Below are positions 1-64,000 of a DNA stretch of 64,000 nucleotides, piece after piece. The notes beneath the pieces are model-generated. The model did not search any database, had not been told where the DNA came from, and worked only from the letters and a program-made list of their open reading frames with translations. Position numbers and translations under genes: made by a program. Origin of the DNA: Candidatus Microgenomatus sp. (GTDB lineage: Bacteria; Patescibacteriota; Microgenomatia; UBA8517); the NCBI GenBank assembly GCA_020724555.1, contig DYGT01000006.1, forward strand, positions 1,649 through 65,648. Reading direction: 5' to 3'. How positions within the stretch are numbered: the first letter of the stretch is position 1; each line of letters opens with the position of its first letter.

Positions 1-1157
1 ACTAACGCATCCAAAACCCTTGCATTTACCCCTCCAATGTGGCAACGGCGTTGCTCTTTTGGAAAATGATGTAATCTCTCCTCGCAGCGATAGTAGTAAT
101 GTCCGTGCCTGTTACAGCCGTCTCCAGCCCTACGGTTGCCACATCCGCACCACAACACCTCTGAGAGTAGATAATCAAACTTTCTATTCTTCCTGGCGTA
201 TCTTCTGTTGTATTCCATTATCACTTGTGCTTTCTCGTATAAAGCTCTATCTTCCATAATTATCGGCACTTTGAAGGGATACCACTCGTCTTTGGTTCGT
301 AACTTGCGGCTGTTTTTCTTAACCTTACGATATTTGTCGTTCTTAATTCTGGTTTTAGACTCTACTGCTTCGTGCTTGTTGTAATAAGCAATGCCTGTCC
401 AATAGGTTTCGCAGCGAAGCATTCTGGTTACCGAACCCTTTGTCCAAAAGTCACTTCTTCTCTTTTTAGGCTTGATGCCAAGGTCATATAAACGCCTAAT
501 GATACCGTTTATTGATATTCTTTCGATAACAAACCACTCAAAAACCAGTTTTATTGTCCGTATTTCTTCTTCGTTTCTTTCCCAGTGCGTAGGCGTGGTA
601 TCGGTTCTCTTGACATAGTTATAGCCATACAAGGCACTCCCGCTTATCACTATGCCATTTTTGGCTTTGTAGAGTTTGCCTCTCCTGAACCGTTCGGCAA
701 TCTTCACTCTTTCGTAGTCATGAAAGCATGCCAATACATTTCTCATAAAACTCTGCTCACCATTTATTGGGTTGATATCGTGAAGTGAGATGAGCTTTAT
801 GCCAGCTTCTTCGAATTCTTTAACAAGGACGAGTTGATAAGTAACATCTCTCGATAAACGACCGAGATCATAAACATATAAAACTTGAATTTCCTGCCTC
901 TTTGTTGCGTCACGCAGAGTATCTAAGCCTGGTCGAGCCAGTATTGTGCCTGTCCAACCATCATCCAAAAAGATGTGTTTATCCGAAAGAATGTTGCCGT
1001 CAGCCTCAATTCGACTTTTAATCTCATCGGTTTGTGACTCTATCGTTTGCTCGTTCTCTTGTCTCCCTGTTGAAACCCTGGCATACAAGCCCGCAATCAA
1101 CGATTGCCTGGCTTGACCGTTCCCTGTATCATTTGTGTTAGGCAGTAAATCTTCCAT
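1..1157 (-). CDS. Large serine recombinase (integrase/resolvase family), C-terminal end outside the window
   Basis: Minus-strand ORF starting at the ATG complementary to 1155-1157 and running off the window start (no Met-to-stop ORF in the track because it is truncated). N-terminal resolvase-type catalytic motif YARVSTGRQ, internal recombinase domain, Cys-rich zinc-ribbon region CGCGNRRAGDGCNRHGHYYYRCEE typical of large serine recombinases. Confidence 0.85.
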   Translation of the reverse strand, partial: MEDLLPNTNDTGNGQARQSLIAGLYARVSTGRQENEQTIESQTDEIKSRIEADGNILSDKHIFLDDGWTGTILARPGLDTLRDATKRQEIQVLYVYDLGRLSRDVTYQLVLVKEFEEAGIKLISLHDINPINGEQSFMRNVLACFHDYERVKIAERFRRGKLYKAKNGIVISGSALYGYNYVKRTDTTPTHWERNEEEIRTIKLVFEWFVIERISINGIIRRLYDLGIKPKKRRSDFWTKGSVTRMLRCETYWTGIAYYNKHEAVESKTRIKNDKYRKVKKNSRKLRTKDEWYPFKVPIIMEDRALYEKAQVIMEYNRRYARKNRKFDYLLSEVLWCGCGNRRAGDGCNRHGHYYYRCEERLHHFPKEQRRCHIGGVNARVLDAL

Positions 1158-1217
1158 TGGTTTATTTGCTTATCAGGGGTCTTGGCTTCGCTAGCGAAAG
1201 ACCTCTGATTTTTTTAA

Positions 1218-1424
1218 TCAAGTTTTCGTCATAGTTTTTTCAAATAACGCTGCCAGTTTTGTATTGCTTATTCGCCAGGCTTTGCCCAACTTCACTGCTG
1301 GCAATTGCCCTCGTCTTGCCATACGATAAATGGTTATTTTGGCAAGTTTCAACTTCTCAGCTGCCTCATTTATGGTTAAGTATTCTTGGTTCTCCATATG
1401 GCTAATTGATGCTGTTTGATACAC
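1218..1424 (-). CDS. Excisionase-family/MerR-like helix-turn-helix DNA-binding protein (putative recombination directionality factor)
   Basis: 68 aa; LTINEAAEKLKLAKITIYRMARRGQLPAVKLGKAWRI matches the excisionase-type HTH (LTxxEAAxxLxVSxxTIYRLxxxGxLPAxKxGxxWRI); immediately next to the serine recombinase. Confidence 0.6.
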   Translation of the reverse strand: MYQTASISHMENQEYLTINEAAEKLKLAKITIYRMARRGQLPAVKLGKAWRISNTKLAALFEKTMTKT

Positions 1425-1591
1425 TCACACACTACCCAGAGGGTCTGTGTAAGTCAAGTGTGATCGCTAATGATCTTTTATCTACCTTTTGTCTGTCTAT
1501 AATGTTTTGCCTCGCCATCGTAAAAATACGGTCATAAACCAGCTTTAAACGCCCAGTGCTTTCTGGTTTGTCTGTATAAATAAAGCTGATG

Positions 1592-2197
1592 TTAGGCGGC
1601 ACTATTCTTCTCATTTTGTTTATCGTTAAATTCGATCTCCAACTCGGTGATCTTTTTACTCAACTCGATTTCTTCTGGAGTTAATGGTCTTTGTTGGCTT
1701 TCATCAATGTAGTTCTTTGAAACTTCGTATTTACCAACTGGTTCACCCCATTCAATTCTTGTCATCTCCCAAAGAATTCTGACCTCCTGAACCGAAGTTG
1801 GTTCACCCGCCTGCATTTGCTTTCTAAGCATTTGCAGTTTGCTCCAGAAAGCCTCTGTAATGAGGTAAGCCCTCTTTTGTCGTATCTGCGTGGTCTTCTT
1901 TTTCAGTCCCTCCAAATCTTCTGCTAATTTCTTGTCTGCCCGCTCCACCCACTGGTATTTAACCGACCAGCGCTCAATTGTCCTTTCCGAGGGTAAATCG
2001 CCGAGTTTAGAGCCAAAAATCACCGACAACTCTCCTGCTGAACTCCGACTTATTTGCTCCCATGCTTGAATTAGTTTGGAAACACTCCCAACTTCGCAAT
2101 ACAGCAAGAAAGCTGTATATTGCTTTTCGGTCTCCCCAGGCATTTTTGATGTTGTTGGTTTTTCAGGTTTTGTTGTTTGCATATAATTCTTCTCCAT
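1592..2197 (-). CDS. Hypothetical protein (mobile-element cargo, charged, possibly DNA-binding)
   Basis: 201-aa ORF in the recombinase/excisionase block; no motif recognised. Confidence 0.4.
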   Translation of the reverse strand: MEKNYMQTTKPEKPTTSKMPGETEKQYTAFLLYCEVGSVSKLIQAWEQISRSSAGELSVIFGSKLGDLPSERTIERWSVKYQWVERADKKLAEDLEGLKKKTTQIRQKRAYLITEAFWSKLQMLRKQMQAGEPTSVQEVRILWEMTRIEWGEPVGKYEVSKNYIDESQQRPLTPEEIELSKKITELEIEFNDKQNEKNSAA

Positions 2198-2849
2198 GCG
2201 GGCAAACGCCAGTTGATTCCCAAAGCGACTCGTCTATTTCCTGCATCGTTTTTATGTCTAAGTTATTTGCGTCTTTCTCTAACATCTCCCGATACTCTTC
2301 ATTACTCCTATGACCATTGCGAAGATTACATCCACACTTAAAGGAACTTAAAGGTTTATAATCGGCTCTTTGCATCTTTGCAACGGATTGAGGAGAATTG
2401 TCGTCATTCTCTTTAGAGACTTTCTGTTGCAAATCTGAATGAGGTTGTTGTGCTTCTGCAACGACGCCTTGCAAATCTGCAATATGTTCTTGCAGGTCAA
2501 CGATCTTTTTCTCTTTAACAATTTCAGTTAGCTTCTCCCGAATATCAAAATCAACCACATACACCCTCTTGCCTTGTTTTCTCCAAAAACCAAGCGAGTA
2601 GAGCTTGCCTGCGTTTCTGCTCACCTTAGAAGGACTCCAACCTATCAACCAACCGATTTCCCAAAGCGCATACTCAAAGCTTCCATATACTTCTCCATGA
2701 CTTTTATCCCAATCAGCAAGGCACGAGTAGCTCAAATCCCACAAGATATACTCCTGATCAGACAACAACTTCCTATGAAGAAGTAAAAACCTCCCTCTAA
2801 AATGACGGTCAAACCCACTTAATCTGTTCATAATCTTTGTTTGTTGCAT
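2163..2849 (-). CDS. Hypothetical protein (mobile-element cargo)
   Basis: 228-aa ORF, co-directional and overlapping the previous ORF by 35 nt; no recognised motif. Confidence 0.4.
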   Translation of the reverse strand: MQQTKIMNRLSGFDRHFRGRFLLLHRKLLSDQEYILWDLSYSCLADWDKSHGEVYGSFEYALWEIGWLIGWSPSKVSRNAGKLYSLGFWRKQGKRVYVVDFDIREKLTEIVKEKKIVDLQEHIADLQGVVAEAQQPHSDLQQKVSKENDDNSPQSVAKMQRADYKPLSSFKCGCNLRNGHRSNEEYREMLEKDANNLDIKTMQEIDESLWESTGVCPHGEELYANNKT

Positions 2850-2860
2850 ACTGATTCTTA

Positions 2861-3160
2861 TTAGACTTTTTCTGAATATAACCTCTCTTTCAGGCTTTTA
2901 ATGACTGTTACTGCCTTACGAAAGTCCACTAAAACCTCTGGAGAGTTTTCCTCCGCAAAATTGAAAGCCCTAAGAATTTCTTGTCGACTTGGGGAATCTT
3001 TCAGAACAAAAACTGATCTATTAGGATTTGAAGAAGGCTGGATTGATATAAGCTCCAAGCCTCGGAGCATCAAAAAAACTGCCGAGTAGAAGCTACTTGT
3101 GTAATACTGATTATCTTTTGATTTTTGACCAGACATAAATACGCCTTTCTCCAGCCACAA
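2861..3160 (-). CDS. Hypothetical protein
   Basis: 99-aa ORF, last gene of the leftward cargo block. Confidence 0.3.
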   Translation of the reverse strand: MWLEKGVFMSGQKSKDNQYYTSSFYSAVFLMLRGLELISIQPSSNPNRSVFVLKDSPSRQEILRAFNFAEENSPEVLVDFRKAVTVIKSLKERLYSEKV

Positions 3161-3486
3161 AAAAAGGACTGCATTACTACAGCTACACTGCCATTTCTTG
3201 CGTGTTGCTATCGTGCAGTCCGTCTATTGCGTTCGATTATGTCTGAAAACCTCTTGCAGGAAAAAAGAGGATTTGCCCTTGGCATTCCGAAGATCCTGCT
3301 GCATGCCCTTATTGCGAGTTGCTTTCGTGCGTTCTTGCTTTCCGAGTCCTATCGTTTGCGAATTTCAACTTAAGGCAGTTGTGCCTTAGTAGCTATATTT
3401 TTACAAAATTCCTATCTTCTTGTCAAGAGTTTCTTGATTAAAAATGTAGTAAGAAAGTCTCCAAATTGATACAATATAAGTATAAA

Positions 3487-3625
3487 GCCTAAACCCCTTC
3501 TGGGGCATGGCTAAGAAAACCCATCACAGGCGGTAAGCTCCTCGTCAGAGCACCTGTAATGGGTCATATCCCGAAAGGGGTATGGGTAGTCGAAAGGCTA
3601 TCGCTGGTGGGGAGCTTTTTGTTTG
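3487..3625 (+). ncRNA. Candidate structured ncRNA or cis-regulatory RNA of unknown family
   Basis: Non-coding, locally GC-richer segment in a divergent intergenic region. It contains an imperfect 11-bp stem (cccatcacagg / cctgtaatggg), two GNRA-type hairpins (cccgaaagggg, gtcgaaaggc) and a terminal G-run followed by a T-run (ggtggggagcttttt). Strand and family not determinable by eye. Confidence 0.2.
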
Positions 3626-3676
3626 GATTTGACAATCTCTCCCAAGCGAAGTTAACATAGCGAACCATATCAAAAT

Positions 3677-4345
3677 ATGACAATAAAGATGAAAAATAAG
3701 GTTAAAACTATCGTTCCTCTCCTGCTTGTTGTCCTATTGCTTTCACTTGGCGGTTTTTATTTGTTCAAATCATCCCATGATAAGTTTGCGCCTCCCCGCA
3801 AAGACGCTCCAATGGTGCAGTTTCGAGTAGACAAAAAAAATACCCTGATGGCAGTCACTGGTAATCTTCACTACTATGGCTTTGTTAAAGATGAAGAAGC
3901 CCTTGAATATGCCCTGGAACATACCAAAGACAATACTCCTGGTAAGCCTGGGGCAATTAAGATTGGCAATAACAGTATCGATACAGAGACTGCCTACGAT
4001 ATTTCTCAATCAATGACCGCCTGGGAAATAGCCAGAATTCTTCTTAATGAAGGCACACCCAGTATCAGAGACTGTGACCACGGTTGCGAGGAATATAACC
4101 CCTTTACTCCAGCGCTTCTGCCTGGAGGAGATATTGCTCCTACTTGGCAAGAGCGTATGCGGGCTAAATATAGCTGGGTAAAAAACTATGATGACTGTCT
4201 TAAAGCTATTGGTCATGATGGGGGTCAAGTAACTTCTGAGGAGGCTTCCAAGCGCACTGGTCACCCAAGAGTGTGTAATACAGCAGACGGTCGTTATTTT
4301 ATTCAAGGAAAAGAAGGCTGGAGTGATTATCCGCCTTACCCGTAA
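3677..4345 (+). CDS. Secreted/membrane-anchored hypothetical protein
   Basis: 222 aa, N-terminal hydrophobic signal/anchor (IVPLLLVVLLLSLGGFYLF), several Cys. Confidence 0.5.
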   Translation: MTIKMKNKVKTIVPLLLVVLLLSLGGFYLFKSSHDKFAPPRKDAPMVQFRVDKKNTLMAVTGNLHYYGFVKDEEALEYALEHTKDNTPGKPGAIKIGNNSIDTETAYDISQSMTAWEIARILLNEGTPSIRDCDHGCEEYNPFTPALLPGGDIAPTWQERMRAKYSWVKNYDDCLKAIGHDGGQVTSEEASKRTGHPRVCNTADGRYFIQGKEGWSDYPPYP

Positions 4346-4358
4346 AGGAGGTGAGAAT

Positions 4359-5069
4359 ATGAAGATAAAAATTGTCATTGCACTACTGGTTATCGCCGCT
4401 CTGGGAAGTGTTTTTGTTTGGTCAAGGCAAAGTAGCAAAACTGCTTTGTTGCCATCAAAACAAACAACTAATGTAACAACCCAGGAAGAGACGATTATCC
4501 ATAATTTCATGGCAGAACCTAACCTCAAGCTGTCTTTTATTAAGACTGATTTACCGTTTCCAAGTTACTTCAGTGTCGGTAAAGTAACTCAGGTAAATGG
4601 TGGTGAGAATATGGAGGCGGTAGAGGAGTGGACACGCCAGGTTAATGTTTATCGCCAAAAGGAATTACTTAATGGACAATGCTCGGTTTATGAGTATCAC
4701 ATTGATCCCAGAAGTCATTCCTTGGTAGCAGTTGTCGTTGCGGGGTTAAAGCCTAATGAAATTGAGGCATACAAGGTAAAGGGTATTGAGTGTAAGACCG
4801 AGGTTCACAACTTGCCAGAAATATCTAAGGCAGAGGCTGAAAGTGTTGCCATGGAATATCTAAAACGAGTCTTACCCAACTTTGACCAAATTAAAGACAG
4901 GCTTGTTTATTCTCACGGTAAAACGCACAGTTGGCTATGGGAAAACAAAGACTACCGCTTACCAGATGGTTTAGAAGGTCGACCATACTCATATCCCACT
5001 ATCCGCATATCAGTAGACAACAACAAAAACATTCAGTATTGGAATACTGTGTCGTTGTTTGAGAAGTAA
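4359..5069 (+). CDS. Secreted/membrane-anchored hypothetical protein
   Basis: Start placed at the Met after a strong SD (aaggaggtgagaat-ATG); N-terminal TM/signal (IVIALLVIAALGSVFVW). Confidence 0.5.
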   Translation: MKIKIVIALLVIAALGSVFVWSRQSSKTALLPSKQTTNVTTQEETIIHNFMAEPNLKLSFIKTDLPFPSYFSVGKVTQVNGGENMEAVEEWTRQVNVYRQKELLNGQCSVYEYHIDPRSHSLVAVVVAGLKPNEIEAYKVKGIECKTEVHNLPEISKAEAESVAMEYLKRVLPNFDQIKDRLVYSHGKTHSWLWENKDYRLPDGLEGRPYSYPTIRISVDNNKNIQYWNTVSLFEK

Positions 5070-5169
5070 GGTCTGTTAGAAGTTCCTCTCGGTCTTTTTA
5101 GAAACTAAACAGAGGTGAAACTTTTATCCACCCCAAGCACGAAAGCCCCATACAAGTCAACACACGGCG

Positions 5170-6177
5170 TCACCTTGAGTAAAATTCCCTAACTGAAGCA
5201 GCTAAAACTCTTACATCTTGGTTGTCTAATCTGAAAAACGGTTTACCCAGTACACTTTCTGGAATACCCATTTTTCTAATAACATCCAGCGCCTGCGCTT
5301 GTGAGACTATCGTTCCACCCCTACTCCTGTCATGTTTGCTAAGAGTCGAAACATCTCTTGAGCCATTGTATTCGCCAAGCATTTGTCTAAGTTCTCTTTT
5401 GACATTTGACCTATCTCGTCTATGTGATTCTCGTTTAGATAAATCACCGCCTCCACCTCTCTGGCTGGCATCAACAAGTGCCTGTTTCATCTCATTCACA
5501 ACCAAACCAAATCTGCCTGTTCTTCTAAACAAATATGCAAATATATAGTCAGCGGGGTTGGCTTCGATTTCCCTCCTGTCCTTAGGGTCAAACTCCATCA
5601 CAATAGCATCTGTTCTCGGCTGCGGGTAAAAAGCTTCTCTGGACACTTGTGCTAAAACTCTTGAGTCAAAAAAAGTCTGACCCAGCAACGACAACTTCCC
5701 AAAGCCCATACTAGCCTCCGATTCCTGAAACTCTCTGGCGACATTATCTCCCAACATCAAGACAGCGCTGCTTATAGGTAAATCTATCAGCTTATACATA
5801 AAAGGTTCAGTAATATGGAAAGGTAAGTTTGCGACAATTTGAGCCTCCTCATCTCTACCAATCAAAGAACCAAACTGCACCCTCAAGGCGTCGCCAAATA
5901 TAAATCTGATTCTTGGGTTTTTTTCTTGAATACCCTCTAAAATAGGTTGAAATCTCTTGTCAATTTCTATCCCAATGACCGAACCAGCTCGTTGAGCAAG
6001 GGCTTCAGTTACATGTCCTATTCCAGAACCAACCTCAATGACTTTTGACCCTTCTATCACTGTAGCAACAAGCCTACCGATCACCCTTTCGTCAATCAAA
6101 AAATGCTGACCCAACCGTTCGCTAAGATCGATTCCTTCTGCCTCTAGTTGCGATGTAATAATTCTCTCTCTATTCAT
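5170..6177 (-). CDS. rRNA adenine N6,N6-dimethyltransferase family protein (KsgA/RsmA/Erm-type), paralogue 1, with an Arg/Ser-rich insertion
   Basis: GQHFLID SAM-binding motif, VIEVGSGIGHVTEAL, NLPFHITEP (motif IV NLPY-like), C-terminal helical domain ending MGIPESVLGKPFFRLDNQDVRVLAASV that resembles the KsgA C-terminus. ~50-aa low-complexity insert (RGGGGDLSKRESHRRDRS...). Confidence 0.8.
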   Translation of the reverse strand: MNRERIITSQLEAEGIDLSERLGQHFLIDERVIGRLVATVIEGSKVIEVGSGIGHVTEALAQRAGSVIGIEIDKRFQPILEGIQEKNPRIRFIFGDALRVQFGSLIGRDEEAQIVANLPFHITEPFMYKLIDLPISSAVLMLGDNVAREFQESEASMGFGKLSLLGQTFFDSRVLAQVSREAFYPQPRTDAIVMEFDPKDRREIEANPADYIFAYLFRRTGRFGLVVNEMKQALVDASQRGGGGDLSKRESHRRDRSNVKRELRQMLGEYNGSRDVSTLSKHDRSRGGTIVSQAQALDVIRKMGIPESVLGKPFFRLDNQDVRVLAASVREFYSR

Positions 6178-6198
6178 AAGTTGCGTATTTTAACATTC

Positions 6199-6897
6199 CT
6201 AAGAGACGGGTTCAATTGTGCCTGTTTTAAGCATAAATTGTATAACCTGAGTAGTTGTGTTCCTAAAGTCTCCTGTATTGTCAACACAAAATAGCCTGTT
6301 TTTAGAAACTTGTCTACTTTGTCGAATAATTTCATCTTGCAAAAGAAGTAGTTTGTCAGTTGAGTATCTTTCATTCAACTCTACATTATCCCCCCCAAAC
6401 ATTTTTCTTCTGTTACTTTCTAGCTGTTGCGCATTAGAAGTTACAATTATTAACCTATTATTACCACTTAGATATGGTGCTACTATTGATGGTATTAATT
6501 GGACTCCTTCAAACAATACATTTTGTGCTCCTTGAACTTCTAATTTAGGAATAATGTTGCGCAAAGGTGAACAAACTATTTTAGAATAACCATTGAATCC
6601 TGCAATTAGGCTTTGTGGAGAATAGGAACCATCTCCAATGGCAATATAGCTGTCACAAGAGCCATAGTTAACAAACGGGCTTCGCTCGGCTTCTGGTTTA
6701 TGGCTTTCTATTTCCTGGACTACAAGTCTAATAATGTCCATCGATTGTAAAGTGCAATTTTCAATTAATGAGGTAATAAGCGGAGCAATAGTAGACTTTC
6801 CCGATAGCGGGACTCCAGTAATAAAAACTAGAGTTCCCTGTCTGGTAAATCTGTATTCTGGACTTCGAGCTAATTCTGGATGGTTTAATTTTTCCAT
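6199..6897 (-). CDS. P-loop NTPase/kinase, substrate unknown
   Basis: Walker A VFITGVPLSGKSTIA near the N-terminus; 232 aa; start abuts the stop of the upstream SHMT-like gene. Confidence 0.55.
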   Translation of the reverse strand: MEKLNHPELARSPEYRFTRQGTLVFITGVPLSGKSTIAPLITSLIENCTLQSMDIIRLVVQEIESHKPEAERSPFVNYGSCDSYIAIGDGSYSPQSLIAGFNGYSKIVCSPLRNIIPKLEVQGAQNVLFEGVQLIPSIVAPYLSGNNRLIIVTSNAQQLESNRRKMFGGDNVELNERYSTDKLLLLQDEIIRQSRQVSKNRLFCVDNTGDFRNTTTQVIQFMLKTGTIEPVS

Positions 6898-8154
6898 TTA
6901 TTCATACCAAACATCATTCTTTCTTTTAATTTTTAGTAGTTTTTTCAAATTATTTTTCGATTCTGTCTGGAGAGAGGTATCGGTCGGATCTGCTAGGTTT
7001 TGCAGAATTATGTCAGCAATAATCCCCACATCTTCTTCAGAATAACCTCTAGCAGTAATCCAAGAAGTTCCCAATCTGATTCCACTGGCTACATACGGCT
7101 TTAATGTCTCCCCAGGAACAACTTGTCTATTTGTAAGAATTCCAAGACTTTCTAATAGCTCCTCAGCTTCCTTACCCGTTAAGCCGAATACTCGGTAAGT
7201 GTTTAAAACCATTAAGTGTGTATCGCTTCCTCCAGTAACAACCAAATCAGGATATTGATTAAACTTTTGCTCGAAAATCTTAATATTTCTGATTACTCGG
7301 TCAATATAGTCATTAAACCAAGGCGAGCCGCAATCAATGAGACACTGGGTCATTTGATAAATTCTTCTTAGCGGCACACTCGATTGGACTCCTGGATGGA
7401 TAGCTTTATCTATTTTTTGGCTTAAATCGTTTTTACATAGCAATATCCCGCCATGTGGACCAAGCATAGTTTTATCTAAAGTTAAGGTAACTACATCACA
7501 GTGGGGAAATGGTTGTGGAAACCTTCCTGCTACAATTAAACCTGCTGGATGAGATAAATCTGCCATTAGATATGCCCCAACTTTTTTTGAAATTTCTGCC
7601 AATCTCTTAAACTCAATTATTCGAGGATATGAAGATGCGCCACAAACAATTAGTTTTGGTTTAAATTCCAATGCTTTTCTTTCTACTTCCTCGTAATCAA
7701 GCCAGCCGTTCTCATCAACGCCATAAAAGTCAAAATTATAAAAGATACCCGAGAAGTTCCTGCTCATGCCGTGGGTTAAATGTCCACCAGCGTCAAATCT
7801 CATAGCTAGCGCTCTATCACCATAATTAAGAAGTGCTTGATATACTGCCTGATTAGCTTGACTCACAGAATGTGGTTGGACATTAGCGTGTTCCGCTCCA
7901 AACAATTTACATGCAGCTTCAGCAGCTATCCTTTCAATACGGTTAAACCCCTCTACACCAGCATAAGGTCTATTTTCAAGTAACCCCTCAGCTATTGCAT
8001 TGTGCTTCAGGGGTAGATTATAAAAATACTTCATAGGAGTAGGACTTGCGGGGGCTATTAGGTTGATGGTATTCAAGTCATATTGATCTTGCTGTTTAGC
8101 AGCTTCGACTAACTCCTGTCCCAGCTTTTGAAAATATTCGCTTACTCGCCTCAT
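6898..8154 (-). CDS. Serine hydroxymethyltransferase-like PLP-dependent enzyme (divergent second SHMT-family copy; possible transaldolase)
   Basis: 418 aa; SHMT fold-type I signatures GGHLTHG and TLDKTMLGPHGG (PLP-lysine motif; canonical glyA in this window has TTHKTLRGPRAA). Clearly more divergent than the glyA at 48453-49769. Confidence 0.75.
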   Translation of the reverse strand: MRRVSEYFQKLGQELVEAAKQQDQYDLNTINLIAPASPTPMKYFYNLPLKHNAIAEGLLENRPYAGVEGFNRIERIAAEAACKLFGAEHANVQPHSVSQANQAVYQALLNYGDRALAMRFDAGGHLTHGMSRNFSGIFYNFDFYGVDENGWLDYEEVERKALEFKPKLIVCGASSYPRIIEFKRLAEISKKVGAYLMADLSHPAGLIVAGRFPQPFPHCDVVTLTLDKTMLGPHGGILLCKNDLSQKIDKAIHPGVQSSVPLRRIYQMTQCLIDCGSPWFNDYIDRVIRNIKIFEQKFNQYPDLVVTGGSDTHLMVLNTYRVFGLTGKEAEELLESLGILTNRQVVPGETLKPYVASGIRLGTSWITARGYSEEDVGIIADIILQNLADPTDTSLQTESKNNLKKLLKIKRKNDVWYE

Positions 8155-8155
8155 A

Positions 8156-9304
8156 TTATTTAAATTTTTGATAAACTTTTAAGATTGACTCGGCGAAATC
8201 GATAATCTCATTTTGACTCAATCCAGGGTGCACATAAAGATTAAAAACTCTTTTTGAAATTTCGACGGCTACGGGGGTTAACGCAACATTACCGATACCA
8301 ATTTTTCGACATATTTGAGTTTCGGGGAGAGTTAATGGGTATTGGCGCTTAATAGGAACTCCTTGTTTCAATACCTCTCTGACAAACTGGTCCCTTTTAT
8401 TAGTAAGCCTTTTTGGTAAAATCCCAGTCAGATAACAATAAACATTGTACGTGTCATCGGCTTCCTTTTGGAAAGTAAGATCTGTATTTGCTAATATCTC
8501 TTTGTAAAGCATGGCATATTTTCTTCTAACCTTGTTTAGGTTATCCAGTCTTTCTAACTGCCTCAGACCTAATGCCGCCTGTATTTCTGTCATCTGATAG
8601 TTAAATCCTATGTGATCAAAATCGTAATCATCCACATTCGGATGTTTAATGCCATTGTTTAATATTGAACGAAGAGTATTAGCGTATGATTGAGAGTTAG
8701 TTGTTATCATTCCACCCTCACCACACACGAGATTTTTTGTTTGATAGAAACTAAAACAGCTAATGTCACCGAAAGAGCCGACAAACCTATCTTTGTATTT
8801 AGCGCCTACAGCTTGTGCGCAATCTTCTATTAGGATTAAATTATTTTCTTTGGCTATCTTGACTAGTTCATCCATTCTTGCAGGTTGACCATAAAGGTGC
8901 ACAACAATCAAGGCTTTTGTTCGTTTGGTGATCTTTTTTAAAACATCCTTGGGATCTAAATTAAAATCATCCTCACAAATGTCTACGAAAACTGGGGTAG
9001 CACCTTCTTGAATTACCACAGAAGCATCCGCCATAAAAGTAAGAGATGGAACCAATATTTCATCTCCTTTTTTCAAATTTAATGCAGCCATGGTCGCATG
9101 CAGAGAGGATGTGCCTGAAGAAGTGGCAAATGAAAATCTCCTTCCGAGCAATCTTGACATTCTGTGTTGAAACAACTTAACATAAGGTCCTCCTTCAGGC
9201 TTAGAAAGGAACCCAGACTTTAAAACTTTCACTACATTGTCTATACCTTTCTTGTCGACATTTTGTTTGTTCATTTTCTTTAATAAAGTCGTTATCTTGT
9301 TCAT
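8156..9304 (-). CDS. DegT/DnrJ/EryC1/StrS-family PLP-dependent (sugar) aminotransferase
   Basis: 382 aa; family-typical layout including SFYQTKNLVCGEGGMITTN (PLP-Lys region) and CAQAVGAKYKDRFVGSFGDISCFSF. Confidence 0.85.
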   Translation of the reverse strand: MNKITTLLKKMNKQNVDKKGIDNVVKVLKSGFLSKPEGGPYVKLFQHRMSRLLGRRFSFATSSGTSSLHATMAALNLKKGDEILVPSLTFMADASVVIQEGATPVFVDICEDDFNLDPKDVLKKITKRTKALIVVHLYGQPARMDELVKIAKENNLILIEDCAQAVGAKYKDRFVGSFGDISCFSFYQTKNLVCGEGGMITTNSQSYANTLRSILNNGIKHPNVDDYDFDHIGFNYQMTEIQAALGLRQLERLDNLNKVRRKYAMLYKEILANTDLTFQKEADDTYNVYCYLTGILPKRLTNKRDQFVREVLKQGVPIKRQYPLTLPETQICRKIGIGNVALTPVAVEISKRVFNLYVHPGLSQNEIIDFAESILKVYQKFK

Positions 9305-9306
9305 GC

Positions 9307-10407
9307 TTAACTTACTCCTAGACCTCCAATTAATTGTTTAAGGCTATCTTCCATGTCATATATGGTGCTAATTTTCCCCGCTAAGATGCTCATGTAATAT
9401 GGGTTTTGGGAATGAATGGTGATAAGAGTTGGTCTTGAATCGTCTTTCTCGGAGGACATTAAAATAGGTTTTACTTCGAAGATTGAGTTTAGATATTCAA
9501 AGTCGATATTCTTTTTGAGATAACTCCTAGCGAGAGATTCCGCCCTTTTATCATCTGGTTTAGCTCTTATACCATTAATGTTCTGCGGTTTTGTGTAGGA
9601 AGTATTTAGTGGAGTAAAACTTACTGATGACAAAGAATAGATACTACCATCACCAAACGGCATTAGAGAGAAAAATGGACCATCCATCACGGTTAGCCCA
9701 ATTCCTGAAAATCCATTATTCATCTTGCATATTTTAAGTTCACAAAGCTCATATTTAATATCATAACCATTAAACCCAAACATTTTATTGATCTCGTTAA
9801 CATTACTGTATGTTGCGTTCACAATAAGCGGTGCTTCGAGAAGAGAAGCGTCTTTTAATGTTAAAACATACTTGGAATCTGAAACTTTTTGAGCGGTGGG
9901 GAAGTTTTGGTAATAAATGTCAATATTTTTATTGTTTGAGAGTTGGTTTAGAAAGTATTCCTTAAGTTTTGCGTAATCAAAACATGCCTCTTCTGCTTCA
10001 AAAACAACATCTACTCTATCTTCCTGGAAAAATAGTGACCTACTAACTTCTTTTAATGGAATTCCAACTTTTCTACAAAATCTAATATATTCTTCTGGTG
10101 ATGTCTTAGAATTTTCTTTCGAAATTGCATAATATTGTTTAAAAGGTTTTAGTATAGCGAAGCTAAAGTCGTTGCAAAAACGGTTGTAATAATTTGCTGT
10201 TTTTCGTGCGGTTTCTAAGCTTCTCGGATAGTGATATCCCCTGTGAACCCTTGCTTGATTGATCTTACTTGCTCTCTCAAAAATTTCTTTTTCTTTTTCC
10301 AATACCGCCACTTTTAAGCCTTTGGACGATAGCACCTGTGCGGCATAAAGACCAAAAATTCCCCCGCCAATAATAATCGCATTATATTTTCTAATTTTTT
10401 TACTCAT
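9307..10407 (-). CDS. FAD/NAD(P)-binding oxidoreductase
   Basis: N-terminal Rossmann dinucleotide-binding motif YNAIIIGGGIFGLYAAQVLSSKGLKVAVLEKE; 366 aa. Confidence 0.7.
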   Translation of the reverse strand: MSKKIRKYNAIIIGGGIFGLYAAQVLSSKGLKVAVLEKEKEIFERASKINQARVHRGYHYPRSLETARKTANYYNRFCNDFSFAILKPFKQYYAISKENSKTSPEEYIRFCRKVGIPLKEVSRSLFFQEDRVDVVFEAEEACFDYAKLKEYFLNQLSNNKNIDIYYQNFPTAQKVSDSKYVLTLKDASLLEAPLIVNATYSNVNEINKMFGFNGYDIKYELCELKICKMNNGFSGIGLTVMDGPFFSLMPFGDGSIYSLSSVSFTPLNTSYTKPQNINGIRAKPDDKRAESLARSYLKKNIDFEYLNSIFEVKPILMSSEKDDSRPTLITIHSQNPYYMSILAGKISTIYDMEDSLKQLIGGLGVS

Positions 10408-11399
10408 GATTCTTTAGATTTAAATGGTATTTGAATTCCTTCTGGATTTATCTGAACATAATCTCTATATTCTTTGATATTTTTTAACTCTTTGATTGTC
10501 TCTCTGAGGAGCTTGATATAAGGTCTATAAATAATCCTTTCTACTTCTGGAGAGATAGGGTAATCGTTGTGCCTGTCGCCAGTGATAATATATCGGTAAT
10601 TTTTCAAATTCATTCTAAAACTGTGGTAGTGATAATAGACTAACGGATAGCTGTCATTCAGCAAAATTTGATCATTTTTCTTGGTGATATCATATTTCTG
10701 AATATTCCACGGGGCAGCATTTGTCCCAACATTAACAAGTTCTCTCACTTTTTTAAATCGTGTTCTCCAATCGTCCAAATACTTCTGCTCTCCAAACTTA
10801 CCATCTTCAAATTTTGATGAACACCATTCCATCGTTCTTTTATGCCACCAATCCAGAATTTTTTTGCTATTTCTGTTTTTCCTAAAACACTGAAAAGAGG
10901 TGCAATAATAGCCAACTCTAACAAAGTCATTTACAAATTGGAAAGAAAAATTGTTTGGCTGGATCAACACATCGGCATTGCCAAGCTCCTTGAAGATTAC
11001 TTCAGGAGATTGAAAAAACATTAAGTCGCAATCACAAGAAGAGATAAAATCCGTGTCCTGCTCTAATAAAACCTTCCTAGTTATAAAAGGGTTGCAAGCC
11101 CAATAGTATTCATATCTTTTTACTTTCGAAGCCTTAACCTTCAGCAATTCCTTATTTTCGAACTCTGTTGGATGATAAATTTTGATATTTTTGTAGTTCA
11201 GCTTCCTAAAAATATTGTAAGCTATATCGTCAAAGCAAAACATGTGTAAGAGAAAGTTTTTATGAACTTTTGACAGAGATTTGTATAAAACAATCGCTTT
11301 ATGCAAATAATTAGCGTCGGTGCTAGTTGCGATATGCCTAACTGATGATGTCCTGACGGATTTATTATTTTGCATAATTAATCGGATCAACAGACCCAT
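10404..11399 (-). CDS. Putative nucleotide-sugar (glycosyl)transferase-like protein
   Basis: 331 aa soluble protein with a DxD-like acidic cluster (SSCDCDLMFF) and overall resemblance to small capsule/LPS-type transferases; weak assignment. Confidence 0.4.
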   Translation of the reverse strand: MGLLIRLIMQNNKSVRTSSVRHIATSTDANYLHKAIVLYKSLSKVHKNFLLHMFCFDDIAYNIFRKLNYKNIKIYHPTEFENKELLKVKASKVKRYEYYWACNPFITRKVLLEQDTDFISSCDCDLMFFQSPEVIFKELGNADVLIQPNNFSFQFVNDFVRVGYYCTSFQCFRKNRNSKKILDWWHKRTMEWCSSKFEDGKFGEQKYLDDWRTRFKKVRELVNVGTNAAPWNIQKYDITKKNDQILLNDSYPLVYYHYHSFRMNLKNYRYIITGDRHNDYPISPEVERIIYRPYIKLLRETIKELKNIKEYRDYVQINPEGIQIPFKSKES

Positions 11400-12048
11400 T
11401 CCTTTGGAATGCCTCTAATCTTGATTTACAATTACTACACCTACCACAGGCAATATCAGAATTGTTATGGCATGACCAAGTCAACTCGAAGGGCACTCCA
11501 AGCTCAAGACCCAACCTGACTGCACCGATCTTGTCAGTTTGAATTAAGGGGGCAACTATCTGAATTGACGGCTTTATAAGAGTTCCCTCCTCAATTAAAC
11601 GCTGCATTGCCTCGACAAATTTTGGACTGTTATCTGGGCAGATATGGTCTCCGCCAGTTGAACCTATACAAACGGCCCCAGCCCTTAAATACTCTGCATA
11701 AGCAATAGCCTGGCTCTCCAAAATAGCGTTTCTGTTGGGAACATATTCATTAACAGCAGTTGTCAGCGTTTCACTCTGAGTTAATGAGACTCCTGGTAGA
11801 GATTTAAGAAGTGGAACTTCAACAACCTTTAAACTTGCACCAAAGTGTTTAGAAAGTGCCTGGGCACACCCCAATTCCTTCTCATAAGTTTTTTGTCCCC
11901 AATCGAAAAATATAAAATGCAACTTAAAACCAGCTCTAGCCATTAGGGCGGCTGCTACAGCGCTATCCAAACCACCACTTACGGTGCATACAGCACTTCT
12001 GCGATCGATTGACTCAAGTCTTTTTTGAATTTCAATTTCTTTTCCCAT
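11365..12048 (-). CDS. queC: 7-cyano-7-deazaguanine synthase QueC
   Basis: PP-loop SGGLDSAVAA, C-terminal zinc motif CGRCSNCKSRLEAF; start chosen at MGKEIEIQ (ATG 12046-12048), directly after the queE stop. Confidence 0.9.
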   Translation of the reverse strand: MGKEIEIQKRLESIDRRSAVCTVSGGLDSAVAAALMARAGFKLHFIFFDWGQKTYEKELGCAQALSKHFGASLKVVEVPLLKSLPGVSLTQSETLTTAVNEYVPNRNAILESQAIAYAEYLRAGAVCIGSTGGDHICPDNSPKFVEAMQRLIEEGTLIKPSIQIVAPLIQTDKIGAVRLGLELGVPFELTWSCHNNSDIACGRCSNCKSRLEAFQRNGSVDPINYAK

Positions 12049-12049
12049 A

Positions 12050-12832
12050 TTAAGTTCTTCTTTTAGGACCAAACCATATAAGCTGATTTCTAAGTGTGAT
12101 TCTCCAACCCCTAACTTCAACTACTTCTCTAATTACACCCAAGTGTGCCTCTACCTCTTCCTTTGTATGTCCCTCAGGCATCAATAAGATTTTTCCATTG
12201 TCTAAATTACATTCCTCAATAATCTTGTCGATTTCATCTAAATCAGAAGGTCTTGTAACCACGAATTTAAATTGCGATTTGGGCAATCCATTTATTACTC
12301 TCAAAACTTCTGGTTTATATCTTCTCTGTAGAGTATTTCCACTATTCTCGAGCTTTGGGGAACAATTAAATTGACAAGTATGCAACTCTGGAATAGGCAT
12401 AACTGTCCCATTTGTTTCTATTTCCACTTTCCACCCTAGCAGTTTTTGCAGAAGCCTGGCAATCTTCTTTTGCTGCAACAATGGTTCGCCTCCAGTTACA
12501 ACCAGCCTTCGCTCTTTTGATGGGGAGAAAGTTGACTCCCAAGCATTACTAATCTTGATGGCAGCTTCATTGTAAGACCAATCTTCTGGTTCTTGCCAAA
12601 ACTCCCGCTTGCTAGTATCCCAAGTATATCCAGTATCACATAACCATCCGTTTGGAACACCGCATGTTAAATTACAGTAGTGAAGGCGCAAAAAGACAGA
12701 AGGTAGACCTGCAGTAATACCCTCTCCCTGAAAAGTCGTAAAAACTCCATCACCACTAACCTTTAATTTATCGGGCTGAGGTTTTATTCTCTCTCGATCC
12801 TCTGGTGTCGGTTTATATATTTCTCGAGTCAT
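12050..12832 (-). CDS. queE: 7-carboxy-7-deazaguanine synthase QueE (radical SAM)
   Basis: Radical-SAM cysteine cluster CNLTCGVPNGWLCDTGYTWD in a QueE-length protein; 4-nt overlap with queD. Confidence 0.85.
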   Translation of the reverse strand: MTREIYKPTPEDRERIKPQPDKLKVSGDGVFTTFQGEGITAGLPSVFLRLHYCNLTCGVPNGWLCDTGYTWDTSKREFWQEPEDWSYNEAAIKISNAWESTFSPSKERRLVVTGGEPLLQQKKIARLLQKLLGWKVEIETNGTVMPIPELHTCQFNCSPKLENSGNTLQRRYKPEVLRVINGLPKSQFKFVVTRPSDLDEIDKIIEECNLDNGKILLMPEGHTKEEVEAHLGVIREVVEVRGWRITLRNQLIWFGPKRRT

Positions 12833-13299
12833 AATCTTTTTTCCAATTTTTCAATATCCTTCCGTGTGCAGATAGCCGCACTTGTAGGTGTTTCCCACAA
12901 CTTGATAGAGTAAAGTCTCAAACCCGTTTTGTATTTATCTTTTATGTGACCATCAAGCTGTTTAAATATCCAGGCGGCAATATTTTCAGAAGTAGGCACA
13001 AATGGAACAATAATATATTTCTGTTCGGCATTTTCCTTGAAGAATTTTACAAGAACCTCGTCTTTATTCCACACCATAAACCCATGATCTAACACATTAT
13101 GAACCCGTTCTGTCGCAATTTTCTTGATATCGCCAAAATCTATCACCATCCCTTCATTAGAAACGCCCTCTATATTTACAAGATCGCCCTCAACACATAT
13201 CTCGGCTTTATATCTGTGACCATGCAAATTTCTACACTGCGAGTGGTGATTAGTTACCCGATGCCCCATATCCCACTGGATTTCCTTTATAACTTTCAT
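12829..13299 (-). CDS. queD: 6-carboxy-5,6,7,8-tetrahydropterin synthase QueD (PTPS family)
   Basis: 156 aa, CRNLHGHRYKAEICVEGD zinc/catalytic motif of the PTPS/QueD family. Confidence 0.85.
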   Translation of the reverse strand: MKVIKEIQWDMGHRVTNHHSQCRNLHGHRYKAEICVEGDLVNIEGVSNEGMVIDFGDIKKIATERVHNVLDHGFMVWNKDEVLVKFFKENAEQKYIIVPFVPTSENIAAWIFKQLDGHIKDKYKTGLRLYSIKLWETPTSAAICTRKDIEKLEKRL

Positions 13300-13300
13300 A

Positions 13301-13885
13301 TCATTTGCTTTGTTGGCTGTTTATTTCTCTATAAAATTGATCTATTAATTTAGTGTTCTTTTTTAGTAACCCTCTAAATATCGTTGTTTTCGTAATACAA
13401 TCTCTTTTTCTTACACCTCTCATACTCATACAAAGGTGTTCTGCTTCAATTGTGACGATTAATCCTCTCGGATTTAAATTTTCCTCTAAAGCATTGGCTA
13501 TTTGGTTAGTGAGATTTTCTTGCGTTTGAAATCGGTGGCTCAAAATTTCCGTCAATCGGACAAACTTAGAGAGTCCAAGCACTTTCCCGTTGGGAATATA
13601 ACCAATATGGATTTTCCCAAAAAACGGGAGCATATGGTGTTCACAGAGACTATGAAACCCTATATTCGTTAGGGTTACTAAATCTTTGTAACCGTTGCTT
13701 TTAAATGTTTTGAAGACTGTCTTTGGATCTTGAGAGTACCCACTAAGCAACTCTTCATACATCCTGAAAACTCTTATGGGTGTTTCTGCTAAACCATCTC
13801 TGGATATATCTTCACCGAAACTATTCAACAACTGGAGGATAAAATTGGTGACTAATTCTTTTCGAGAACCACTCTTATTTGTCAT
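13301..13885 (-). CDS. folE: GTP cyclohydrolase I FolE
   Basis: HSLCEHHMLPFFGKIHIGYIPNGKVLGLSKFVRLTEILSHRFQ is the conserved GCH-I core (CEHH ... VLGLSK). Confidence 0.9.
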   Translation of the reverse strand: MTNKSGSRKELVTNFILQLLNSFGEDISRDGLAETPIRVFRMYEELLSGYSQDPKTVFKTFKSNGYKDLVTLTNIGFHSLCEHHMLPFFGKIHIGYIPNGKVLGLSKFVRLTEILSHRFQTQENLTNQIANALEENLNPRGLIVTIEAEHLCMSMRGVRKRDCITKTTIFRGLLKKNTKLIDQFYREINSQQSK

Positions 13886-14001
13886 ATGTTGGGTTTTAAC
13901 CTTGCACGACGGCCTACACTTTGATGTTGTGCAGCACGCCCAACTACCGTTGCAATAACTGAATTATACTACAATAAGACGGTATTTGCAAAAATTACGA
14001 A

Positions 14002-14967
14002 TTACCTGAGAGCTCTTGAAAGTGCTTTTAAGTTTTCATTACTCAGTTGTTGAAAGGGTTTGTCCAGAACATCATTAGGAATATCCATTTCTGAAATAAT
14101 AGCCCTTGCTTGATTTTGGGTTAGTGTTTCACCCGAAAGTCGTGCAAGTTCAATTAGTCCTTCTTTTAAGGAATTCTTTGTCAATGGGCTGTATCTTGAT
14201 GTTACAAACAATCTTTTTAACAGATAATCCCGCTTGCTCAAGTTCATCCCCTCTCTTGTTTTGGGCGTTAATCTTATGATTGCTGAGTCAGTTCTTGGAA
14301 CTGGAAAGAATTTCTTTTTTTCTATTGTTCTGATTACTTGAGGATTAAAAAATGTCTGAGTTAATAAAGTTAGTTGACCAAATGAAGGATCAGTTTCGCT
14401 GCCTACCTCCATTGCATGCATAAACCTCTTACCGACGACAAGGGTAGCATCATGCATTGGAAACTCCGTAATTTTATGTAAAAATGGTTCAGTAATATGG
14501 TAGGGTAGACTAGCAATGATCTGCGTTCGCCCCTTGCGTTTCCCAACCAATGCAGACATCTCTAAAGCAAGAATATCGCCGTAAACTATTCGAACATTTG
14601 GATTGGCTCTTTCAATTTGTGTCAAAATTGGGCTATAGCGCTCGTCTATCTCTACAGAGACAACTTCATTAGCTCTTTTTGCGAGTGCTTCCGTTAATTG
14701 CCCAACTCCAGCTCCAATCTCAATAACTGTTGCTCTCGATACAACAGAATCCGCAAGTGTATTAATTGCATCCTCATCCACCAAAAAATGTTGTCCCAGA
14801 TTTTCGTTGGGTCTAATTCCCAATCTATTAAGCCTGTCAATAATAAGTTTTTTTAAGTCGTCTTCTCTCGAATAAAGTCTTTCCATACTTTTGATTTTAT
14901 TTTGTATTTTACCCATAATTATAAGGTATTTTACCAAGAAACTAGTTACAGAATCCATAAGATACAA
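14002..14967 (-). CDS. rRNA adenine N6,N6-dimethyltransferase family protein (KsgA/RsmA/Erm-type), paralogue 2
   Basis: GQHFLVD, VIEIGAGVGQLTEAL, SLPYHITEP, C-terminal DIPNDVLDKPFQQLSNENLKALSRAL (KsgA-like C-terminus). The true start may be an internal Met (MERLYSRED at about 14886). Confidence 0.8.
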   Translation of the reverse strand: MYLMDSVTSFLVKYLIIMGKIQNKIKSMERLYSREDDLKKLIIDRLNRLGIRPNENLGQHFLVDEDAINTLADSVVSRATVIEIGAGVGQLTEALAKRANEVVSVEIDERYSPILTQIERANPNVRIVYGDILALEMSALVGKRKGRTQIIASLPYHITEPFLHKITEFPMHDATLVVGKRFMHAMEVGSETDPSFGQLTLLTQTFFNPQVIRTIEKKKFFPVPRTDSAIIRLTPKTREGMNLSKRDYLLKRLFVTSRYSPLTKNSLKEGLIELARLSGETLTQNQARAIISEMDIPNDVLDKPFQQLSNENLKALSRALR

Positions 14968-15338
14968 AGTTACCCCTCGTAAAAGCCAGATGAGAAGGCT
15001 TAGAAAGTTCAGCCTGCTACATCCAACAGTTGTTGTGTATTATACTGTAGGGTAATTTCTGGAAATTCCAGGATGTCTAACCAGTTTGCTCGCCTAAAAT
15101 CGTTCCATTTATCCAGCCAAATAGGACGAGAGGGTCGTAAAGACCTCTTTTGGGCTGATTTATCGGGCATTTTTGCAGGTTCGAAAATCTTTTCTCCAAA
15201 TTATCCCGAATTGGTCCCTTTCGACCCGTTAGCCTCAACCACTGCATTGTGTATGAGTTTGAAGACCAAATAAGGGGTAGTTTTTCTGTTTTAAGTAAGC
15301 AACATCTAATTTTAATTTTTGCTAAAGATTGGTCATAT

Positions 15339-15529
15339 TTATTTTTTGTTCCTCAGTATTGTTTCAATGTCTTTGGGATCGTAACGCCTGTCGCCTCGCT
15401 TATTAACTCTAATAGCCTTTAATTTCCCGCTTTTACCCCACCTGCGCAAAGTCTCTAATGCACATTCAGAACTTCTGCTGCCTGTTTTATGGTTAAAAGT
15501 TTTGGTAATTCACTTTTGGTCTTCGGCAT
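15339..15529 (-). pseudogene. Excisionase-family HTH gene interrupted by a frameshift
   Basis: Minus-strand reading gives MPKTKSELPKLLTIKQAAEVLNVH then a stop. The +1 frame continues LETLRRWGKSGKLKAIRVNKRGDRRYDPKDIETILRNKK, which together form an excisionase-type HTH (LTIKQAAExLxVSxxTLRRWxKxGKLKAIR). Not in the ORF track because each piece is under 60 aa. Confidence 0.45.
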
Positions 15530-15579
15530 ACTTATACAAAATTGTACAAATTCTGGGTGAAATTTGCTATACTGTTTTT

Positions 15580-15793
15580 ATGGACAAAGTTAGAACTGAA
15601 GCTACTTTAACCTGTCCAAAGTGCGGTAAAGACCAAAAGGTCACCATCCATGCCCATCGACGCCTGTCAACACTTCTACAAATGCGTCCACTGTGGGGAA
15701 ATGTTAAAGCCAAAAGAAGGTGACTGCTGTGTTTTTTGCTCATATGCCAACAGCAAATGCCCGCCAAAACAAATAGGATCTCAACAATTATGA
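15580..15793 (+). CDS. Small Cys-rich zinc-ribbon protein, apparently frameshifted
   Basis: Frame A is MDKVRTEATLTCPKCGKDQKVTIHAHRR...; the +1 frame continues MPIDACQHFYKCVHCGEMLKPKEGDCCVFCSYANSKCPPKQ. Successive CxxC pairs suggest one zinc-ribbon protein split by a frameshift. Confidence 0.35.
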
Positions 15794-15951
15794 AGATAAA
15801 CAAGGAATGGCACTTGGCAAACAGGATGCCTAAAAATCCAACACTCGATCAGAGAGTCAAATGGCATGTTGAACACGCCAGAAATTGCTCTTGCCGTCCT
15901 CTTAGTGGAAAAATCTTGGAAGAGATTAAGAAACGAGGCATTAAAGTCTAA
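15790..15951 (+). CDS. Small conserved hypothetical protein
   Basis: MKINKEWHLANRMPKNPTLDQRVKWHVEHARNCSCRPL... reads like a conserved small-protein family; ATGA overlap with the preceding zinc-ribbon ORF. Confidence 0.4.
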   Translation: MKINKEWHLANRMPKNPTLDQRVKWHVEHARNCSCRPLSGKILEEIKKRGIKV

Positions 15952-16202
15952 GCCTGAATCTGTGCTATTGTAGGACTTTCAAAGGTTAGAGGTGGTGGCG
16001 TAGAGTGTATTATCCTCCCGCAATCGTCTCTCTGGGTTATTATTCTCACTTTTCTTTTGTTGGGAAGTATCAATCCAAACCTGAAGTCTAATGTTGTGGT
16101 TTGGTAAGTTCTATCCCAATCGAAAGTTTTGACATGAATGAAGTATATCAAAATTTGAACTAATTTCTTATTCTGCCTTTCGCCATTTTGTTTGACCTTC
16201 AT
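15948..16202 (-). CDS. Small hypothetical ORF, copy A of a locally repeated sequence
   Basis: 84 aa; paralogous to the ORF at 19431-19613 (YFIHVKTFD...ILPNKRKVRIITQRDDCGRIIHSTPP versus YFIHVKTYD...ILPNKRTVTIITKRDEYGRIIRSIPP). Confidence 0.35.
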   Translation of the reverse strand: MKVKQNGERQNKKLVQILIYFIHVKTFDWDRTYQTTTLDFRFGLILPNKRKVRIITQRDDCGRIIHSTPPPLTFESPTIAQIQA

Positions 16203-17539
16203 GATCGTATAATTTTACCCCCATCTGAGTTAATCTGTCTCTGACCTGATCAGCTTCTTCATAGCGTTTTGCTTTTCTCAAAGCATTTCTCTGCTCAATT
16301 AGTCGTTCGATTTCCCTTATATCATCAACCTCTTTGTGTTCAAACCTAAAAACGCCAAAAACTTTGTCAATTTTTCTAAAAAACTCTATTGCACTTTTCC
16401 CAGCCTCACCGTCAATATTTCTTGCCTTCAGATAATCATATATAAGAGACAAGGCTTGGGGGGGTGTTAAAGTCATTATCAAGAGCTGCTATTACACCTG
16501 CTTTTAACTCATCCACCAGTTCTTTCTCTTTAGCCGAGGCATACCCACTATCAAGTCTAAACATAAACTCATCAATTCTCTGCAATGCCTGCCTAGACTG
16601 TTCCAGGACATCTTCATCGTATGTCAATGTAGATCTATAATGACCACTAATAAACATAAATCTCAATACCCGCGGATCATTTGCTTTTAGTGCCTCTCTA
16701 ATAGTTACTATGTTTCCCAAACTCTTTGACATTTTCTCTTCTTTCATGTTCAAAAACCCAGCATGAAGCCAATATTTTACAAATGGGACTTTGCCAGAAA
16801 CGGCTTCCATCTGTGCTATCTCTGCCTCATGATGGGGAAACATTAAATCAACTGCTCCACCGTGAATATCGTACTGAGGCCCAAAGATAGTTTCTGTAAT
16901 TGCTGTATCCTCGATATGCCATCCCGGTCGACCGTTCCCTATATCAGTCTCCCAATAAGGCTCTCCTTCCTTTGCAAATTTCCACAAGCAAAAGTCATTA
17001 GGTCCACGTTTTTCAGGATCTTCATCAACTCGAGAAACACCGTCGGACGGTTTCACATCAGTCCGCCCCGAGAGCTTGCCATAATCAGCGAATCTAGCAA
17101 TTTCAAAATAAATTCCACCTGAAGTTCGGTAGGCATAACCTTATTCTTGGAGTCTCTTTACTTGATCAACGATTTGAGGTATAAAGTCTGTTGCATTAGC
17201 ATATTCAGTTACAGCATCATTCCCAAGTGCCCGCATATCATCTATGAATATGTCTCGATACTTATCGGCTAATTCACGCCAAGAAGTTCCTCTTTCGCGA
17301 GAGCGATTTATAATCTTATCATCAATATCAGTTATATTTTGTAAGTAGTGTACATCATAACCTCGATACCTTAGATATTTAACAATAAAATCAAATTGGG
17401 TAAATGTCTTTGCGTTGCCGATGTGTGCGTAATCATACACAGTAGGACCGCAGACAAACATTTTTACTTCTCTATCGTCGCCAATCGGCTCAAAACTCTC
17501 AGTGCTTCTGGATAGAGTGTTGAAAATTTCAATACTCAT
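16168..17539 (-). pseudogene. cysS: Degenerate second copy of cysteine--tRNA ligase (cysS), disrupted
   Basis: Three consecutive minus-strand ORFs carry the CysRS N-terminus (CGPTVYDYAHIGNAKT), core (HIEDTAITE..., KMSKSLGN) and C-terminal anticodon-binding region. Fragment 1 ends with an in-frame TAA where the intact copy at 37453-38883 has Lys (LQE*GYAY versus LEEKGFTY). Fragments 2 and 3 are offset by a frameshift in a G7 run (16448-16454). Confidence 0.8.
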
Positions 17540-17640
17540 TTTAATACTTTATTGAGCAATTTTATCATGTCAAGCGCCCCTTTTAAGACAATTGTATATA
17601 CTGATATAATTATGAAGAGTAAGAAGGAGGTGATAAATAA

Positions 17641-17889
17641 ATGAGAGAAAGGACACTAGATATTAACCCTTTTGCAACAAAATTTGCGGAACCAATTGCG
17701 GATGAAGATATACTCGACGCTACTGGTTATTATGACGAAGAAACACAAACATGGATACTAGAAAACGATGGTTCTGATTCATCAGTGTTAATGTCTGGTT
17801 TAAACCCCGAACGTCCCCCTACAACTTGTCAAAGAATGACCAAAGTAGGAGATAAGCATTGGACAAGTGACACTTATGTAGATGATTAA
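17641..17889 (+). CDS. Putative graspetide (microviridin-like) RiPP precursor peptide
   Basis: 82 aa with strong SD (aaggaggtgataaataa-ATG). Leader contains INPFATKFAEP resembling the microviridin PFFARFL recognition motif. C-terminal region is rich in Thr/Ser plus Asp/Glu with aromatic residues (TGYYDEETQTW; TKVGDKHWTSDTYVDD, compare microviridin core TxKYPSDWEE[YW]). An MdnC-like ATP-grasp ligase sits two genes away. Confidence 0.55.
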   Translation: MRERTLDINPFATKFAEPIADEDILDATGYYDEETQTWILENDGSDSSVLMSGLNPERPPTTCQRMTKVGDKHWTSDTYVDD

Positions 17890-17898
17890 GGATATCCC

Positions 17899-18423
17899 AT
17901 GGGCAAAAGTATAGGTTTCTTTCGAAAAAATAAAGACTCGAATAAAGAGTTAGTAGTTTTGTTTGAGAAAATTCAAGAGATCAGAGCAAAAAGTTCTGAT
18001 CGGGACTGGGAAAATAATAATTTTGTCCAAGAACTAGAAGTTTTAGAGGGAAGAGTTCGTCGAAAAACATTAAAACTCCTAGAGAGAAAAAAACTAAAAA
18101 CCGCTGATGATTTTTATAGAGCATCATTTATCTTCCACCATGGTAAGGATTATAAGTCATATTCAATAGCAACGGCTCTTGCTGCCATTAGTCATCATTT
18201 GGGAGACCCATGGGGAAAAAATTTATATGCTGTTGCTTTGGATAGACTATTATTAAGCATCGGTCTACCGCAACAATTTGGTACTCAATACGTTAAAAAG
18301 GGAGGTAAATATCAACTTGCTCCCTTTAATAAATCCACCACAGACAAAGAAAGAAAGAAATATCTTGTTGAACCACTGAGAAAACTAAAAACAAGAGAAA
18401 AAGAACTAAATAAAAAAAATTAA
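17899..18423 (+). CDS. Hypothetical protein (lysine-rich C-terminus), between precursor and ligase
   Basis: 174-aa ORF 10 nt downstream of the precursor; no recognised motif. Confidence 0.45.
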   Translation: MGKSIGFFRKNKDSNKELVVLFEKIQEIRAKSSDRDWENNNFVQELEVLEGRVRRKTLKLLERKKLKTADDFYRASFIFHHGKDYKSYSIATALAAISHHLGDPWGKNLYAVALDRLLLSIGLPQQFGTQYVKKGGKYQLAPFNKSTTDKERKKYLVEPLRKLKTREKELNKKN

Positions 18424-19438
18424 TATCTATTACCTTTCAGAAGATCAACTATTTCATTGGAGATTGGAAGACCGGTCAAATCCTCTACCCAACCCCACTG
18501 ACCATTAGGATTAATTTCCAGAAAGATGTATCTTTGATCAGGGGTCAATATCATATCTATAGCCCCAAAGTTAAGCCCTAGCCTACGAACAAGGTTAATG
18601 ATTTTCTGCTCAATCTCACCAGGAAGTACGTGTACTCTGTGCACTAAATTTAAGGTATCTCTTCTCCAATCAACTTTAGCTTTGTCACTCTCTTGTGAGT
18701 GAATCTCAACTGAGAAAACCTTGTCACCAACAACTGTAATTCTTAATTCAATATCTTTCGGTACATATTCTTGAAAAAGCGCTGGTGTATATTTGACTCT
18801 TTCAATATCTACAATATCATTTTCAGAGACCAAACTTGTATAAATGGCAGAACCCTGACTTTCATCTAAAACTATTCCGCCTCCGAGTCGCTTAATAATC
18901 ACTCCTTTTGACTTGGCGGTTTTTCTGAAAAATCTATCTGCATCCTCAGGGTTATTTGTTATTAAGGTTTTCGGTATCTCAAGACCAACTTCGCTAGCAA
19001 CTCTAAGCTGTCTTATTTTTAACTCTGCCACCCGATTCTGCTCAGGATGATTAACCCAAACACAATCTAATAATTGCCACAACCCCATAATCGTGGCTCT
19101 ACTTTCTTGTTCTGCAAAAACATGAATTGCCGGAGAAAACTCGGGTGGAAATTGAAAATCTGCAGGGCGTCGATACCAAACGCCGGTAACTTGATTACCA
19201 CGAATTTGCCTACCCCGAGGAAATCTTAGGATCTGCTCTCTTTCATCCCCATTAAACAAGAGAGAGAGACAGAAACTTTTAGAGGAAAATCCTCTGTATT
19301 AAATCTAACAAAAGGAATTCTTTCTTCATTCAACTTTTTAGCAATAATATCCACATGCGGATCCAGTTTCCGACTAACTATCAAAATTTGAGGACTTTCC
19401 TCCCGAAGATTCTCTTTGTTAAACTCTCTCTCAATCAT
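18420..19438 (-). CDS. Microviridin/graspetide-type ATP-grasp ligase (MdnC/MvdD-like), interrupted by a frameshift in an (AG)5 run
   Basis: Two overlapping ORFs (19226-19438 and 18420-19259) align colinearly to MdnC-type ligases: ILIVSRKLDPHVDIIAKKLNEERIPFVRFNTEDFPLKV (cf. LIVTFSRDNESIPLVIKAIEAMGKKAFRFDTDRFPTEV), VTGVWYRR, ELRITVVGDKVFSVEIHSQESDKAKVDWRR, FGAIDMILTPDQRYIFLEINPNGQW. The frame switch falls inside (AG)5 at 19259-19268. Confidence 0.8.
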
Positions 19439-19613
19439 ATTTTCGAATTATACAGAAAATTTGTCCAGCTAAAGCTGTTTCAAAGATCATCTCTGGTGGA
19501 ATTGACCTGATAATCCTACCGTATTCGTCCCTCTTAGTGATAATTGTGACTGTTCTTTTGTTAGGAAGTATAAATTCAAAATCGTAAGTTTTGACATGAA
19601 TAAAGTATAGCAA
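19431..19613 (-). CDS. Small hypothetical ORF, copy B of the repeat
   Basis: 60 aa; paralogous to 15948-16202; the underlying DNA (about 19470-19610) is ~80 percent identical to 15975-16175. Confidence 0.35.
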   Translation of the reverse strand: MLYFIHVKTYDFEFILPNKRTVTIITKRDEYGRIIRSIPPEMIFETALAGQIFCIIRKYD

Positions 19614-19637
19614 AATTTGTCCTGATGTCCCGATGAG

Positions 19638-20147
19638 TTATGAAGTTATATGCTGTTTTGCTAACTTGATAGCATCCCTAAATATCGCCTCACCTGTTTT
19701 TCCCCACTTAACATAATTTGTTACTTCAGAGGCGGGTACAAACTTTCTCTCCCAAGTACTGTCGTTAGCGGGATCAGGAGTTTGAGGGTTAAGCTTTTTA
19801 AGTTTAGCAACACATCTAACTTGATAAATTGCTTTATCAGGATCATTATCTGGAAATATAACCTTTTGTACTCCTAAGGGCTTAATGCCCTCTACCTCAA
19901 CATCAACCTCTTCCAAAAGCTCTCTTTTCAGAGTATCTTCAATGGATTCCCCCTCTTCAGGATGTCCACCAGGAATAATCCAACTACCTTCTTTTGATTC
20001 TCTACACACCAATATCTCACCATTATCATTAAAGACAATTCCATAAACTTGGGTGATTGGGGAGTAATTTTTAATATCATCAGTTTTAATCCAAGTATTT
20101 GTCACTTTAGTACCTTTGTATAGATATATGTCCTGAGGGTATTTCAT
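19638..20147 (-). CDS. NUDIX hydrolase
   Basis: Nudix box GGHPEEGESIEDTLKRELLEEVDV (GX5EX7REUXEEXGU). Confidence 0.85.
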   Translation of the reverse strand: MKYPQDIYLYKGTKVTNTWIKTDDIKNYSPITQVYGIVFNDNGEILVCRESKEGSWIIPGGHPEEGESIEDTLKRELLEEVDVEVEGIKPLGVQKVIFPDNDPDKAIYQVRCVAKLKKLNPQTPDPANDSTWERKFVPASEVTNYVKWGKTGEAIFRDAIKLAKQHITS

Positions 20148-20890
20148 TTTAATAAAAACTTGAGAATAAAATCTGTGTAAAGCTTTTGAGCAAGTCTTTT
20201 ATCTTTCCCATTTATTTTTGAGAAATTATGGTTTGCTCCTTCGACAGTAACTTTTTCCTTTTTGGCATTTTTATATCCGTCAAACAATTTATTTTGCGCT
20301 TCAAATGGCACCACATCGTCTTTGCTTCCTTGAAGAAAAAGTAGTTTTCCTTTATATGCTTTCACTGAATTAAGAACTGCACTTTCAGAAGGACAAGTAG
20401 AAAGAATAGGTTTAGTAGAGTCTCCATATCCCGTGCCCGTTCCAGCCAAAACCAATTTATCAATATACTTAAATTTATCCTTTAAGGTAGAAACTACTGT
20501 TCCCCCTATTGAACTGGCAACTATGTAAAGTCTTATCTCTTCCTTCTCAACTCCGAATAAAAACTTACTTTGATCAAGTACTAAATCTACGGCATCAGCC
20601 AGATCTTGAGCTTCTTGGGCAAAGGTCTTGCCGCTAAAAGACTCTTGTTGTTTTGCAAAATCGCCGTCAGTTGGAAAAATATTCCAGTCTCTAGATGAAG
20701 AAAAATGCACAACGTTTGCAATATTCTTCTCCAAAACCTTGTTGCCCAAAAATTTAGACTTTGACCCCCTGTCGCCCGTCATTGCATACAGCCCGTGGAC
20801 GTTTAGCAAAACCTTATTTGTTTTTTTCTTTGCTTTGAAAACATCAAGCTTGATGAGGGACTTGTAATTGCCTTTAAGAAACACCTCCAT
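20144..20890 (-). CDS. Alpha/beta-hydrolase fold protein (dienelactone-hydrolase/esterase-like)
   Basis: GxSxG-type nucleophile elbow in LYIVASSIGGTV, followed by Asp and His at the expected distances. Confidence 0.7.
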   Translation of the reverse strand: MEVFLKGNYKSLIKLDVFKAKKKTNKVLLNVHGLYAMTGDRGSKSKFLGNKVLEKNIANVVHFSSSRDWNIFPTDGDFAKQQESFSGKTFAQEAQDLADAVDLVLDQSKFLFGVEKEEIRLYIVASSIGGTVVSTLKDKFKYIDKLVLAGTGTGYGDSTKPILSTCPSESAVLNSVKAYKGKLLFLQGSKDDVVPFEAQNKLFDGYKNAKKEKVTVEGANHNFSKINGKDKRLAQKLYTDFILKFLLK

Positions 20891-20977
20891 GGATCTATTA
20901 TCTCATAAAAATAGAGATATCCTAACAACAAACAACCCTTGATGAGTTCAAAGGTTGTTTGCTAGCATAAGCGGTTT

Positions 20978-21514
20978 TTAGTTACGCGACATAAACCTCA
21001 TATGGTGGCCAGCGAAACCTTCACCTTGATTTTTTACAACAAAACCCATGAGGTATTTTAAATCAATATCATTTTCCTCGGCCCATGCCCGTAAATCATC
21101 GTGCATCGCCTGCATCTCGGCCATGCGGGCTTCGCGCTCTTCTTTAGTCAGATCGCTAGCCGTAATATCACGATGGTGCTCATCCCTTAAGGCTTCAAGC
21201 TCGGCACGTTTATCTAAGATAAGCTCTTTTTGTGCTTCGGTAATGTCCCCGTTTACAACCGCCTCGCTCCAGCGATCTTCATAGGCCATCTCCATGCGAA
21301 CGCGCATATTATTTCTATCTTCATCAAAGACGGCCTGAACTTCGTCTTCGTTTAATCCAAAACGCTGGGCAATTTTTTGCACCAAGGAAGTTTGAAAGGA
21401 ATTATCGCTTTGGGCACTCACCATGTTGTCCGCAAAAAGCAAGGCGCCAACGAGTACAAAAGTCAGTGCCGGAATAAATAAAGTGACCTTATTAACTTTT
21501 TTCATCTTCTTCAC
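20978..21514 (-). CDS. Secreted coiled-coil hypothetical protein (GC-richer than neighbours)
   Basis: Signal peptide (LFIPALTFVLVGALLFA), Glu/Arg-rich helical body; codon usage visibly more GC-rich than flanks. Confidence 0.5.
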   Translation of the reverse strand: MKKMKKVNKVTLFIPALTFVLVGALLFADNMVSAQSDNSFQTSLVQKIAQRFGLNEDEVQAVFDEDRNNMRVRMEMAYEDRWSEAVVNGDITEAQKELILDKRAELEALRDEHHRDITASDLTKEEREARMAEMQAMHDDLRAWAEENDIDLKYLMGFVVKNQGEGFAGHHMRFMSRN

Positions 21515-21595
21515 CTCCTTTCTTTATGTATCTTCAATCTAGCAGCCAATTCTTAAAGTTTGCTTAAAAATAGACTGCCACAGCCCAAGCTTTAT

Positions 21596-22683
21596 TTAAA
21601 CCCAACCGGCCAAAATCACAATGCCCATGGCAAGCATAACAATACCTGCTATCAAATGCAGTGCCCTAAGCCTTTTTTGACGAATTTCTTCGGCTTTATT
21701 TGGATCAAAACCTTTATAAACCGCCAAAGTTATCAAAATCATGGGGTTTACAAAAATTAAATTATAAATAAACAAATAAAAAATTGCCTGAGCATCAAAA
21801 GCATTTTTGGCAAGCATACCCAGTATAATTATGTATGGACCGCTGGTACAGGGAAGTAAAAACAAGCTCACCAAAAAACCTACAAAAAACGCACCCCTTG
21901 GACTTGTAACGGAACGGATAATTTTCTTTAGGCTCGGCCTCCAAGCCATCGGAACTTCCATCAAAAAGCCTTTCCCATACCAAAAAAATCTTTTAAATTA
22001 AGAAGGCCCAGAATAATGGCTACCCAACCTACAGCTTTAAATAAAGTGCCGGAGACCCCGCCGATGCTTATAGCTTTATACAAACCTAGTCCCATCAAAA
22101 AGTAAGAAATAAATATAGAAATTGAAAAAGCCAATCCTGAATACAACCCCTTTTTGGCATCACCTATAGCCAAAACCGTAGTCATAAGAATTATTAAAAC
22201 CGCAAAGGCACATGGGTTAATCGCATCCACTAGACTTCCTGCAATTACAGCTGCAAAGGTAATGCTTGATTTGCCATTATTAACGTCTTCTGCTGGGATG
22301 TCTGAATTTTCCGTATCGTTCAGATATTCATCAGCAAATTCAATAAATCCATTAATGATCGGCGTATCTCCAATAAGCACTTTATCTCCGATTACTACCG
22401 CTGGTACTCCCCGCTTATTATCCGGCACATCCAAACTTTCCATTAACGTGTTAAACAATAAGGCGTTTTCGCGGTCAAAATAAATTTCTTTTCTTTCTAT
22501 GGGGTAGCGCGAGTATAAGTCTTCAGATGTAAAAAATTCATCTACCCGTCCACAATGGGGACAGCCGGTGCCGTAAAATAAATATATTTTTTTATCGTTA
22601 CCGGCTTTTGCAGAAACATTAAAAACAGTTAAAAACCCGAGTCCAAAAAGAGTAAATATAATTATAATTTTTTTAATTGACAT
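21596..22683 (-). CDS. Thioredoxin-like domain fused to CcdA/DsbD-type thiol:disulfide interchange membrane protein; two ORFs joined at an A5 run
   Basis: N-terminal part (21961-22683) has GTGCPHCG thioredoxin/glutaredoxin-like motif then CcdA TM region with DAINPCAFAVL. The downstream ORF (21596-21964) continues the CcdA core with the second conserved Cys (LLPCTSGPYI). The frames meet at the A5 run 21963-21967. Confidence 0.7.
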
Positions 22684-22686
22684 AAT

Positions 22687-23457
22687 TTACTTTCTTTTAA
22701 AAATAGCCGAGATTAAAAACATAATAGTACCCGCAATAATCACTCCCGGCCCAATTGGTATTTCAAACATTTTATAAACTACCACTCCCCAAAACCCAGC
22801 GACAGCACCTATAAACGCCCCGCCAAAGGCGTATTGGTTTATGTTTTTACTAAAATTTCTGCTGGTTGCCGCGGGTATAGAAACAATGGCTGCCGTTAAT
22901 AGACTTCCGACAATCCTCACGGACAAACCAATAACTAAAGCAACCATAGCCAAATATATTAAATTATATTTATCTACGTTTATGTTTTCGGATTTTGCCA
23001 AATCTTCAGAAATCGCAATAAACACCATTTTTTTATAAATTTTGTAAATAACCGCAAAAATAAAAATGGAAGAAATAAAACTCACACCTACAGATACTAA
23101 AGAAATCTGGGAAATATCTCCGATTAACGCCACCACCGTTTCTTCTTCGGGTAGAAACAAAAACGCAATTGCCACTGAAGAAGTGAATACAATGGCGGTC
23201 AAAGTCTCCATTGGCAATTTCGTCCAACGTTCAAAAATCCAGATTAAAAATATAGCCACAGACAATACTAAAAAAGCTCCCAAAGATACATCAAACCCAT
23301 ATATTAGTGCAATGGCAATTCCCGGGAGGGTTAAATGCCCTAAGGGTCCCCCGGCAAGTGACATCCTTTTTGTCAACATCAAAGTTCCCAAATAACCGGC
23401 TGCAGCCGTTATGGAAACTGTCAAAATTAATGCCAATAATAATTTTTCATCCATCAT
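22687..23457 (-). CDS. znuB: Metal (Zn/Mn) ABC transporter permease, ZnuB/MntB family
   Basis: 256-aa polytopic membrane protein of ABC-3 type directly downstream of the ATPase; 4-nt overlap. Confidence 0.75.
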   Translation of the reverse strand: MMDEKLLLALILTVSITAAAGYLGTLMLTKRMSLAGGPLGHLTLPGIAIALIYGFDVSLGAFLVLSVAIFLIWIFERWTKLPMETLTAIVFTSSVAIAFLFLPEEETVVALIGDISQISLVSVGVSFISSIFIFAVIYKIYKKMVFIAISEDLAKSENINVDKYNLIYLAMVALVIGLSVRIVGSLLTAAIVSIPAATSRNFSKNINQYAFGGAFIGAVAGFWGVVVYKMFEIPIGPGVIIAGTIMFLISAIFKRK

Positions 23458-24185
23458 TTGTTATGAAGGTAATATTTCACGCCAACACCATAGAGATCTT
23501 TTAAATTTTTTGTTGTAAGGGCGCGGGATGGCGGGCCATAACAAACGTTCTTTTTATTAAGACACAAGACATTGTCAGCATGCTCCCAAACAATACTTAA
23601 ATCATGAGTAACCAGCAGTATGGTTAAAGCTTTCTCTTGCCAAAATTTATGAAGCAATGAATATATAGTCTCAGCTCCACCAACGTCTATACCGGAAGTC
23701 GGCTCGTCAAAAATTAACGTGTCCGGCTCATCAACCAATGCCCACGCGATTGACAATCTTTGAAATTGGCCGGTAGATAAATGTGACAATCTCTTGTTTA
23801 AACAGTCTCGTTCAAGTCCGACAGATTCAATACTGTTATAAACCTGTTTATCATTAACATTTTTAATTTTAAAAAAATCGTTCACAGTCAAAGGCATTAC
23901 CCCACGCCTTTGCATTAATTCGCTTGGCGGTAAATAACTTATATTTTTTGTGTGCCAATATATTTCCCCCTTACTGGGAATTATCCCCAGAAGTGCACGA
24001 AGAAGAGTCGTTTTGCCGGCTCCGTTTGGACCCAGAATTACCAAAGTCTCCCCCCTTTTTACCCGAAAACTTAAATTATCAATAATTTTTTGATCAGCTA
24101 AAATTACCGACAGATCTTTTACTTCCAGTACTATTTCGTTTTTATTGCCCTCCATAATTTCCTCTGCATTCAGCGCATAAACCAT
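23454..24185 (-). CDS. znuC: Metal ABC transporter ATP-binding protein, ZnuC family
   Basis: Walker A ILGPNGAGKTTLL, signature LSTGQFQRLSIAWAL, Walker B LIFDEPTSGID. Confidence 0.85.
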   Translation of the reverse strand: MVYALNAEEIMEGNKNEIVLEVKDLSVILADQKIIDNLSFRVKRGETLVILGPNGAGKTTLLRALLGIIPSKGEIYWHTKNISYLPPSELMQRRGVMPLTVNDFFKIKNVNDKQVYNSIESVGLERDCLNKRLSHLSTGQFQRLSIAWALVDEPDTLIFDEPTSGIDVGGAETIYSLLHKFWQEKALTILLVTHDLSIVWEHADNVLCLNKKNVCYGPPSRALTTKNLKDLYGVGVKYYLHNK

Positions 24186-24570
24186 AAAATTCCAAAACGT
24201 GGCGTTTAATCAAAAAGCCCTTACCCATAATCTTATCCAGATTTTGCAAAAAACAGCCGTCAATATCATCAACCTTACCGCATTTATCACAAATTAAATG
24301 ATGGTGGTGAGCGAGATTTGCTAATTCAAAAAATCTTTCATTGGAGCGCAAATGAACTTCTTTAAGGTAATCATTTTCTAACAAAAAAAGTAATTCCCTA
24401 TAAACAGTTGTTAAGTCAACAATTACATGTTTTTTGGTTAATTTTTTATAAATTTCTTTTGCTGATAAAGGTTTTCTTGCCTGAAAAAAGATATTTATTA
24501 TTTCTCTTCTGGCTTTAGTAATCCTAAAATTTCGTTTTTGAAGATCGTTGATAATTTTTTTTGTTTGCAT
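24142..24570 (-). CDS. zur: Fur-family metalloregulator (Zur-like)
   Basis: HTH N-terminus, HHHHLICDKCGKV and CAECRG metal sites; heads the znuCB operon. Confidence 0.8.
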   Translation of the reverse strand: MQTKKIINDLQKRNFRITKARREIINIFFQARKPLSAKEIYKKLTKKHVIVDLTTVYRELLFLLENDYLKEVHLRSNERFFELANLAHHHHLICDKCGKVDDIDGCFLQNLDKIMGKGFLIKRHVLEFYGLCAECRGNYGGQ

Positions 24571-24596
24571 AAGATATTCGCCGTATTTAAAAGATT

Positions 24597-24615
24597 AATG
24601 CAAATAACTTGCATT
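24597..24615. promoter_or_regulatory. Candidate Zur/Fur operator: 7-5-7 inverted repeat AATGCAA-ataac-TTGCATT
   Basis: Perfect 7-bp inverted repeat 27 nt upstream of the zur start codon, in the zur/fic divergent intergenic region. Followed by the tandem direct repeat ttctggtaat x2 (about 24668-24690). Confidence 0.3.
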
Positions 24616-24696
24616 TGTCAACCCAATGTAATTTCAATTTTAGGAAATATTAGGTAACATTTGGCAATTTCTGGTAATTTCTGGTAATCTTAAGAT

Positions 24697-25686
24697 ATGT
24701 TAATTCCGCCACGTTATGCGCTAAATTCACGGATCGTTGAATTATTAAATTCTATTGACGCCAGCCGTGAAGTAATTGAATCTATAACCATCCCCCCCAA
24801 AATAGAACAACACATCCGCCGGCAATCGACGTTAAAAAGTGCGCTTTTCAGTGCCCGGATTGAAGGGAATGAAATCACTGAAGAATCCTATAGTACTTTT
24901 CCTTCAAAAAACCAAAAAAAGATGGAAGTTACCAATATCCTGCGTGCTATGAACTGGATAGTAAAAAGAAGAAAGAAAGACACGGCTCTTGGGGACATTC
25001 TGGCGCTCCACAAAGAAGCCATGGATGGGTTGAGTGAAAATGCAGGCAAATTTAGAATTCAAAATGAAGCCATATACAATAGCGCCGGTATTGCCGTTTA
25101 TATGCCCCCTCCGCCCAAACAAATGAATCATTTCTTAAAAAAATTAATTAATTATATAAATAGCGACAAAGAAAAGTTTGTCCCCATCAAGGCCATCCTT
25201 TCGCACTATACTTTTGAAAAAATACACCCCTTTGAAGACGGCAATGGTCGTGTGGGAAGACTGCTCATCCAAAAAATCCTTTGGCAAGGTGGCTATGGCA
25301 TGAAAGGGATTTTACCATTAGAGCAATATTTGGAAAACAAAAGAGCAAATTATTACCGCGCTCTGGAAGAACCTGAAAAAGACACGACAGATTACGTGGT
25401 TTTTATGCTGGAAGCTATCGCAGAAACGGCAAATGAGGCAAAAAAACTGGTATTGAGCAAGCAAGAGGTTCAAGCTTCAGATTTTTTGTTACCCAGGCGG
25501 GCAGAAATATACAAAATAATTACTGACCAAAAAATGGTTAATTTTGATCAAATAAAAAGGCGTTTTGCTGCCGTCAATGAACGCACTTTAAGATACGACC
25601 TTAAAAAACTTATCGACGAGGGGTTTATCGTAAAACTTGGCAATACTAAGGGGGTTTATTATAAATTGGCAAAATCACCAAAATAG
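24697..25686 (+). CDS. fic: Fic-family protein (putative AMPylator), class II with N-terminal inhibitory motif and C-terminal winged-helix domain
   Basis: Fic motif HPFEDGNGRVGR; N-terminal inhibitory-helix motif SARIEGN ([ST]xxxE[GN]) about 110 aa upstream of the Fic motif. Confidence 0.85.
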   Translation: MLIPPRYALNSRIVELLNSIDASREVIESITIPPKIEQHIRRQSTLKSALFSARIEGNEITEESYSTFPSKNQKKMEVTNILRAMNWIVKRRKKDTALGDILALHKEAMDGLSENAGKFRIQNEAIYNSAGIAVYMPPPPKQMNHFLKKLINYINSDKEKFVPIKAILSHYTFEKIHPFEDGNGRVGRLLIQKILWQGGYGMKGILPLEQYLENKRANYYRALEEPEKDTTDYVVFMLEAIAETANEAKKLVLSKQEVQASDFLLPRRAEIYKIITDQKMVNFDQIKRRFAAVNERTLRYDLKKLIDEGFIVKLGNTKGVYYKLAKSPK

Positions 25687-26255
25687 GTTATTTTGTAAAA
25701 ATCAATCCCCGCTTCGCCGGATGCTTTTTCATCCGAGCCACTATCGCCTATTAACAAGTATTCATTTTTGGGAATATCGGGGTCGTAAATAAATTCAAAC
25801 CCGTCGATTTTTGGTTTTATATAAGTCACGTCATCACGTGTGATTATTTTTTCCATAAATTGAAGAATACCCATTTGATTTAAAATAGGAACAACGGTTT
25901 GCCTGGTATTTGACGTCCATAAATATTTTTTGCCAAATAAAACTTTTATCTGGTCTACCAATTCTTGGTTTATTTTAATGCCTTTCAGTGCTTTTTGCTC
26001 AAACTCACGGTTATGGACAATAATTTTATTTCTGATATCTTTTCCAAACTTTTCAACAAAGCTATTTTGCAATTCACTTAAGTTAAGCTGACCGTTTTTT
26101 CCTTTTACAATTAGATCATGATCAAGCGAGGAAAGCTCCCGCTCGATTCCCTCAAACCACTCGTCCCAATTTATCATCAAGTGCACAAGCGTATTGTCAA
26201 AATCAAAAATAAGCTGGCTCTTGGGATTTTTATCCAAATGCGACAAAAGACTCAT
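25659..26255 (-). CDS. HAD-superfamily hydrolase
   Basis: Motif I FDFDNTLV and motif IV LIGDSGSDEKA; convergent 28-nt overlap with fic. Confidence 0.7.
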   Translation of the reverse strand: MSLLSHLDKNPKSQLIFDFDNTLVHLMINWDEWFEGIERELSSLDHDLIVKGKNGQLNLSELQNSFVEKFGKDIRNKIIVHNREFEQKALKGIKINQELVDQIKVLFGKKYLWTSNTRQTVVPILNQMGILQFMEKIITRDDVTYIKPKIDGFEFIYDPDIPKNEYLLIGDSGSDEKASGEAGIDFYKITYFGDFANL

Positions 26256-26294
26256 AGCTAGATTATATAACCAAATGGGATTTTACGAATGAAG

Positions 26295-26879
26295 TTACTG
26301 GTTTAAAAATTCTGAAGCATTTTCAAGCATTGACGACATATCCTGGAATTGAACTGTTTCAGGCAGTTCAAACTGCGAGGCATCCGGAGTCCAAGGATAG
26401 CATTCATAATCCATCGCTTTGTTTATGTCTAATGCGCTTGCCTCTCCCCCAATTTCCGATAAGTCAGTCAACCCATCCAGAGAAGCTGTAAAACCCTGTG
26501 TTTCCCCCTCCATCCAAACATATGCATCTGTTGAATTCAAAACCACGAGATGGGAAACTGAGGCCTGGTTGTTTACATCGGACTGGAAATCCCCTCTTAT
26601 ATTTCCATCGCCAATAAAAACTGTGCCTACAGCACCGGTTTCGCTATCAGTAAAAGTGCACAACTGGTTTTTTTGTTCACTGATGATGCCCGACAGTGAA
26701 ACAGTATCTGTCGTTACTTGATCCGGAGCTTTTTGTTCAGTATTTGGTACACTGGTATTTGTTTCCGGAATGACCGTTTCAGGAGGCTCCTCTTTATCTC
26801 TGCCTACAATAAAATATGCACTTAAGCCAACGACTAAAACTAAAACTACAGCTAGAGATCCATATATTAATTTATTCAT
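26295..26879 (-). CDS. Membrane-anchored/secreted hypothetical protein
   Basis: N-terminal TM (LAVVLVLVVGLSAYFIV), Thr/Pro-rich linker. Confidence 0.45.
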   Translation of the reverse strand: MNKLIYGSLAVVLVLVVGLSAYFIVGRDKEEPPETVIPETNTSVPNTEQKAPDQVTTDTVSLSGIISEQKNQLCTFTDSETGAVGTVFIGDGNIRGDFQSDVNNQASVSHLVVLNSTDAYVWMEGETQGFTASLDGLTDLSEIGGEASALDINKAMDYECYPWTPDASQFELPETVQFQDMSSMLENASEFLNQ

Positions 26880-26913
26880 ATATCTTAAAAAGATTATATA
26901 GACTATTTAAACA

Positions 26914-28233
26914 TTATTCAACCAATACAACTTCTTCGTCCAAAACCGGGAGGTTGACCTCCCCCACTTCAGTCTCTCTTCTAATATTTAGGGCCAATGG
27001 TATGCGTGCCTCATCCTCACCATGAGTCAAAAATACTTCTTCAACATTCTTTATTTGTTTGAGCCAATTGATTAATCTTGGCTGATCCGCGTGTGAACTT
27101 AGTGTTTCTATGGCATCAATTTGAGCGTTTACAAAAATTTCTTTACCGTCTATAAAAACTCGCTCGGCTCCTTCTTTTATTTCACGCCCCAGGGTTTCCT
27201 CGGCCTGGTAACCGACAAACAAAAGCATTGTGCGTTTTTGGTTTAGATATTTTTTTGCATGGGACAATATCCTCCCCCCATTCATCATGCCGGAGCCTGC
27301 AATAATGACTTTTGCTCCTTTTTGCTTGTGAATCTTTTTGCTTTGCCCGCCTTTTGCCGTAAACACCAAACCGGGAAAAGAAAAATTACTGGTGCTGATT
27401 TCGTCCTTATGATCCATATAAATTTTAGTTACATCAAATGCCATGGGGCTATCCAGATAAACCGGAAGGTCGGCACTTACCACCCCTTGTCTTTTCATAG
27501 CGGATATCATTTCCAGTAGAACCTGTGTTTTTTGGATAGCAAAAGCGGGAATCAATAAGGTCCTTTTGCCTCTATCTGCTTCAACAAGAAAACGCGCAAA
27601 CTCGGTCACGGGATCACTCGTGGGGTGAATTTTACCGCCATAAGTAGACTCCATCACCACCCAATCGGCGCTGTCTATAAATTCCGTATAAGGAACCAAA
27701 GGATCGGGATAAGAACCAATGTCACCACTAAAAATAACGCTTTTACCGCTTGTTTTGTTGGTAAATTTAATGCTGGCTGCGCCCAATATATGCCCTGCGT
27801 TGAAATATTCTACCAGTAAATTTCTAAACACTACCTGTTCGTGAAATGAAACTAACTTAAATAAGGCCAAAGTGTCAACGACATCGGAGTCTGTATACAT
27901 TGGTTCATAAAAATTTTCATATTCGGCAATTTTTGCGGAATCAAACATGACAATTTCCGCCAATTCGCGCGTAGCAGTGGTTGCAAATATTGGCCCGGAA
28001 AATCCGTTTTTTACAAGTAACGGGAGCCGGCCGCAGTGATCCAGGTGTGCATGAGTCAAAAATAAGGCATCAACTTCTTTTGGGTTAAAACTAAACGGAC
28101 GGAAATTCAACTCTTCTTCCGCACTGGTTCCTTGAAACATCCCAAAATCAATTAATACTTTTGTTTTATTTGCCGTAAGTAAATAAGAAGATCCGGTAAC
28201 GGTCCCGGAAGCTCCTAAAAATTTTAGCTCCAT
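26914..28233 (-). CDS. Metallo-beta-lactamase-fold hydrolase with beta-CASP-like C-terminal domain (RNA-metabolising MBL family)
   Basis: HAHLDHCGRLP (HxHxDH motif) after MELKFLGASGTVTGSSYLL; 439 aa. Confidence 0.7.
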   Translation of the reverse strand: MELKFLGASGTVTGSSYLLTANKTKVLIDFGMFQGTSAEEELNFRPFSFNPKEVDALFLTHAHLDHCGRLPLLVKNGFSGPIFATTATRELAEIVMFDSAKIAEYENFYEPMYTDSDVVDTLALFKLVSFHEQVVFRNLLVEYFNAGHILGAASIKFTNKTSGKSVIFSGDIGSYPDPLVPYTEFIDSADWVVMESTYGGKIHPTSDPVTEFARFLVEADRGKRTLLIPAFAIQKTQVLLEMISAMKRQGVVSADLPVYLDSPMAFDVTKIYMDHKDEISTSNFSFPGLVFTAKGGQSKKIHKQKGAKVIIAGSGMMNGGRILSHAKKYLNQKRTMLLFVGYQAEETLGREIKEGAERVFIDGKEIFVNAQIDAIETLSSHADQPRLINWLKQIKNVEEVFLTHGEDEARIPLALNIRRETEVGEVNLPVLDEEVVLVE

Positions 28234-28280
28234 CCATCCATCTTAGCAAAAAAATTATTTAAATTGCCAGAGAAAGCTTA

Positions 28281-29198
28281 TCATACGCCACATCCGCTTC
28301 CGAAGGTATCGGGTGAAGGCAGGCTCTTAATTTGCTTTCGTGTTTCTGCATATCCTTGCCCGCTGGAATAAGTAGATCCCAATACCACCTTAGGGTCTAC
28401 TTCTGTCCAGTCTATCCCTTGTTCTTTAAAATAAGTTGCCAAATCCAAGTATGTCTGTGGAAACCAATAAGAATTTACTTTTAAAGCAAACTTATACATA
28501 TCTTCTTCGGAAACATTATTGGCTGCCATCAATTGCAAAAGGCCAAGCATAGCCATTCCATGATTACAATCCGGAAAATGAGTAGAATTACCGCAACATG
28601 GTCTATAAACACCATAGGCTACTTTTTCAACCAATTCTTGCTGGCTCTCTGTCAATTCCAGATATTTATGAGCGCTATAATGATCCATTACATCACCTTT
28701 GGCCAATATCCAGCCTCCTGTGGAGGCAAACCTACTTGCATCTCCTCCGTATCGAGGATCCGACATTTCTCCGTTTATCAATATTTCATTTCTATTAGCA
28801 AGACCAAAGGCCCAAAGCAAATTGAGCAAATATCCACTATTTTGTTGTGTCATAATAACAGAACCTTGAAATTCATCGGTTAACATTTGCTCTTCTTTGG
28901 CGCCAAGTCCTTCCGGGTAAAGTTTTCTAAATGCAACCTCATTAATCACTCCATCTTCTATCAATTTTCCACCAAGATCTCCCCATACAATCGGTAATTC
29001 TACACCGTTTTCAGGTAAAACCAGCTCTTCCGGGTTGCTTTCATCGCGTGTGTTTTTAACTAAATTTTCCGGATTTGTATTATTTTTATTTAAAGTAGTT
29101 ATAAATAAAATAAATACGATTATTAACAACATAAACGATGAGGAACGCCAAAAGAGAAGCGATGACGTTTTTGGGGGCAAGTTTATATAATTTTTCAT
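28281..29198 (-). CDS. Secreted Cys-rich hypothetical protein
   Basis: N-terminal TM/signal, motif YRPCCGNSTHFPDCNHGMAM, C-terminal GSGCGV. Confidence 0.45.
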   Translation of the reverse strand: MKNYINLPPKTSSLLFWRSSSFMLLIIVFILFITTLNKNNTNPENLVKNTRDESNPEELVLPENGVELPIVWGDLGGKLIEDGVINEVAFRKLYPEGLGAKEEQMLTDEFQGSVIMTQQNSGYLLNLLWAFGLANRNEILINGEMSDPRYGGDASRFASTGGWILAKGDVMDHYSAHKYLELTESQQELVEKVAYGVYRPCCGNSTHFPDCNHGMAMLGLLQLMAANNVSEEDMYKFALKVNSYWFPQTYLDLATYFKEQGIDWTEVDPKVVLGSTYSSGQGYAETRKQIKSLPSPDTFGSGCGV

Positions 29199-29714
29199 CT
29201 ATATATAAAAATTTAGAACCACATACATTCCCAAACTTAAAAGCAAAATAGAACCTAGACTTACAACAATTGACTGATATGGGAATAACGCCTTGCCATT
29301 TATTTTTTTGAGATATGTGTTTGCATAATCCGCAAAATAAAACAAAACTCCTCCCAAAATCATTCCAAAGGTTAATTTGGGAATATCATAAATAAGTCCG
29401 TTATGTTCATTTATGAGACCCAACCGATAAAACGATATCAGAGTCGAGACAAAAATTACTAAATAAAGTAAAAGTCGTTGAAAAGGAATATAAGTTTTTT
29501 TTAGTAAGTTATGGATCCAAAAACCCATTGCTCCTAAAAAAGCCCCCATCCATATACCGGTAATTGAATCGTCTATACCAAAAATCCGGGATAAAGATAA
29601 ACCAGCTCCTGCGCCGGCAACACACAACGGGCAATGGGCAAAGGCTGGTTTGATGAATAAAAACATTCCTAAAAAGGATAAAGGCAAACTGAAAAAAATT
29701 ATTTTTTTTATCAT
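29199..29714 (-). CDS. Polytopic membrane protein with N-terminal CxxC (AHCPLCVAG)
   Basis: 171 aa, 4-5 predicted TM segments, single CPLC pair just after TM1. Confidence 0.45.
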   Translation of the reverse strand: MIKKIIFFSLPLSFLGMFLFIKPAFAHCPLCVAGAGAGLSLSRIFGIDDSITGIWMGAFLGAMGFWIHNLLKKTYIPFQRLLLYLVIFVSTLISFYRLGLINEHNGLIYDIPKLTFGMILGGVLFYFADYANTYLKKINGKALFPYQSIVVSLGSILLLSLGMYVVLNFYI

Positions 29715-30244
29715 TTTACTACCGTACCATTAAATGTAAGATTCACTGCAGCCAAAGGTTCACTGAACGTTAAATTAACCACTCTATCAAAAGGTCCAGT
29801 GCCTTCCGGGCCGTGTGCAGCCGGATCAAAATTTACAATTACTTTCGCGGTTTCTCCCGGCTCTATTTTATAATTTAAATTTGGATTTCTATCTCCAGGG
29901 TGCTCCATGCCAAAAAACCGCGACTGCCTATCGCCTACTACTATTTTAGCTTCGGTACACATGCAGGAAGTTACAATTTTTTGCAATATCATGGGTGTAC
30001 CGGTATCATTTTTGAGTTCGTATTCTTTGGTGACAATGCCGCCTCTAAGCGGCACTTCACCCAGATTATAATTTTCCGGAATTATCTGTAGCCCTTCCAC
30101 CTGGCCAAGGGGTTGTGTGTTCGCGTTTGCAGTTTCACCGCTTTCGCGCTTTATAGCCAAAGCAAACACAAGAAGCAAAGAAGCAACTGTTAAACCTAAA
30201 AATATTTTAACGTCTTTACCCATATTATTTTCCGTTTTTATCAA
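29711..30244 (-). CDS. Secreted DUF1573-like protein
   Basis: Signal anchor plus an Ig-like body with a TSCMCT motif (DUF1573 proteins carry a TSCGCT-like motif); weak. Confidence 0.4.
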   Translation of the reverse strand: MIKTENNMGKDVKIFLGLTVASLLLVFALAIKRESGETANANTQPLGQVEGLQIIPENYNLGEVPLRGGIVTKEYELKNDTGTPMILQKIVTSCMCTEAKIVVGDRQSRFFGMEHPGDRNPNLNYKIEPGETAKVIVNFDPAAHGPEGTGPFDRVVNLTFSEPLAAVNLTFNGTVVK

Positions 30245-30497
30245 ACAAATCTACGATTTCTTTTATTAATTTTTCCTTTTTGGCCTTTGGAGCATTTATA
30301 TTTGCTAAAACACAGCAATCAAGATGCCCTTCTAATATAATCTGGTCAATTTTTTTTAGTGAAGACTGTACTGCTTGGGATTGATGAATAATATCAGGAC
30401 AGTATTCTTCATCCTCTACCATTTCTCGAACTTTTTGCAGATGGCCTTGGGCAATTGCCAATCTACGCAGAGATTCTTTTTTTACTTCAATATTCAT
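30225..30497 (-). CDS. CsoR/RcnR-family metal-sensing transcriptional repressor
   Basis: 90 aa; conserved C...H...C arrangement (EEYCPDIIHQSQAVQSSL, HLDCC) of the DUF156/CsoR fold. Confidence 0.7.
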   Translation of the reverse strand: MNIEVKKESLRRLAIAQGHLQKVREMVEDEEYCPDIIHQSQAVQSSLKKIDQIILEGHLDCCVLANINAPKAKKEKLIKEIVDLFDKNGK

Positions 30498-30571
30498 CTT
30501 ATTCCCCCTCCCTGGGATGGGGATATAAATAAGATATAAAAAACTTTAAACTATGTCAAGAAGTAGATTTA

Positions 30572-31063
30572 CTAAATAATGAGAAATTTGGAGGGTTTTT
30601 CTACAAATTTTTCTTTGCAAGCTTTACTGCAAAAATAATAAATTTTCCCATTGTATTTATATGTTACGTTTGCGGATTTTGGACAAAGCCTTTTGCCGCA
30701 TACTAAATCATGTGTTAAGGGGACCAATTCATCCATATTTTTTTCAAGCTCAGACGCTAACTCGGTATCCTTATATCTTTTTGCCAAAACTTCGCGCAAA
30801 GCATCGCTTGCTTCTATAAAATTTTTATCCGAAAGTTTATAAAAAATATTTTTTCCTTTTCTTTCTGTGACAACAATCCCGGCTTCACGAAGTGTCATTA
30901 GATGCTGGCTAAGATTTGCCTGGGGAAGATCAAGCTTTTGTTGAATTTCCCCAACACAAAGATTTTTTCCACGAAGCAAATGAATTATCTCCAAACGTTT
31001 AGGATGGCTCATGGCTCGCAGAAGCTGTGCATGAAGCTCAAACATTTTATTGTACATTTTCAT
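30572..31063 (-). CDS. ArsR/SmtB-family HTH regulator fused to a C-terminal YHS/TRASH-like metal-binding domain
   Basis: HTH VGEIQQKLDLPQANLSQHLMTLREAGIV, then CGKRLCPKSANVTYKYNGKIYYFCSKACKEKF. Confidence 0.7.
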   Translation of the reverse strand: MKMYNKMFELHAQLLRAMSHPKRLEIIHLLRGKNLCVGEIQQKLDLPQANLSQHLMTLREAGIVVTERKGKNIFYKLSDKNFIEASDALREVLAKRYKDTELASELEKNMDELVPLTHDLVCGKRLCPKSANVTYKYNGKIYYFCSKACKEKFVEKPSKFLII

Positions 31064-31127
31064 TAAGACATTACCCTCAAAACGTTTTTAAGTCAAGACC
31101 TTTTTTAAATTAAAAATTTAAAAGTAA

Positions 31128-31835
31128 TCAACGCAGATCTGCAATCGCTTGTTCCAATTGAGCCAAGGGCACAGCACCCGGAATATAGGAAACCTCACCC
31201 GTTTCCCTGTTCATTAAAAAGTTACCCGGTGTACCGCTAACTCCTGCAGATTGCCCGCCCGCCATATCGCTATCCACTTTTTCTTCAACACTTTCATCGA
31301 CAATACAAGTATTATAATCATCCGCATTAACACCCAGCTCAGCCGCAATACCCACCAAATCGCGGTCAACGACTGCCGTTTCACTTGTAAAGATTCTGTC
31401 AACAAATGCCCAAAACGCGTCGTTGCCTGCAATCCTCCCTATACATTCAGAGGCTATAGCGCGGGGTCTGGCGCTTGGATGGATTGTGTCCAAAGGAAAA
31501 TGTCGGTAAACCCATCCCACATCGTTATCTTTTTCAATAAGTTGGTTGGCTGTTGCATGAAATTGCTGGCAATATGGGCATTCTAAATCTGAGTACTCTA
31601 TTAGTAAAATATTTCCATCGGGATTGCCCGTTATCCAATCGCCGTCATTTATTTCGGGTACATCGCCCGGAGGCGGAGTTGGTTGAGACCCACCTGCTGC
31701 CAAATTATTCGGTGCATTGGTCCCGGTTTGATTATCTTCTAGCTGCTGGACGCGCATCCACAAAGTGCCGATAAAAAATGAGGCTACTACTAAAAGAATT
31801 ACTAAAATCACTGTTGGGGCGTTTTTTATTTGCAT
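31128..31835 (-). CDS. DsbA-family thiol:disulfide oxidoreductase, membrane-anchored (GC-richer than neighbours)
   Basis: N-terminal TM anchor, active site DLECPYCQQFH (CxxC). Confidence 0.75.
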   Translation of the reverse strand: MQIKNAPTVILVILLVVASFFIGTLWMRVQQLEDNQTGTNAPNNLAAGGSQPTPPPGDVPEINDGDWITGNPDGNILLIEYSDLECPYCQQFHATANQLIEKDNDVGWVYRHFPLDTIHPSARPRAIASECIGRIAGNDAFWAFVDRIFTSETAVVDRDLVGIAAELGVNADDYNTCIVDESVEEKVDSDMAGGQSAGVSGTPGNFLMNRETGEVSYIPGAVPLAQLEQAIADLR

Positions 31836-31849
31836 CTAAGTAACAAAGT

Positions 31850-33748
31850 TTAATTCAATATTATGAATATATAGGCATATATAAAGCCTGTCAAGGACTT
31901 TTTGATTTGTGCAGGTTTTTGGCTTATAAAGATAACTCCGGATATCAACAAAGCCTTAAGCTTTCCATGATACACTTTAGCTCCGTCTGCCAAATACTTC
32001 TGTGCCTTATCCCCAACCTTTTTTGCGGATGCACCATGGTGATGAAGAATGGAAAATTTTGGCAAGTAGTAAACGCTTATGCCTTCTCTTTTTAACCTCC
32101 TTGCATATTCAACATCTTCAAAATACATAAAAGTTTGCTCAGACAACTCCCCTACTTTATGAAAAATAGTGGCAGGTATAAGAAGAGCCGCCATTACTAC
32201 CCCTTCAACTTTTTGCGGCATATTTCCGGCCGGTCTAAATAATCCATAAGCTTGTTTTTTGCCAAACCAGAATTTTTTTATTGCTCCCGCTAGAGTCGGC
32301 AAAACAAAGGCCGATTCCTGGACAGAACCATCCGAAAGTATTAATTTGCAAGAAGCAACGGCGTTTGGATGTTTATCTAAAAAAGAAATCATATATTCAA
32401 CCGATCCTTTTGTTACTTCTGTGTCGGAATTTAATAAAAGAAAGTATTTACCCCTGCAGTAATTTAAAGCTCTGTTGTAACCGCCAGAAAATCCTAAATT
32501 CTTTTTAAGTTGGATCGTTTTTACTTTAGGATAAATTTCTCTAATTCGTTCTATTAAACCGTCATTAGAATCGTTATCTAATACTATAATTTCTTTTCTG
32601 ACCTGCGAAGAAACATTCTTGTGCAGACTTTTTAATAAATCAAGCGTTAATTTCGCCGTTTTGTAATTTACTATGGCTATGGAAACGTCAAAGGGAAAGT
32701 GAGGAGCAACTTCCGGCTGCTTTTCAAAAAAACCGTGGCGCCCTAAAAAGAAATCGAGAACACCTTTTTTTTGGGCTTTTCTCCCGAAGATAACTTGCCT
32801 AATGGCTTCACGCACGAGGGCAAATTTAGTTTTTAAATTTGCGTATTTAAAACCAACATACAATCTGTTTCTTGTTAATAAATAGTCTGTAAAAAAAGAA
32901 CCAACCCCTGCCGTTTGCGATACTTTATGATAAATACTGGCTTTTCCGTTGTACCATGATTCAAAACCTGCAAGGCCAGCCCGCATGACAAAATCAAAAT
33001 CTTCATAGTAAGCAAAATATTTTTCGTCAAAAAAACCTATTTTTTCAATAACATCCCTCTTAACCATAAAACAACAACCACTGATAAATTCCGTTTTTTC
33101 CACCCCCTCGTATTGCCCTCGGTCAATTTCATCTAAACCCCGGTGGTGAGAATATATATTATTCCAATCGATCGTCCCTCCGGCAAACCAGATAACTTTG
33201 CCTAAATCGTTTTTGGTGTAGCGGTCTTTGTAAAATTCATAACCGGGGGCAAAATATATTTTGGGGCTAACTATTCCGACACGTTTATCAAGCTTAAAAG
33301 TTTTCAATAATTTTTGTAAAAAATCACTATCTTTTACTAAAGTATCGTTATTTATGACCAGGATGTAGTCCGCACCCCAAGACATCGCATATTTAATACC
33401 CCGGTTATACCCGCCCGCGAAGCCTAAATTTATACCGGTAGGTAATAAAACAGTATTAGCAAAAAATTCCACTTTATTTAAAGAAAGCGGGTCTTTTGAA
33501 CCGTTATCAACGACAATAGTTAAGACATCCAAATCGGTTTTATTAACTAAATCAAGGGATTTTAATAAATCAAATGTGTGGTCGTGTTCGTTATAATCAA
33601 CTGTTACTATTGCTATTTTATTTTTATTCATATCTTTTGCAAAACACTTTTGTGCGCCAAAAAAAGATTTTTCTTTCCGAGTAATAAAAAGACGATCATC
33701 CTCCATAAAGAACCGATATAAACTATTATTTTGATAAAACTTTTGCAA
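31850..33748 (-). CDS. Tandem double-domain family-2 glycosyltransferase
   Basis: Two GT2 modules: IAIVTVDYNEHDHT...VVDNGSKD and VSIAIVNYKTAKLT...IVLDNDSNDG, each followed by DxD-type motifs (YYEDFD, YFEDVE); C-terminal TM. Confidence 0.75.
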   Translation of the reverse strand: MQKFYQNNSLYRFFMEDDRLFITRKEKSFFGAQKCFAKDMNKNKIAIVTVDYNEHDHTFDLLKSLDLVNKTDLDVLTIVVDNGSKDPLSLNKVEFFANTVLLPTGINLGFAGGYNRGIKYAMSWGADYILVINNDTLVKDSDFLQKLLKTFKLDKRVGIVSPKIYFAPGYEFYKDRYTKNDLGKVIWFAGGTIDWNNIYSHHRGLDEIDRGQYEGVEKTEFISGCCFMVKRDVIEKIGFFDEKYFAYYEDFDFVMRAGLAGFESWYNGKASIYHKVSQTAGVGSFFTDYLLTRNRLYVGFKYANLKTKFALVREAIRQVIFGRKAQKKGVLDFFLGRHGFFEKQPEVAPHFPFDVSIAIVNYKTAKLTLDLLKSLHKNVSSQVRKEIIVLDNDSNDGLIERIREIYPKVKTIQLKKNLGFSGGYNRALNYCRGKYFLLLNSDTEVTKGSVEYMISFLDKHPNAVASCKLILSDGSVQESAFVLPTLAGAIKKFWFGKKQAYGLFRPAGNMPQKVEGVVMAALLIPATIFHKVGELSEQTFMYFEDVEYARRLKREGISVYYLPKFSILHHHGASAKKVGDKAQKYLADGAKVYHGKLKALLISGVIFISQKPAQIKKSLTGFIYAYIFIILN

Positions 33749-34611
33749 TTGGGGAAATGTTTGTTTGCGTAATATATTAGTCCGGTTTTTTCCAAAATAA
33801 TTGCTTTTGTGTTATCCCCTCCACTACTGGATTTATCTAAATGAACAATAGAAAACCTTGGCGTATAAACCACTTTGAAACCATGCTTATGAATGCGTTT
33901 GTACCACTCAACTTCTTCTGTATACATAAAAAAATTCTCGTCAAAACCTTTAGTCTTTGTATAAACCTCTTTTTTTAAAAACATAAATGCTCCCATTGCC
34001 CAGCCAATCTTTCTATCTTTAGCAAAGTAACCTTTATAATTTGCGTGCACAGGTGGAACTAGATACCGAATTAATGGTAAATTCGCAATTCCCAACATCC
34101 AGGTTGTGATGTTTAATGGATTAGGCAACGAGCCGGCGCTGGGCTGCAAGTTACCATTTTTAAAATTTAAACGGCAAGCCAAAACATCGCATTCATTTTC
34201 ACTCATATATTTTCTGGCTTTAATTAATGTGTTTTTATCTACATAAGCATCCGAATTTAAAAGAAGAAAATAATTTCCACTGGCGCGGCGCATGGCATAA
34301 TTATTGCCTTTGGCAAAACCCAGATTAATGTCTGAGCGCATTAATTTCACCCACGGGTGCTTTTTTGCAATCATTTCAGCCGAGCCATCAGTGGACGCAT
34401 TGTCCAAAACGATTACTTCCACTTCCCTTTTTAGTTTTTGCTTGAATTCCTTGACAGCCTTTTTTAATAACACCAGGCATTCATTGGTAATTTGGGAGGT
34501 ATTATAGGAAAGAATTATTACGGAAATTTCCATGTCAAAATATTTTGTGTCTTTCACAATTTTATCATGTAAGCGTAAAACTCCAAGCGTTAGCTTGGAA
34601 ATATAAGCCAC
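33628..34611 (-). CDS. Family-2 glycosyltransferase
   Basis: ISVIILSYNTSQIT...VIVLDNASTDGS, MYTEEVEW (GT2 signatures); 121-nt overlap with the downstream GT2. Confidence 0.75.
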   Translation of the reverse strand: MAYISKLTLGVLRLHDKIVKDTKYFDMEISVIILSYNTSQITNECLVLLKKAVKEFKQKLKREVEVIVLDNASTDGSAEMIAKKHPWVKLMRSDINLGFAKGNNYAMRRASGNYFLLLNSDAYVDKNTLIKARKYMSENECDVLACRLNFKNGNLQPSAGSLPNPLNITTWMLGIANLPLIRYLVPPVHANYKGYFAKDRKIGWAMGAFMFLKKEVYTKTKGFDENFFMYTEEVEWYKRIHKHGFKVVYTPRFSIVHLDKSSSGGDNTKAIILEKTGLIYYANKHFPNCKSFIKIIVYIGSLWRMIVFLLLGKKNLFLAHKSVLQKI

Positions 34612-34692
34612 AAGGAAACTTCATCATTTAGCCGAACAATATTCTTTACTGGTTTTTGACACGACCAAGTGGTAGTCTAAAAAAATAATAAT

Positions 34693-35022
34693 ATGGCAAA
34701 AACCAAGTACCAAGAATACTATGAACTAATGATCGCGAACAACAAAGCTTTATTTGACGATTTCAAAATCATTCACGACCAATTTGTGCTTGAACCTCAA
34801 AAATACCAAGATGAATTTAATAAAAAGGGCGAAGAAATAATGAGGGTTGTTCACCAATGGGAAGACAGGCTTTGCAATCATTCAGAAGGAAGCGGTTATG
34901 GTTTATATAGCGCCAATTTAGCAGAAAAATTCAAAAACCAAATTAGAAAAAATTTTCCTAAATTCGACGAAATCGGAGTAAAAAGATCTTTCTTTTCTTT
35001 AAATAAAATCAGTCCGAAATAA
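34693..35022 (+). CDS. Hypothetical protein
   Basis: 109-aa ORF with plausible start; no motif. Confidence 0.4.
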   Translation: MAKTKYQEYYELMIANNKALFDDFKIIHDQFVLEPQKYQDEFNKKGEEIMRVVHQWEDRLCNHSEGSGYGLYSANLAEKFKNQIRKNFPKFDEIGVKRSFFSLNKISPK

Positions 35023-36199
35023 TCAAATAGACAGCTTTTGCTTTATCATCGGATAAATATAGCTCACCTGCCTTCCCAAATTCCAAATCAACCGGCCTGC
35101 CCAAGGCAGTTGTCCCTTGTAAAAAGCCGGTCAAAAAATCTTCCTCAGAAACAATATTCTCTCCCTCAACATCCAAGCGCACTACTTTATATCCAACCGG
35201 CGTGCTTCTATTCCAAGACCCATGGTACGCTACCAAAAGGTCTCCTTGCCAATTTTGTGGGAAAAGAGGAGAGTTAATAAAAACCAGACCCAATGGCGCG
35301 CTATGGGCCTCAATTTCATAAACGGGGGAGGCGGTTGAATCACAAAAAGATTGGTCACCATCCTTCATTGCCGGATCATATATCTTGTCTCCATAACAAT
35401 AAGGCCAACCATAATGTCCCTCTTTTATGATATTTATTTCATCCGGCGGCTTATCGTCACCTAAAAAATCTCTGCCCATTTCTACTCCCCACAGTTTATT
35501 TGTAGACGGGTTGACTTTTATAAACACTGCATTTCTCAAACCTTGGGCAAACACTTGAGGGTTGTCTCCGTTGGCATTTGATTTTATGACTGCCGCAAGC
35601 CACGGATGATTTTCCCGGCAGACATCACACGATGAACCAAGAGACACATACATCGATCCATCCGGTGTAAATTCAATAGTCCGGGTCCAGTGCCTGCCTC
35701 CGGCGGGTAAATCAAAAAGTTTTTTATCAAACTCGGCTGTTTTTTCATTTTCATTCCAAATATAGCGCACCACTTCCTCTTCTTCGGCAACGTACAATTT
35801 ATCTTCCCAAAATGCAAGTCCATGAGGTCTATTTAGCCCTTGCAATACCACTTTCTTTTCTTCGCTTGTGCCGTCTTTATCGCTGTCTATTAAAGCTAAT
35901 ACTTGGCCCTGATTGGGAATCGAAACCAATAAAGACCCTCCCGGCGTAATCTGTAAATCACGAGGGCTACCCGAACCCATCTCATCTGCAAAAACGCTAA
36001 TCCTAAACCCTGCCGGAAGCTTTAAAGGCACATCAAGAGGTTCGCCGCGCAGCCTTTGGTTTGTTTGCTTTACTTTATCGGCTGCGTTTTCGGTTACGGG
36101 CAACAAAGGCCTTAAGTCTCCTACTTCACGCCTCAATACATACCACACCCCAAGTATTCCAACTAAGATAAGAGCACTTATAAAAACCGCTTTTTTCAT
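35009..36199 (-). CDS. PQQ-dependent sugar dehydrogenase-like beta-propeller protein (sorbosone/glucose dehydrogenase family)
   Basis: N-terminal TM anchor; GLRNAVF...GWPYCYG and GRDFLGDDKPPDEIN are typical of soluble quinoprotein dehydrogenases. Confidence 0.65.
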   Translation of the reverse strand: MKKAVFISALILVGILGVWYVLRREVGDLRPLLPVTENAADKVKQTNQRLRGEPLDVPLKLPAGFRISVFADEMGSGSPRDLQITPGGSLLVSIPNQGQVLALIDSDKDGTSEEKKVVLQGLNRPHGLAFWEDKLYVAEEEEVVRYIWNENEKTAEFDKKLFDLPAGGRHWTRTIEFTPDGSMYVSLGSSCDVCRENHPWLAAVIKSNANGDNPQVFAQGLRNAVFIKVNPSTNKLWGVEMGRDFLGDDKPPDEINIIKEGHYGWPYCYGDKIYDPAMKDGDQSFCDSTASPVYEIEAHSAPLGLVFINSPLFPQNWQGDLLVAYHGSWNRSTPVGYKVVRLDVEGENIVSEEDFLTGFLQGTTALGRPVDLEFGKAGELYLSDDKAKAVYLIISD

Positions 36200-36612
36200 T
36201 CAAAATTGATGTCCCAATCCAAACTAGGAACTCTGAGCCTATCGTCTCGAAAATTAATTTCTTGAAGCTTTAACTCTATTGATTTAATTTTTTCTTCGAT
36301 CGCGAGCACCTCTTCATCTTCTGCATACAAAGACGGCTCTTTTGTATCTTCTACGTGAGTAGGAAACGGCGTGGGCGTAGGTTCTATGGGTGGCGTAGTT
36401 TCTGTCATAAAGTTTTGATAAACATAATAAATAATCAAAAAAGCCAAAACAACAATCAACACAATTACAGCTACTTTTATAATTAAATTTTTAATCCCGG
36501 AATTAAAGGAAAAATTAAATTTTGGAAAATTAAATCTTTTCGGCTTATCCGGTGCAACAACAACGGAAGCCTCCGGGATATGCGTGTGTGTTTGAGGATT
36601 ATTTTCTTCCAT
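36196..36612 (-). CDS. Membrane hypothetical protein
   Basis: 138 aa, one central TM (VAVIVLIVVLAFLIIYYV). Confidence 0.4.
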   Translation of the reverse strand: MEENNPQTHTHIPEASVVVAPDKPKRFNFPKFNFSFNSGIKNLIIKVAVIVLIVVLAFLIIYYVYQNFMTETTPPIEPTPTPFPTHVEDTKEPSLYAEDEEVLAIEEKIKSIELKLQEINFRDDRLRVPSLDWDINFE

Positions 36613-37427
36613 TATTTTGTCTTTATTTGTTTAATAATTTCAATCATATAGCTATTTGCCTCTCTTAAATATTGGTTAGCTTCCAGCAGATGCGTTAGCA
36701 CATTCTCATATTGCGATTTGCCTGTTTCCCGGCTTGATTGCGACTGAATTTGAAAAACCAAATTTTGTGCTTCTACTTCTTTATCCAAAGCCCTGATTAA
36801 TTTATTTTCAGTTTCCAGCACCCAACGCTCGGCAAAAGCAACATCGTGGTCTCCTTTTTGCCTAATTTCCTGAATTTTACCTTTAGTCTCGTTCAAGACT
36901 GCCGTCATGTCTTCACGCGTGCTTTTTAATTTGTAATAAGGAATGAGGCTTAAAGTCTCATAAGTAAGCCTTTGAGTAAACATAAACCTATCATAAGCTT
37001 CCTCTGAATCACTTTCTAAATCATTGAGTGTCCCCGCGCTCGGTATAGTGTCTTTGTGGTTTTCAAACCAGGCGATATCAGCATCTATTCGGGCAAAAAG
37101 ACTATTTTTAGCTTGTATATCCACCGCATCTTCTTCAAGCAAACGCATACGAAGCGCCCTAAGGTAAGTAATGACAACATCGTCCCGCGCCGCTAGCATA
37201 TTTACGGTTGCCAGCTGGGCTTTAGACTGCGATGTTAAAGTTTGCGCCTGTGAATATTGTGCTTTAGCAAGCAAATACTCTCCATGCGCATCTTGATATA
37301 AATCCGTCATATACACATAATCCTGGTATGCTTTCTCGTACGTGAACTCTTCTTCCTCGGCAAAAACCATATGAAATGAAAAAAACAGCACAAAAGTGGA
37401 TAGGCCTAAGGCAGATAATTTTCGCAT
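36612..37427 (-). CDS. Secreted coiled-coil hypothetical protein
   Basis: Signal peptide then helical Gln/Glu-rich body. Confidence 0.45.
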   Translation of the reverse strand: MRKLSALGLSTFVLFFSFHMVFAEEEEFTYEKAYQDYVYMTDLYQDAHGEYLLAKAQYSQAQTLTSQSKAQLATVNMLAARDDVVITYLRALRMRLLEEDAVDIQAKNSLFARIDADIAWFENHKDTIPSAGTLNDLESDSEEAYDRFMFTQRLTYETLSLIPYYKLKSTREDMTAVLNETKGKIQEIRQKGDHDVAFAERWVLETENKLIRALDKEVEAQNLVFQIQSQSSRETGKSQYENVLTHLLEANQYLREANSYMIEIIKQIKTK

Positions 37428-37452
37428 ATTTTATTTTATAACAAAAGCATAC

Positions 37453-38883
37453 TTACGCCACGGGCTTTAACTGAAAACCATCCTGACCGTCAATTATTTC
37501 CCAGCCCATTTGCTGCAATTGAATCCTTATTTCATCTGCTTTGCCAAAATTATTCTCTCTTCTAAACGTTTCCCTCTTTTGTGCCAAATCAATTACTTTT
37601 TGGGGTATTTTTACTTCTTCTATATTTATGTTTCTCATATTAAGGCCAAAGACTTCGTCAAATAGATATAATAAGTCCAACTTATCTTCCGAGGGAATGT
37701 TGCTTTTTACCATGTCCCACATTATTGCCAATGCCTGTGGCATATTAAGATCGTTATTAACAGCCTTTAAAAATTCACTTCTATATCCATCTACTTTTTC
37801 CAACTTATCCTGGGATAATTGCTTTCGTTCACTTGCTGATGGATTTTTAAGATCAAGCACAATTGAACGCAAACGCTCAAGCGACTTTTCTGAAGCCGCG
37901 AGCGCTTCCCAGGTAAAATTTAAAGGTTTTCGGTAATGGCCGGTTAAATAAAAATAGCGCAAACTCAAATACCCAAACCCCTTTTCAGCTACATCCCAAA
38001 GTGTATACGCATTTCCCAAACTTTTACCCATCCTTCCCCCATCCACAGTTAAAAAGGCGCCGTGCACCCAATATTTTACAAAAGGTTTTTTACCGGTGGC
38101 TGCTTCGGATTGGGCAATTTCATTTGGGTGGTGAGTGCTTCTCAGGTCTTCCCCTCCCACATGAACATCAAACTGATCACCCAAGTACTTGGTACTCATG
38201 GCAGAGCACTCAATATGCCAACCCGGAAACCCTACACCCCAAGGGCTTTCCCATTCCATTTGTCTTTTAGTGTCAGTGGGGGAAAACTTCCATAAAGCAA
38301 AATCTCGAGGATCCTTTTTTTCAGGATTAGATTCAACCCTTACCCCTTCCTTAATTTGGTCTAACTCTGACAATTGCCCATATTTAAAACCTTTAGCTTC
38401 ATAAGCTTGAGTGTCAAAATAAATAGCATCTTGAGTTTTATAGGTAAAACCTTTTTCTTCGAGTTTTTGAATCATACTTATTTGTTCAGCGATATGGTTA
38501 GTAGCTTTGGGAATTATATTGGGACGAATAAGATTTAATTTTTCCAGTCCTTCCATAAAATCACTCGCATAAAAGTCTGCTATCTCCCAAGCAGATTTGT
38601 TTTCGCGTTTGGCTGCTTTTTCCATCCTGTCCTGTCCTTGATCTGCATCTCCTTCGTTGTCTCCGGTAAGATGTCCTACGTCCGTAATATTCATTACATA
38701 AGTCACATCGTAGCCGTTTAGCTTCATTGTTCTGAGTAAAAAATCGCCAAGCGTATACGTGCGCCAGTTGCCGATACTCACATAGTCATAAACCGTAGGG
38801 CCGCATGTATACATGCCGACTTTGGGCGGATTTAAGGGCTTAAATTCTTCAATTTTTTTGCTAAGCGAATTATATAACTTCAT
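37453..38883 (-). CDS. cysS: Cysteine--tRNA ligase (intact copy)
   Basis: 476 aa; HIGH-region CGPTVYDYVSIGNWRT, zinc Cys, KMSKS (GRMGKSLGN), C-terminal anticodon-binding domain. Confidence 0.9.
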   Translation of the reverse strand: MKLYNSLSKKIEEFKPLNPPKVGMYTCGPTVYDYVSIGNWRTYTLGDFLLRTMKLNGYDVTYVMNITDVGHLTGDNEGDADQGQDRMEKAAKRENKSAWEIADFYASDFMEGLEKLNLIRPNIIPKATNHIAEQISMIQKLEEKGFTYKTQDAIYFDTQAYEAKGFKYGQLSELDQIKEGVRVESNPEKKDPRDFALWKFSPTDTKRQMEWESPWGVGFPGWHIECSAMSTKYLGDQFDVHVGGEDLRSTHHPNEIAQSEAATGKKPFVKYWVHGAFLTVDGGRMGKSLGNAYTLWDVAEKGFGYLSLRYFYLTGHYRKPLNFTWEALAASEKSLERLRSIVLDLKNPSASERKQLSQDKLEKVDGYRSEFLKAVNNDLNMPQALAIMWDMVKSNIPSEDKLDLLYLFDEVFGLNMRNINIEEVKIPQKVIDLAQKRETFRRENNFGKADEIRIQLQQMGWEIIDGQDGFQLKPVA

Positions 38884-38907
38884 GCCCTATTGTAACATTT
38901 GTAACAT

Positions 38908-39378
38908 TTAACCTTTTTTTCTTCCGGTTTCGCTTTTTGTAACTTTATTTTTAATAGCACTAAACACGCCACTGCGTTTTTTACTTCCGGTTTCAATCGC
39001 CGGCCGGTAAGGCTGTTCTTCTTTTTTGTCTCCCCTAAGTGCTTGGTCCGACGCTTTTTCCCATTCTTCACTTTTTTGCCGGGATACGTAAGCTGCTTGT
39101 TGTAATTCCTGCTCTTGTAAAGCCGCCAAACGCCTCTGGAGTGATTCTAATTTTGCCCGATTTTCCTGATCATGTACTTGGCGATCGTAGCTGGCATTTG
39201 CCATCTCTTGAGCCATATTGGTGACGTACTCGCTCCTACCCTGTCGGTCAGCAATCTCAGGCAACCCAAATTGCTTTTGTACTGATTTGATTGTTTCTAA
39301 AGCTTCATCGGTTGCCAGTGCTTTTGCGGCTTGCATCCCCCTTTTAACCTGAGTTGTCGTGGTTTTTTTGATATCCAT
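38908..39378 (-). CDS. Hypothetical charged coiled-coil protein
   Basis: 156-aa ORF downstream of recR. Confidence 0.4.
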   Translation of the reverse strand: MDIKKTTTTQVKRGMQAAKALATDEALETIKSVQKQFGLPEIADRQGRSEYVTNMAQEMANASYDRQVHDQENRAKLESLQRRLAALQEQELQQAAYVSRQKSEEWEKASDQALRGDKKEEQPYRPAIETGSKKRSGVFSAIKNKVTKSETGRKKG

Positions 39379-39380
39379 GT

Positions 39381-40013
39381 TTAAATATTTTTTCTGCCTT
39401 CAAATGCCTGTGATAGTGTATTTTCATCTGCAAATTCCAGATACGCGCCGGTCGGTACCCCCACACCCAAACGGCTCAAGACAATCTTCCTGCCGTTTCC
39501 GTTTTTTTCTGCAATAATCTTTTTTACTTCTTTGGCTATATACATACTCGTTGCCTCGCCTTCCATCGTAGGATTAGTGGCAACGATTACTTCAAGCTCA
39601 TTTGGTGCATTTTTAATCCGGGAAAAAAGGTCGTCCAAAAAAATTTCGTCCGGTCCGATGTTATCCAAAGGATTGATGCTTCCATGAAGGACATGGTAAA
39701 GACCAAAGTATTTTCCCGTTTTTTCAAACGCAACAACATCCAACGGTTGCTCAACCACTAAAATTTGGGCCTGATTTCTATTCCTGTCACTGCAAATAGC
39801 GCAAGGGCTTGTTTCAGAAACACTTTTACATATTTCGCATAGCACCGTATCGCGCTTAACACGCTCGAGGGCATCGGCAAAACTATCGAGCTCGCTCTGT
39901 GGTACATGAAGCAGATAATAAGACAGCCGTTCAGCGGTCCTGGGCCCGATACCCGGTAACTTTTGAAAAGAATCTATTAGCTTTTGTAAAGGTTTAACGC
40001 TCTTCATATTCAA
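39381..40013 (-). CDS. recR: Recombination protein RecR
   Basis: HhH N-terminus, C4 zinc finger CEICKSVSETSPCAICSD, Toprim domain; sits in the dnaX-ybaB-recR arrangement. Confidence 0.9.
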   Translation of the reverse strand: MNMKSVKPLQKLIDSFQKLPGIGPRTAERLSYYLLHVPQSELDSFADALERVKRDTVLCEICKSVSETSPCAICSDRNRNQAQILVVEQPLDVVAFEKTGKYFGLYHVLHGSINPLDNIGPDEIFLDDLFSRIKNAPNELEVIVATNPTMEGEATSMYIAKEVKKIIAEKNGNGRKIVLSRLGVGVPTGAYLEFADENTLSQAFEGRKNI

Positions 40014-40068
40014 AGGTAATTCTAACAGGTTTTGTTAATTTTATATAACCTAACCCCTTTTAAAAAAA

Positions 40069-40371
40069 TTATTGGAGTTTTCCCAGAAGTCCGCCCATGC
40101 CACCCATCTGGCCCATCATCTTTTTCTGGATTTCTTTTTGCGATTTTTCAAAGGCTTTATTGATGACCTTAACCAGCTCACTTTTTGGCTCACCATCGAT
40201 TTCCAAATATGCAATCTTCATATCTCCCGTAACCTTAACAACAATATTTTTATCCTCATGTCTAAACTGCATCGCTGCCAATTCTTTTTGCAATATTTCC
40301 ATTTGGGCGATTTCTTTTTCAGAAATTCCCAAAGCTTTTGATGCTGCTTTTCGTTTTACTTTTCCTAGCAT
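40069..40371 (-). CDS. ybaB: Nucleoid-associated protein YbaB/EbfC
   Basis: 100 aa, typical YbaB sequence between dnaX and recR. Confidence 0.85.
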   Translation of the reverse strand: MLGKVKRKAASKALGISEKEIAQMEILQKELAAMQFRHEDKNIVVKVTGDMKIAYLEIDGEPKSELVKVINKAFEKSQKEIQKKMMGQMGGMGGLLGKLQ

Positions 40372-41877
40372 TTAATCTCCAAAGATTTCCTTTGCAGCTT
40401 GAATAATATCATCTTCATGGGTCTCAGTCAAAGGCGGATCAGGTGAAATTGATTCGCGTCTCTCCGTTACCTCATAGGAGACGTGTACACCTGTACCCAG
40501 GATGCTCCTGCAAATTTGCTCAAACATCAGTCTATTTTTTTGCATTTCCAACTGTTCTTTGTGAAAACGGTAATAAACGCCGATTTTTAAATTTTCTCCA
40601 TCAAAATTAAGCAAATAAGCTGAGCGTAAAAGTGCCTCAATCGTAGTATTTTTGCCGCTTACTTCTTCCAAAATCTTATTCCAGACATTTTTATCCATAT
40701 TTTTTTCATGACCGTTTCCGTTGACTTTGGTATCTACCGATGCCGCCTTTTTTTTGACTTTATCGCTCATATTTTGATTCTCATCCGGGGCAGGATTTGA
40801 GACTTTTTTTCTTTGTGCTTCTCCATAGGTGATTACGGCCAGCTCCAATGGAAGGCTAGCGATCGGGCTAATTCGCAAATTGTTTCTCGCTTTAAATAAT
40901 AATTCAATTAATTTATAAGTTCCGTCAGAATCAATTTTATATGCAGGTTTACCATCTAGTTGAAGCGATAACAAATGGTCTCTAAGTAGAATAATCAACT
41001 GATCTACAAGGTCTTTTATCGACCCGTTGGCTTGGCAATAAATTTTAATCTCCTTAAGCGCCGCATTTATTTCACCATTTGCGACGTTTTTTAATATTTT
41101 TTCTGATATCTCAGACGAGCCCCCTCCTCCTTGAAGAATTTCTTTTATTTTTGATATATCGTCGGGTAAACCGGCAGATATTAAAGTTTCTAAATTCTTT
41201 GCCGCATCGCGGAAAGAACCCCCCGACGCTTGCGCAATAAGTTTAAGGGTCTCACGACCAAGCTTTAATTTTTCTCCTTTAGAAATTCTTTTTAACTGCC
41301 GGATAATTTCATCCTCCCCTGCTTGATTAAAAACGATTTGGGTTAGGCGCGAACGGACGGTTTCCGGAAGTTTTTGTGGATCGGTTGTAGCTAAAATAAA
41401 AATTACGTGGCTTGGTGGCTCCTCAAGGGTTTTTAAAAAAGCATTAGAAGCTTCAAGGGTTAGCATGTGGGCTTCATCTAAAATATATATTTTTTTTAAC
41501 CCAGAAGTCGGAGCCAGGGCAATATTCTCACGCAAGGAGCGAATATCGTCTATTCCCCTGTGGCTTGCTGCATCCAATTCCACCACATCCATGTGAGTAC
41601 CCTTAGTAATCCTTAAACAGGCCTCACATTTATTGCATGGTTCAGCGGGTTTATTTTTATTTTTCTCGCAATTTATGGCCTTTGCCAGAATCCGTGCGGC
41701 AGACGTTTTACCTACCCCCTTGGGGCCGGAAAATAAAAATGCATGCGGGAGATTACCCGAATTTATTATCTCCAAAAGCTTTGTACGGGCCTGAGTGCTG
41801 TCAAGTTCAGAAATAGTTTGCGGGCGGTATTTTAAATAAAGGGTCATTTTATATATATTAATCGTGGTGAATGCCAA
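40372..41877 (-). CDS. dnaX: DNA polymerase III subunit gamma/tau
   Basis: AAA+ Walker A GPKGVGKTSAARILAKAINCE, zinc module CNKCEAC, DEAH box ILDEAHML. Confidence 0.9.
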   Translation of the reverse strand: MAFTTINIYKMTLYLKYRPQTISELDSTQARTKLLEIINSGNLPHAFLFSGPKGVGKTSAARILAKAINCEKNKNKPAEPCNKCEACLRITKGTHMDVVELDAASHRGIDDIRSLRENIALAPTSGLKKIYILDEAHMLTLEASNAFLKTLEEPPSHVIFILATTDPQKLPETVRSRLTQIVFNQAGEDEIIRQLKRISKGEKLKLGRETLKLIAQASGGSFRDAAKNLETLISAGLPDDISKIKEILQGGGGSSEISEKILKNVANGEINAALKEIKIYCQANGSIKDLVDQLIILLRDHLLSLQLDGKPAYKIDSDGTYKLIELLFKARNNLRISPIASLPLELAVITYGEAQRKKVSNPAPDENQNMSDKVKKKAASVDTKVNGNGHEKNMDKNVWNKILEEVSGKNTTIEALLRSAYLLNFDGENLKIGVYYRFHKEQLEMQKNRLMFEQICRSILGTGVHVSYEVTERRESISPDPPLTETHEDDIIQAAKEIFGD

Positions 41878-42256
41878 TTAAATGTAACGCGCCGTGGCAG
41901 GCCAGATCAACTACCACATCGTCAACCAGCCGGTTTTCTTTTTTCGCATACTCCACTGCTTTTTGGTAAGAAACGACAATTTCTCCCAGATGGAGCGTTT
42001 TATCCGGTGGAAATTGAAAAGGCCCTTTCAGTTCTGCTGTGGGAAAAGACAAAACCGGGTGCATCGCCGCCGTACCCACTTCTTCTTTCAAATAATCAAG
42101 GGCATATTCAATCATTTTACTATGGCTTACGATAGCCACAGAAGCCTCGGCTTCGGATTGGAGCCCGTTGTCCAAAAAAGTTTTTACCACAGCATCTTTC
42201 ACCTTTTTTGCACTGACCGGATAATTTGATTGTTTATATATGTTTACAGTAATCAT
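41858..42256 (-). CDS. ybeY: Endoribonuclease YbeY (rRNA maturation factor)
   Basis: C-terminal HGALHLIGIHHD zinc motif (H3xH5xH). Confidence 0.85.
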   Translation of the reverse strand: MITVNIYKQSNYPVSAKKVKDAVVKTFLDNGLQSEAEASVAIVSHSKMIEYALDYLKEEVGTAAMHPVLSFPTAELKGPFQFPPDKTLHLGEIVVSYQKAVEYAKKENRLVDDVVVDLACHGALHLIGIHHD

Positions 42257-42699
42257 CCCAACTTTTCTTTCACCAAAGCTGCTACCCGCGCCCCATCCGC
42301 ACGCCCGTGAGATCTTCTCACTACTTGTCCGATAACTTGTCCCATTTGCGAAAGCCCGCTGGCACCTGTTTCTGCCAATACTTCTTCTACCAATTTTTCC
42401 AAGTCCTCATCACTCATCTCCTCGGGTAAATACTCTTTTAAAATCTGCATTTCCTGTTTTTCTTGTTCGGCAAGCTCGGCTCTCCCCGCTTTTTCATAAG
42501 CTTCGATAGCCTCCACCCGTTTTTTTACTTCTTTGCGGACAACCGCCAGCTCGTCTTCTTCGTTCATGTCTGGCTTGTCTATTTTTACGTTTCTAAGCTC
42601 GCTTAAAAGCATCCGAAGGGTGGACACACGCACCCTATCTCTGGCCTTCATGGCTTTACTAATTTGTGCTGTTAGTTGGTCTACTATGATTTTTGCCAT
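42253..42699 (-). CDS. GatB/YqeY-domain protein
   Basis: 148 aa with the conserved YqeY N- and C-terminal helices. Confidence 0.8.
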   Translation of the reverse strand: MAKIIVDQLTAQISKAMKARDRVRVSTLRMLLSELRNVKIDKPDMNEEDELAVVRKEVKKRVEAIEAYEKAGRAELAEQEKQEMQILKEYLPEEMSDEDLEKLVEEVLAETGASGLSQMGQVIGQVVRRSHGRADGARVAALVKEKLG

Positions 42700-43044
42700 T
42701 TATGTTTGGTCGAGAGCTTGTTTTCCTCCGACAAATTCCCCTCCCAAAAGATGCCAATGCAAATGTGAAACCGTCTGAAATTTCCCCCCGTTAAATACCA
42801 ATCTATAGGCATCTTCTAATTTTTTACTTTTGATTATTTGTTGGGCAGCTTTCGCCAGGAACACCAAAACATCGTTATTATCCAATTCCATAAATGACTC
42901 TATGTGTTTTTTGGGTACTACTAAAATATGTGTTTCTGCAATAGGTTTTATACTATCGAACGCAATTATATTTTCGTCTTCATACCAAATTGTGGCGGGT
43001 GCTTCGCCTTTGACTATTTTGCAAAAAATGCAATCTTTTTCCAT
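42700..43044 (-). CDS. HIT-family (histidine triad) protein
   Basis: HLHWHLL histidine-triad motif, CIFCKIV N-terminus. Confidence 0.85.
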   Translation of the reverse strand: MEKDCIFCKIVKGEAPATIWYEDENIIAFDSIKPIAETHILVVPKKHIESFMELDNNDVLVFLAKAAQQIIKSKKLEDAYRLVFNGGKFQTVSHLHWHLLGGEFVGGKQALDQT

Positions 43045-43096
43045 GTTGCCACCAGTATAGTATTGGAGTAAATTTCTCTCAAGTGGTCAAAAGGAG

Positions 43097-44320
43097 TCAC
43101 TTTAATTTATTCAAAACTTGTTCCAAGTCAAGGTACTCAGTGCCGTCGGAATTTCTCATTTTCCATTCATACTTCTCACCGGTTTTTTCTGAAGATACAA
43201 GCCTTACCGGAATTCCGATCAAATCCGCGTCTGCAAATTTTTCTCCGGCCCCTGTTTGTCTGTCATCCCAAAGCACTTCCACTCCCAGCTCTATAAGAGA
43301 ATCATAAATAGCTTGCCCACGTCCACCCGGCAGATCAATTAGATGAACTGCAAAAGGAGAAATCTCGGGACTCCAGATAATGCCGCGTTCATCATGGCTC
43401 ACTTCCACCCAAGCACCCATGGTGCGCGTTGTCCCGATTCCGTAACTGCCCAGATAAGGATATTTTTTATAGCCGTTTTCATCGGTATACGTAAAATTCA
43501 TTTTCTCACTGTAGCTTGTGCCAAAACGAAAAATATTTCCCACTTCTATCGATTTACTGGAGCCGATAATCCCTTCCTTGCATTTTGGACAAACACCCCC
43601 CTCTTTTAGTTTGAAAATCTCTTTATTTTGAGCCCAATCACATTTATCGCAGTAATAAACAAAATCTTCTCCGGAGTCTGCAAATACCTGCATTTCATGG
43701 GTGATGCCCTCGGTAAAAACTCCACCACCGGCTTCGACTACATGCATATCGAAACCTATACAGGCAAAGATATTTTTGTATGCTTCCGCCACTTTCCAAT
43801 AGTATTCATCCAAATCATCCTGACTGGCGTGGATACTATACAAATCCTTCATCATAAATTCCCTTCCACGCAAAACACCCGATTTGGCTCTAAGCTCATT
43901 TCTGAATTTTGTAGAAAAATGATAAAGTGCAAGCGGTAAGTCCTGATACGAAAAAACGTGCTTTCTTGCGAGGTCTAAAAAGATTTCCTCATGTGTAAAA
44001 GACAAAGCAAAATCGCGTTTTCTGGCATCGGTAAGCTTATACATAATTTCATCTGCCTTGTCCCACCTACCAGTTTCATTCCAGATATTTTTAGGGTGCA
44101 TTAGTGGCATCAAAATTTCCTGCGCCCCGATTTTGTTTAGCTCTTCAGAAATAATTTTATTAATTTTATTAACCACCTTTTTCCCCATGGGCATAAGCGT
44201 CCATGAACCTGCCATCATTTGGTCAACAAAACCTGCACGGACCAACAACTTGTGGTTGACGCTTTCTGCACCTTTTGGTGCTTCTTTAAGAGTTTTTGGG
44301 AAAAGTTCCGACTGTCGCAT
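43097..44320 (-). CDS. proS: Proline--tRNA ligase (short form lacking editing insertion)
   Basis: Class II motif 2 FSTKFRNELRAKSGVLRGREFMMKD (cf. TKFRDE...RxREFxMKD of ProRS), C-terminal anticodon-binding domain. Confidence 0.8.
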   Translation of the reverse strand: MRQSELFPKTLKEAPKGAESVNHKLLVRAGFVDQMMAGSWTLMPMGKKVVNKINKIISEELNKIGAQEILMPLMHPKNIWNETGRWDKADEIMYKLTDARKRDFALSFTHEEIFLDLARKHVFSYQDLPLALYHFSTKFRNELRAKSGVLRGREFMMKDLYSIHASQDDLDEYYWKVAEAYKNIFACIGFDMHVVEAGGGVFTEGITHEMQVFADSGEDFVYYCDKCDWAQNKEIFKLKEGGVCPKCKEGIIGSSKSIEVGNIFRFGTSYSEKMNFTYTDENGYKKYPYLGSYGIGTTRTMGAWVEVSHDERGIIWSPEISPFAVHLIDLPGGRGQAIYDSLIELGVEVLWDDRQTGAGEKFADADLIGIPVRLVSSEKTGEKYEWKMRNSDGTEYLDLEQVLNKLK

Positions 44321-44332
44321 GAACCTAGTATA

Positions 44333-45448
44333 TCATTGCACTAGGCTCTCAACAAAAGCGCTCAGAGAGCCTGCCGAAATAAGCTTGGGGATTTCTCCGG
44401 CGGTCAACACCAACATCAACATTAACAAAATTACCATACCAATGGTGTGTATCATGGACTCAACCCGGGGTAACATCTTTTTACCTGCAACACCCTCGAC
44501 GATAATTATTAATAATCGGCTTCCATCCAAAGGAGGAAACGGCACTAAGTTTATTATTGCCAAATTTATGGAGATAATTGCAGTAAAATGCAGTAGATTA
44601 ACTAGCCCCGCCCGGGCAGCCTCGGCCCCAAGCCCAGCTGCACCGACAGGTCCCACCAAACCTTCCGGTTTAGTTCCAGAAACAACATCAACAATTAAAC
44701 CACCGAATGCTTCAATTATTTTTTCGGATAAATATGCGGCCTTGGTAAAACCATAGTAAAGATAAGTAAACGGCGCTTGCCACAAGGAAGGTGCCACTAT
44801 GCTTTCCGGTAAATATCCTACCCCCAACAGACCCCTTTCTTCAGAGTATTGTGAAGGAAGCGTTACTTCGGTCTCATAAGTTTTAATACTTCCGTTTTCT
44901 TCCCTTTCATATATTAAAGTGGCAGTTTTTCCTTTATTTAATTCAATCTCCGGTAAAAAAGATTCAGTTAGAGTTAGACGCTCTCCCCCCAGCGCCACGA
45001 TTACATCGCCTTCTTTAAGGCCCGCGCTTTGCGCCGGTGAATCCGTCAAAACGCTGCTAACTAACACTCCTTTGGCAACACCTCCAGCGTAAGCGTATAA
45101 AGCTGAAAATACGACTACAGCAAAAACAAAATTCATAAATACACCCGCCACAGCCACCAAAGCTTTAGCTAGCGGAGGTTTGTGAGAAAACGAACGTTCA
45201 GGGTATTTTGCCTTTTCACTGGGGTCTTCGCCATGCAATCTGACAAAACCTCCCAAAGGAAGCGCATTAAGCGAATAAAGGGTTTCACCGAATTTTTTAC
45301 CAAAAAGACGTGGAGGATATCCGATCCCAAATTCTTCAGGCCAAATACCCACCATTTTTGCCACCAAAAAATGTCCAAATTCATGGACTAATACTAAAAT
45401 TGAAAGCGCAATAAGCGCCATGATTAAAAGTGGAATTACAGTTGGCAT
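44333..45448 (-). CDS. rseP: RIP zinc metalloprotease RseP (site-2 protease, M50) with PDZ domain
   Basis: HEFGHFLVAK at N-terminus, central PDZ, C-terminal LDGSRL motif. Confidence 0.85.
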   Translation of the reverse strand: MPTVIPLLIMALIALSILVLVHEFGHFLVAKMVGIWPEEFGIGYPPRLFGKKFGETLYSLNALPLGGFVRLHGEDPSEKAKYPERSFSHKPPLAKALVAVAGVFMNFVFAVVVFSALYAYAGGVAKGVLVSSVLTDSPAQSAGLKEGDVIVALGGERLTLTESFLPEIELNKGKTATLIYEREENGSIKTYETEVTLPSQYSEERGLLGVGYLPESIVAPSLWQAPFTYLYYGFTKAAYLSEKIIEAFGGLIVDVVSGTKPEGLVGPVGAAGLGAEAARAGLVNLLHFTAIISINLAIINLVPFPPLDGSRLLIIIVEGVAGKKMLPRVESMIHTIGMVILLMLMLVLTAGEIPKLISAGSLSAFVESLVQ

Positions 45449-45449
45449 A

Positions 45450-46010
45450 TTACGAAGACAACAATTCTTTCTCTTTTGTTTCCCCTATATCTTCAATAGA
45501 TTTTGTAAAATTATCGGTTATTTCCTGTAATCTTTTTTCAGATGCAAACTTTTCGTCCTCGGATATTTCCTTATTTTCATAAGCATCTTTTATATCTTTC
45601 ATTGCGTTTGTCCGAATCTGCCGAAGCATAATTTTACCGTTCTCCAGTTTGGTACCAAGAAGTTTAACATATTTCTCACGGTCTTCGGTAGTCAGGGGTG
45701 ACATAGTAATTCTAATAATTTCGCCATCGATAGATGGATTAAAACCGGCGTTACTTGCCAGTATACCTTTTCTTATTTCACCAATTACAGATTTATCCCA
45801 TGGTGAAATTACTAAAGTTTGGGCATCGGTTGCAGTAATAGAAGCCAGTTCGTTAAGCTTCATTTTTTGTGTTCCGCCGTAAGCATCTATACTAATATCC
45901 TCAACTAAAGATGGAGCTGCACGGCCAGTACGGATAGAAGATATGTCATTTTTTACCATAGATACCACCTCTTCCATTTTTTGCTTTACTTGATTATCGT
46001 CCATTTTCAA
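45450..46010 (-). CDS. frr: Ribosome recycling factor
   Basis: RRF signature ...SIRTGRAAPSLVEDISIDAYGG...; frr-tsf-rpsB synteny. Confidence 0.9.
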   Translation of the reverse strand: MKMDDNQVKQKMEEVVSMVKNDISSIRTGRAAPSLVEDISIDAYGGTQKMKLNELASITATDAQTLVISPWDKSVIGEIRKGILASNAGFNPSIDGEIIRITMSPLTTEDREKYVKLLGTKLENGKIMLRQIRTNAMKDIKDAYENKEISEDEKFASEKRLQEITDNFTKSIEDIGETKEKELLSS

Positions 46011-46036
46011 TCCAATTATACCAAATAATTACACAG

Positions 46037-46501
46037 TTAAACGCCAATTTCAATGCGTGTAAAGCGCCCCAACTTTATATTTTCACCGGTTTTTGTAATA
46101 ACCTCTTTAATTTTATCTTCCACTTTTACACTGGGGTCTTTTATAAAATCCTGGGCTAGTAGTTCCTTTTTATCTTCTGGGTTCATGGATGCAATTTGAA
46201 GTGCTATATCATTGGCTAAATTTTTAAACAGATCGTTTTTAGCCACAAAATCTGTTTCGCAAAGAAGCTCGACCAAAACCGCAACTCTGCCAGTGTAATG
46301 GCTGTAGGCAACGACTATCCCCTGCCCGGTTTCCCGGCCTTCGCGCTTACTCACTTTGGCAAAACCTTCTTCTTTTAAAGCTTTTAATGAAGCTTCTTCA
46401 TCTCCATTTTTTTCCACCAAGACCTCTTTAACGCGAGCCATAGGAGCCCCCGATTCTTCTCTGAGCCGCCGGATCATGTCAGCTGTAATTTTTATTGCCA
46501 T
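46037..46501 (-). CDS. tsf: Elongation factor Ts (short form)
   Basis: MAIKITADMIRRLREESGAPMARVKEVL (UBA-like N-terminus of EF-Ts); start placed at this Met, which abuts the rpsB stop. Confidence 0.85.
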   Translation of the reverse strand: MAIKITADMIRRLREESGAPMARVKEVLVEKNGDEEASLKALKEEGFAKVSKREGRETGQGIVVAYSHYTGRVAVLVELLCETDFVAKNDLFKNLANDIALQIASMNPEDKKELLAQDFIKDPSVKVEDKIKEVITKTGENIKLGRFTRIEIGV

Positions 46502-46502
46502 T

Positions 46503-47237
46503 TTATTTTTTAGTATTTTTGGGTTTAACTTTTTTACCCTCTGCAATTGCCTCGGATATCAGCTCAAGTGCATACTCCAATGATTTGGCGGCATCGTCGT
46601 TCATGGGTATCACCCAATCAACATCGTCTGGATCGCCATTTGAGTCTACTATGCCAACTGTCGGGATTCCAAGCTGTTTTGCTTCTTTCACTGCTCCTTG
46701 CTCTTTATGGGTATCAATTATTATCATAAAATCCGGGAGTTCCTTCATTTCCAAAATGCCACCAAACTGGTTTTCCAATTTTTCGATTTTGCGAGCAAGC
46801 TTTAATCTTTCTTTTTTTGTATATCCGCGTTTTTGGGCATTGGCTAATTCATCCTTTAGACCACCTAGTTTATCGATAGAATTTCTAATTTGTTTAAAGT
46901 TAGTGAAGGTTCCGCCAAGCCATCGCTCAGTTACATACCACAAGCCATGTTTTTGGGCTATTTCTTTTGTCTTCTCCCTTGCCTGTTTTTTAGCGCCAAC
47001 GATTAAGATGTTTTTATTTTCGGAGGCTGCTTTTGTAATCTCCGCAAGAGCTTCTTCCATGGCACTTTGAGTTTTTATTAAGTCAAAAACATAAATACCG
47101 TCGCGTACGTCATACATGTACTTTTCCATTTTCGGGTTCCAACGGCGGTATTGGTGCCCGAAATGGGCGCCAACAGCAAGTAATTTTTCTAAATCTATCT
47201 TTGGCATATAATTTTGTTCCTCCTTATTTTCCGCCAT
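46503..47237 (-). CDS. rpsB: 30S ribosomal protein S2
   Basis: LLAVGAHFGHQYRRWNPKM... canonical S2. Confidence 0.9.
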   Translation of the reverse strand: MAENKEEQNYMPKIDLEKLLAVGAHFGHQYRRWNPKMEKYMYDVRDGIYVFDLIKTQSAMEEALAEITKAASENKNILIVGAKKQAREKTKEIAQKHGLWYVTERWLGGTFTNFKQIRNSIDKLGGLKDELANAQKRGYTKKERLKLARKIEKLENQFGGILEMKELPDFMIIIDTHKEQGAVKEAKQLGIPTVGIVDSNGDPDDVDWVIPMNDDAAKSLEYALELISEAIAEGKKVKPKNTKK

Positions 47238-47310
47238 CTGTCAGAAGTAAATCAGGAGGATCTGACTAGATGTGTGTGATGTATCTATTATATGGCAAAA
47301 ATAGATAAAA

Positions 47311-48126
47311 TCAAGCCGTCGGATTTGCTATATCTATTGTTTTTTCTGAAGCGATAATTACATTTTTTAAAAGCTCGGCAATGGTCATAGGGCCAATGCC
47401 CCCAGGGACCGGGGTAATGAGTTTTGCTTTTTGACTGACATCTGTTTGCACCTCTGGTTTAGGAGAACCCACATCTATAACGCTTGCTCCTTTTTTAACC
47501 ATATCTTTGGAAATAATTCCTGCTCTACCCGTTGCCGCAATAATTATATCTGCCTGTTTTAACATTTTGACTTTATCTTTCGTATCCATATCCACCCCGG
47601 CTACGCTATAGCTTTTATCAAGCAAAAACTGCGCAGTCTTGCCACCAACCATCCCTTTGGCACCGACCACGGCAATGCTTGTCTTATCCGAATTAGCGGC
47701 TATTTCAACCACCTCATAGATTGCTTTGACCGTTGGGTGTATATACGGGCTATTTGTACGCAAACCATCTACATCTTTTTCTCTGGCAATAGCTTTTACA
47801 ATTTTTTTTGAATCAATGTTTTTCGGAAGCGGCATTTGGACCATAATCCCATGGACATTACTATCTTTATTTTTTTCTTTTATAAAGTCCTTTATTTCTT
47901 TTGTGGTGGCATTTGCTTCCAAAATACGGATAGTAAAGATAATACCCACGCGCTCAGCTGCTTCTTTTTTTAGTCTAGTATAAATTTTACTGGCTTTATC
48001 ATCACCCGCCAAAATAGTCACTAAATGGGGAAAAATACCATATTGGGACTTTAACTCGCGTACACGGGTACGGATAATGTCCTCTTCCATCCGGGCATGC
48101 GCGCGCCCGTCAAAAATTACAGCCAT
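47311..48126 (-). CDS. folD: Bifunctional methylenetetrahydrofolate dehydrogenase/methenyl-THF cyclohydrolase
   Basis: 271 aa, conserved FolD blocks (GIMVQMPLP, VVGAKGMVGG, TPVPGGIGPMT). Confidence 0.9.
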   Translation of the reverse strand: MAVIFDGRAHARMEEDIIRTRVRELKSQYGIFPHLVTILAGDDKASKIYTRLKKEAAERVGIIFTIRILEANATTKEIKDFIKEKNKDSNVHGIMVQMPLPKNIDSKKIVKAIAREKDVDGLRTNSPYIHPTVKAIYEVVEIAANSDKTSIAVVGAKGMVGGKTAQFLLDKSYSVAGVDMDTKDKVKMLKQADIIIAATGRAGIISKDMVKKGASVIDVGSPKPEVQTDVSQKAKLITPVPGGIGPMTIAELLKNVIIASEKTIDIANPTA

Positions 48127-48158
48127 GGAAAAATTATATCATCTTGAGGCTAAAAGTT

Positions 48159-48449
48159 TTAATCCGGACAATCGGCTAACGCTCCCTCAAGACCAACGTA
48201 CACTAATAATTTGCTCCAAATATCCTCCGGTACTTGTCCGTATATTTTGGGAGCAATTTGATCTCGCAAATATGTGTATAAAACAATGTTTTGGGCGTTT
48301 CGTTTCCCTAAAACCTCAATAAGAAGATCTTTGTATTCATGCTGTTCGAGAAACATCTCTCGCAACCCTGGCTCATAGGGAACATCAAATTGACCAAGAA
48401 ACTCTCTCAAGGCTTTCCAGTCTCCCCCAGATCTTTCTTTTAAAGACAT
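48159..48449 (-). CDS. Hypothetical protein
   Basis: 96-aa ORF between glyA and folD. Confidence 0.4.
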   Translation of the reverse strand: MSLKERSGGDWKALREFLGQFDVPYEPGLREMFLEQHEYKDLLIEVLGKRNAQNIVLYTYLRDQIAPKIYGQVPEDIWSKLLVYVGLEGALADCPD

Positions 48450-48452
48450 TTT

Positions 48453-49769
48453 TTAACTTAAATCTATTGGGAATTTTTTACAAAGCTTTTTTACTTCACT
48501 TCGTATCTCTAATAAAAATTTGTCTTTAACGATATCAGCTTTGAATTTTTTCAAAGTTTTTCTTCTTTGCTCATCGTCTTCTGGCACTTTTTGGGTACCA
48601 ACCCGTTCAACCACGTCGCTCACCCACTTTGCAATCTGTTTCATTTCCCTCTCTTTCATTCCCCGGACAGTTATAGCAGGAGTTCCGAGCCGTAATCCTG
48701 AAGGATAATAAGGTGAACCTGTATCATTAGGAATTGTATTGCGATTAGTAACAATTCCGGCAACCTCCAATGCCCAAGCAACATGCCAACCGGTTGTTCT
48801 TTTATTTCGCAAATCTACCAAAACCAAATGCTTATCAGTACCCCCGCTTATGACCTTAAAACCATATTTCTGTAATTCAGCCGATAGTGTTTTAGCATTC
48901 TTAATCACCTGTTTTGCATATTTTTCAAATCCCGCCGTTTGTGACTTTTCCAAAGCTATCGCTATTCCAGCAATACTGTGCAGATGCGGACCGCCTTGAA
49001 ATCCGGGAAAAATCGAGGCGTCTATAAGTGGCATAAGTTTACTTCTTGCAAAAATTAATGCTGCACGCGGGCCGCGTAAAGTCTTATGGGTTGTCATCAT
49101 CACTACATCGGAATAAGCAAACGGAGATTTATTTACCCCCCCGGCAATAAGTCCTGCCTCATGGCTCACATCAGCTAAATAATATGCACCAACTTCTTTT
49201 GCAATTCTCCCCATTTCAAAATGTTTAATCTCCCGGGGATATGCAGTGCCTCCGGAAATCAGTAATTTAGGTCTAAATTTCTTAGCCTCCTTTTCGATCT
49301 CAGCGTAATTTAACACACCTGTCTTAGGATCAACGTGATAAAAACTAACCTTATATGTTTTTGCCGAACTGGTTATTTTTTTACCCCCGTACTCCCAACC
49401 ATGGCTAAGGTGTCCCCCGTCAGATAAATACATTGACAATATCCTATCTCCGGGTTCCAATAATGCGTTATAAATAGCCAAATTAGCAGGCGTCCCACTA
49501 TAAGCTTGCACATTAACTCCCCACTTTTTAGGATTCAATTTAAAGGCCTTTAGAGCTTGATCCTCGCAATATTGCTCAATCCGATCAACTATTCCCATTC
49601 CCTGGTAGTAACGCTTATTGGGTTGCCCCTCAGCATATTTATGCATTAATACCGACCCAACAGCAGCTCTGACCTCAGGATAGGTATAATTTTCAGAAGG
49701 TATCATCATAAGTGTTTCCGCTTGCCGTTTTTCTTCTTGGGCAATTAAAGACTTGAGGTTTTGATTCAT
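48453..49769 (-). CDS. glyA: Serine hydroxymethyltransferase (housekeeping copy)
   Basis: 438 aa; SHMT signatures GGHLSHG and TTHKTLRGPRAALIF with the PLP-lysine. Confidence 0.9.
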   Translation of the reverse strand: MNQNLKSLIAQEEKRQAETLMMIPSENYTYPEVRAAVGSVLMHKYAEGQPNKRYYQGMGIVDRIEQYCEDQALKAFKLNPKKWGVNVQAYSGTPANLAIYNALLEPGDRILSMYLSDGGHLSHGWEYGGKKITSSAKTYKVSFYHVDPKTGVLNYAEIEKEAKKFRPKLLISGGTAYPREIKHFEMGRIAKEVGAYYLADVSHEAGLIAGGVNKSPFAYSDVVMMTTHKTLRGPRAALIFARSKLMPLIDASIFPGFQGGPHLHSIAGIAIALEKSQTAGFEKYAKQVIKNAKTLSAELQKYGFKVISGGTDKHLVLVDLRNKRTTGWHVAWALEVAGIVTNRNTIPNDTGSPYYPSGLRLGTPAITVRGMKEREMKQIAKWVSDVVERVGTQKVPEDDEQRRKTLKKFKADIVKDKFLLEIRSEVKKLCKKFPIDLS

Positions 49770-49832
49770 GAAAGAATTCTAGCACAAAAAAGGCAATTGA
49801 CCACTTAGATAACAGGATGTAGTATCAAATAA

Positions 49833-50132
49833 ATGAAAGGGCTCCAAAAAGAGGAATTTTCAAAATTATTTTCAGAAACCTTTAAAGAGGTTGTACTACC
49901 AAGCCTGGATAGTATTCAGGAAGATGTTAATGGACTCAAGCAAGATGTTAATGGACTCAAGCAAGATGTTAATGGACTCAAGCAAGATATGGAGGTAGTT
50001 AAAAAAGTATTGTTTAAAGTCGAAGAAAAAATAGATAAACACGATGATCACCTTGAAAGACATGATGTTGAACTCGATAATCACAGAAAAAGATTGACTA
50101 AGTTAGAAAATAGATTGGGAGTGCCTTCTTAA
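49833..50132 (+). CDS. Coiled-coil protein with heptad tandem repeats (QDVNGLK)x3
   Basis: 99 aa; encodes three perfect in-frame QDVNGLK heptads. Confidence 0.45.
   Translation: MKGLQKEEFSKLFSETFKEVVLPSLDSIQEDVNGLKQDVNGLKQDVNGLKQDMEVVKKVLFKVEEKIDKHDDHLERHDVELDNHRKRLTKLENRLGVPS
49921..49992 (+). repeat. Perfect 21-bp tandem repeat (aagatgttaatggactcaagc), about 3.4 copies
   Basis: Three identical consecutive units at 49921-49941, 49942-49962 and 49963-49983, plus a partial fourth; in-frame with the ORF. Confidence 0.9.
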
Positions 50133-50181
50133 GTTGGTTTGCCGGGGACTATGTGTACAACAGGAAATTACAGTGAGCCTT

Positions 50182-50540
50182 TCAACCATTTCTTACCTTC
50201 TCTCCTGGAACATGAAGATAAAGATCTTCCCTTGGTAAACCAAATACCCCATATTCCATCTCTTCCATAAACTTTAGAAAGTCCTCTTTATATCTCAGGT
50301 GTAACTCGCCCACCATTGTAGCAGCGAGGTTTGGGTCAACTCTGTCAAGGTTGCCAAAATCAACTTTCAAGAATCGTCCAACCATAGCTCCAAAAAAGGA
50401 TTCTTCATATTGAGGAAAATCAAAAGTACATACTTGTAGACCAGTTTCCTCCGTGATTCTTGAAGTAAGCAATGCAAGCTGGGTTTTTTGCCGCTTCGGG
50501 CAGTACCCTCAAGAACTATAAACCGACCTCTTTTTGCCAT
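50182..50540 (-). pseudogene. tmk: Thymidylate kinase (tmk) remnant: N-terminal ~115 aa only, with frameshift in a T6/A6 run
   Basis: The ATG (50538-50540) 3 nt after the thyX stop opens MAKRGRFIVLEGTARSGKK (Tmk P-loop LEGxxxxGKST). After a -1 shift at the homopolymer 50484-50489 the reading continues TQLALL...TFDFPQYEESFFGAMVGRFL, which matches the eukaryote/archaeal-type Tmk (RFPERSTEIGKLLSSYL). It then terminates after ~115 aa with no DRY/lid region. Confidence 0.5.
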
Positions 50541-50543
50541 AAA

Positions 50544-52175
50544 TTAAACTAGCCTGCCCTTTCCATATTCATCAAGTTGCCATTTCCAAACAGGCTGGCC
50601 GCACCAACGAACGCCTTCCGGGCACTTTCCTGTGCCAGCCCAAAAAGCCGATGCACAAGGCGCCACAAGTAAATGTTCCGCTTCGGGCAGTAATTTCAAA
50701 ATTTCCTGCGCCTGAGCTATTGATATAAAACCGATTTCTTCTTGGGCCAAGATACAAAGCCGTTGCTTTAAGCGGTGCGCCCAATCGAATAAACTACCAC
50801 TTTCCACAACGCGAATGGCATGGGCATTTGGCAAAAGCGTTAAAGCGGCTTCTTTAGGTACCCCTGTCTCGATAAGTCTTTCAACATTTGTATAAATTTT
50901 TTGCATAATTAAATCATATCTTTCTTTCAATTCGTCATTTTCGCGAATTATCATGGGAGTGATATAGTCAGGCCGCCCGCTATAAGAAGCTTCAATAAAA
51001 GGTGTAGCCCCAGGAGTCATCCTGTGCCTTTGTCTTTGTGAATCTGCCGTATGAGAAAGTTTAGTGGCAAATGTAAGATGGGCCATAAATAAAGATTGTG
51101 TGATTGGGTCCAGCATGCCTGTTTCAAATGTATCTGACAAAACCGTATTTTTTTGTGGGTCTAAAAGTAGTGTCAGAGCCTCTTCATCACTCATCTCACT
51201 TTTAGATTTTTTCAAGACATTTTTTACACTTATAGCTAAAATTTCCGACAAATTACCGGGTGCGTTCAATAAAACACTGTCCCTTCCATCTAAAAATGCA
51301 TCAAATTCTTCGTTCGCACCCAAGACCTGTTGTGTGGTAAAATTTTGTGGCCGTTCAGGTAATACATCCGGCAATTCTTTTAAAAAATTCCCATCGTGTT
51401 TAACAATTTCCTCAACCATTCTGGCTATTACAAAACGTGCTTCATCAGAAAAATTATCCTGTCTGCTCGCACGAAACAGCCTAAGAAGCTGAATTTCGCT
51501 TAAGGTATAAAACATCGTCGTCTTTTGAGCAATTGGCAAAACGTATCTGGCAACCTCCAAACCTACTTTATCTATTTTTGTTTGCAATCTTTCCACTGTC
51601 TTGGGGACTTTCCAACCGGCCGGCGGGTACATCTGTCTTACCCTTCTTTCCACCTCCGGAGGAAGTAGTTCTATTAATTCAAAATATGCATCGTTGGCAA
51701 AATCAGCAGCTTCCAAAAACATTTGCCTTTGCTCTGCTGTTAAATCACCAGGAATTAGGTAAGCCCCTCTTTTCACTTCAGCATAACGTTGGCTTTGCTG
51801 TTCTGCATTGTAAAATCGGACAGCATTAAAAATCTCATGAGTAGCACTCCTGGATAGCCCTTCTAAGTGCCAGGTCATGTAATAATGCATCCTGGTCGTA
51901 TGGTGCCCAGCTTCCAAAGTGCTGTCTGCTACACTGTCTGCTTTTCCACCTTTCCTTTCTGCCATCCGTGTAATACCGGGGTTGTAGCACTGATAGGCAG
52001 TAGACACTGCTACATCGCGCGGACCTAGAGTGGACTCTCCAGTCGGGCTTCCCGACTCAAGGCTTAAAACAACTTGTGGAGGATTTTCCCATTTATTTGC
52101 TAAAGCTAAACATTCTTGTAAATATTCTTGGACGGTTTCTTTATGAGGTTTTTCCCCCTGTCTCTCTCTTTCCAT
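50544..52175 (-). CDS. thyX: FAD-dependent thymidylate synthase ThyX, long tandem-domain form
   Basis: ThyX RHR/serine motif SQRQRHRMTPG in the C-terminal half and a degenerate copy (QQSQRYAEV) in the N-terminal half; 543 aa. Confidence 0.8.
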   Translation of the reverse strand: MERERQGEKPHKETVQEYLQECLALANKWENPPQVVLSLESGSPTGESTLGPRDVAVSTAYQCYNPGITRMAERKGGKADSVADSTLEAGHHTTRMHYYMTWHLEGLSRSATHEIFNAVRFYNAEQQSQRYAEVKRGAYLIPGDLTAEQRQMFLEAADFANDAYFELIELLPPEVERRVRQMYPPAGWKVPKTVERLQTKIDKVGLEVARYVLPIAQKTTMFYTLSEIQLLRLFRASRQDNFSDEARFVIARMVEEIVKHDGNFLKELPDVLPERPQNFTTQQVLGANEEFDAFLDGRDSVLLNAPGNLSEILAISVKNVLKKSKSEMSDEEALTLLLDPQKNTVLSDTFETGMLDPITQSLFMAHLTFATKLSHTADSQRQRHRMTPGATPFIEASYSGRPDYITPMIIRENDELKERYDLIMQKIYTNVERLIETGVPKEAALTLLPNAHAIRVVESGSLFDWAHRLKQRLCILAQEEIGFISIAQAQEILKLLPEAEHLLVAPCASAFWAGTGKCPEGVRWCGQPVWKWQLDEYGKGRLV

Positions 52176-52244
52176 TTTTTAACTATCTTTTTATATCCTG
52201 TAATTTTTAAATTTACAAGAAGAATTTTATGTATAATTAATTAA

Positions 52245-52748
52245 ATGAACAAAAACAAAAAAAGCGGGAAGTATGAACGTCCTAGTTGGGATGATTATTT
52301 CTTGGAAATCATGGAAGTTGTTGGCCGCCGTTCCACCTGCGATCGCGGACGTACAAGCTGTATAATTGCCCGTGATAAGCAAATCCTTTGTACAGGTTAT
52401 GCAGGTGCACCGTCAGGTCTCCCTCACTGTGATGACGTTGGACACCAACTCGAAACTATAACTCATGAAGATGGCACACAAACAACCCATTGTATGCGTA
52501 CAGTCCACGCTGAACAAAATGCCATTTGCCAAGCAGCCAAAACCGGCGTCTCTATAAAAGACGCAACCGTTTATGTAAAAATGACTCCCTGCAGAACTTG
52601 TGCCATGATGTTAATTAATTGCGGAGTAAAACGGGTTTATTGTGAGAAAAAATACCATGCCGGAGAAGAAAGTGAAAAAATGTTCAAAAAAGCCGGAATA
52701 AAACTAGAATATAAATATAAAACTATAGAAAGATATAAAAATCAGTAA
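52245..52748 (+). CDS. dCMP deaminase (cytidine/deoxycytidylate deaminase family)
   Basis: Zinc motifs HAEQNAI and PCRTCAMML; 167 aa. Confidence 0.85.
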   Translation: MNKNKKSGKYERPSWDDYFLEIMEVVGRRSTCDRGRTSCIIARDKQILCTGYAGAPSGLPHCDDVGHQLETITHEDGTQTTHCMRTVHAEQNAICQAAKTGVSIKDATVYVKMTPCRTCAMMLINCGVKRVYCEKKYHAGEESEKMFKKAGIKLEYKYKTIERYKNQ

Positions 52749-52749
52749 A

Positions 52750-53079
52750 TCATCTATTATCTCCACTTCCGCCAAGCTTGTTTCTTTTCATTCTCGACTG
52801 CAGTTTTTCCAAATTTTTTTCAGCAACATGAGATAAGTTTAATTTTAACTCCGTAGAAAGCTGAGCAATATACCATAAAATATCTCCCAACTCTTTCTCA
52901 ATTTCGTTTCTTTTTTCAGGAGTTATCTCACCATTATCATCACGAATTACTTTTTTTATTTTTTCCGCTACTTCTCCAGCCTCACCTGCCAATCCCAAAG
53001 TTGGATAAATATAATTAGCTCCAATATTTGGATAAACTGCAGTTTTTTTAGCTAACTTTTGATATTTATCAAAATCCAT
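52750..53079 (-). CDS. MazG-like nucleotide pyrophosphohydrolase (small single-domain form)
   Basis: GLAGEAGEVAEKIKK and ELGDILWYIAQL (EExxE...D metal-binding helices). Confidence 0.75.
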   Translation of the reverse strand: MDFDKYQKLAKKTAVYPNIGANYIYPTLGLAGEAGEVAEKIKKVIRDDNGEITPEKRNEIEKELGDILWYIAQLSTELKLNLSHVAEKNLEKLQSRMKRNKLGGSGDNR

Positions 53080-53347
53080 ATAATTATTTTACAAACAACT
53101 TTTCTCTGTAATACTTAGCTCAAAGATCAAACCCTGCTCCTTCGGGATTTGTTAATTCTCGCTCCGCCAAATTTTCAACCAACCTGTGTTTTTTTACCAA
53201 CGTTAAAAGAGTATTTGGATCAATAACCATCCATTATTTGTAACAAACCCCAGGGAAAATTGCAATTAAAAATGCGGAGCCGGTGAAGAGACGATATTTT
53301 TATATTTTGTTTTTCGCCTCTTCACCGGTTTGCCTTGCCCATACTAC

Positions 53348-53482
53348 TTATTTCTGATTTGGTTTCTGCTCTTCGCCCTTTTCTTCGCGGTAGACACGCA
53401 GGCCTATCTCGATGTCACCATCACGACGTCGACGCTTTCGACCCTGCCGGAACTTGTTATCCGCTGGGCGTGGTGTATTCAT
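53348..53482 (-). CDS. Small basic protein (44 aa), unknown function
   Basis: MNTPRPADNKFRQGRKRRRRDGDIEIGLRVYREEKGEEQKPNQK with a GGAGG Shine-Dalgarno 7 nt upstream. GC-rich codons unlike neighbours. Too short for the ORF track; the plus-strand track ORF 53330-53527 lies antisense to it. Confidence 0.35.
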   Translation of the reverse strand: MNTPRPADNKFRQGRKRRRRDGDIEIGLRVYREEKGEEQKPNQK

Positions 53483-53568
53483 AAAAAACCTCCAAATGTA
53501 AACAGGGCAAAAGTAAAAGTATTATAACGCTTTTGAGCTAAATTCGCAAAAAAGACTTGTAAAGTATT

Positions 53569-55539
53569 TTAGGAGGAGGAAGAAGGTTTTGTATTTTGCC
53601 TTGGTTCTTTCCAAGAGGCAAATTTACAATCAGGATAACGCGAACAGCCAAAAAATTTCCTGCCTTTTTTAGTTTTCTTGACAATTACATCACCTTTACC
53701 GCATTCCGGGCATTTCATGCCGGTTTTGTCTAAATATTTGTCTGTATAATCACAATCCGGGAAGCGGCTGCAGGAAACAAATTTACCAAAACGCCCAACT
53801 CTAATCACAAGTTCGCCCTCTTTGCACTTTGGGCATTTTTTTCCAAGTTTCTCGGTTTCAATTTTTACCCGCTCGGCCTTTTCCTGGACATTTCCCAGCT
53901 TCCCCTCCAACGGATTCCAAAAATCCCCTATCACTTTTTTCCACTGTTTTTCTCCTTCGGCAATCTCGTCCAGCTCCCGCTCCATATCTGCCGTAAAAGA
54001 ATAGTCAAACACGTCAGGAAAATTTTGAAGCAAAAAATCATTTACCGTTTTTCCGATAATTGTTGGGGTAAAACGGCCTTCTTCTTTTTCTACATAATTT
54101 CTTTCCTGGATCGTAGATATAATGGGCGCGTAAGTACTTGGCCTCCCAATACCCAATTTCTCCAAAGTTTTAATCAGGCTTGCTTCGTTATACCTAGCAG
54201 GTGGCTGGGTAAACTTTTGCTCGGCATTAACTTTAACCAAATCCAGGGGATCGTCTTTTTGGACCTCTGGCAACCTTGGGTTATCTTCATAGACATTTTC
54301 CATAATCCGCCGCCACCCGTCAAATTTCATAATCTGCCCTGTTGCACGAAGGTCATACTCTTTGTTACCCGTGGCCACGACGTCTATTTTTGTCTGATCA
54401 TAAACGGCGTCGCTCATCTGACAAGCCATAAACCTTTTCCAAATAAGATCGTAAAGTTTTCTGGCGTCTGAGGCGAAACTGCCTTTCATTGGCCAACTGT
54501 CAACCGCATCCCGGCTTGGATTTGTCGGCCGGATGGCTTCGTGGGCTTCCTGGGCACCTTTACTTTTGGTTTTGTAAAAAAGCGGTTTTTCCGGCAAATA
54601 TTTATCGCCGAAATTTTTTTCAATATAACCTCTTCCGGCAGCCACGGCAGACTGGGATAAATTAAAGGAATCTGTCCTATGGTAAGTGATCAAACCCTCT
54701 TCATAAAGCCTTTGAGCTATACTCATGGTTTTCTTGCTGGACCAACCCATAAGGTTTGAGGCAGCTTGAGTCAGGGTGGACGTGGTATAAGGCGGATATG
54801 GCCTTTTTCTAACTTCTTTACGCTCAACATTAAACACTTTATATTTGGATTTATTAAGGTCCCTCACTAGTAGATCGGCCGCTTTTTTGTCGCTGATTTT
54901 AACCGGTTTTCCTCCAACTTTTTTTAGCTCAACCGAAAATACTTCACCTTTGGCGGTTTTGACATCAACCTTTATCTCCCAATATTCCTCGGCTTTAAAG
55001 GCTTCTCGTTCCCGCTCACGCTCAACAATTAAGCGCACAGCCACGGTTTGTACTCTTCCGGCAGACAAGCCACGGCGTACTTTGCGCCACAAAAGCGGAG
55101 ACAATTTATAACCGACCAAACGGTCCAAAACTCGTCTTGCCACCTGGGCATCAACCAAACAATTATCAATTTTTCGAGGATTTTGCATTGCCTCTTCCAC
55201 AGCCTCTTTGGTAATTTCATGAAAGACTATGCGCACTACTTTCTTATGATCAAGCTCCTCCATTACATGCTTGGCAATTGCTTCGCCTTCGCGGTCCGGG
55301 TCTGATGCTAAAAATATTGTATCTGCCCTTTTGGCTTCTTTTTGCAATTTTTTGACAGTATCGTTTTTTTTATGTACACGAACATAGTCCGGCTCAAAAC
55401 CGTTTTCGATATCCACGCCAAGCTTACTTTTGGGCAAATCTTTAATATGGCCCATAGTAGCTTCGACTTTGAAATCTTTACCCAGAAAACGCCCCAAAGT
55501 TTTTGCTTTAGTTGGTGATTCGACGATTATTAAATTCAT
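53569..55539 (-). CDS. topA: DNA topoisomerase I
   Basis: Toprim N-terminus (MNLIIVESPTKAKT), active-site region, three C-terminal C4 zinc ribbons (CPKCKEGELV, CPECGKGD, CSRYPDC). Confidence 0.9.
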   Translation of the reverse strand: MNLIIVESPTKAKTLGRFLGKDFKVEATMGHIKDLPKSKLGVDIENGFEPDYVRVHKKNDTVKKLQKEAKRADTIFLASDPDREGEAIAKHVMEELDHKKVVRIVFHEITKEAVEEAMQNPRKIDNCLVDAQVARRVLDRLVGYKLSPLLWRKVRRGLSAGRVQTVAVRLIVEREREREAFKAEEYWEIKVDVKTAKGEVFSVELKKVGGKPVKISDKKAADLLVRDLNKSKYKVFNVERKEVRKRPYPPYTTSTLTQAASNLMGWSSKKTMSIAQRLYEEGLITYHRTDSFNLSQSAVAAGRGYIEKNFGDKYLPEKPLFYKTKSKGAQEAHEAIRPTNPSRDAVDSWPMKGSFASDARKLYDLIWKRFMACQMSDAVYDQTKIDVVATGNKEYDLRATGQIMKFDGWRRIMENVYEDNPRLPEVQKDDPLDLVKVNAEQKFTQPPARYNEASLIKTLEKLGIGRPSTYAPIISTIQERNYVEKEEGRFTPTIIGKTVNDFLLQNFPDVFDYSFTADMERELDEIAEGEKQWKKVIGDFWNPLEGKLGNVQEKAERVKIETEKLGKKCPKCKEGELVIRVGRFGKFVSCSRFPDCDYTDKYLDKTGMKCPECGKGDVIVKKTKKGRKFFGCSRYPDCKFASWKEPRQNTKPSSSS

Positions 55540-55542
55540 ATC

Positions 55543-56238
55543 TTAAATATTTATGACAGTACTTAGGTACTCTAAAACATCCTCGGCACTATTTGCAACT
55601 TGCGCTCCATTTTTCACTAACCAGTTTGATGCCTGGGCCATAGGTGCGTTGGTGACACCTGAAACAGCAAACACCTCACGGCCTTCATTTGCGGCATGGG
55701 CAGCGGTTGAAAGTGTACCACTTTTTCTCAGCCCTTCAATGACAACCACAGCCAAAGAAAGCCCGGCTATAATCCTGTTTCTTGCCAAAAAATTTTTCGG
55801 GAGAGGCTTTGTCCCCATCTCAAACGGACTCACCACCGCACCATTTTCAATTATTTGATAGTATAAATTTTTATTTTCAGGTGGATATATCACATCCAAT
55901 CCGGAACCTAAAACAGCAATTGTCCTACCTCCGTTTTTTAATGCTTGCCAATGTGCCTCTGTGTCCACACCTCGCGCCATCCCGGAAACAATTGTTACCT
56001 TTTCTTTAACCAAAGCTTGGACAAATTGCTTGGTTTTGGCTTTTCCAAAAGCTGTCATATTGCGGCTTCCGACAACGGCTACCGCTAAAGCATCTCTTGG
56101 CTCAATTGTCCCTTTTATAAAAATATGTTGCGGCGGACTGCTAATTGTTTTTAAAAGTGAGGGATACTGCTTATCACCTAAGGTAAGTTTTTTAATTTCC
56201 ATTGGCGGTAAAATTCCTATTATGAAACCACCAGTCAA
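55543..56238 (-). CDS. dprA: DNA-processing protein DprA/Smf (Rossmann domain only)
   Basis: VVGSRNMTAFGKAKTKQFVQALVKEKVTIVSGMARGVDTEAHWQAL is the DprA core. Confidence 0.8.
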   Translation of the reverse strand: MTGGFIIGILPPMEIKKLTLGDKQYPSLLKTISSPPQHIFIKGTIEPRDALAVAVVGSRNMTAFGKAKTKQFVQALVKEKVTIVSGMARGVDTEAHWQALKNGGRTIAVLGSGLDVIYPPENKNLYYQIIENGAVVSPFEMGTKPLPKNFLARNRIIAGLSLAVVVIEGLRKSGTLSTAAHAANEGREVFAVSGVTNAPMAQASNWLVKNGAQVANSAEDVLEYLSTVINI

Positions 56239-57835
56239 ATATTTCTCGCGCTATCGGAGCTGCTACCTCAGAACCTTCACCACCGTTTTCCACCAACACG
56301 GTCACAATTATTTCCGGCTCTTCTACTGGCGCATAAACCGTAAACCACGCGTGCGTTTTATCTTCATCAGGGGTTTCTGCTGTACCCGTTTTACAGGCCG
56401 CCTGGGGAGAAAAATCAAAAAAAGGATAAGCAGTTCCCCCCAGGCTACAGGCACCCACCATCCCTTCTCGAATTTCAAAAAAAGTTTCGGCTTTAACTCC
56501 CAAATCCGAACATTCAGCTTGTCCGGCCAAATGTGGTTTACAAAATTTTCCTCCATTAGCAAGCGCCACTGTCATAGCATTTACCTGAAGAGCGGTGACT
56601 TCCAAATCTCCCTGGCCGATTGACAGATGGTAGGTATTCCCCAAAAACCAACGCTCACCTTTGACGGCTTTTTTCCACTGTGGCGATGGCACTAAACCAT
56701 CAATCTCTCCGGGTAAATCAATCCCTGTTTTTTTGCCAAAACCATAAATGCCAGCCCATTTGGCAATGTTTTCAGGCCCTGTTAATTCTCCTACTTTATA
56801 AAAAAAAGTATCAGTTGAGCGGGCAAGAGCGCGTGGCAGTTTTATCATACCCTCAGTCTTTCCGTATTGCGTAAAATACCAATTGGCATATGAGTAATCA
56901 TTAACGACTATCGCTCCGGGGTCATTATATTCATAGTCTGGTCCAATCGCACCTTCTTCTAAAGCAGCTGTTGCCGTTACCATTTTAAAAACCGAGCCTG
57001 GATGATACGCTCCTCCCAAAGCGCGGTTAAACATCGGTAGACTTTTATTGTTGAAATATTCATCTATTTTATCTGTATTTTTTAAAATAAAATCGTTCGG
57101 GTCAAATGATGGGGATGAATACAGTGCCAAAATTTCTCCCTTAGGATTAGATACAATAATTGATCCTTCCATGCCACTCAGACGATTGGCAATAATTTTC
57201 TGCAGGCGGTAATCGATTGTGGTTTTTAAATCTTCTCCCGGTACTGGTTGCTTTCTGCCAATAGTGCGGGCTTTATTTCCAAAGGTATCTACCTCTACCA
57301 GCTCTTCACCATCAATCCCCCGAAGCAAACATTCATAATAAGCTTCCAGTCCGCCTCTTCCCACCATAGTACCCAAACTTATTACTCCTTTATTTTGGCA
57401 TTCACCGTCCACGCGAAACACCTCTTCTTCGTTGGCCTCTCCCAGATAACCACTGACATGCGCAAAGGCAGAACCCAAAGGGTACAATCTTTGCCACTCA
57501 TTAATGGTATCTTCTGATATTTCACCGTTGTATTCTTTTTTTATAATCCCTTGCTCTTGATCAAAAATAATTTGCTTTATAATCTCTTCATTATCCACCA
57601 GAACCTCTCCGCCACGCGCTAAAATTTTACCCCGAGGTGCGTTGATAGTTATTCGCCTTACCCTATTGTTTTCTGCAAGAGAACGATAATAACCGCCTTT
57701 TATGATTTGCAGTTCGGCCAGTCTTCCCACAAGGATTAGCATTCCCAATAACAAAATTCCACGAAAAAACCAGAGCAACCAGCTTTGAACTTTTTGGGAA
57801 TTTAAGGTTTGCATCTTATCAAAACACAGTTTCAC
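56192..57835 (-). CDS. Penicillin-binding protein 2/3-type peptidoglycan D,D-transpeptidase
   Basis: N-terminal TM, transpeptidase SxxK (GSVFKMV), SxN and KTG (ACKTGTAE) motifs; adjacent to mreB, so PBP2 (mrdA) is the more likely assignment. Confidence 0.85.
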   Translation of the reverse strand: MKLCFDKMQTLNSQKVQSWLLWFFRGILLLGMLILVGRLAELQIIKGGYYRSLAENNRVRRITINAPRGKILARGGEVLVDNEEIIKQIIFDQEQGIIKKEYNGEISEDTINEWQRLYPLGSAFAHVSGYLGEANEEEVFRVDGECQNKGVISLGTMVGRGGLEAYYECLLRGIDGEELVEVDTFGNKARTIGRKQPVPGEDLKTTIDYRLQKIIANRLSGMEGSIIVSNPKGEILALYSSPSFDPNDFILKNTDKIDEYFNNKSLPMFNRALGGAYHPGSVFKMVTATAALEEGAIGPDYEYNDPGAIVVNDYSYANWYFTQYGKTEGMIKLPRALARSTDTFFYKVGELTGPENIAKWAGIYGFGKKTGIDLPGEIDGLVPSPQWKKAVKGERWFLGNTYHLSIGQGDLEVTALQVNAMTVALANGGKFCKPHLAGQAECSDLGVKAETFFEIREGMVGACSLGGTAYPFFDFSPQAACKTGTAETPDEDKTHAWFTVYAPVEEPEIIVTVLVENGGEGSEVAAPIAREIFDWWFHNRNFTANGN

Positions 57836-57907
57836 CTATTTAATCTAAAATATCAAGGTCGATAAAAAAGCCTGCTTTAGGTTTGTCGCCCAAAACAGGC
57901 TTACGCG

Positions 57908-58096
57908 TCATTCTATTAGTACCTGAGCCGTGGCCGTTTGTGTCGCGCTTCGGTTTTCTAAAATCCTTTGGTCCTCATGGTAGAGGGCCGACATTATCCA
58001 TATAACCAAAACTACAAATATTGCCACGAAAAACCAGATTATTATTTGCAAAACTCTTGGGATGTCATAGATGTTTGTATCTTCTCCACGATCCAT
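57908..58096 (-). CDS. Small membrane protein between PBP and mreB (hypothetical)
   Basis: 62 aa with one TM (IIIWFFVAIFVVLVIWIMSA). Confidence 0.3.
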   Translation of the reverse strand: MDRGEDTNIYDIPRVLQIIIWFFVAIFVVLVIWIMSALYHEDQRILENRSATQTATAQVLIE

Positions 58097-58222
58097 GGCT
58101 TTTACCCCTTTGTTGTTATTAACGAACGGTTTTTTGCGAAAAAAAGTATAGACGCGCCTTATGAAGATTGATTAAACTGAAGCAAACGATTTGCTCCACA
58201 ATAATAAATTGTAACACAAAAT

Positions 58223-59278
58223 TTATTGAAGACCGCTTGTGACCCTGATCCTTTTTAATAACGCCGGGTCGTTTAAAACCTTACCGCAACCTCGCACAAC
58301 ACAAGAAATTGGGTCATCAGCCACTGTTACTTTAGTTTTTGTAGCTTCAGAAACCATTTCAGCAATTCCAGCAATCAGCGACCCACCCCCGGCCATTACA
58401 ATTCCCCGTTTCATAATATCGCTAACCAGCTCCGGCGGGGCTTCCTCTAAAGTATCTTTTATATGCCCCACCAACTCCTGGACAATGGGTGCCAAAGCCT
58501 CCCTGACTTCGTCGCTTCCTAATTTTTGTGACCTGGGTAGCCCAGTTTCCAAATCACGCCCCCGGACAACCGTGAATTTTTCTTTTTTATCTTTATCCAC
58601 CTCGACGGCAGATCCTATGGTTATTTTTACTTCTTCTGCCGTCGGTTGCCCCAAAAGCAGTGAATACTTTAAACGAAAATAATTAACAATTGCTTCATCC
58701 ATCTCATCACCGGCGATACGTATCGACCTTCCCAGCACAATTCCCCCAAGGGAGATGATGGCAATTTCGGTAGTACCGCCTCCGATATCAACAATAAAAA
58801 CACCTGTAGGGTCTTCCACTGGAAGCTCAGCCCCGATTGCGGCTGCCATGGGCTCCTCAACCAAATAGGCGCTTCTCGCTCCTGCCGAAAGAGCGGCGTC
58901 CACGACAGCTCTTCTTTCAACTTCGGTTACGCCGGAAGGTATGCCAACCACCACTCTTGGCCTTGGTATTTTGGGAATAATTGTGCCGGATTCGTGTACT
59001 TTTCTAATGTAGTGTGTAAGCATCGCAGCCGTTGCATCAAAATCCGCAATCACCCCGTCTTTTAAGGGCCGGATGGCTTCAATCGTCGCCGGAGTTCTCC
59101 CCTCCATTTTTTTGGCTGCTGATCCTATAGCCAAAATCTCTTTGCTTTTTTTATGTCTGGCAACTGCAGATGGTTCGCGGATAACAATACCCTTACCCGC
59201 CACAAACACCAAAGTGTTTGCGGTACCAAGATCAATTCCTATGTCGTGGCTAAAAAATCCAAAAATGCGATTTATCAT
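58223..59278 (-). CDS. mreB: Rod shape-determining protein MreB
   Basis: Actin-fold ATPase motifs IGIDLGTANTLVFV, DIGGGTTEIAIIS. Confidence 0.9.
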   Translation of the reverse strand: MINRIFGFFSHDIGIDLGTANTLVFVAGKGIVIREPSAVARHKKSKEILAIGSAAKKMEGRTPATIEAIRPLKDGVIADFDATAAMLTHYIRKVHESGTIIPKIPRPRVVVGIPSGVTEVERRAVVDAALSAGARSAYLVEEPMAAAIGAELPVEDPTGVFIVDIGGGTTEIAIISLGGIVLGRSIRIAGDEMDEAIVNYFRLKYSLLLGQPTAEEVKITIGSAVEVDKDKKEKFTVVRGRDLETGLPRSQKLGSDEVREALAPIVQELVGHIKDTLEEAPPELVSDIMKRGIVMAGGGSLIAGIAEMVSEATKTKVTVADDPISCVVRGCGKVLNDPALLKRIRVTSGLQ

Positions 59279-59319
59279 GAGTTTTCAAAGTATACCACCG
59301 TAAGCTAGAATGGGCTTAT

Positions 59320-61209
59320 ATGGATCGCGCCTATTCACTCCTTTTGTTCATTTTACCTTTTTTATTTTTCCCTTATACCAGTGAAATTTTTGAAATAAAC
59401 AAGATAACCGTCTTATACCTATTTGCTGGAGTTATTTTATTAACAACCAATTTTATCGCTTTAAAAACAAACACTAAATCGTCGGTAAAAATTAATATTT
59501 TTAATCTAGCTTTAGCTTTTTTTGTTTTGGCCGGAATGATTACAACATGCTTTTCGGTTGATTTAAAAACCTCAATCTGGGGCTACTATTCACGCTTTAA
59601 CGGCGGACTCCTCTCTATTTTCGCTTATTTCATCCTTGTTGTGGTTTATACAAATTCTTTTAAACATAAAGACTCACTCAAACATATAAAAATTTTATTA
59701 ATAACCGCATTTCTCCTTTCCGCCATTGCCATACTTGAACATTTTAATATCAGCCTAACATGTATGCTTTTATCCGAAAAAATAAATAATTCCTGCTGGA
59801 GCCAAGACACGAGTTCGCGCGTTTTTGCAACTTTTGGCCAACCCAACTGGCTTGCGGCTTATTTAAGCGCCATCCTGCCATTGTCTTTAATACCTTTTAT
59901 TAAAAACAATAATTACAAATATTTTATTTTGCCCAACCTCACTTTTTTAGCAATAATATTTACGCGGTCACGCTCAGGGCTTTTATCGCTGGGGGTATCT
60001 TACTTAATATTTACTCTTTTTACTTTTTACCGGACAAAAACTAAATATATTACTAAAATATTTACCTTATTAATATTTTTTCTGGTTATTTACTTTTTTA
60101 CTAAACCCCAAGCCACCGTAAACAAAAATCCTTATATCAACATCACCCCCTCCACTCAAATCCGTTTTTTGGTTTGGAAAGGGGCCTGGGATATTTTTAC
60201 CCACAACCCCATTTTGGGAACCGGCCCGGAGACTTTTGCCTATTCATACTGGAAATATAGGCCCGAAGAACACAACACAACTTCTGAATGGGACTATACT
60301 TACAACAAAGCACACAACGATTACTTACACATCCTTGCAACCGAAGGTTTGGTGGGTTTTACCGCATACATGGGCGTGATATTGGTAGCCTTATATTTTC
60401 TTATTCCACGATATAAAGACAAATATTATTTTACCAAGCTAGGATTATTATCAGGGTATATCAGCCTTTTGGTTAGCCAATTTTTTGGATTTTTAACCGT
60501 TAATACGTCCCTTTTATTTTTTCTCTATCCTGCGTTTGCGATGAACCTATCCAGGCCAAACATACTAAAAAGAATGAAGCTCCCTCGAGCTTACGCCCAT
60601 GGTTTTTGGTCAAGGGGCATAAATTTAATTATTATTTTCATAAGTTTTATTTTTATCCTCACAGTTACCCGATTTTGGATAGCAGACGTTTTATACAAAA
60701 ATGCAAAAAGGGATAATCTTGAATCTTTAAAATTAGCCTACAGTTTGCATAAAGAGCCACTTTATTTAATTAAACTGGCAAATTTACAATACGAAAACGG
60801 CCATTTCCTGCAAGAATCTTACCAATTAATTGATGATGTTGTACTGCAGCACCCTCAAAACACCAGAGTATTGGAGATGGCATTTGATTTTTATATGGAA
60901 ACCGGTGCCCTGGATGGAAACTATATAGATGCACAAAATTTAAACGAAAAACTAAAAATTTTAATGCCAACAAATGCAAAATTGTTTTACCAAGAAGGGT
61001 TTATTTTGGCACAAAAAGGCCAAAAAGATAAGGCAATAGAATCACTTTTAAAAGCTGTTCATCTCAAGCCAAACTATGAAAAAGCCAGAATACTTTTGGG
61101 CTTATTGTACGAGGAAATGGGAAACCACAAAAAAGCCCAGTGGGAATTTCAATATGTAATAAACAATATTAATCCTGAAAACAGGACTGCCATAACAAGA
61201 CTCAAGTAG
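59320..61209 (+). CDS. O-antigen ligase-like (Wzy_C) polytopic membrane protein with C-terminal TPR repeats
   Basis: About 11 TM helices with a Wzy_C-type loop (FLVWKGAWDIFTHNPILGTGPETF), then TPR-like helical repeats. Confidence 0.6.
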   Translation: MDRAYSLLLFILPFLFFPYTSEIFEINKITVLYLFAGVILLTTNFIALKTNTKSSVKINIFNLALAFFVLAGMITTCFSVDLKTSIWGYYSRFNGGLLSIFAYFILVVVYTNSFKHKDSLKHIKILLITAFLLSAIAILEHFNISLTCMLLSEKINNSCWSQDTSSRVFATFGQPNWLAAYLSAILPLSLIPFIKNNNYKYFILPNLTFLAIIFTRSRSGLLSLGVSYLIFTLFTFYRTKTKYITKIFTLLIFFLVIYFFTKPQATVNKNPYINITPSTQIRFLVWKGAWDIFTHNPILGTGPETFAYSYWKYRPEEHNTTSEWDYTYNKAHNDYLHILATEGLVGFTAYMGVILVALYFLIPRYKDKYYFTKLGLLSGYISLLVSQFFGFLTVNTSLLFFLYPAFAMNLSRPNILKRMKLPRAYAHGFWSRGINLIIIFISFIFILTVTRFWIADVLYKNAKRDNLESLKLAYSLHKEPLYLIKLANLQYENGHFLQESYQLIDDVVLQHPQNTRVLEMAFDFYMETGALDGNYIDAQNLNEKLKILMPTNAKLFYQEGFILAQKGQKDKAIESLLKAVHLKPNYEKARILLGLLYEEMGNHKKAQWEFQYVINNINPENRTAITRLK

Positions 61210-61230
61210 AATTGATGTTATAATACTCCC

Positions 61231-61758
61231 ATGAAACTGGTGGATATCAAACACAAAGCCTTGAGAAAAAAGTCCATAAAAATAACCAAACTGGATAAAA
61301 AAATAAAAGATTTAATTGCAGACATGAAAAATACGCTAATCTCACAAAGCGACCCCGAAGGTGTGGGCTTGGCGGCTCCTCAAGTGGGTAAAAATCTACA
61401 ATTATTTATCATGCATTATCCAGAGGAAGGATTAAACTTAAAGGTTATTATGAACCCCAAAGTCATTAGCGTGAGTAAACAAAAAATAAAACCTAAAAAA
61501 GACGGAAACAATATCCTAGAAGGATGTCTATCGCTTCCTTACTATTACGGACCAATTTCAAGGGCAAAAGATATCACGATTGAATATTTAAATGAAGACG
61601 GGGTCATAACAACTGAAAAATTTGAGGGCTTTTCATCACAAATAGTACAGCACGAGATAGATCATTTAAATGGCAAGCTGTTCATTGACCATATTTTCAA
61701 AAACAAATCACCTTTATACTACATCCGGGGAGAAAATTGGGAGGAAGTAAAGCTATGA
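61231..61758 (+). CDS. def: Peptide deformylase
   Basis: Motifs GVGLAAPQVG, EGCLSLP, QHEIDHLNG. Confidence 0.9.
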   Translation: MKLVDIKHKALRKKSIKITKLDKKIKDLIADMKNTLISQSDPEGVGLAAPQVGKNLQLFIMHYPEEGLNLKVIMNPKVISVSKQKIKPKKDGNNILEGCLSLPYYYGPISRAKDITIEYLNEDGVITTEKFEGFSSQIVQHEIDHLNGKLFIDHIFKNKSPLYYIRGENWEEVKL

Positions 61759-62684
61759 AAGTTGTTTTTTTTGGTACCCCAGATTATGTAATTCCGGTAT
61801 TAATGGCCCTGCATAAACGTTTTAATAAACCACCGGAAAAAAATTTACTAGGGGTTGTTACGCAACCCCCAAAAATTGTTGGCCGGCGAAAATTTAGGGA
61901 ATTTAGCGCAGTTGACAATTTTGCCCATAAAAGAAAAATAGATATAATTCACGACCCTATGGATACACCCGGCGGAGACCTGGGAATACTGTCTGCCTAT
62001 GGGGAAATTATTCCCAAAAAGGTTATAGACCGCTTTAAATACGGCATCCTAAATATACATCCCTCAATTCTCCCGGAATTTAGAGGAGCATCGCCTACTC
62101 AAGCCGTTATTGCCCTGGGAAAACAGACGACCGGCGTAAGTATTATCAAAATGGATGAATTTCTGGACCACGGACCAATTGTAAGTAGTTTCAAGGATGA
62201 GGTGTTACCGGGTGACACCAACGAAACTTTGCGCCAAAGGTTATTTGCGCGTGCAAGCGACTTTTTAATGGAAATGGTAGATGACTATATAGCAGGAAAA
62301 ATTAAACTTAAACCTCAAGACCACGACAACGCCAGTTACACAAGACAAATAAATAAAGAGGATGGTTTTATCCCTCCTGAAATATTAAAAAACGCACTAT
62401 TGGGTATAGAAACAAATAAAACACTTGATAATTTTTTTATTAAGGACACTAGGTTTATAGCCAATGCCCAAAATATTGAAAGGTTAAGCCGCGCATACCA
62501 TCCCTGGCCGGGTATATGGACTTTAGTTAACACTAATAAAAATGTTAATGACCCCAAAAGACTAAAAATTATTAAATGCCGACTTGTTGACAATAAACTA
62601 ATACCTGAATTGGTTCAATTAGAAGGAAAAACGGAAGTGAGTTGGAAACAATTTCAGGAGGGTCACCCGAATTTTAAATTTTAA
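61737..62684 (+). CDS. fmt: Methionyl-tRNA formyltransferase
   Basis: NIHPSILPEFRGASP formyltransferase motif; def-fmt synteny. Confidence 0.9.
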   Translation: MGGSKAMKVVFFGTPDYVIPVLMALHKRFNKPPEKNLLGVVTQPPKIVGRRKFREFSAVDNFAHKRKIDIIHDPMDTPGGDLGILSAYGEIIPKKVIDRFKYGILNIHPSILPEFRGASPTQAVIALGKQTTGVSIIKMDEFLDHGPIVSSFKDEVLPGDTNETLRQRLFARASDFLMEMVDDYIAGKIKLKPQDHDNASYTRQINKEDGFIPPEILKNALLGIETNKTLDNFFIKDTRFIANAQNIERLSRAYHPWPGIWTLVNTNKNVNDPKRLKIIKCRLVDNKLIPELVQLEGKTEVSWKQFQEGHPNFKF

Positions 62685-62920
62685 ATGCTCAAAGACCGCT
62701 CTAAGGCATCTTTTTTGCGGCGTTTTATACATTTAGCACAAAGCATAACTTTTTTATTTCTGCCGTTTTCAACAATGGTTACAGCTTGGAGATTTGGTTT
62801 AAATGTACGCGGAGTAATCTGCGCTCTTTTTTTCCACCGTTTCCCCGCAACACCGCGGCGGTGCTGCTGAGACCTTCCATAAACTGTTTTTTTTCCACAA
62901 ATATAACAAATGCTTGCCAT
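62681..62920 (-). CDS. rpmB: 50S ribosomal protein L28
   Basis: MASICYICGKKTVYGRSQQHRR... matches the L28 N-terminus (CxxTGKxxxxGxxxSH). Confidence 0.8.
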   Translation of the reverse strand: MASICYICGKKTVYGRSQQHRRGVAGKRWKKRAQITPRTFKPNLQAVTIVENGRNKKVMLCAKCIKRRKKDALERSLSI

Positions 62921-62994
62921 AATAGTTTGTTCCTAACAACTTTTGTATTATAATATGTAATCTGGTTTTTAACAAATAAAACTCATTTTACCAC

Positions 62995-63642
62995 ATGATT
63001 AACACCTTGTTTACTGATCCAGTTCAATTTGTAGTGTGGCTAATTGCCTTACTTATTGCTATAGACGTACATGAATTTGCCCATGCCTTAAGCGCTACGC
63101 GTCTCGGGGACCCTACCCCCAAACTGCAAGGGAGACTAACGCTAAATCCCCTCGCCCACCTGGATCCCCTTGGTACGCTTATGCTTATAATCGTCCGTTT
63201 TGGTTGGGGAAAACCGGTACAGTTTGACCCCTACAATCTCCAAAATCCGCGGCGCGATGCCGCCATCATTTCTTTGGCAGGACCTGTTTCAAATCTAATA
63301 ACAGCAACCGTTTTTTCAATAATTCTAAATTTTGTAATACCAATTGCGCCTTCTTTGTATTTTTTAAATGCAATTTTGCCAACCATTATATTTTTAAATA
63401 TTATTCTTGCAGTATTTAACCTTTTACCCATTCACCCCCTGGACGGCGGGAAAATATTAGTAGGCATACTGCCACACAATGATGCGGTAAAAATCGATTT
63501 ATTTTTAAAACAATACGGAGTTTTCCTTTTGATACTTTTAATTTTTCCCATCTGGGGAGGCGTTTCTCCTGTTTTATACCTTTTATCACCAATAATAAAT
63601 ATCTTCACGTCCATTCTTTTACCCGGCTCTTTGCTTATATAG
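62995..63642 (+). CDS. Site-2 protease family (peptidase M50) membrane metalloprotease
   Basis: HEFAHAL zinc motif in TM1, second motif LLPIHPLDGGKIL; 215 aa. Confidence 0.75.
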   Translation: MINTLFTDPVQFVVWLIALLIAIDVHEFAHALSATRLGDPTPKLQGRLTLNPLAHLDPLGTLMLIIVRFGWGKPVQFDPYNLQNPRRDAAIISLAGPVSNLITATVFSIILNFVIPIAPSLYFLNAILPTIIFLNIILAVFNLLPIHPLDGGKILVGILPHNDAVKIDLFLKQYGVFLLILLIFPIWGGVSPVLYLLSPIINIFTSILLPGSLLI

Positions 63643-63894
63643 CTCTCTCTACAGGTTGTTTTTCCATGGTATAATTTAGTAGACCCTGCTAAAGGGAACA
63701 TATCTAGGTACATTTCCTGACCAAAAATTTTTTTGGGAGTTCCGCCCAGGGCGGAATGGCCGTAGCCACGAGGCGTCGGTCGAGCAGGTTTCCGGTTACC
63801 CCTTTGTGGGTGCTGGGATAGCTCAGCCCACCTGGTGTTCAGCCAGGAAATTTCCTAGATCCCGAAGGCGGGGTCTTTAGTGGTACAAATTACT

Positions 63895-63968
63895 GCCAAC
63901 GTAGCTCAGCTGGTTAGAGCAGCTGTTTTGTAAACAGCAGGTCATCGGTTCGAATCCGATCGTTGGCT
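63895..63968 (+). tRNA. tRNA-Thr (anticodon UGU)
   Basis: Hand-folded cloverleaf: acceptor GCCAACG/CGTTGGC, D-arm GCTC-AGCTGGTTA-GAGC, anticodon stem GCTGT/ACAGC with loop TTTGTAA (anticodon TGT), T-arm ATCGG-TTCGAAT-CCGAT, discriminator T; 74 nt, no encoded CCA. Confidence 0.85.
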
Positions 63969-64000
63969 CTTAAAAAATTTTGTTAAAATATATTACAAAT

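Follow-up and report, generated by a model that had tools for sequence, protein, structure and literature searches.

In the reading that we favour, with a probability of about 0.8, the left end of the 64,000 nt window (the whole stretch of DNA analysed) carries the conserved core of an integrative element that its own large serine recombinase (LSR) has placed within the 5' end of the housekeeping GTPase gene ychF in an uncultured member of the Patescibacteria (Microgenomates-type); the element bears a terminase small-subunit (TerS) homologue, is likely a satellite, and has accessory DNA extending to at least 16.1 kb. The core comprises window positions 1 to about 5188 together with 0.5 kb beyond the left edge, approximately 5.7 kb in all, and ends in the same terminal segment at five loci. 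A preliminary description of this DNA had read its left end as the recombination module of an integrated phage, ICE or island, and the LSR and the excisionase-family helix-turn-helix (HTH) gene bear this out. LSR integration at ychF and LSR-type islands are already known, and the element described here is a Patescibacteria variant with TerS and a LOOT RNA. Little is known about mobile elements in the ultra-small, uncultured Patescibacteria, and this family provides a precise target and a testable recombination-site architecture.

Table 1. Features of the element core and of the adjoining accessory DNA (window coordinates).
Feature	Position	Strand	Evidence or remark
LSR, N-terminal 385 aa	1–1157	-	ORF starts at 1157 and runs past the window start
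HTH_17/excisionase-family DNA-binding protein, candidate recombination directionality factor or regulator	1218–1424	-	PF12728 5e-14; TIGR01764 'excise' 4.3e-13; excisionase PHROGs
60-aa ORF	1432–1614	-	Homologous to the first 45-60 residues of a 180-aa protein encoded after the large terminase in sister elements
TerS homologue, 201 aa	1592–2197	-	phrog_6299 3.8e-14
228-aa protein, winged-helix core	2163–2849	-	AlphaFold model; rare family found in ychF elements
DUF5659 protein, first gene of leftward operon	2861–3160	-	PF18903 7.7e-10
Promoter-like site (TTGACA-18-AAAAAT, TG present) oriented towards the operon that runs from DUF5659 to the recombinase	3397–3426	-	Putative; consensus scan alone
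LOOT RNA (RF03000, 3486–3602) plus conserved 3' tail GCTGGTGGGGAGCTTTTTGTT	3486–3623	+	Rfam 81.9 bits; gathering score 46.4
222-aa protein, hydrophobic N-terminal anchor (from translation), element cargo	3677–4345	+	88% identical in L073
248-aa protein (236 aa from ATG at 4359), hydrophobic N-terminal anchor, element cargo	4323–5069	+	94% identical in L073
Conserved terminal segment, ~100 nt, end of 5.7-kb core	5073–5188	.	Present in L001, L073, L074, L165, L164
Cargo/accessory part of island, mosaic with CP055308.1	5128–16135	-	blastn 87-89%, tblastn 85-97% against L168
Shared block: RrnaAD-like methyltransferase 1, o232, SHMT copy 1	5128–8154
Window-specific: DegT, DAO, o279	8156–11243
Shared block: QueC, QueE-like, QueD, FolE and leader	11408–13958
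Window-specific: RrnaAD-like methyltransferase 2	14002–14967
Shared block: frameshifted HTH_17	15275–15512
Shared block: non-coding segment	15966–16135

Integration at the 5' end of ychF

The recombinase gene cut by the window edge was recognised initially by its YARVST motif, which contains the serine nucleophile, and that assignment holds: the translation matches the Resolvase (PF00239, 1.8e-26) and Recombinase (PF07508, 1.7e-12) families, and the full-length protein matches the phrog_95 integrases over residues 15-524 (3.4e-77). The zinc ribbon that was also proposed is seen but is weak, with Zn_ribbon_recom (PF13408) giving 18.4 bits on the window-length copy, below the cut-off of 25.3, and a weak match at full length. 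Extending the search upstream of the window, as had been suggested, recovers both the remainder of the recombinase, which at 558 aa falls within the ~450-700 aa expected of LSRs, and its target gene. On the parent contig (L001) the recombinase (11041-12717) overlaps ychF (12674-13783), and the recombinase reading frame terminates 44 nt into ychF, which is intact and full-length (TIGR00092, 1.7e-119).

This arrangement is common to all of the sampled LSR relatives (13 distinct loci, 35-90% identity), with overlaps of 32-59 nt in L006/L049, L010, L012/L101, L073, L074, L079, L081, L082, L102, L165 and L167. Remnants retaining the last ~140 recombinase codons lie 5' of ychF in L002 and L007, the ychF sites of L003, L005, L067 and L071 are empty, and no LSR is found at some 75 other Patescibacteria ychF loci, each with at least 1.7 kb of upstream sequence. 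The distribution is patchy, at about one in ten ychF loci, and the site is empty in most Patescibacteria. Judged from these sequence comparisons the family is widespread and its target is fixed at the start of ychF.

The position of insertion is indicated by an occupied and empty pair of sites elsewhere in the family. A displaced piece of ychF in L102, 25 codons long and still behind its native promoter, is situated 7.8 kb upstream, and similarity to the empty-site relative L104 stops at GAAGAAA; the two ychF genes share 68% identity over nt 1-60 and 90-100% beyond. Since the displaced fragment represents the host's own ychF 5' end and marks the far end of the element, insertion is placed at about nt 75 of the gene, with the replacement 5' end coming from the element. 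This pair suggests, indirectly, that the LSR recombines element and host sites, and the crossover position predicted here is extrapolated from L102, whose LSR is ~35-41% identical to that in the window. The LSR would recombine a site on the element with a host site ~75 nt into ychF, just past the Walker-A/TLFNALLKK coding stretch; the element would bring a copy of the opening ~25 codons of ychF, over which the 3' part of the LSR gene extends, and the host's original promoter and 5' fragment would move to the far end. With its opening codons supplied by the element, ychF would be rebuilt in frame and would have to use element-borne expression signals. The preliminary description held that the far end and the att sites cannot be located from the window, and indeed neither the window nor the four sister loci closest to it contain a detectable attL or displaced ychF fragment; an excised or circular form of the element was not found either. 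The window copy of the LSR is intact and is accompanied by a full set of accessory genes.

Well-known prophages and islands with LSRs that use protein-coding genes include SPbeta (spsM), skin (sigK), A118 (comK), Bxb1 (groEL1) and SCCmec (Ccr, rlmH). The ychF elements share with these the order of resolvase, recombinase and zinc-ribbon domains, site-specific insertion into a conserved gene, the lack of long direct repeats and a small DNA-binding gene beside the recombinase. They differ in that the target is the first ~75 nt of ychF and the replacement 5' end overlaps the recombinase 3' end, and also in the host phylum (Patescibacteria) and the very small core (5.7 kb). Recombinases with a natural conserved target are of possible interest to genome engineers. 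The ychF gene has been reported previously as an LSR integration site, that of LSR-encoding pipolins (bioRxiv 10.1101/2024.05.22.595293), and in a defective pneumococcal prophage the int gene lies just upstream of ychF, for which a control of ychF expression has been suggested (PMC8637289). Those elements and the one described here have the integration site and the abutting integrase gene in common, but differ in phylum and cargo, and in that piPolB is lacking here.

Gene content of the core and its likely lifestyle

The excisionase-type HTH gene noted initially is confirmed by its family matches, and the co-directional ORFs that had been reported are all present, continuing the leftward operon (Table 1). 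A small HTH_17 gene also lies directly upstream of the recombinase in L006, L010, L049, L073-75, L079, L082, L164 and L167, an adjacency that is kept across lineages, and its product is likely a directionality factor or regulator. The 60-aa ORF has relatives by tblastn in L164 (53% identity over 45 aa, 1.5e-12), L165 and L082. DUF5659 genes are found at the equivalent position in L073, L079, L164, L165 and L167, and weakly in L049. The 228-aa protein has no Pfam, PHROG or NCBIfam match, and its family forms just 16 clusters among 5.8 billion proteins. An AlphaFold model is poor overall (pLDDT 55.6), with a helix-helix-helix-beta-hairpin at residues 31-100 predicted at pLDDT 75-85; the best Foldseek matches are to CRP/FNR and plasmid Rep winged-helix domains, none of them significant, and the protein is possibly a regulator or replication initiator. 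To the right of the operon, the 222-aa cargo protein has no Pfam, PHROG or NCBIfam match and the 248-aa protein has none in Pfam or PHROG.

The TerS homologue has a 42%-identical relative in viral contig L163, encoded directly 5' of a large terminase (TerL; phrog_675, 1.4e-88) and a portal gene, and the same TerS-TerL order occurs in the sister elements L164 and L165, whose large terminase is complete, full-length and 55% identical to that of the L163 phage. Beside the integrase and the TerS homologue, a scan of all core ORFs against the Pfam and PHROG families reveals no TerL and no capsid, portal, tail or other structural gene. TerS standing without TerL, capsid or portal in the core, and with TerL in the sister elements, points to a phage satellite as the likeliest lifestyle, in which the element would divert the packaging machinery of a helper phage.

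Satellites of the SaPI/PICI type carry an integrase, an excisionase-type gene and their own TerS homologue, and lack capsid and tail genes. The element resembles them in each of these respects, as well as in its small size, its regulatory and possibly replication genes, and the presence of morons or defence genes as cargo. Unlike theirs, its integrase is a serine and not a tyrosine recombinase, its sisters have TerS together with TerL but no capsid genes, it has no recognisable primase or replication module, and it is known from its genes alone. The terminase-bearing mini-elements may be the first satellites of Patescibacteria-infecting phages. In its fullest form the proposal would be that the Candidate Phyla Radiation here yields its first recognised phage satellites, minimal elements that dock into ychF by a serine recombinase and use their own small terminase (a complete terminase in some relatives) to parasitise a helper phage, with LOOT providing immunity or regulation much as the CI RNA does for satellite P4; we regard this combination as unlikely to hold as a whole.

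The core could instead be a self-replicating, integrative plasmid-like element; its replication would be initiated by the winged-helix protein, and the TerS-like protein would be a DNA-binding regulator with no part in packaging. DnaD/O-like or plasmid-type proteins occupy the winged-helix slot in other lineages (L010, phrog_2514; L079, PF27228), and the IMG/VR viral contigs yielded neither a relative of the LSR nor the LOOT pattern, an absence that would suit a plasmid, although that collection need not contain satellites. The one candidate for a replication module in the core is this winged-helix protein, with its non-significant resemblance to Rep. However, the relationship of both terminase subunits, TerS here and TerL in the sisters, to those of the L163 phage is difficult to reconcile with a purely regulatory role. 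We consider the plasmid-like alternative somewhat doubtful, and the satellite reading is preferred.

The LOOT RNA

The match to the LOOT model spans model positions 1-121 at a score well above the gathering threshold (Table 1). The conserved tail GCTGGTGGGGAGCTTTTTGTT can pair with AAGCTCCTCGTCAG, an invariant segment within LOOT, and a T-run comes directly after the tail. LOOT is also present in L073, L074, L079, L165 and L167, with compensatory changes between the copies, and a purpose-built covariance model run over ~1.95 Mb of loci finds it in six distinct LSR-ychF elements only. In L164, a sister element, the very slot that LOOT holds in L165 is taken by a cI-type HTH gene. LOOT lies in the divergent control region and probably serves the element as a regulatory RNA.

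The LOOT motif (RF03000) is an orphan structured RNA from comparative genomics (Weinberg et al. 2017, PMC5737381), and is not named in the main text of that paper. The copies described here agree with the Rfam family in their full-length match and compensatory substitutions, but differ in two respects: their genomic home is defined, within the control regions of recombinase-ychF elements, and they have a terminator-like 3' tail, also conserved, that lies outside the Rfam model. The ychF element family thus offers this orphan RNA both a genomic home and a testable role.

Accessory DNA and the extent of the island

The terminal segment of the core contains two predicted minus-strand hairpins, of which that at 5134-5112 is terminator-like. 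Five different genes abut this conserved end and read into it, an arrangement that a simple attL would not explain. To the right, as far as 16.1 kb, the window is a mosaic with the DNA 5' of ychF in CP055308.1 (87-90% DNA identity), and the elements are far more similar than their hosts: the core of the window matches that of L073 at 90% DNA identity, with one protein at 100%, and 13 proteins of window 1-16.1 kb are 85-100% identical to those of CP055308.1, as against 64% for YchF. The few host markers on which the estimate of host divergence is based (YchF, Fic, BpsA and AdoMet_dc) are 63-79% identical. Outside the core, cargo and accreted accessory DNA to at least 16.1 kb (preQ0/sugar genes, methyltransferases and an HTH pseudogene) would travel with the core lineage, and the region 5' of ychF appears as a hotspot that collects defence and nucleotide-modification cargo.

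It is possible that the 5.7-kb core alone is mobile and that 5.2-16 kb belongs to the host, as ordinary if variable DNA, or forms a separate accessory region that happens to adjoin the insertion hotspot. The core has entirely different neighbours in L074, L164, L165 and L167, conserved host genes begin just ~3 kb past it in L074 and L165, and bulk GC drops from 41.8% to 37.9% at its end. Against this, the core and the preQ0, SHMT and RrnaAD genes are equally similar (88-90%) between the window and CP055308.1, in which a whole 27.8 kb fills the gap between AdoMet_dc and ychF; in the relative L002 this gap is nearly empty, holding gltX and the recombinase remnant only. We therefore view core-only mobility as rather less than an even prospect, and retain the reading in which accessory DNA accompanies the core.

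The preliminary description suggested instead a single AT-rich island, delimited by its composition at about 20.9 kb, of which the recombinase may mark one end. The accessory content that it listed between 5 and 21 kb is all present (preQ0/sugar genes, cysS fragments, an ATP-grasp gene, NUDIX and a hydrolase), including pseudogenes (cysS and the frameshifted HTH gene) and duplicated functions (SHMT, RrnaAD), and third-position GC is somewhat lower in 5.1-20.9 kb (mean 0.315) than further right (0.347, p = 0.04, and 0.368, p = 4e-4). The marked AT-richness up to 20.9 kb is not borne out by computation, though: bulk GC is 41.8% in 1-5100, the recombinase module being the GC-richest part, 37.9% in 5.1-20.9 kb, 37.8% in 20.9-34.65 kb and 40.4% in 34.65-64 kb, so that there are steps at ~5.1 kb and, mildly, at ~34.6 kb, and none at 20.9 kb. 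With the compositional argument, the boundary drawn from it fails also. No meaningful repeat, tRNA or ychF fragment is found near 20.9 kb, the sole tRNA of the window being a tRNA-Thr at 63895, and the homology with CP055308.1 ends at 16.1 kb. An island of that extent is improbable; what survives is that the recombinase adjoins acquired DNA that includes the preQ0/sugar operon. The synteny comparison that had been recommended supports this through the DNA shared with CP055308.1 and the nearly empty gap in L002. Two relatives, both rearranged, have genes in common with the window further right: Fic (24.7 kb) in L002, and the genes from 34.7 kb onward in L005.

It is very improbable that the recombinase beside ychF has been domesticated and is now an immobile part of the host, perhaps as a switch for ychF expression; the persistence of remnants in L002 and L007 and the role suggested for the pneumococcal prophage would fit, but the patchy distribution, the near-identical copies in hosts with divergent YchF and the intact window copy with its complement of accessory genes would not.

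A second excisionase-like gene proposed at 15339-15529 is frameshifted as described, and its repaired translation matches HTH_17 (7.6e-13) and MerR_1. An excisionase role is not upheld, as it is the pseudogenised orthologue of an intact HTH_17 gene in CP055308.1 that has no recombinase neighbour and lies by a peptidase gene and a ResIII/TnsA-like gene.

ychF as the target of a recombinase family

The large serine recombinase (LSR) gene is on the minus strand, starting at position 1157 and remaining open past the window start; its product contains the segment LYARVSTGRQ and matches the Resolvase (1.8e-26) and Recombinase (1.7e-12) profiles, with a weak match to the recombinase zinc ribbon. Off-window sequence was taken from JGI 3300029893 Ga0246236_1000130, of which the window is the reverse complement, and on this parent contig the full LSR is 558 aa. 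The preliminary description had placed a recombinase, an excisionase-type HTH gene and co-directional ORFs here, and all of them are borne out by the ORFs and profile matches (see table). The LSR ends with a TAA stop codon 44 nt into a full-length ychF (TIGR00092, 1.7e-119), the stop being made from the ychF Walker A Gly-Lys codons (GG[T AA]G); at the related locus L074 these codons are GGA AAA and the LSR extends to 563 aa. Judged by its YchF relatives, the host belongs to the Patescibacteria and falls with genomes of the Woesebacteria and Levybacteria type.

Directly upstream of ychF is where all of the closest LSR homologues (75-90% identical) are encoded, as are three homologues of ~50% identity that were picked solely for their long contigs, and across the homologues examined the LSR stops lie 32-59 nt inside ychF. 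A reverse survey, in which ychF loci from genomes and metagenomes were inspected for an upstream LSR, revealed one, whole or cut by the contig end, in L004, L006/L049, L010, L012/L101, L096 and L102. LSR remnants consisting of the last ~140 codons only are present directly upstream of ychF in L002 (7636-8038) and L007 (1435-1845). No LSR was seen at ~75 other Patescibacteria ychF loci with enough upstream sequence, or at any of the non-Patescibacteria ychF loci in the survey. When metagenomes and genomes were scanned with YchF, the top matches reached 79% and 86% (partial), and none came from a near-identical host whose site was empty.

Proposed replacement of the ychF 5' end

We regard the comparison of L102, a ychF locus carrying an element, with its empty-site relative L104 as decisive for the predicted mode of insertion in this family. 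The two are 99-100% identical downstream of ychF and completely different upstream, where L102 carries an additional ychF 5' end 7.8 kb ahead of the real one. In this displaced fragment the native promoter is followed by the ATG and 25 codons (MNLSVGIVGLPSVGKSTLFNALLKK), and the fragment matches the host type through GAAGAAA before turning into element sequence. The LSR-side ychF of L102 is 68% identical to that of L104 over nt 1-60, and 90-100% identical beyond. Together, the displaced fragment and this identity pattern point to a crossover at ychF nt ~70-78. The element would bring with it a mimic of the first 25 ychF codons, within which the LSR gene ends, and the host's own ychF 5' end and promoter would be moved to the far side of the element. 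The LSR stops all precede the proposed crossover point, which fits a common family architecture; to place the same crossover in the window's own lineage would be an extrapolation from L102, the LSRs being just 35-41% identical.

A crossover at ychF codons 1-5, considered from the drop in identity among L001 (the parent contig), L073 and L074, was dropped after L102 and L104 gave ~nt 75; the identity-drop test is uninformative because the ychF 5' coding region is conserved. A displaced ychF start was found by pattern and tblastn searches only in L102, and is absent from the window, L073, L074, L164 and L165. Searches around the recombinase and on the far side for direct and inverted repeats gave nothing above chance-level matches, and looking at nine loci for a far-side half-site in the form of an inverted repeat of the ychF-side one gave noise (18-20/34 matches).

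Where the site is empty, the ychF ATG is preceded at just 6-8 nt by an extended -10 box (TGGTAAAAT; L067 6700-6735, L071 4820-4853), and the position of this box suggests that the ychF mRNA is leaderless or nearly so in these bacteria. A scan of the recombinase 3' end for an internal ychF promoter identified no plus-strand site; by eye only, we note a conserved GATATAAT ~100 nt ahead of the ychF ATG. The retention of LSR remnants agrees with a possible reliance of ychF on signals in the recombinase 3' end. L104 and L102 also differ in a divergent patch with indels within ychF (nt 241-420), and their comparison suggests a hotspot of variation upstream of ychF.

A minimal core with a small-terminase homologue and a LOOT RNA

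The conserved core spans ~5.7 kb. Its leftward genes encode the LSR, the HTH_17 protein, a 60-aa ORF, the 201-aa and 228-aa proteins and a DUF5659 protein, and its right part contains a divergent control region, a LOOT RNA and genes for two proteins with hydrophobic N-terminal anchors. From the LSR through position 5074 the window is 90% identical in DNA to L073 in the complete genome CP055308.1, the 228-aa protein being 100% and the host marker YchF 64% identical. A conserved terminal segment of ~100 nt, at which GC falls, ends the core and closes L073, L074 and the sister elements L164 and L165 in the same way. Five different genes adjoin it, their ORFs entering the segment and stopping inside it (16 nt in for the window ORF). 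Tandem integration is a conceivable source of the accumulated cargo, because the rebuilt ychF 5' end would still resemble the original host site; cargo may also build up by insertion into the slot at the terminal-segment end.

Features of the core and of the adjoining accessory DNA (window coordinates)
Feature	Coordinates	Strand	Remarks
HTH_17 / TIGR01764 'excise' gene	1218-1424	-	profile match; upstream of LSR, co-directional
60-aa ORF	1432-1614	-	co-directional with LSR
201-aa ORF (TerS homologue)	1592-2197	-	co-directional with LSR
228-aa ORF	2163-2849	-	co-directional with LSR
DUF5659 protein	2861-3160	-	co-directional with LSR
LOOT RNA (RF03000)	3486-3602		81.9 bits (Rfam)
LOOT 3' tail region	3603-3660		predicted 12-14 bp helix with LOOT hairpin 2
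Two anchor proteins	3677-5069
Terminal segment	5073-5188		ends core
RrnaAD-like methyltransferase, o232, SHMT copy	5128-8154		87-89% DNA identity to CP055308.1
QueC, QueE-like, QueD, FolE and leader	11408-13958		87-89% DNA identity to CP055308.1
FolE leader	13886-13958	-	70 nt
Frameshifted HTH (intact in CP055308.1)	15275-15512		87-89% DNA identity
Non-coding segment	15966-16135		78% DNA identity to CP055308.1
40-nt motif, two copies	16118-16157; 19580-19619		92% identical
Three decayed cysS fragments	16168-17539
Intact cysS	37453-38883

The 201-aa protein matches phrog_6299 (3.8e-14) and is a homologue of the terminase small subunit (TerS); in the viral contig L163 the gene for a 42%-identical relative is directly followed by genes for a large terminase (1.4e-88) and a portal protein. 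L164 and L165 share the gene order DUF5659, 228-aa protein, TerS, TerL, 180-aa protein, HTH_17, LSR; their TerL is complete and 55% identical to that of the L163 phage, and the 60-aa ORF of the window corresponds to an N-terminal stub of the 180-aa protein. No capsid, portal or tail genes are present in the window core or in the L164 and L165 elements. From TerS without such genes we infer that life as a satellite exploiting a helper phage is the best-supported lifestyle. With 16 clusters, the family of the 228-aa protein is a rare one. The structure model of this protein suggests a winged-helix core, and replication is an unproven candidate role. Neither the 228-aa protein nor a TerS profile had any match when searched by sequence against the PDB, and fold matches were discounted as evidence, the structure models being of low confidence (pLDDT 55.6 and 48.0).

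The LOOT RNA sits in the divergent region, oriented toward the two anchor-protein genes. Copies with compensatory substitutions are also present in L073, L074, L079, L165 and L167, and every copy is just upstream of the outward-facing genes of its element; scanning ~1.95 Mb of other loci with a covariance model derived from five copies turned up no more. The conserved 3' tail, GCTGG(C/T)GGGGAGCTTTTTGTT, behind which come a T-run and a TTGACA box, is pairable with the invariant AAGCTCCTCGTCAG inside LOOT. The long-range helix that the tail can thereby form with the unvarying core of hairpin 2 would compete with the structure in Rfam, and could act as a terminator or switch. In L164 a gene for a cI-type HTH_3 repressor (7152-7424) fills the slot occupied by LOOT in L165 (6122-6232), and a regulatory or immunity role of LOOT is offered as a hypothesis only. 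L164 and L165 conform to a mutual exclusion of LOOT and protein repressors, but both are missing from L049 and L010, and the idea was dropped.

There are well-known precedents for large serine recombinases inserting into genes. Pipolins have been reported to use ychF as an LSR site (bioRxiv 10.1101/2024.05.22.595293), and a pneumococcal defective prophage adjoins ychF (PMC8637289). Literature searches recovered no paper on phage satellites of Patescibacteria or on the LSR-ychF family, papers bearing the terms being off-topic; text searches on LOOT gave nothing on its genomic context, and LOOT goes unmentioned in the main text of PMC5737381. New here are the Patescibacteria-wide recombinase family targeting ychF, the proposed ychF 5'-end replacement with an LSR gene overlapping the ychF mimic, minimal cores bearing terminase genes, and the link of LOOT RNA to LSR-ychF elements.

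Accessory DNA adjoining the core

An island ending at 5.2 kb was revised after homology blocks were found beyond the core. With the methyltransferase at 5170-6177 as query, a 90%-identical copy was found in CP055308.1, and comparison of the window with the region upstream of ychF in that genome gave the blocks in the table, which are broken up by lineage-specific insertions and by one translocation. The 27.8 kb running from FolE to the LSR in CP055308.1 lie between AdoMet_dc and ychF; the order in L002 is BpsA, AdoMet_dc, gltX, LSR remnant, ychF. Host markers are 63-75% identical between CP055308.1 and L002, and 78-79% between the window and L002. The homology blocks, together with the more diverged host markers, indicate that, within the window, accessory DNA tied to the core extends to 16.1 kb or beyond. 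The idea of an acquired island in the preliminary description is thus right in substance, whereas neither the compositional grounds for it nor the boundary at 20.9 kb is supported: windowed GC has no change at 20.9 kb, and the recombination module, said to belong to an AT-rich stretch, is the GC-richest part (41.8% in 1-5100, 37.9% in 5.1-20.9 kb, 37.8% in 20.9-34.65 kb and 40.4% beyond). Only at third codon positions is GC somewhat reduced, to 0.315 in 5.1-20.9 kb compared with 0.347 and 0.368. The second HTH gene (15339-15529) is frameshifted, as had been described, and its repaired translation is of HTH_17/MerR type.

The stretch at 5170-14967 joins a preQ0 pathway (FolE, QueD, QueE-like, QueC) to a second SHMT copy, and also encodes two RrnaAD-like methyltransferases, which share just 34% identity, alongside a DegT aminotransferase and an FAD oxidoreductase; a transglycosylase of the TGT/DpdA type was not recognised. 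Sister loci have defence genes in the cargo slot (AAA_15/Mrr/DUF4238, DUF4365, type III restriction-modification, DUF3800/methyltransferase). CP055308.1 shares the conserved leader ahead of FolE (TTATTGCAACGGTAGTTGGGCGTGCTGCACAACAT...GGTTAAAACCCAAC), which matches nothing in Rfam and could act as a riboswitch-like element of the preQ0 operon. Copies of the 40-nt motif (TTGATATACTTCATTCATG...) are accompanied by another just ahead of the BpsA start codon in L002 (4271-4295), and the motif probably serves as a common promoter or leader. The decayed cysS fragments are 33-39% identical to the cysS of the empty-site genome L005, and the intact window cysS 59%; in L005 the gene is 1.6 kb upstream of ychF, and the fragments could be donor-flank debris. 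Finally, window 34693-43044 is collinear with L005 1-7938, directly upstream of the L005 ychF, with genes from 34.7 kb on for a 109-aa protein, cysS, recR, dnaX, ybeY and others. Bulk GC rises at ~34.6 kb, and compared with the L005 arrangement everything from 0 to 34.6 kb may be variable DNA.

Follow-up and report, generated by a model that had tools for sequence, protein, structure and literature searches.

Gene content and organization of the cluster

The window analysed here, a 64-kb stretch of chromosome from an ultra-small bacterium of the Patescibacteria (CPR, Microgenomates-like), carries 11 genes on the minus strand between positions 5170 and 14967, all arranged head to tail (Table 1). 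Dense packing of genes on one strand is seen throughout the window. With the most likely start codons, successive spacings, starting at Ksg2 and ending at Ksg1, are 116, 1, -4, 1, -11, -4, 2, 1, 0, and 21 nt. A previous reading of the sequence only had described a single operon of 10 genes that included Ksg2. The orientation, gaps, and coordinates were as described, but the gene count is 11, and the operon likely extends only from FolE to Ksg1 (5170–13885), because the 116-nt gap contains a promoter-like site and Ksg1 is followed by a hairpin resembling a terminator; Ksg2 is probably a separate transcription unit. The promoter-like site is the best minus-strand sigma-70-like match, agreeing with the consensus at 10 of 12 positions, and its score is equalled by one site on the plus strand and by an alternative register that overlaps it; the promoter scan overall gave no enrichment relative to shuffled sequence. 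Neither a riboswitch nor a significant fold was found in the folE 5′ UTR. The gene annotations of the sequence-only reading agree with the profile matches and the modelled glycosyltransferase structure.

Table 1. Genes and flanking elements of the cluster, with the evidence for each assignment
Feature	Position	Strand	Evidence
Terminator-like hairpin after Ksg1	5112..5134	-	Sequence scan
Ksg1, long KsgA-like methyltransferase (RrnaAD)	5170..6177	-	NLPFHITEPF; ~45-aa basic insert
P-loop kinase	6199..6897	-	Weak 2-phosphoglycerate-kinase/KTI12 similarity
SHMT-like PLP enzyme, remodelled second copy	6898..8154	-	NF000586 372.6, above cutoff 335
DegT/DnrJ/EryC1 sugar aminotransferase	8156..9304	-	Pfam 338 bits
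DAO-family FAD-dependent oxidoreductase, accessory	9307..10407	-	Profile match
GT8-like retaining GT-A glycosyltransferase, DxD = D123-C-D125	10404..11375	-	AlphaFold/AF2 model, Foldseek, alignment
Non-canonical QueC-family ATP-dependent enzyme	11365..12048	-	Pfam 161 bits; TIGR00364 138.4, below cutoff 150.3
QueE-type radical SAM (7-carboxy-7-deazaguanine synthase)	12050..12832	-	Five QueE NCBIfam models, weak, 45-70 bits
QueD (6-carboxytetrahydropterin synthase), CxxxHGH motif	12829..13299	-	PTPS 105.7 bits; TIGR03367 86 vs cutoff 89.25
FolE, GTP cyclohydrolase I	13301..13885	-	Pfam 226.6 bits; TIGR00063 201.3 bits, above cutoff 181.6
Promoter-like site TTGCAA-17-TATAAT (sigma-70-like)	13963..13991	-	116-nt gap upstream of folE
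Ksg2, short KsgA/RsmA-like methyltransferase	14002..14916	-	Pfam RrnaAD 129.6 bits

A 7-deazaguanine core with a non-canonical QueC-family enzyme

The queuosine/preQ0 pathway enzymes FolE, QueD, and QueE are all encoded in the cluster, and their homology shows a predicted route from GTP to 7-carboxy-7-deazaguanine (CDG). Profile scores are weak for the QueE-type protein, yet it has an orthologue in all nine CPR loci compared below. The QueC-family protein retains SGGLDS, VPNRN, and the Zn cysteines, and carries FDWGQKT, ICPDNS, and SCHN in place of the canonical FDYGQRH, GYPDC, and TCYN (Y35→W, Y131→C, C134→N, and Y189→H). Thus, of the catalytic signature defined for canonical QueC (YxQxHxxE, VPxRN, YPDC, and a Cys-Tyr pair in the Zn motif; PMC13082051), nothing but VPxRN and the Zn cysteines survives, and in E. 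coli QueC, Y131A and Y189A each abolish function (PMC13082051). The non-canonical signature is common to 8 cluster orthologues, and YPDC and the Cys-Tyr pair are absent from 120 of the 120 closest QueC-family homologues; the protein belongs to a discrete non-canonical clade.

The best solved-structure match of this protein is Cap9, a CDG-to-amine ligase, while the QatC profile matches weakly (27 bits, cutoff 280). For the QueC homologues RoyL, Cap9, and QatC, the known activity is ligation of CDG to an amine, with Lys, Orn, Dab, and D-Ala-D-Ala among the amines used; Cap9 retains YxDC. Substitutions in the QueC signature do not by themselves predict either a ligase or a nitrile synthase. Nevertheless, because both of the tyrosines that E. 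coli QueC requires are substituted, a CDG amide may be the form in which the 7-deazaguanine unit is joined, instead of its being converted to preQ0. The complete GTP-to-preQ0 route that had been read from this sequence is thus borne out for the presence of FolE, QueD, QueE, and QueC-family genes, but the preQ0 step is insecure because the QueC is non-canonical.

Sugar-tailoring enzymes, SHMT-like enzyme, and kinase

The GT8-like protein had no match in the Pfam search, and its sequence alone matches GT8 and GT34 proteins of the PDB only marginally. Its AF2 model (pLDDT 93.5) is predicted to have a GT-A fold, with LARGE1, WbbM, glycogenin, LgtC, and GlyE as top Foldseek matches; both aspartates of the DxD motif are invariant across the homologue alignment, and homologues bear PF03407/PF01501. 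The solved structures closest to the DegT protein are perosamine synthase and aminotransferases acting on sugars or inositol, and no N-acyltransferase for its product was found in the cluster. The DAO-type oxidoreductase occurs in three of the nine loci; L092 and L095 have GFO/IDH/MocA dehydrogenases in its place.

The SHMT-like enzyme is the most conserved protein of the cluster, with 66-70% identity across variants. It passes the SHMT subfamily model and keeps the PLP lysine in TLDKT, but it is not a sole housekeeping copy with canonical folate- and PLP-site residues: a housekeeping SHMT lies at 48453-49769, beside FolD and ThyX, and the cluster enzyme shows the clade-specific changes SEN→PAS, Y55→I, Y64→P, H228→D, R235→H, GG→SS, and N347→Q, at positions that we take to be folate-site and PLP-site residues. 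SHMT-family transaldolases of the LipK type act in nucleoside-antibiotic pathways. The enzyme described here resembles these in being a remodelled second SHMT-family member within a tailoring cluster and differs in still passing the general SHMT subfamily model; a transaldolase role is putative, and the fluorothreonine transaldolase model TIGR04506, whose cutoff is 650, gives no more than 80.8 bits. The P-loop kinase gene, where present, is always immediately downstream of the SHMT-like gene.

KsgA-like methyltransferases

Ksg1 keeps every SAM and motif-IV residue and is modelled with a KsgA/Dim1 fold, its basic insert preceding the C-terminal helices. Ksg2 is 304 aa long from its ATG (the longest ORF extends to 14967), and Ser replaces Asn in its motif IV, SLPYHITEPF; LP[FY]HITEPF is this RrnaAD subfamily's own signature. 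Both paralogues have the KsgA/Dim1 fold, SAM motifs, and motif IV, and both miss the KsgA/RsmA equivalog cutoff (TIGR00755, cutoff 171), Ksg2 scoring 145.8 over model positions 1-253 of 256 and Ksg1 141.4 over the first 193. With the Erm model NF000499 (cutoff 212) they reach only 109-117 bits, and ErmE comes no higher than rank 42 in Foldseek. Of the earlier Erm/KsgA-type assignment, the models thus favour the KsgA/Dim1-like half over the Erm half. With KsgA/RsmA and Erm these proteins share the fold, the SAM motifs, an N/S-LP-F/Y motif IV, and a C-terminal helical domain; they differ in lying below both curated cutoffs, in the insert of the long form, and in being tied to a deazaguanine cluster.

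The short type is also found in a housekeeping setting (L098) with no cluster, and Ksg2 may be an ordinary housekeeping KsgA. It is the long, insert-bearing RrnaAD, and not the short type, that constantly accompanies the cluster. These observations do not support the proposal of self-protection by a pair of paralogues on either side of the operon, and a self-protective role for the methyltransferase is itself putative. The subfamily's occurrence away from any cluster at least once counts against an immunity reading.

Distribution and variation among Patescibacteria

The same gene combination, rearranged, was found in L004/L005, L006, L007, L008, L088, L089, L090, L092, and L096, and variants of it in L095 and L173-175. 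In all, the combination was seen in no fewer than 10 further metagenomic loci, which differ in gene order and orientation and whose proteins show 30-70% identity. The recurrent set consists of FolE, QueD, QueE, and QueC with a GT8-like protein, usually DegT, often the SHMT-like enzyme together with the P-loop kinase, and either one KsgA-like protein or two. Across nine CPR loci, beyond which L096 is a further example, FolE, QueD, QueE, and the QueC-family protein are each present in 9/9 (QueD of L004 being counted by its Pfam PTPS match and not by clustering, and the L088 QueC-family protein being longer and divergent). Members of the GT-like family are found in 8/9 (L092 has a more distant GT8), DegT in 8/9 (none in L090), and RrnaAD in 8/9, where the missing case is truncated by a contig end. 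Mobile-element relics adjoin the cluster here and also at L088 and L091.

The variants retain a core and exchange the other genes. L173-175 keep the QueC-like, SHMT-like, kinase, and long RrnaAD genes, with no QueE seen, and L095 keeps just the QueC-like gene and, at the family level, one RrnaAD, with the SHMT-like and kinase genes absent. The amine source is SbnA/SbnB, for L-2,3-diaminopropionate, in L173-175 and L004, and a PIG-L deacetylase in L095; Ddl-like enzymes serve in L006 and L008, the latter adding an alanine racemase. The transferase is switched to GT2 or GT4 in variant clusters, whose genes also include a carbamoyltransferase; L004 and L088 carry APH-family kinases, and L090 and L092 have sugar epimerase/dehydratase genes nearby. 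Because the combination is kept across many divergent genomes, the deazaguanine and sugar-tailoring genes are, as judged from their sequences, a dedicated system and not the chance neighbour of an O-antigen operon. The literature searched contained no description of the combination, in line with the sequence-only reading, and the conserved operon is apparently undescribed.

Discussion

No member of the TGT, QueA, QueF, QueG/H, or DpdA families was found in any of the approximately 12 clusters or in the 64-kb window, so that the earlier observation that no queuosine-consuming gene lies near the operon extends from the cluster and its vicinity to the whole window. The usual tRNA base queuosine is an unlikely product. 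We applied published criteria for 7-deazapurine clusters, whose rule additionally demands that a tRNA-insertion enzyme be absent from the entire genome (bioRxiv 10.64898/2026.04.15.718813), to the cluster and the window. The core and tailoring genes are present in the cluster and the insertion enzyme is absent from it, but no regulator or transporter was found within 5170-14967, none is conserved among the clusters, and ABC/MacB genes lie near the cluster solely in L007 and L089.

The huimycin and dapiramicin clusters of Kutzneria and Micromonospora combine a preQ0 core with HuiC, a methyltransferase, and HuiG, a glycosyltransferase, giving a 7-deazaguanine that bears a sugar. The cluster described here has in common with them the FolE-QueD-QueE-QueC core, a glycosyltransferase, a SAM methyltransferase, and the absence of an insertion enzyme. 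It differs in that its glycosyltransferase is GT-A/GT8-like whereas HuiG is GT4, its methyltransferase is of the KsgA/Dim1-fold RNA type and not a small-molecule O-methyltransferase, its QueC is non-canonical, DegT, SHMT-like, kinase, and DAO genes are extra, and the host belongs to Patescibacteria and not Actinomycetota. As in the peptidyl-7-deazapurine (roseomycin A, RoyL) and Cap9/QatC systems, in which CDG is ligated to an amine and preQ0 is not formed, an off-signature QueC-family protein accompanies CDG-synthesis genes and amine-making enzymes (ATP-grasp/Ddl-like; diamino acids). In contrast to those systems, ligase activity is here a prediction, with an amino sugar as the expected amine and L-Dap as that of the variants; the cluster also has a glycosyltransferase and a KsgA-like protein, and it lacks CD-NTase and QatB partners.

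We suggest, tentatively and at a little under an even chance, that the operon encodes a dedicated 7-deazaguanine-conjugate pathway with KsgA-type immunity. Alternatively, the GT8-like enzyme might transfer an amino sugar, acylated or glycosylated with 7-deazaguanine, to an envelope glycan, S-layer protein, or pilin, with the KsgA-like genes uninvolved, being either housekeeping or a linked duplicate. We consider this unlikely, even though the GT-like protein's nearest relatives outside the CPR, at 33-38% identity, adjoin DegT in the dTDP-3-amino-3,6-dideoxyhexose modules (GT-like, FdtA, FdtB/DegT) of O-antigen loci, beside Wzx and GT2, the clusters lack an exporter, those of L090 and L092 have sugar genes nearby, and accessory gene variation is typical of glycan loci. 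The CPR clusters lack the FdtA isomerase, acyltransferase, Wzx, Wzy, a lipid-carrier priming transferase, and further glycan genes, and que genes are limited to the CPR version. A separate O-antigen module, which the sequence-only reading had named as evidence against itself, does exist without que genes in Bacteroidota, Pseudomonas, and Campylobacter. In Patescibacteria, however, the GT-like and DegT pair accompanies the que genes in all clusters examined but L090, where DegT is missing, and L092, whose GT8 is more distant. An unrelated RrnaAD would also be hard to explain, because the long form stays with the cluster despite changes of glycosyltransferase type and host lineage.

Less probable still is an RNA-modification island in which an unlinked TGT or unrecognised enzyme inserts the deazaguanine into tRNA or rRNA, glycosylation follows, and the KsgA-like enzymes act on that RNA or on the ribosome within one hypermodification. 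7-Deazaguanines are classically nucleic-acid bases, eukaryotes have glycosylated queuosines, and the KsgA/Dim1 fold and C-terminal RNA-binding helices are kept, the long form adding its basic insert. Against this, the absence of any TGT-fold protein, QueF, or QueA from the clusters and window is joined by the non-canonical QueC signature, and the SbnAB, carbamoyltransferase, and Ddl-like genes of the variants better suit small-molecule tailoring. Defence or DNA modification, whether a Dpd-like DNA 7-deazaguanine or a ‘deazaguanylation’ in which the QueC-like enzyme, in the manner of Cap9/QatC, modifies a protein N-terminus, appears improbable in spite of the Cap9 and QatC matches and the adjoining mobile-element relics: at no locus does DpdA lie beside the que genes, DpdA/TGT-like, CD-NTase, and QatA/B/D proteins are all absent, no related cluster was found on viral contigs, and nothing in Dpd, Cap9, or QatC systems corresponds to the sugar and PLP genes. 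That a housekeeping preQ0 operon, ksgA, and an unrelated sugar operon lie together by accident, for which the one-strand packing and the apparent promoter of Ksg2 might speak, is very hard to credit given the recurrence of the combination in so many divergent, rearranged loci.

The conjugate pathway with KsgA-type immunity has its own difficulties, namely that no transporter or regulator is conserved, that the same RrnaAD subfamily occurs cluster-free in L098, that L173-175 are without QueE, and that Cap9 keeps YxDC. To our knowledge, Patescibacteria are not known as producers of such metabolites, and Erm/KsgA-type immunity is familiar from macrolide-type producers but not known for deazapurine compounds. 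In the pathway that we propose, FolE, QueD, and QueE would supply CDG, which the QueC-family enzyme would activate with ATP and couple as an amide to a cluster-made amine, formation of preQ0 being less likely. In this window the amine would be an amino sugar, made by DegT from a keto-sugar, whose source may be the DAO-type flavoenzyme, and installed by the GT8-like enzyme, and the SHMT-like enzyme and its partner kinase would supply or add a glycine- or serine-derived unit, possibly phosphorylated. The product would most likely be diffusible and aminoglycoside- or nucleoside-like, with the small ribosomal subunit as its target, and Ksg1, of which Ksg2 may be the housekeeping ancestor, would confer immunity by methylating the producer's 16S rRNA near helix 45.

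Organization and conservation of the cluster

All eleven minus-strand reading frames listed in the sequence-only reading, running from Ksg2 (the short KsgA-like protein at the upstream end) to Ksg1 (the long one at the downstream end), are present where it had placed them, and with the most plausible starts the gaps between them are as claimed (116, 1, -4, 1, -11, -4, 2, 1, 0 and 21 nt, from Ksg2 to Ksg1). Profile searches of each ORF bore out the annotations, identifying two RrnaAD proteins (KsgA/Erm superfamily), FolE, QueD, a QueE-type radical SAM enzyme, a QueC-family protein, a DAO-type flavoenzyme, a DegT aminotransferase, an SHMT-family protein and a P-loop kinase. The sole cluster ORF without a Pfam match was the glycosyltransferase-like (GT-like) one, for which a confident AlphaFold model (pLDDT 93.5) had as its top structural matches retaining GT-A glycosyltransferases of the GT8 type (LARGE1, WbbM, glycogenin, LgtC and GlyE); the DxD aspartates are invariant in the family alignment. 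Solved-structure searches returned only FAD-motif matches for the DAO enzyme and only P-loop matches for the kinase. Exact look-ups of two longest-ORF products, the 331-aa GT-like protein and a 632-aa GT2, found no match, probably because the called genes start elsewhere, a 279-aa GT-like form being on record.

Whereas the cluster had been described as a single operon, the 116-nt gap upstream of folE contains the top-scoring minus-strand promoter-like site and Ksg1 is followed by a terminator-like hairpin, so that folE through Ksg1 likely form one transcription unit, with Ksg2 likely separate. Upstream of folE there was no riboswitch (Rfam matches all at E = 2.8 or worse) and no stable structured leader (fold z-score -0.2). 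The reported lack of queuosine-consuming genes by the cluster extends to the whole 64-kb window, in which no member of the TGT, QueA, QueF, QueG/H or DpdA families was found.

Searches with the GT-like protein, the long methyltransferase and QueC retrieved about a dozen independent loci (flanks read, 10 kb; E-values of the locus scans are relative to the candidate stretches only). The same combination occurs in loci L004/L005, L006, L007, L008, L088, L089, L090, L092 and L096, at 30–70% protein identity and with differing gene orders and orientations, and homologues carry the names Gottesmanbacteria, WWE3, Levybacteria, Roizmanbacteria and 'Patescibacteria group'. Assemblies with the cluster include the MAGs GCA_035479875.1 and GCA_034680565.1 (572-kb contig) and an 802-kb contig. 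L004 and L088 also have APH-family kinases, and L004 has SbnA/SbnB-like genes.

Occurrence of cluster gene families in nine loci (all ORFs clustered, supplemented by Pfam calls)
Family	Loci	Remark
FolE	9/9	
QueE	9/9	
QueD	9/9	L004 copy by Pfam PTPS call only
QueC family	9/9	L088 copy longer, divergent
GT-like	8/9	L092 instead has a more distant GT8
DegT	8/9	
RrnaAD	8/9	exception cut by contig end
SHMT-like	5/9	
P-loop kinase	3/9	each directly after the SHMT-like gene
DAO	3/9	
Unknown PLP-like protein	3/9	
Ddl-like ATP-grasp	2/9	

An explanation that the sequence-only reading had raised against itself is that the sugar genes are an O-antigen module fortuitously adjoining the que genes. Such modules do occur outside Patescibacteria, where GT-like relatives (33–38% identity) lie in O-antigen loci in the order GT-like, FdtA, DegT, adjoining Wzx and GT2 genes, and were never beside que genes in the loci examined. 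The finding nevertheless stands, because in Patescibacteria the GT-like/DegT pair is joined to que genes across many rearranged loci; the gene combination is meaningful and not due to chance. A scan of genome contigs with the GT alignment recovered mostly O-antigen homologues and only two Patescibacteria (CPR) loci, and viral contigs yielded nothing closer than remote GT relatives and ordinary SHMTs, none of them with a que or RrnaAD gene nearby.

Coordinates of features in the window and in other loci
Feature	Position (strand)	Remark
Candidate genomic island	1-15.9 kb	suggested, present or former
Serine recombinase	~1-1157	
HTH_17 gene	~1218-1397	
LOOT RNA	3486-3602 (+)	full length; Rfam RF03000, 81.9 bits (gathering score 46.4)
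Two overlapping ORFs	3677-4345, 4323-5069 (+)	directly downstream of LOOT RNA; no family match
Ksg1	5170-6177 (-)	long RrnaAD
Likely unit folE to Ksg1	5170-13885 (-)	
GT-like ORF	10404-11375 (-)	
Ksg2	14002-14916 (-)	short RrnaAD
Broken HTH frame	~15200-15500 (-)	
Decayed second CysRS	15948-17539 (-)	in-frame TAA 17141-17143; frameshift near 16440-16480
ATP-grasp ribosomal-peptide maturase	18420-19259 (-)	MvdD/graspetide type; TIGR04187, 260 bits
70-aa ORF	19226-19438	just upstream of maturase
NUDIX gene	19638-20147	near maturase
Intact CysRS	37453-38883	
Housekeeping SHMT	48453-49769	adjoins FolD and ThyX
ThyX (PF02511)	50544-52175 (-)	543 aa
L088 QueC-family protein	5882-7012	376 aa; 74.7 bits (low QueC score)
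L095 variant	1-7025	DHQS/Fe-ADH-like, QueC-like, PIG-L deacetylase, DegT, GT4, GFO/IDH/MocA dehydrogenase, RrnaAD
L173 variant (also L174, L175)	2455-11712	FolE2, QueD, SbnA, SbnB, QueC-like, NodU-type carbamoyltransferase, GT2, SHMT-like, kinase, long RrnaAD

Variant clusters

The variant in L173-175 has FolE2 in place of FolE, no QueE was seen in it, and it shares with the window the QueC-like (51% identity), SHMT-like (68%) and kinase (47%) genes and a long RrnaAD that matches the window's in signature and basic insert. Its SbnA scores above the equivalog cutoff, SbnA/SbnB being enzymes of L-2,3-diaminopropionate synthesis. This cluster adjoins ThrRS, and its host genome encodes PurD, so the host is possibly not a Patescibacterium. 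L095 has only the QueC-like gene and an RrnaAD in common with the window; its gene set resembles a paromamine or mycothiol-type logic, in which GT4 and deacetylase yield a free sugar amine, and a group II intron reverse transcriptase comes after its RrnaAD. The amine-making part is exchangeable among DegT, SbnAB (L-2,3-diaminopropionate), PIG-L and Ddl-like enzymes, as is the transferase among GT8-like, GT2 and GT4 types. In L088 the usual 227-aa QueC form is replaced by a protein extended by ~100 aa at its N terminus and also at its C terminus; the cluster is otherwise typical, and its neighbours are BpsA_C/AdoMet decarboxylase genes and prophage/IS genes.

The QueC-family enzyme and a possible linkage

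The canonical QueC signature comprises SGGxDS, YxQxHxxE, VPxRN, YPDC and C(x)8CxxCxxC, and function of the E. coli enzyme is abolished by Y35A, R99A, Y131A and Y189A (2026 study; PMC13082051). The window's QueC and seven cluster orthologues retain SGGLDS, VPxRN and the Zn cysteines and read (F/A)(D/N)(W/Y)GQKT, ICPDNS and SCHN, which amounts to Y131 to C, C134 to N, Y189 to H and mostly Y35 to W. YPDC or the Cys-Tyr pair was found in 0 of the 120 closest QueC homologues, and among 50%-identity representatives the ~20 nearest share the departure, the weaker matches being canonical. By these motifs the cluster QueC is non-canonical. Its best solved-structure match is Cap9 (59.5 bits; canonical QueC, 48.9 bits), and Cap9, QatC and RoyL are QueC homologues that ligate 7-carboxy-7-deazaguanine (CDG, made by FolE/QueD/QueE) to amines and are not preQ0 makers; with RoyL-type enzymes the amine can be Lys, Orn, Dab or D-Ala-D-Ala.

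The four proteins of the preQ0 route claimed by the sequence-only reading are all there, but with this QueC the end product may differ. Because the clusters hold amine-making enzymes although no N-acyltransferase for the DegT product was found in them, and given the precedent of Cap9, QatC and RoyL, we infer that an amide link between CDG and an amino sugar (or, in the variants, L-Dap) is no less likely than a huimycin-type preQ0 glycoside. Cap9 itself retains YxDC, so the QueC substitutions alone are no proof of ligase chemistry.

The SHMT-like enzyme and the kinase

The SHMT-like protein is the most conserved of the cluster (66–70% identity across variants). An ordinary SHMT, 35% identical to it, is encoded elsewhere in the window, and the cluster gene is therefore an extra copy. 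It retains the PLP lysine, along with residues equivalent to E57, Y65 and R363, and shows the clade-specific changes SEN to PAS, Y55 to I, Y64 to P, H228 to D, R235 to H, GG to SS and N347 to Q, all at positions where the window's housekeeping SHMT agrees with the single solved reference used in the comparison; the roles of the compared residues we take to be those in E. coli SHMT. One attractive reading is that the SHMT-like enzyme and the kinase would form serine and phosphorylate it, because the neighbouring SbnA in L173-175 and L004 would need O-phosphoserine. Another is that the SHMT-like enzyme may act as a transaldolase, as in some nucleoside-antibiotic pathways. The ThyX beside the housekeeping SHMT, which also adjoins dCMP deaminase, MazG and FolD, is about twice the usual length and may be tandem-fused.

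A KsgA-like subfamily linked to the cluster

All cluster-linked RrnaAD proteins (METHYLTRANSFERASES) belong to one subfamily, with LP[FY]HITEPF instead of the usual NLPY(N/Y)I(S/T)(S/T)P, a KsgA-like C-terminal motif (IPxxxLxKPFxxLxNxExRxL) and invariant SAM-binding residues. Ksg1 and proteins in L004, L006, L007, L008, L088, L092 and L173 belong to a long form distinguished by a Lys/Arg-rich insert of ~45 aa, and Ksg2 and proteins in L006, L007, L090 and L092 belong to a short form; both adjoin the cluster in four loci, on either side of it in the window and L006 and as a tandem pair in L007 and L092. Generic KsgA, drawn in via the GQHFL pattern, swamped a metagenome scan that used the RrnaAD alignment, leaving L093-L098 as the only subfamily members; the short-form one in L098 sits among housekeeping genes alone, the nearest 10 kb holding no cluster. 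It may therefore be that the short form is the ordinary KsgA of the lineage and that the long form is a duplicate which the cluster has recruited. Structures of KsgA/Dim1 proteins are the first matches of the Ksg1 model (pLDDT 85), ErmE coming only at rank 42, and the scores of Ksg1 and Ksg2 alike fall short of the curated cutoffs for KsgA and Erm.

The main argument for membership of the long form in the system is that it accompanies the cluster even where the transferase, the amine source and probably the host phylum differ. The reading we prefer is that it would confer immunity through modification of the 30S subunit close to helix 45. How susceptible a cell is to the amino-sugar antibiotic kasugamycin is controlled by KsgA methylation status, and antibiotic producers often combine rRNA methylation with kinases, to which the APH-family genes of L004 and L088 may be likened. 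Direct methylation of the product, or a part in RNA hypermodification, are possible alternative roles.

Genomic context

The window is matched by a 94.5-kb contig from a JGI metagenome. Outside the cluster it is ordinary Patescibacteria chromosome (ribosomal proteins, DnaX, RecR, topoisomerase, MreB, PBP). Almost every gene lies on the minus strand and the GC skew is negative along the whole length, the cumulative skew falling steadily to -8.3, consistent with a single replichore. The cluster is slightly lower in G+C than the window (0.378 vs 0.393), with the GT and DAO genes at 0.34-0.35. Relics of mobile elements lie on both sides of it: the low-coordinate flank holds the serine recombinase, the HTH_17 gene and DUF5659, and the other flank a decayed second CysRS and an apparent degraded excisionase-type reading frame resembling excisionase/MerR-type HTH proteins (…LLTIKQAAEVLNVH*…, …KLKAIRVNKRGDRRYDPKDIETIL…). 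Taken with the recombinase and the HTH_17 gene, this broken frame suggests that the first 15.9 kb are, or once were, a genomic island. IS or prophage genes lie beside the cluster or its methyltransferase in L088 and L091, and the relics and these neighbours together fit lateral mobility and a patchy distribution.

Repaired, the decayed CysRS scores 457 bits as a genuine cysS but shares only 34% identity with the intact CysRS; the JGI contig has the same broken gene calls, so this is not a window-specific error. Its reading as an MshC-like amine ligase was rejected (288 bits; cutoff 485). The LOOT RNA lies between the terminator side of the cluster and the mobile-element region. The graspetide-type maturase matches its profile from position 58 and is possibly N-terminally short.

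Relation to known systems and significance

A survey of ~2 million genomes placed 7-deazapurine clusters mainly in Actinomycetota and makes no mention of Patescibacteria, DegT, SHMT or rRNA methyltransferases; a survey of the QueC family does not mention the neighbourhood described here. Nothing relevant on a link of KsgA to a deazaguanine cluster, or on a deazaguanine cluster in Patescibacteria, appeared in the literature searched, where the gene combination was likewise absent; the sequence-only reading had not matched it to a described system either. Among known systems, those closest to it are the huimycin/dapiramicin clusters (preQ0, methyltransferase and GT) and the peptidyl-7-deazapurine clusters (CDG and a QueC-like ligase). 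Both have their core logic in common with the window's cluster, which stands apart by its enzyme families, its host and its KsgA-like partner.

As a tentative overall scheme, more apt to fail than to hold, we propose that these are mobile, modular clusters of Patescibacteria and at least one other lineage, in which a QueC-derived ligase would amide-link CDG to amino sugars or diamino acids, giving a new class of 30S-targeting nucleobase-sugar conjugates, and a KsgA-derived methyltransferase with a basic insert would confer immunity. If true, this would be the first conserved natural-product pathway in ultra-small episymbiotic bacteria, along with a new resistance-type rRNA methyltransferase family in them.

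7-Deazaguanines are known from tRNA (queuosine, archaeosine), phage and bacterial DNA, a few actinomycete antibiotics and, recently, protein 'deazaguanylation'. The cluster would mean a further use, in organisms with reduced genomes of less than 1 Mb that have discarded most biosynthesis; that it is kept across many lineages despite this loss therefore implies an important function, for example in competition or in interaction with host cells. The discrete QueC clade makes the chemistry open to direct testing, the remodelled SHMT is a second resource from the cluster, and the KsgA-derived methyltransferase subfamily may represent a new kind of resistance determinant.

Follow-up and report, generated by a model that had tools for sequence, protein, structure and literature searches.

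The two KsgA-like genes found in the 64,000-nucleotide stretch of DNA that we analyzed (the window) appear, on profile, tree and motif evidence, to belong to one methyltransferase family restricted to Patescibacteria (CPR), and neither looks like an ordinary housekeeping ksgA. An earlier sequence-only reading of this DNA had treated the location of the two genes at the ends of an operon as incidental. It is instead the key fact, since the family is tied to 7-deazaguanine clusters across distant lineages. The two genes, KsgA1 and KsgA2, flank nine co-directional genes in the order FolE-QueD-QueE-QueC-GT-oxidase-aminotransferase-SHMT-kinase. The features of the region are as follows.

5170..6177, minus strand: KsgA1, long-form KsgA-like methyltransferase, 335 aa, the final gene of the operon
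5302..5466, minus strand: insert rich in Arg, Ser and Gly, KsgA1 residues 238-292, within the C-terminal domain
6199..6897, minus strand: P-loop small-molecule kinase-like protein, 232 aa, with Walker A motif GVPLSGKST and weak matches to NCBIfam 2-phosphoglycerate kinase models
6898..8154, minus strand: SHMT paralog of the cluster (Pfam SHMT, 305 bits)
8156..9304, minus strand: DegT/PseC-type NDP-sugar aminotransferase (Pfam DegT_DnrJ_EryC1, 338 bits)
9307..10407, minus strand: FAD-dependent oxidoreductase of the DAO family (Pfam DAO, NAD_binding_8)
10404..11399, minus strand: GT-A/GT8-like retaining glycosyltransferase (AF2 model, pLDDT 92); 10404-11243 according to gene callers
11365..12048, minus strand: QueC-like 7-cyano-7-deazaguanine synthase (Pfam QueC, 161 bits; NCBIfam, 138.8 bits vs. 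a cut-off of 150.3)
12050..12832, minus strand: QueE-like radical-SAM enzyme (NCBIfam QueE models, 55-70 bits, below cut-offs)
12829..13299, minus strand: QueD-like 6-carboxytetrahydropterin synthase (Pfam PTPS, 106 bits; NCBIfam, 86 vs. 89.25)
13301..13885, minus strand: GTP cyclohydrolase I FolE (NCBIfam FolE, 201-224 bits, above cut-offs)
13963..13992, minus strand: promoter-like site TTGCAA-17-TATAAT in the KsgA2/FolE gap (consensus scan, 10/12 matches)
14002..14967, minus strand: KsgA2, short-form KsgA-like methyltransferase without the insert, 321 aa from a TTG start

Both genes are full-length KsgA/Erm-family homologs bounding a preQ0/sugar operon at the coordinates given in the sequence-only reading, but they lie on the minus strand. 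They match Pfam RrnaAD with 120 bits (KsgA1, E 1e-34) and 130 bits (KsgA2, E 1e-37). KsgA1 starts 21 nt past the kinase gene, while gene callers begin KsgA2 at an ATG at 14916, which gives a 304-aa protein (P0121). The motifs GQHFL[IV]D and [NS]LP[FY]HITEP, previously noted in both copies, are indeed there, motif IV being NLPF in KsgA1 and SLPY in KsgA2. The identity between the two, put at about 45% by eye, proved lower: 34% by BLASTP (112/329, E 1e-69), or 40% when 48 gap columns are excluded. Since full-length identical or orthologous proteins are encoded on several independent contigs, KsgA1 and KsgA2 are not pseudogenes. The view of them as divergent full-length paralogs therefore stands, and recent duplication or pseudogene formation was rejected in light of the 34-40% identity, the intact ORFs and the existence of orthologs for both. 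We also rejected the idea that one partner is an inactive pseudo-enzyme, because the SAM and catalytic motifs are complete in both members of the five long/short pairs compared (5/5). Scanning the six reading frames with an HMM revealed no third KsgA-like ORF in the 64-kb window.

Profile searches separate this family from both RsmA and Erm. On the NCBIfam RsmA model (TIGR00755), KsgA1 and KsgA2 score 141.4 and 145.8 bits, below the equivalog cut-off of 171. Other members score 148-151 bits, and every member tested falls under the cut-off (141-151). In contrast, the Patescibacteria KsgA controls L038, L051 and L082 pass it with 194-228 bits; P0116/P0118 reach 250-265 bits. On the NCBIfam Erm model (NF000499), KsgA1 and KsgA2 score 109.1 and 116.9 bits, below the Erm-broad cut-off of 212, and each scores higher on the KsgA model than on the Erm model. 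Phylogeny, which the sequence-only reading had proposed, places KsgA1 and KsgA2 in a single Patescibacteria-specific clade. KsgA1 lies in a 60-member clade together with the long partners from other paired loci, and canonical Patescibacteria KsgAs group with E. coli KsgA, separate from the family; these are distance-based NJ trees without bootstrap, which support the main splits and nothing finer. Consequently, the suggestion of a housekeeping KsgA accompanied by an Erm-like resistance methylase loses its housekeeping half, both proteins failing the RsmA cut-off and belonging to one clade, while the options of resistance or self-resistance and of an island-borne copy remain sensible.

An AF2 model of KsgA1 (pLDDT 90) displays a KsgA/Dim1 fold, with Dim1 and KsgA as the top Foldseek matches. 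It has the two-domain KsgA architecture, that is, an N-terminal helix, a methyltransferase domain and the C-terminal helical domain that had been recognized from sequence, plus a helical hairpin formed by the insert. Residues E48, G50, G52, G54, E71 and D73 are invariant in the family alignment and D96 almost so, and both partners of every pair have complete SAM motifs I-III and motif IV. Dimethylating N6 methyltransferases share a (A/S/N)(L/I/V)P(Y/F) consensus (PMC6787224), with which the family motif IV agrees. Beside motif IV, H121 and E124 in HITEP are invariant and family specific, and may point to a substrate base other than adenine. GQHFL and PYHIT are common to the family and canonical Patescibacteria KsgA, which makes descent from a CPR KsgA likely. 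JGI labels the members 16S rRNA dimethyltransferase.

KsgA1 and KsgA2 differ most visibly by the insert, which shows up as a single 46-residue gap in their BLASTP alignment and agrees with the segment of about 50 aa, rich in RG/RS and foreign to ordinary KsgA and Erm, reported earlier. In KsgA1, its 55 residues include 10 R, 9 S and 8 G, for a net charge of +6. While it had been thought peculiar to this copy, most of the family has the insert (about 80%; 174/204 typed members), and it is the absence that marks KsgA2 as one of a minority. Inserts across the family have a median pI of 10.1 and a net charge of +4, with a conserved basic stretch, LSKRExHxRxRSxVKRELRQ. AF2, used to follow up the suggestion that the structure of the insert be predicted, gives two helices in KsgA1 (248-273 and 278-285, pLDDT 57-78). 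A one-off low-complexity expansion was thus rejected, this being the usual family state with a conserved basic helix.

The family appears to be accessory rather than housekeeping. Searching 1.84 billion proteins with the C-terminal 140 aa as query yielded 54 representatives, and 241 million metagenome records contained 47 loci. Two full-length members were present among the 571 confirmed matches listed in a GTDB scan, which were mostly ordinary KsgAs and from other phyla. Unlike RsmA, which is near-universal and single copy, this rare family has two copies in the window. Its carriers include the complete genome CP055308.1 (GCA_013374855.1), the 572-kb contig JAXOUH010009580.1 and a MAG containing Ga0246236_1000130. 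Linkage to 7-deazaguanine biosynthesis is pronounced: at least one pathway gene occurs at 24 of the 28 nonredundant family loci with usable flanks, against 1 of 67 ordinary-KsgA loci (Fisher p 2.5e-17), placing the family within or beside a biosynthetic cluster across relatives, as in producer self-resistance. At least three of the four steps are found at 17 of the 28, and 17 loci keep the gene order. The linkage persists at 31-45% identity despite altered gene order and orientation. KsgA1-type genes are kept in clusters without DegT (L005, L101, L107, L111) or with FolE alone (L007, L097, L103). Long-plus-short pairs recur at six loci; short partners resembling KsgA2 accompany the long form in L006, L009, L014, L108 and L131, and family genes stand at cluster edges or are divergently transcribed in the window, L012, L013, L014 and L131. 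The distribution is patchy and island-like, with recombinases, DNA methyltransferases and phage genes nearby. IMG/VR contained no viral relatives of the family, and a phage origin was rejected on that basis. Our literature search returned no paper joining KsgA with 7-deazaguanine clusters, or preQ0 with Patescibacteria.

As for the bracketed operon, it contains the FolE, QueD, QueE and QueC set of a 7-deazapurine cluster, related loci also keeping their QueE-like gene between QueD and QueC, followed by a candidate tailoring set whose substrates we infer: GT8-like transferase, oxidase, aminotransferase, SHMT paralog and kinase. The glycosyltransferase has no Pfam match at E<0.01, but its best fold matches are LARGE1, glycogenin and LgtC, its DxD residues D123/D125 are invariant, and for its 103 homologs all taxon names given by the sources are CPR, except for one Chlorobiota-labeled protein. 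PDB sequence searches with the kinase-like and GT-like proteins returned nothing useful. The aminotransferase is PseC/LegC/WecE-like in NCBIfam, under every equivalog cut-off, and the FAD oxidoreductase co-occurs with DegT and GT in L012, L108 and L112. The kinase adjoins the SHMT paralog in the window and in L005, L009, L013, L015, L101, L107, L122 and L129, and is separated from it by one MTS gene in L011 and L131. A second SHMT at 48453-49769, adjoining FolD, scores better (482 bits) and is 38% identical to the cluster SHMT, which would make the latter a dedicated paralog alongside a housekeeping enzyme. Tailoring sets vary by locus (carbamoyltransferase and GT2; APH kinases; ATP-grasp; GFO oxidoreductase and GT8; extra methyltransferases), ordinary class I methyltransferases being present in L011 and L013, and SHMT-like and cystathionine-synthase-like PLP enzymes and AdoMet decarboxylase also occur. 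The dedicated SHMT and these locus-to-locus differences indicate that the cluster belongs to specialized metabolism. The promoter-like site between KsgA2 and FolE is weak evidence, since a promoter/terminator scan of the region gave no excess of sites over shuffle expectation, and Rfam detected no riboswitch or leader near the upstream side of KsgA1 or KsgA2, at the gathering threshold or at E<=1. In the apparent 1-kb gap upstream of KsgA2 lie small Zn-ribbon ORFs on the plus strand, together with the tail of a CysRS duplicate that has decayed. This duplicate was dismissed as an MshC-like cluster member because a stop and a frameshift interrupt it and other loci lack it.

By analogy with antibiotic producers, we tentatively favor the explanation that KsgA1 and KsgA2 are cluster-dedicated rRNA adenine methyltransferases that provide self-protection, in the manner of PikR1 and PikR2, a pair of Erm enzymes in the pikromycin producer. 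These two, which are 39% identical to each other and contain Arg/Gly-rich disordered regions, mono- and dimethylate A2058 for self-protection (PMC6787224). The CPR family would have split from a CPR-type KsgA and become dedicated to a variable cluster. Its members are probably RNA-binding, given the KsgA-type N-terminal helix, the C-terminal domain and the conserved Arg-rich helix in the insert, and would be SAM-dependent, RNA-directed adenine-N6 methyltransferases whose intact motifs suggest activity. FolE, QueD, QueE and QueC would make the 7-deazaguanine base, to which the GT8-like transferase would attach a sugar that would then be oxidized, aminated, extended or phosphorylated. We presume that the product is a nucleoside or an aminoglycoside-like compound that binds the ribosome and would be toxic to the producer unless its own rRNA, the putative substrate, is methylated and so shielded, as with producer Erm enzymes. 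The short form and the long form, whose insert is basic and helical, may act as a two-enzyme set, and could differ in methylation site, methylation state or time of expression, as PikR1 and PikR2 do in the pikromycin producer. Counting against self-protection, the family is nearer KsgA than Erm, and for kasugamycin, the one antibiotic known to involve the KsgA site, resistance arises by loss rather than gain of methylation. To our knowledge, no known 7-deazaguanine glycoside (huimycin, dapiramicin) inhibits the ribosome. Moreover, we saw no exporter gene in the clusters examined, although one would be expected for an antibiotic that is secreted.

Other roles within the pathway have to be weighed. 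KsgA chemistry is the N,N-dimethylation of an exocyclic amine, and the family could be biosynthetic, mono- or dimethylating an amine of the product (N2 of 7-deazaguanine, or an amino group installed on the sugar by DegT), much as DesVI/TylM1-type enzymes act after transamination or as puromycin acquires its N6,N6-dimethyladenine. KsgA1 closes the operon just behind the kinase gene, the sets of oxidoreductase, DegT and NUDIX/kinase/ATP-grasp resemble aminonucleoside pathways such as that of puromycin (Pur10/Pur4/Pur7/Pur3/Pur6), and H121 and E124 suggest an altered substrate pocket. However, we consider this unlikely: the RNA-binding C-terminal domain is strongly conserved with an Arg-rich helix added, which a small substrate would not need, KsgA1 is retained in clusters that lack DegT or have FolE only, and ordinary small-molecule methyltransferases are already there where needed. 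Alternatively, the glycosylated 7-deazaguanine might end up in, or be built on, rRNA, tRNA or DNA, with the KsgA-like protein serving as a nucleic-acid-binding, base-flipping arm that methylates or prepares the same site, or uses an unusual cosubstrate. In primary metabolism, 7-deazaguanines serve to modify nucleic acids (queuosine, archaeosine, Dpd DNA modification), and phage post-replicative base hypermodification employs pairs of P-loop kinase and PLP enzyme. The RNA-binding look of the family, its island-like spread near recombinases, DNA methyltransferases and phage genes reminiscent of DNA-modification and defense islands, the lack of exporters in the clusters examined and the KsgA/Erm-like domain in the MADS defense protein mad2 all speak for it. 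Yet the called genes of nine loci include no TGT/DpdA-type transglycosylase (PF01702), the window cluster has no unassigned gene, restriction or nuclease partners are lacking, IMG/VR viral contigs do not carry the family, and the tailoring enzymes are all of types acting on NDP-sugars or small molecules. The mad2 profile matches the family in its methyltransferase part only (241-452 of 492), with 53-65 bits vs. 67-86 for ordinary KsgAs, and we rejected MADS, the PADLOC match being a generic methyltransferase-domain hit. Hypermodification of this kind is therefore doubtful. A narrower version, in which the KsgA-like enzymes are no resistance factors but carry out an RNA-directed step placing or processing a glycosylated 7-deazaguanine derivative on rRNA, strikes us as quite improbable; the KsgA fold could then read a guanine-like base via His/Glu, or use a non-SAM cosubstrate, and this would bring 7-deazaguanine chemistry to rRNA for the first time.

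Two further alternatives see the genes as versions of the housekeeping enzyme. A divergent KsgA, sometimes duplicated, could have replaced ksgA and travel with the cluster while still making m6,2A1518/1519, which would account for the KsgA/Dim1 top HMM and fold matches, the KsgA-type N terminus, the JGI annotation, the shared GQHFL and PYHIT, and the absence of a canonical ksgA from the 64-kb window. This is improbable: the family is much too rare to be the KsgA of CPR, and canonical RsmA does occur in Patescibacteria, being reported as a common near-origin gene in Microgenomatia and Paceibacteria (PMC12102498). A housekeeping gene is not expected to track a variable accessory cluster across deep divergence, genomes of 0.6-0.8 Mb keep two copies with intact catalytic motifs, and the SHMT paralog offers a parallel for clusters carrying dedicated copies of housekeeping enzymes. 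Such duplicates inside biosynthetic clusters are also the usual signature of target-based self-resistance, the logic of ARTS (PMC13613211), and would fit a scenario in which a SAM- or adenosine-like 7-deazapurine product inhibits KsgA-type methyltransferases and the cluster copies are insensitive. The SHMT-like and cystathionine-synthase-like PLP enzymes and AdoMet decarboxylase found in clusters are in line with this. Methyltransferases are indeed inhibited by 7-deazapurine and sinefungin-type nucleosides. However, KsgA is dispensable in most bacteria and therefore a poor antibiotic target, we know of no such inhibitor of a KsgA-type enzyme, and both the basic insert and the long/short pair would be left unexplained, which makes resistant target copies highly improbable.

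CPR genomes are below 1 Mb and are thought to be nearly devoid of secondary metabolism, but here some 10 kb are given to what appears to be a diversifying 7-deazaguanine-sugar pathway with a dedicated KsgA-derived methyltransferase. Were self-protection true, CPR bacteria would make a new class of ribosome-directed nucleoside or aminoglycoside-like compounds, rRNA-methylation resistance would gain a new family descended from KsgA rather than Erm, and the target hypothesis would be directly testable. A biosynthetic or modified-nucleic-acid role would widen the known repertoire of the KsgA fold. Under either reading, default annotation of these genes as the 16S rRNA dimethyltransferase RsmA is unwarranted.

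Compared with known systems, the family is closest to KsgA/RsmA and archaeal/eukaryotic Dim1, the m6,2A1518/1519 dimethyltransferases of 16S/18S rRNA, with which it shares Pfam RrnaAD, the two-domain fold with N-terminal helix and C-terminal helical domain, and complete SAM motifs and motif IV consensus, B. subtilis KsgA and M. jannaschii and P. horikoshii Dim1 being the nearest sequence and fold matches. It departs from the universal KsgA/RsmA by its scores below the equivalog cut-off, by carrying HITEP and PRTD where KsgA/RsmA has (N/Y)I(S/T)(S/T)P and PKVD, by having Ser instead of the motif IV Asn in about 45% of members, by a basic insert of 46-57 aa in the C-terminal domain, and by being rare, often paired and located inside an accessory biosynthetic cluster. 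The likeness to PikR1/PikR2 (also TlrA/TlrD and ErmE) lies in the common superfamily and motif IV, in two paralogs about 35-39% identical located by a biosynthetic cluster, and in a poorly ordered, Arg/Gly-rich extra segment, presumably rRNA-binding (PMC6787224). However, the family reaches only 109-117 bits on Erm models with a cut-off of 212, is closer to KsgA and has the N-terminal helix that Erm lacks; its basic segment is internal, not C-terminal as in producer Erm enzymes, and the linked pathway, in a CPR host, is for a 7-deazaguanine glycoside and not a macrolide.

With Dpd and phage 7-deazaguanine DNA modification, the loci have in common preQ0 genes in a patchy, island-like setting beside mobile-element genes, but neither the window cluster nor the genes called in nine related loci include a DpdA/TGT transglycosylase (PF01702), there are no DpdB-K-like partners, and the family is absent from IMG/VR viral contigs. 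The clusters for toyocamycin/tubercidin, huimycin, dapiramicin and peptidyl-deazapurines share the FolE-QueD-QueE-QueC core followed by glycosyltransferase and tailoring genes (PMC7439116; bioRxiv 10.64898/2026.04.15.718813). The latter is a survey from 2026 covering about 2 million genomes, and a text search of it returned no mention of KsgA, rRNA or Patescibacteria. In contrast to these natural-product clusters, which are overwhelmingly actinomycete, those described here reside in a CPR host with a GT8-like transferase, have attached modules consisting of an SHMT paralog with a P-loop kinase, or of carbamoyltransferase, APH or aminopropyltransferase, and almost always include a KsgA-like gene alongside.

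Eleven genes on the minus strand, from 14967 down to 5170, make up one block of the window, in which the majority of neighbours abut or overlap and which opens and closes with a KsgA-like gene:

14002-14967, minus: KsgA-like copy 2 (KsgA2, short form), first in the block, read from a TTG (304 aa from the ATG at 14916 preferred by gene callers); 116-nt gap to FolE
13301-13885, minus: FolE
12829-13299, minus: QueD-like
12050-12832, minus: QueE-like
11365-12048, minus: QueC-like
10404-11399, minus: glycosyltransferase-like protein
9307-10407, minus: FAD oxidoreductase, DAO family
8156-9304, minus: DegT/PseC-type sugar aminotransferase, NDP-sugar class
6898-8154, minus: SHMT homologue
6199-6897, minus: P-loop kinase-like protein
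5170-6177, minus: KsgA-like copy 1 (KsgA1, long form), 335 aa, 21 nt past the kinase-like gene

The sequence-only reading had placed two homologous KsgA/Erm-family genes on one strand at both ends of a preQ0/sugar operon, and this arrangement holds, with copy 2 first and copy 1 last. Both proteins match Pfam RrnaAD, align over their full length (E 1e-69) and contain the motifs that had been quoted. They are indeed not near-identical, and their identity is lower than the ~45% estimated by eye: BLASTP gives 34%, or 40% when only aligned columns are counted, and a MAFFT alignment of the family gives 38%. A scan of all six frames of the window with a family HMM found no further KsgA-like gene. The window is part of the 94.5 kb JGI contig Ga0246236_1000130. 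The taxa named for homologues are Levybacteria, Gottesmanbacteria, Daviesbacteria, Parcubacteria, WWE3 and "Patescibacteria group," which makes the host a CPR bacterium, probably related to Microgenomates.

The best-scoring NCBI curated model for both copies is RsmA/KsgA, with 141.4 (copy 1) and 145.8 bits (copy 2) against a cut-off of 171, and the broad Erm model gives 109 and 117 bits against 212, so that the suggested housekeeping KsgA plus Erm-like enzyme describes neither. Three more distant members of the family, that is, the Patescibacteria/CPR-restricted methyltransferases to which both copies belong, score 148-151 bits with the RsmA model. Control KsgAs from three Patescibacteria/Peregrinibacteria MAGs, taken from a GTDB scan, reach 228 (L038), 197 (L051) and 194 bits (L082), and two further ordinary KsgAs 250 and 265 bits. 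The phylogeny that had been proposed was run in part, against KsgA and Erm, as simple neighbour-joining trees without bootstrap: the control KsgAs join E. coli KsgA and ErmC, both included solely as outgroups, and the relatives of copies 1 and 2 all fall in a separate group. The AlphaFold model of copy 1 (pLDDT 90) displays a two-domain KsgA/Dim1 fold, with M. jannaschii Dim1, P. horikoshii Dim1 and B. subtilis KsgA as best PDB matches. The SAM-binding residues do not vary among 62 diverse family members, and motif IV, with its N/S and F/Y alternatives, falls within (A/S/N)(L/I/V)P(Y/F), the consensus given in PMC6787224 for N6 methyltransferases that dimethylate. The family is distinguished by HITEP (with an invariant Glu), PRTD and a C-terminal KPFxQLxN. 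Since GQHFL and PYHIT are common to it and to canonical Patescibacteria KsgA, its sequences suggest derivation from a CPR-type KsgA.

The insert in the C-terminal domain of copy 1 appears as a single 46-residue gap in the alignment of the two copies, and spans residues 238-292 in the family alignment (55 residues, including 10 Arg, 9 Ser and 8 Gly; net charge +6). While its existence and composition are as first read, it is not peculiar to copy 1: ~80% of retrieved family members (174/204 typed), including most proteins nearer copy 2 than copy 1, have 36-59 extra residues in the same place, and insert-less forms such as copy 2 are in the minority and occur here and there. The conserved part is the first half of the insert, G(T)LSK(R/K)ExHxRxRSxVKxxLRxxxxxYN, with a median pI of 10.1 and a net charge of +4; the second half varies. 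In the model of copy 1, two helices are predicted with moderate confidence, a long one at 248-273 and a short one at 278-285.

The family is rare and patchily distributed. A single-sequence search of 1.84 billion representatives with the C-terminal 140 aa of copy 1 gave 54 matches at E<=1e-3, 22 of them at E<=1e-10; P[YF]HITEPF, a peptide specific to the family, occurred 83 times in 241 million metagenome records, tracing to 47 loci; and the GTDB scan held at least two full-length members among the 571 confirmed matches listed. None was found on viral contigs. In Microgenomatia and Paceibacteria, a published survey reports KsgA as common near dnaA, rnpA and rpmH (PMC12102498). On all these grounds the family cannot be the general CPR KsgA. 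Two taxon labels probably reflect misbinned or mislabelled CPR contigs: "uncultured Pseudomonadales" for L015 (CAYNMC010000016.1), a cluster with an 86% identical KsgA1, and Niabella sp. for the member P0198.

All nine members traced by exact protein match adjoin 7-deazaguanine pathway genes. Loci were annotated by phmmer with single sequences, using window and related-locus proteins as queries and a 50-bit threshold; removal of near-duplicates left 28, of which 27 have at least 4 kb of flank and one, L108, has a pair bracketing the cluster. At least one of FolE/FolE2, QueD, QueE or QueC is present in 24 of these 28, and three or more of the four steps in 17, against 1 of 67 ordinary-KsgA loci of at least 8 kb treated identically (Fisher p 2.5e-17). 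Among the four without such genes (L016, L123, L135, L136) are the most divergent members and one that lies at a contig end. L135 encodes, 5 kb from the family member (9572-10636), an Erm-like methyltransferase of 215 aa (3627-4274; 141 bits with NCBIfam Erm-broad, 123 bits with KsgA), together with an ATP-grasp enzyme, a peptidase MA, a TrpD-like phosphoribosyltransferase and a class I methyltransferase. Six of the 28 loci have two family members, and in every pair the long one has the insert and lies within the 60-member clade of copy 1, its short partner (269-304 aa) is insert-less, and both have the full set of catalytic motifs. Gene order, orientation and tailoring set all differ between loci.

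Tailoring genes and the loci that carry them
GT8-like transferase, DAO oxidase, DegT: window, L012, L108
Carbamoyltransferase, GT2: L005, L015, L101, L107, L111
DegT, GT-A, APH kinase, GT1, with FolE only: L007, L095, L097, L103
DegT, ATP-grasp: L006
GFO oxidoreductase, DegT, GT8, NUDIX: L014
Extra class I methyltransferases: L011, L013, L131
Cystathionine-synthase-like PLP enzyme: L006, L009, L129
BpsA-like aminopropyltransferase, AdoMet decarboxylase: 11 loci (L005, L007, L012, L015, L097, L101, L103, L107, L111, L126, L133), directly before FolE (L133: before the KsgA-like gene)

The last pair is missing from the window; in the lineages of those 11 loci, an aminopropyl or polyamine group may be part of the product. 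Across loci, the P-loop kinase accompanies the SHMT paralogue. Judged by sequence, the cluster has its own diverged copy of the housekeeping SHMT, because a second SHMT in the window (48453-49769, minus), adjoining FolD, scores 482 bits against Pfam SHMT versus 305 for the cluster copy and is only 38% identical to it. Around the PLP lysine, the cluster SHMT reads LDKT where the other reads THKT. The glycosyltransferase-like protein has no Pfam match; its model (pLDDT 92) adopts a GT-A, GT8-like retaining fold resembling LARGE1, glycogenin and LgtC, its DxD is invariant, and the taxon names available for its 103 homologues are all CPR lineages bar one Chlorobiota-labelled protein. Some QueC homologues are ~376 rather than ~227 aa long (L012 18072-19202, L111 5198-6340, L139 1-843), and may be amide-forming variants like the RoyL enzymes of peptidyl-deazapurines (bioRxiv 10.64898/2026.04.15.718813).

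Mobile-element genes are frequent beside the cluster. Directly downstream of copy 1, a serine recombinase, HTH_17 and DUF5659 are found, and the stretch between copy 1 and YchF (1-3160, minus; 13018-16697 in locus L001), with DUF5659, two unknown proteins, HTH_17 and the large serine recombinase, looks like an integrated element. A LOOT RNA (Rfam RF03000; 3486-3602, plus; 81.9 bits, gathering score 46.4) lies in the mobile-element-like region downstream of copy 1, directly upstream of a secreted-looking ORF (3677-4345). Integrases, a ParB-methyltransferase fusion, terminase and TnsA-like genes adjoin the cluster elsewhere, and mobile or phage genes flank it in L005, L011 and L012. Upstream of copy 2, an apparent 1 kb gap holds three small overlapping ORFs (15502-15951, plus) with Cys-rich zinc-ribbon-like motifs (CPKCG, GDCCVFCSY, KEWH...NCSCRP), and 15948-17539 (minus) is a decayed CysRS duplicate, broken by a frameshift and a single in-frame stop, that shares 36% identity with the intact CysRS (37453-38883) and is absent beside the cluster from every related locus. 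Outside the block, the window is small-genome housekeeping: CysRS, DnaX, ProRS-like, RseP-like protease, FolD, SHMT, ThyX, TopA, DprA, PBP2, MreB, Fmt and one tRNA-Thr. ThyX (50544-52175, minus; 543 aa) is about twice the usual length, with two Thy1 stretches matched.

The fold and chemistry are already known; the subfamily, insert, pairing and cluster context appear undescribed so far. Full-text searches found no paper that connects 7-deazaguanine clusters with KsgA-like genes or with Patescibacteria. A 2026 survey of ~2 million genomes places 7-deazapurine clusters mainly in Streptomyces, and a text search of it found no mention of KsgA, rRNA or Patescibacteria (bioRxiv 10.64898/2026.04.15.718813).

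We regard the cluster as a diversifying small-molecule-type pathway built on 7-deazaguanine, with a family gene attached in 24/28 loci. Puromycin, kasugamycin and phage hypermodification pathways offer general points of comparison. The family enzymes are catalytically intact by their motifs and look RNA-binding. That they would N-methylate the product during its biosynthesis seems unlikely. A nucleic-acid hypermodification route is doubtful to the same degree; the annotated loci are without a TGT/DpdA transglycosylase or nuclease. It is less likely still that these are displaced housekeeping KsgAs, and the notion that the cluster holds resistant target copies is very improbable.

Protection of the producer's own ribosomes by cluster-dedicated rRNA methyltransferases is the reading we rank first, tentatively, since no exporter was seen in the annotated loci and the enzymes are nearer KsgA than Erm. 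It comes first because Erm-family enzymes that make producers resistant to their own product are the nearest working precedent. In the pikromycin producer, A2058 is mono- and dimethylated by PikR1 and PikR2, which are 39% identical and, as in ErmE, contain disordered Arg/Gly-rich regions proposed to bind rRNA (PMC6787224).
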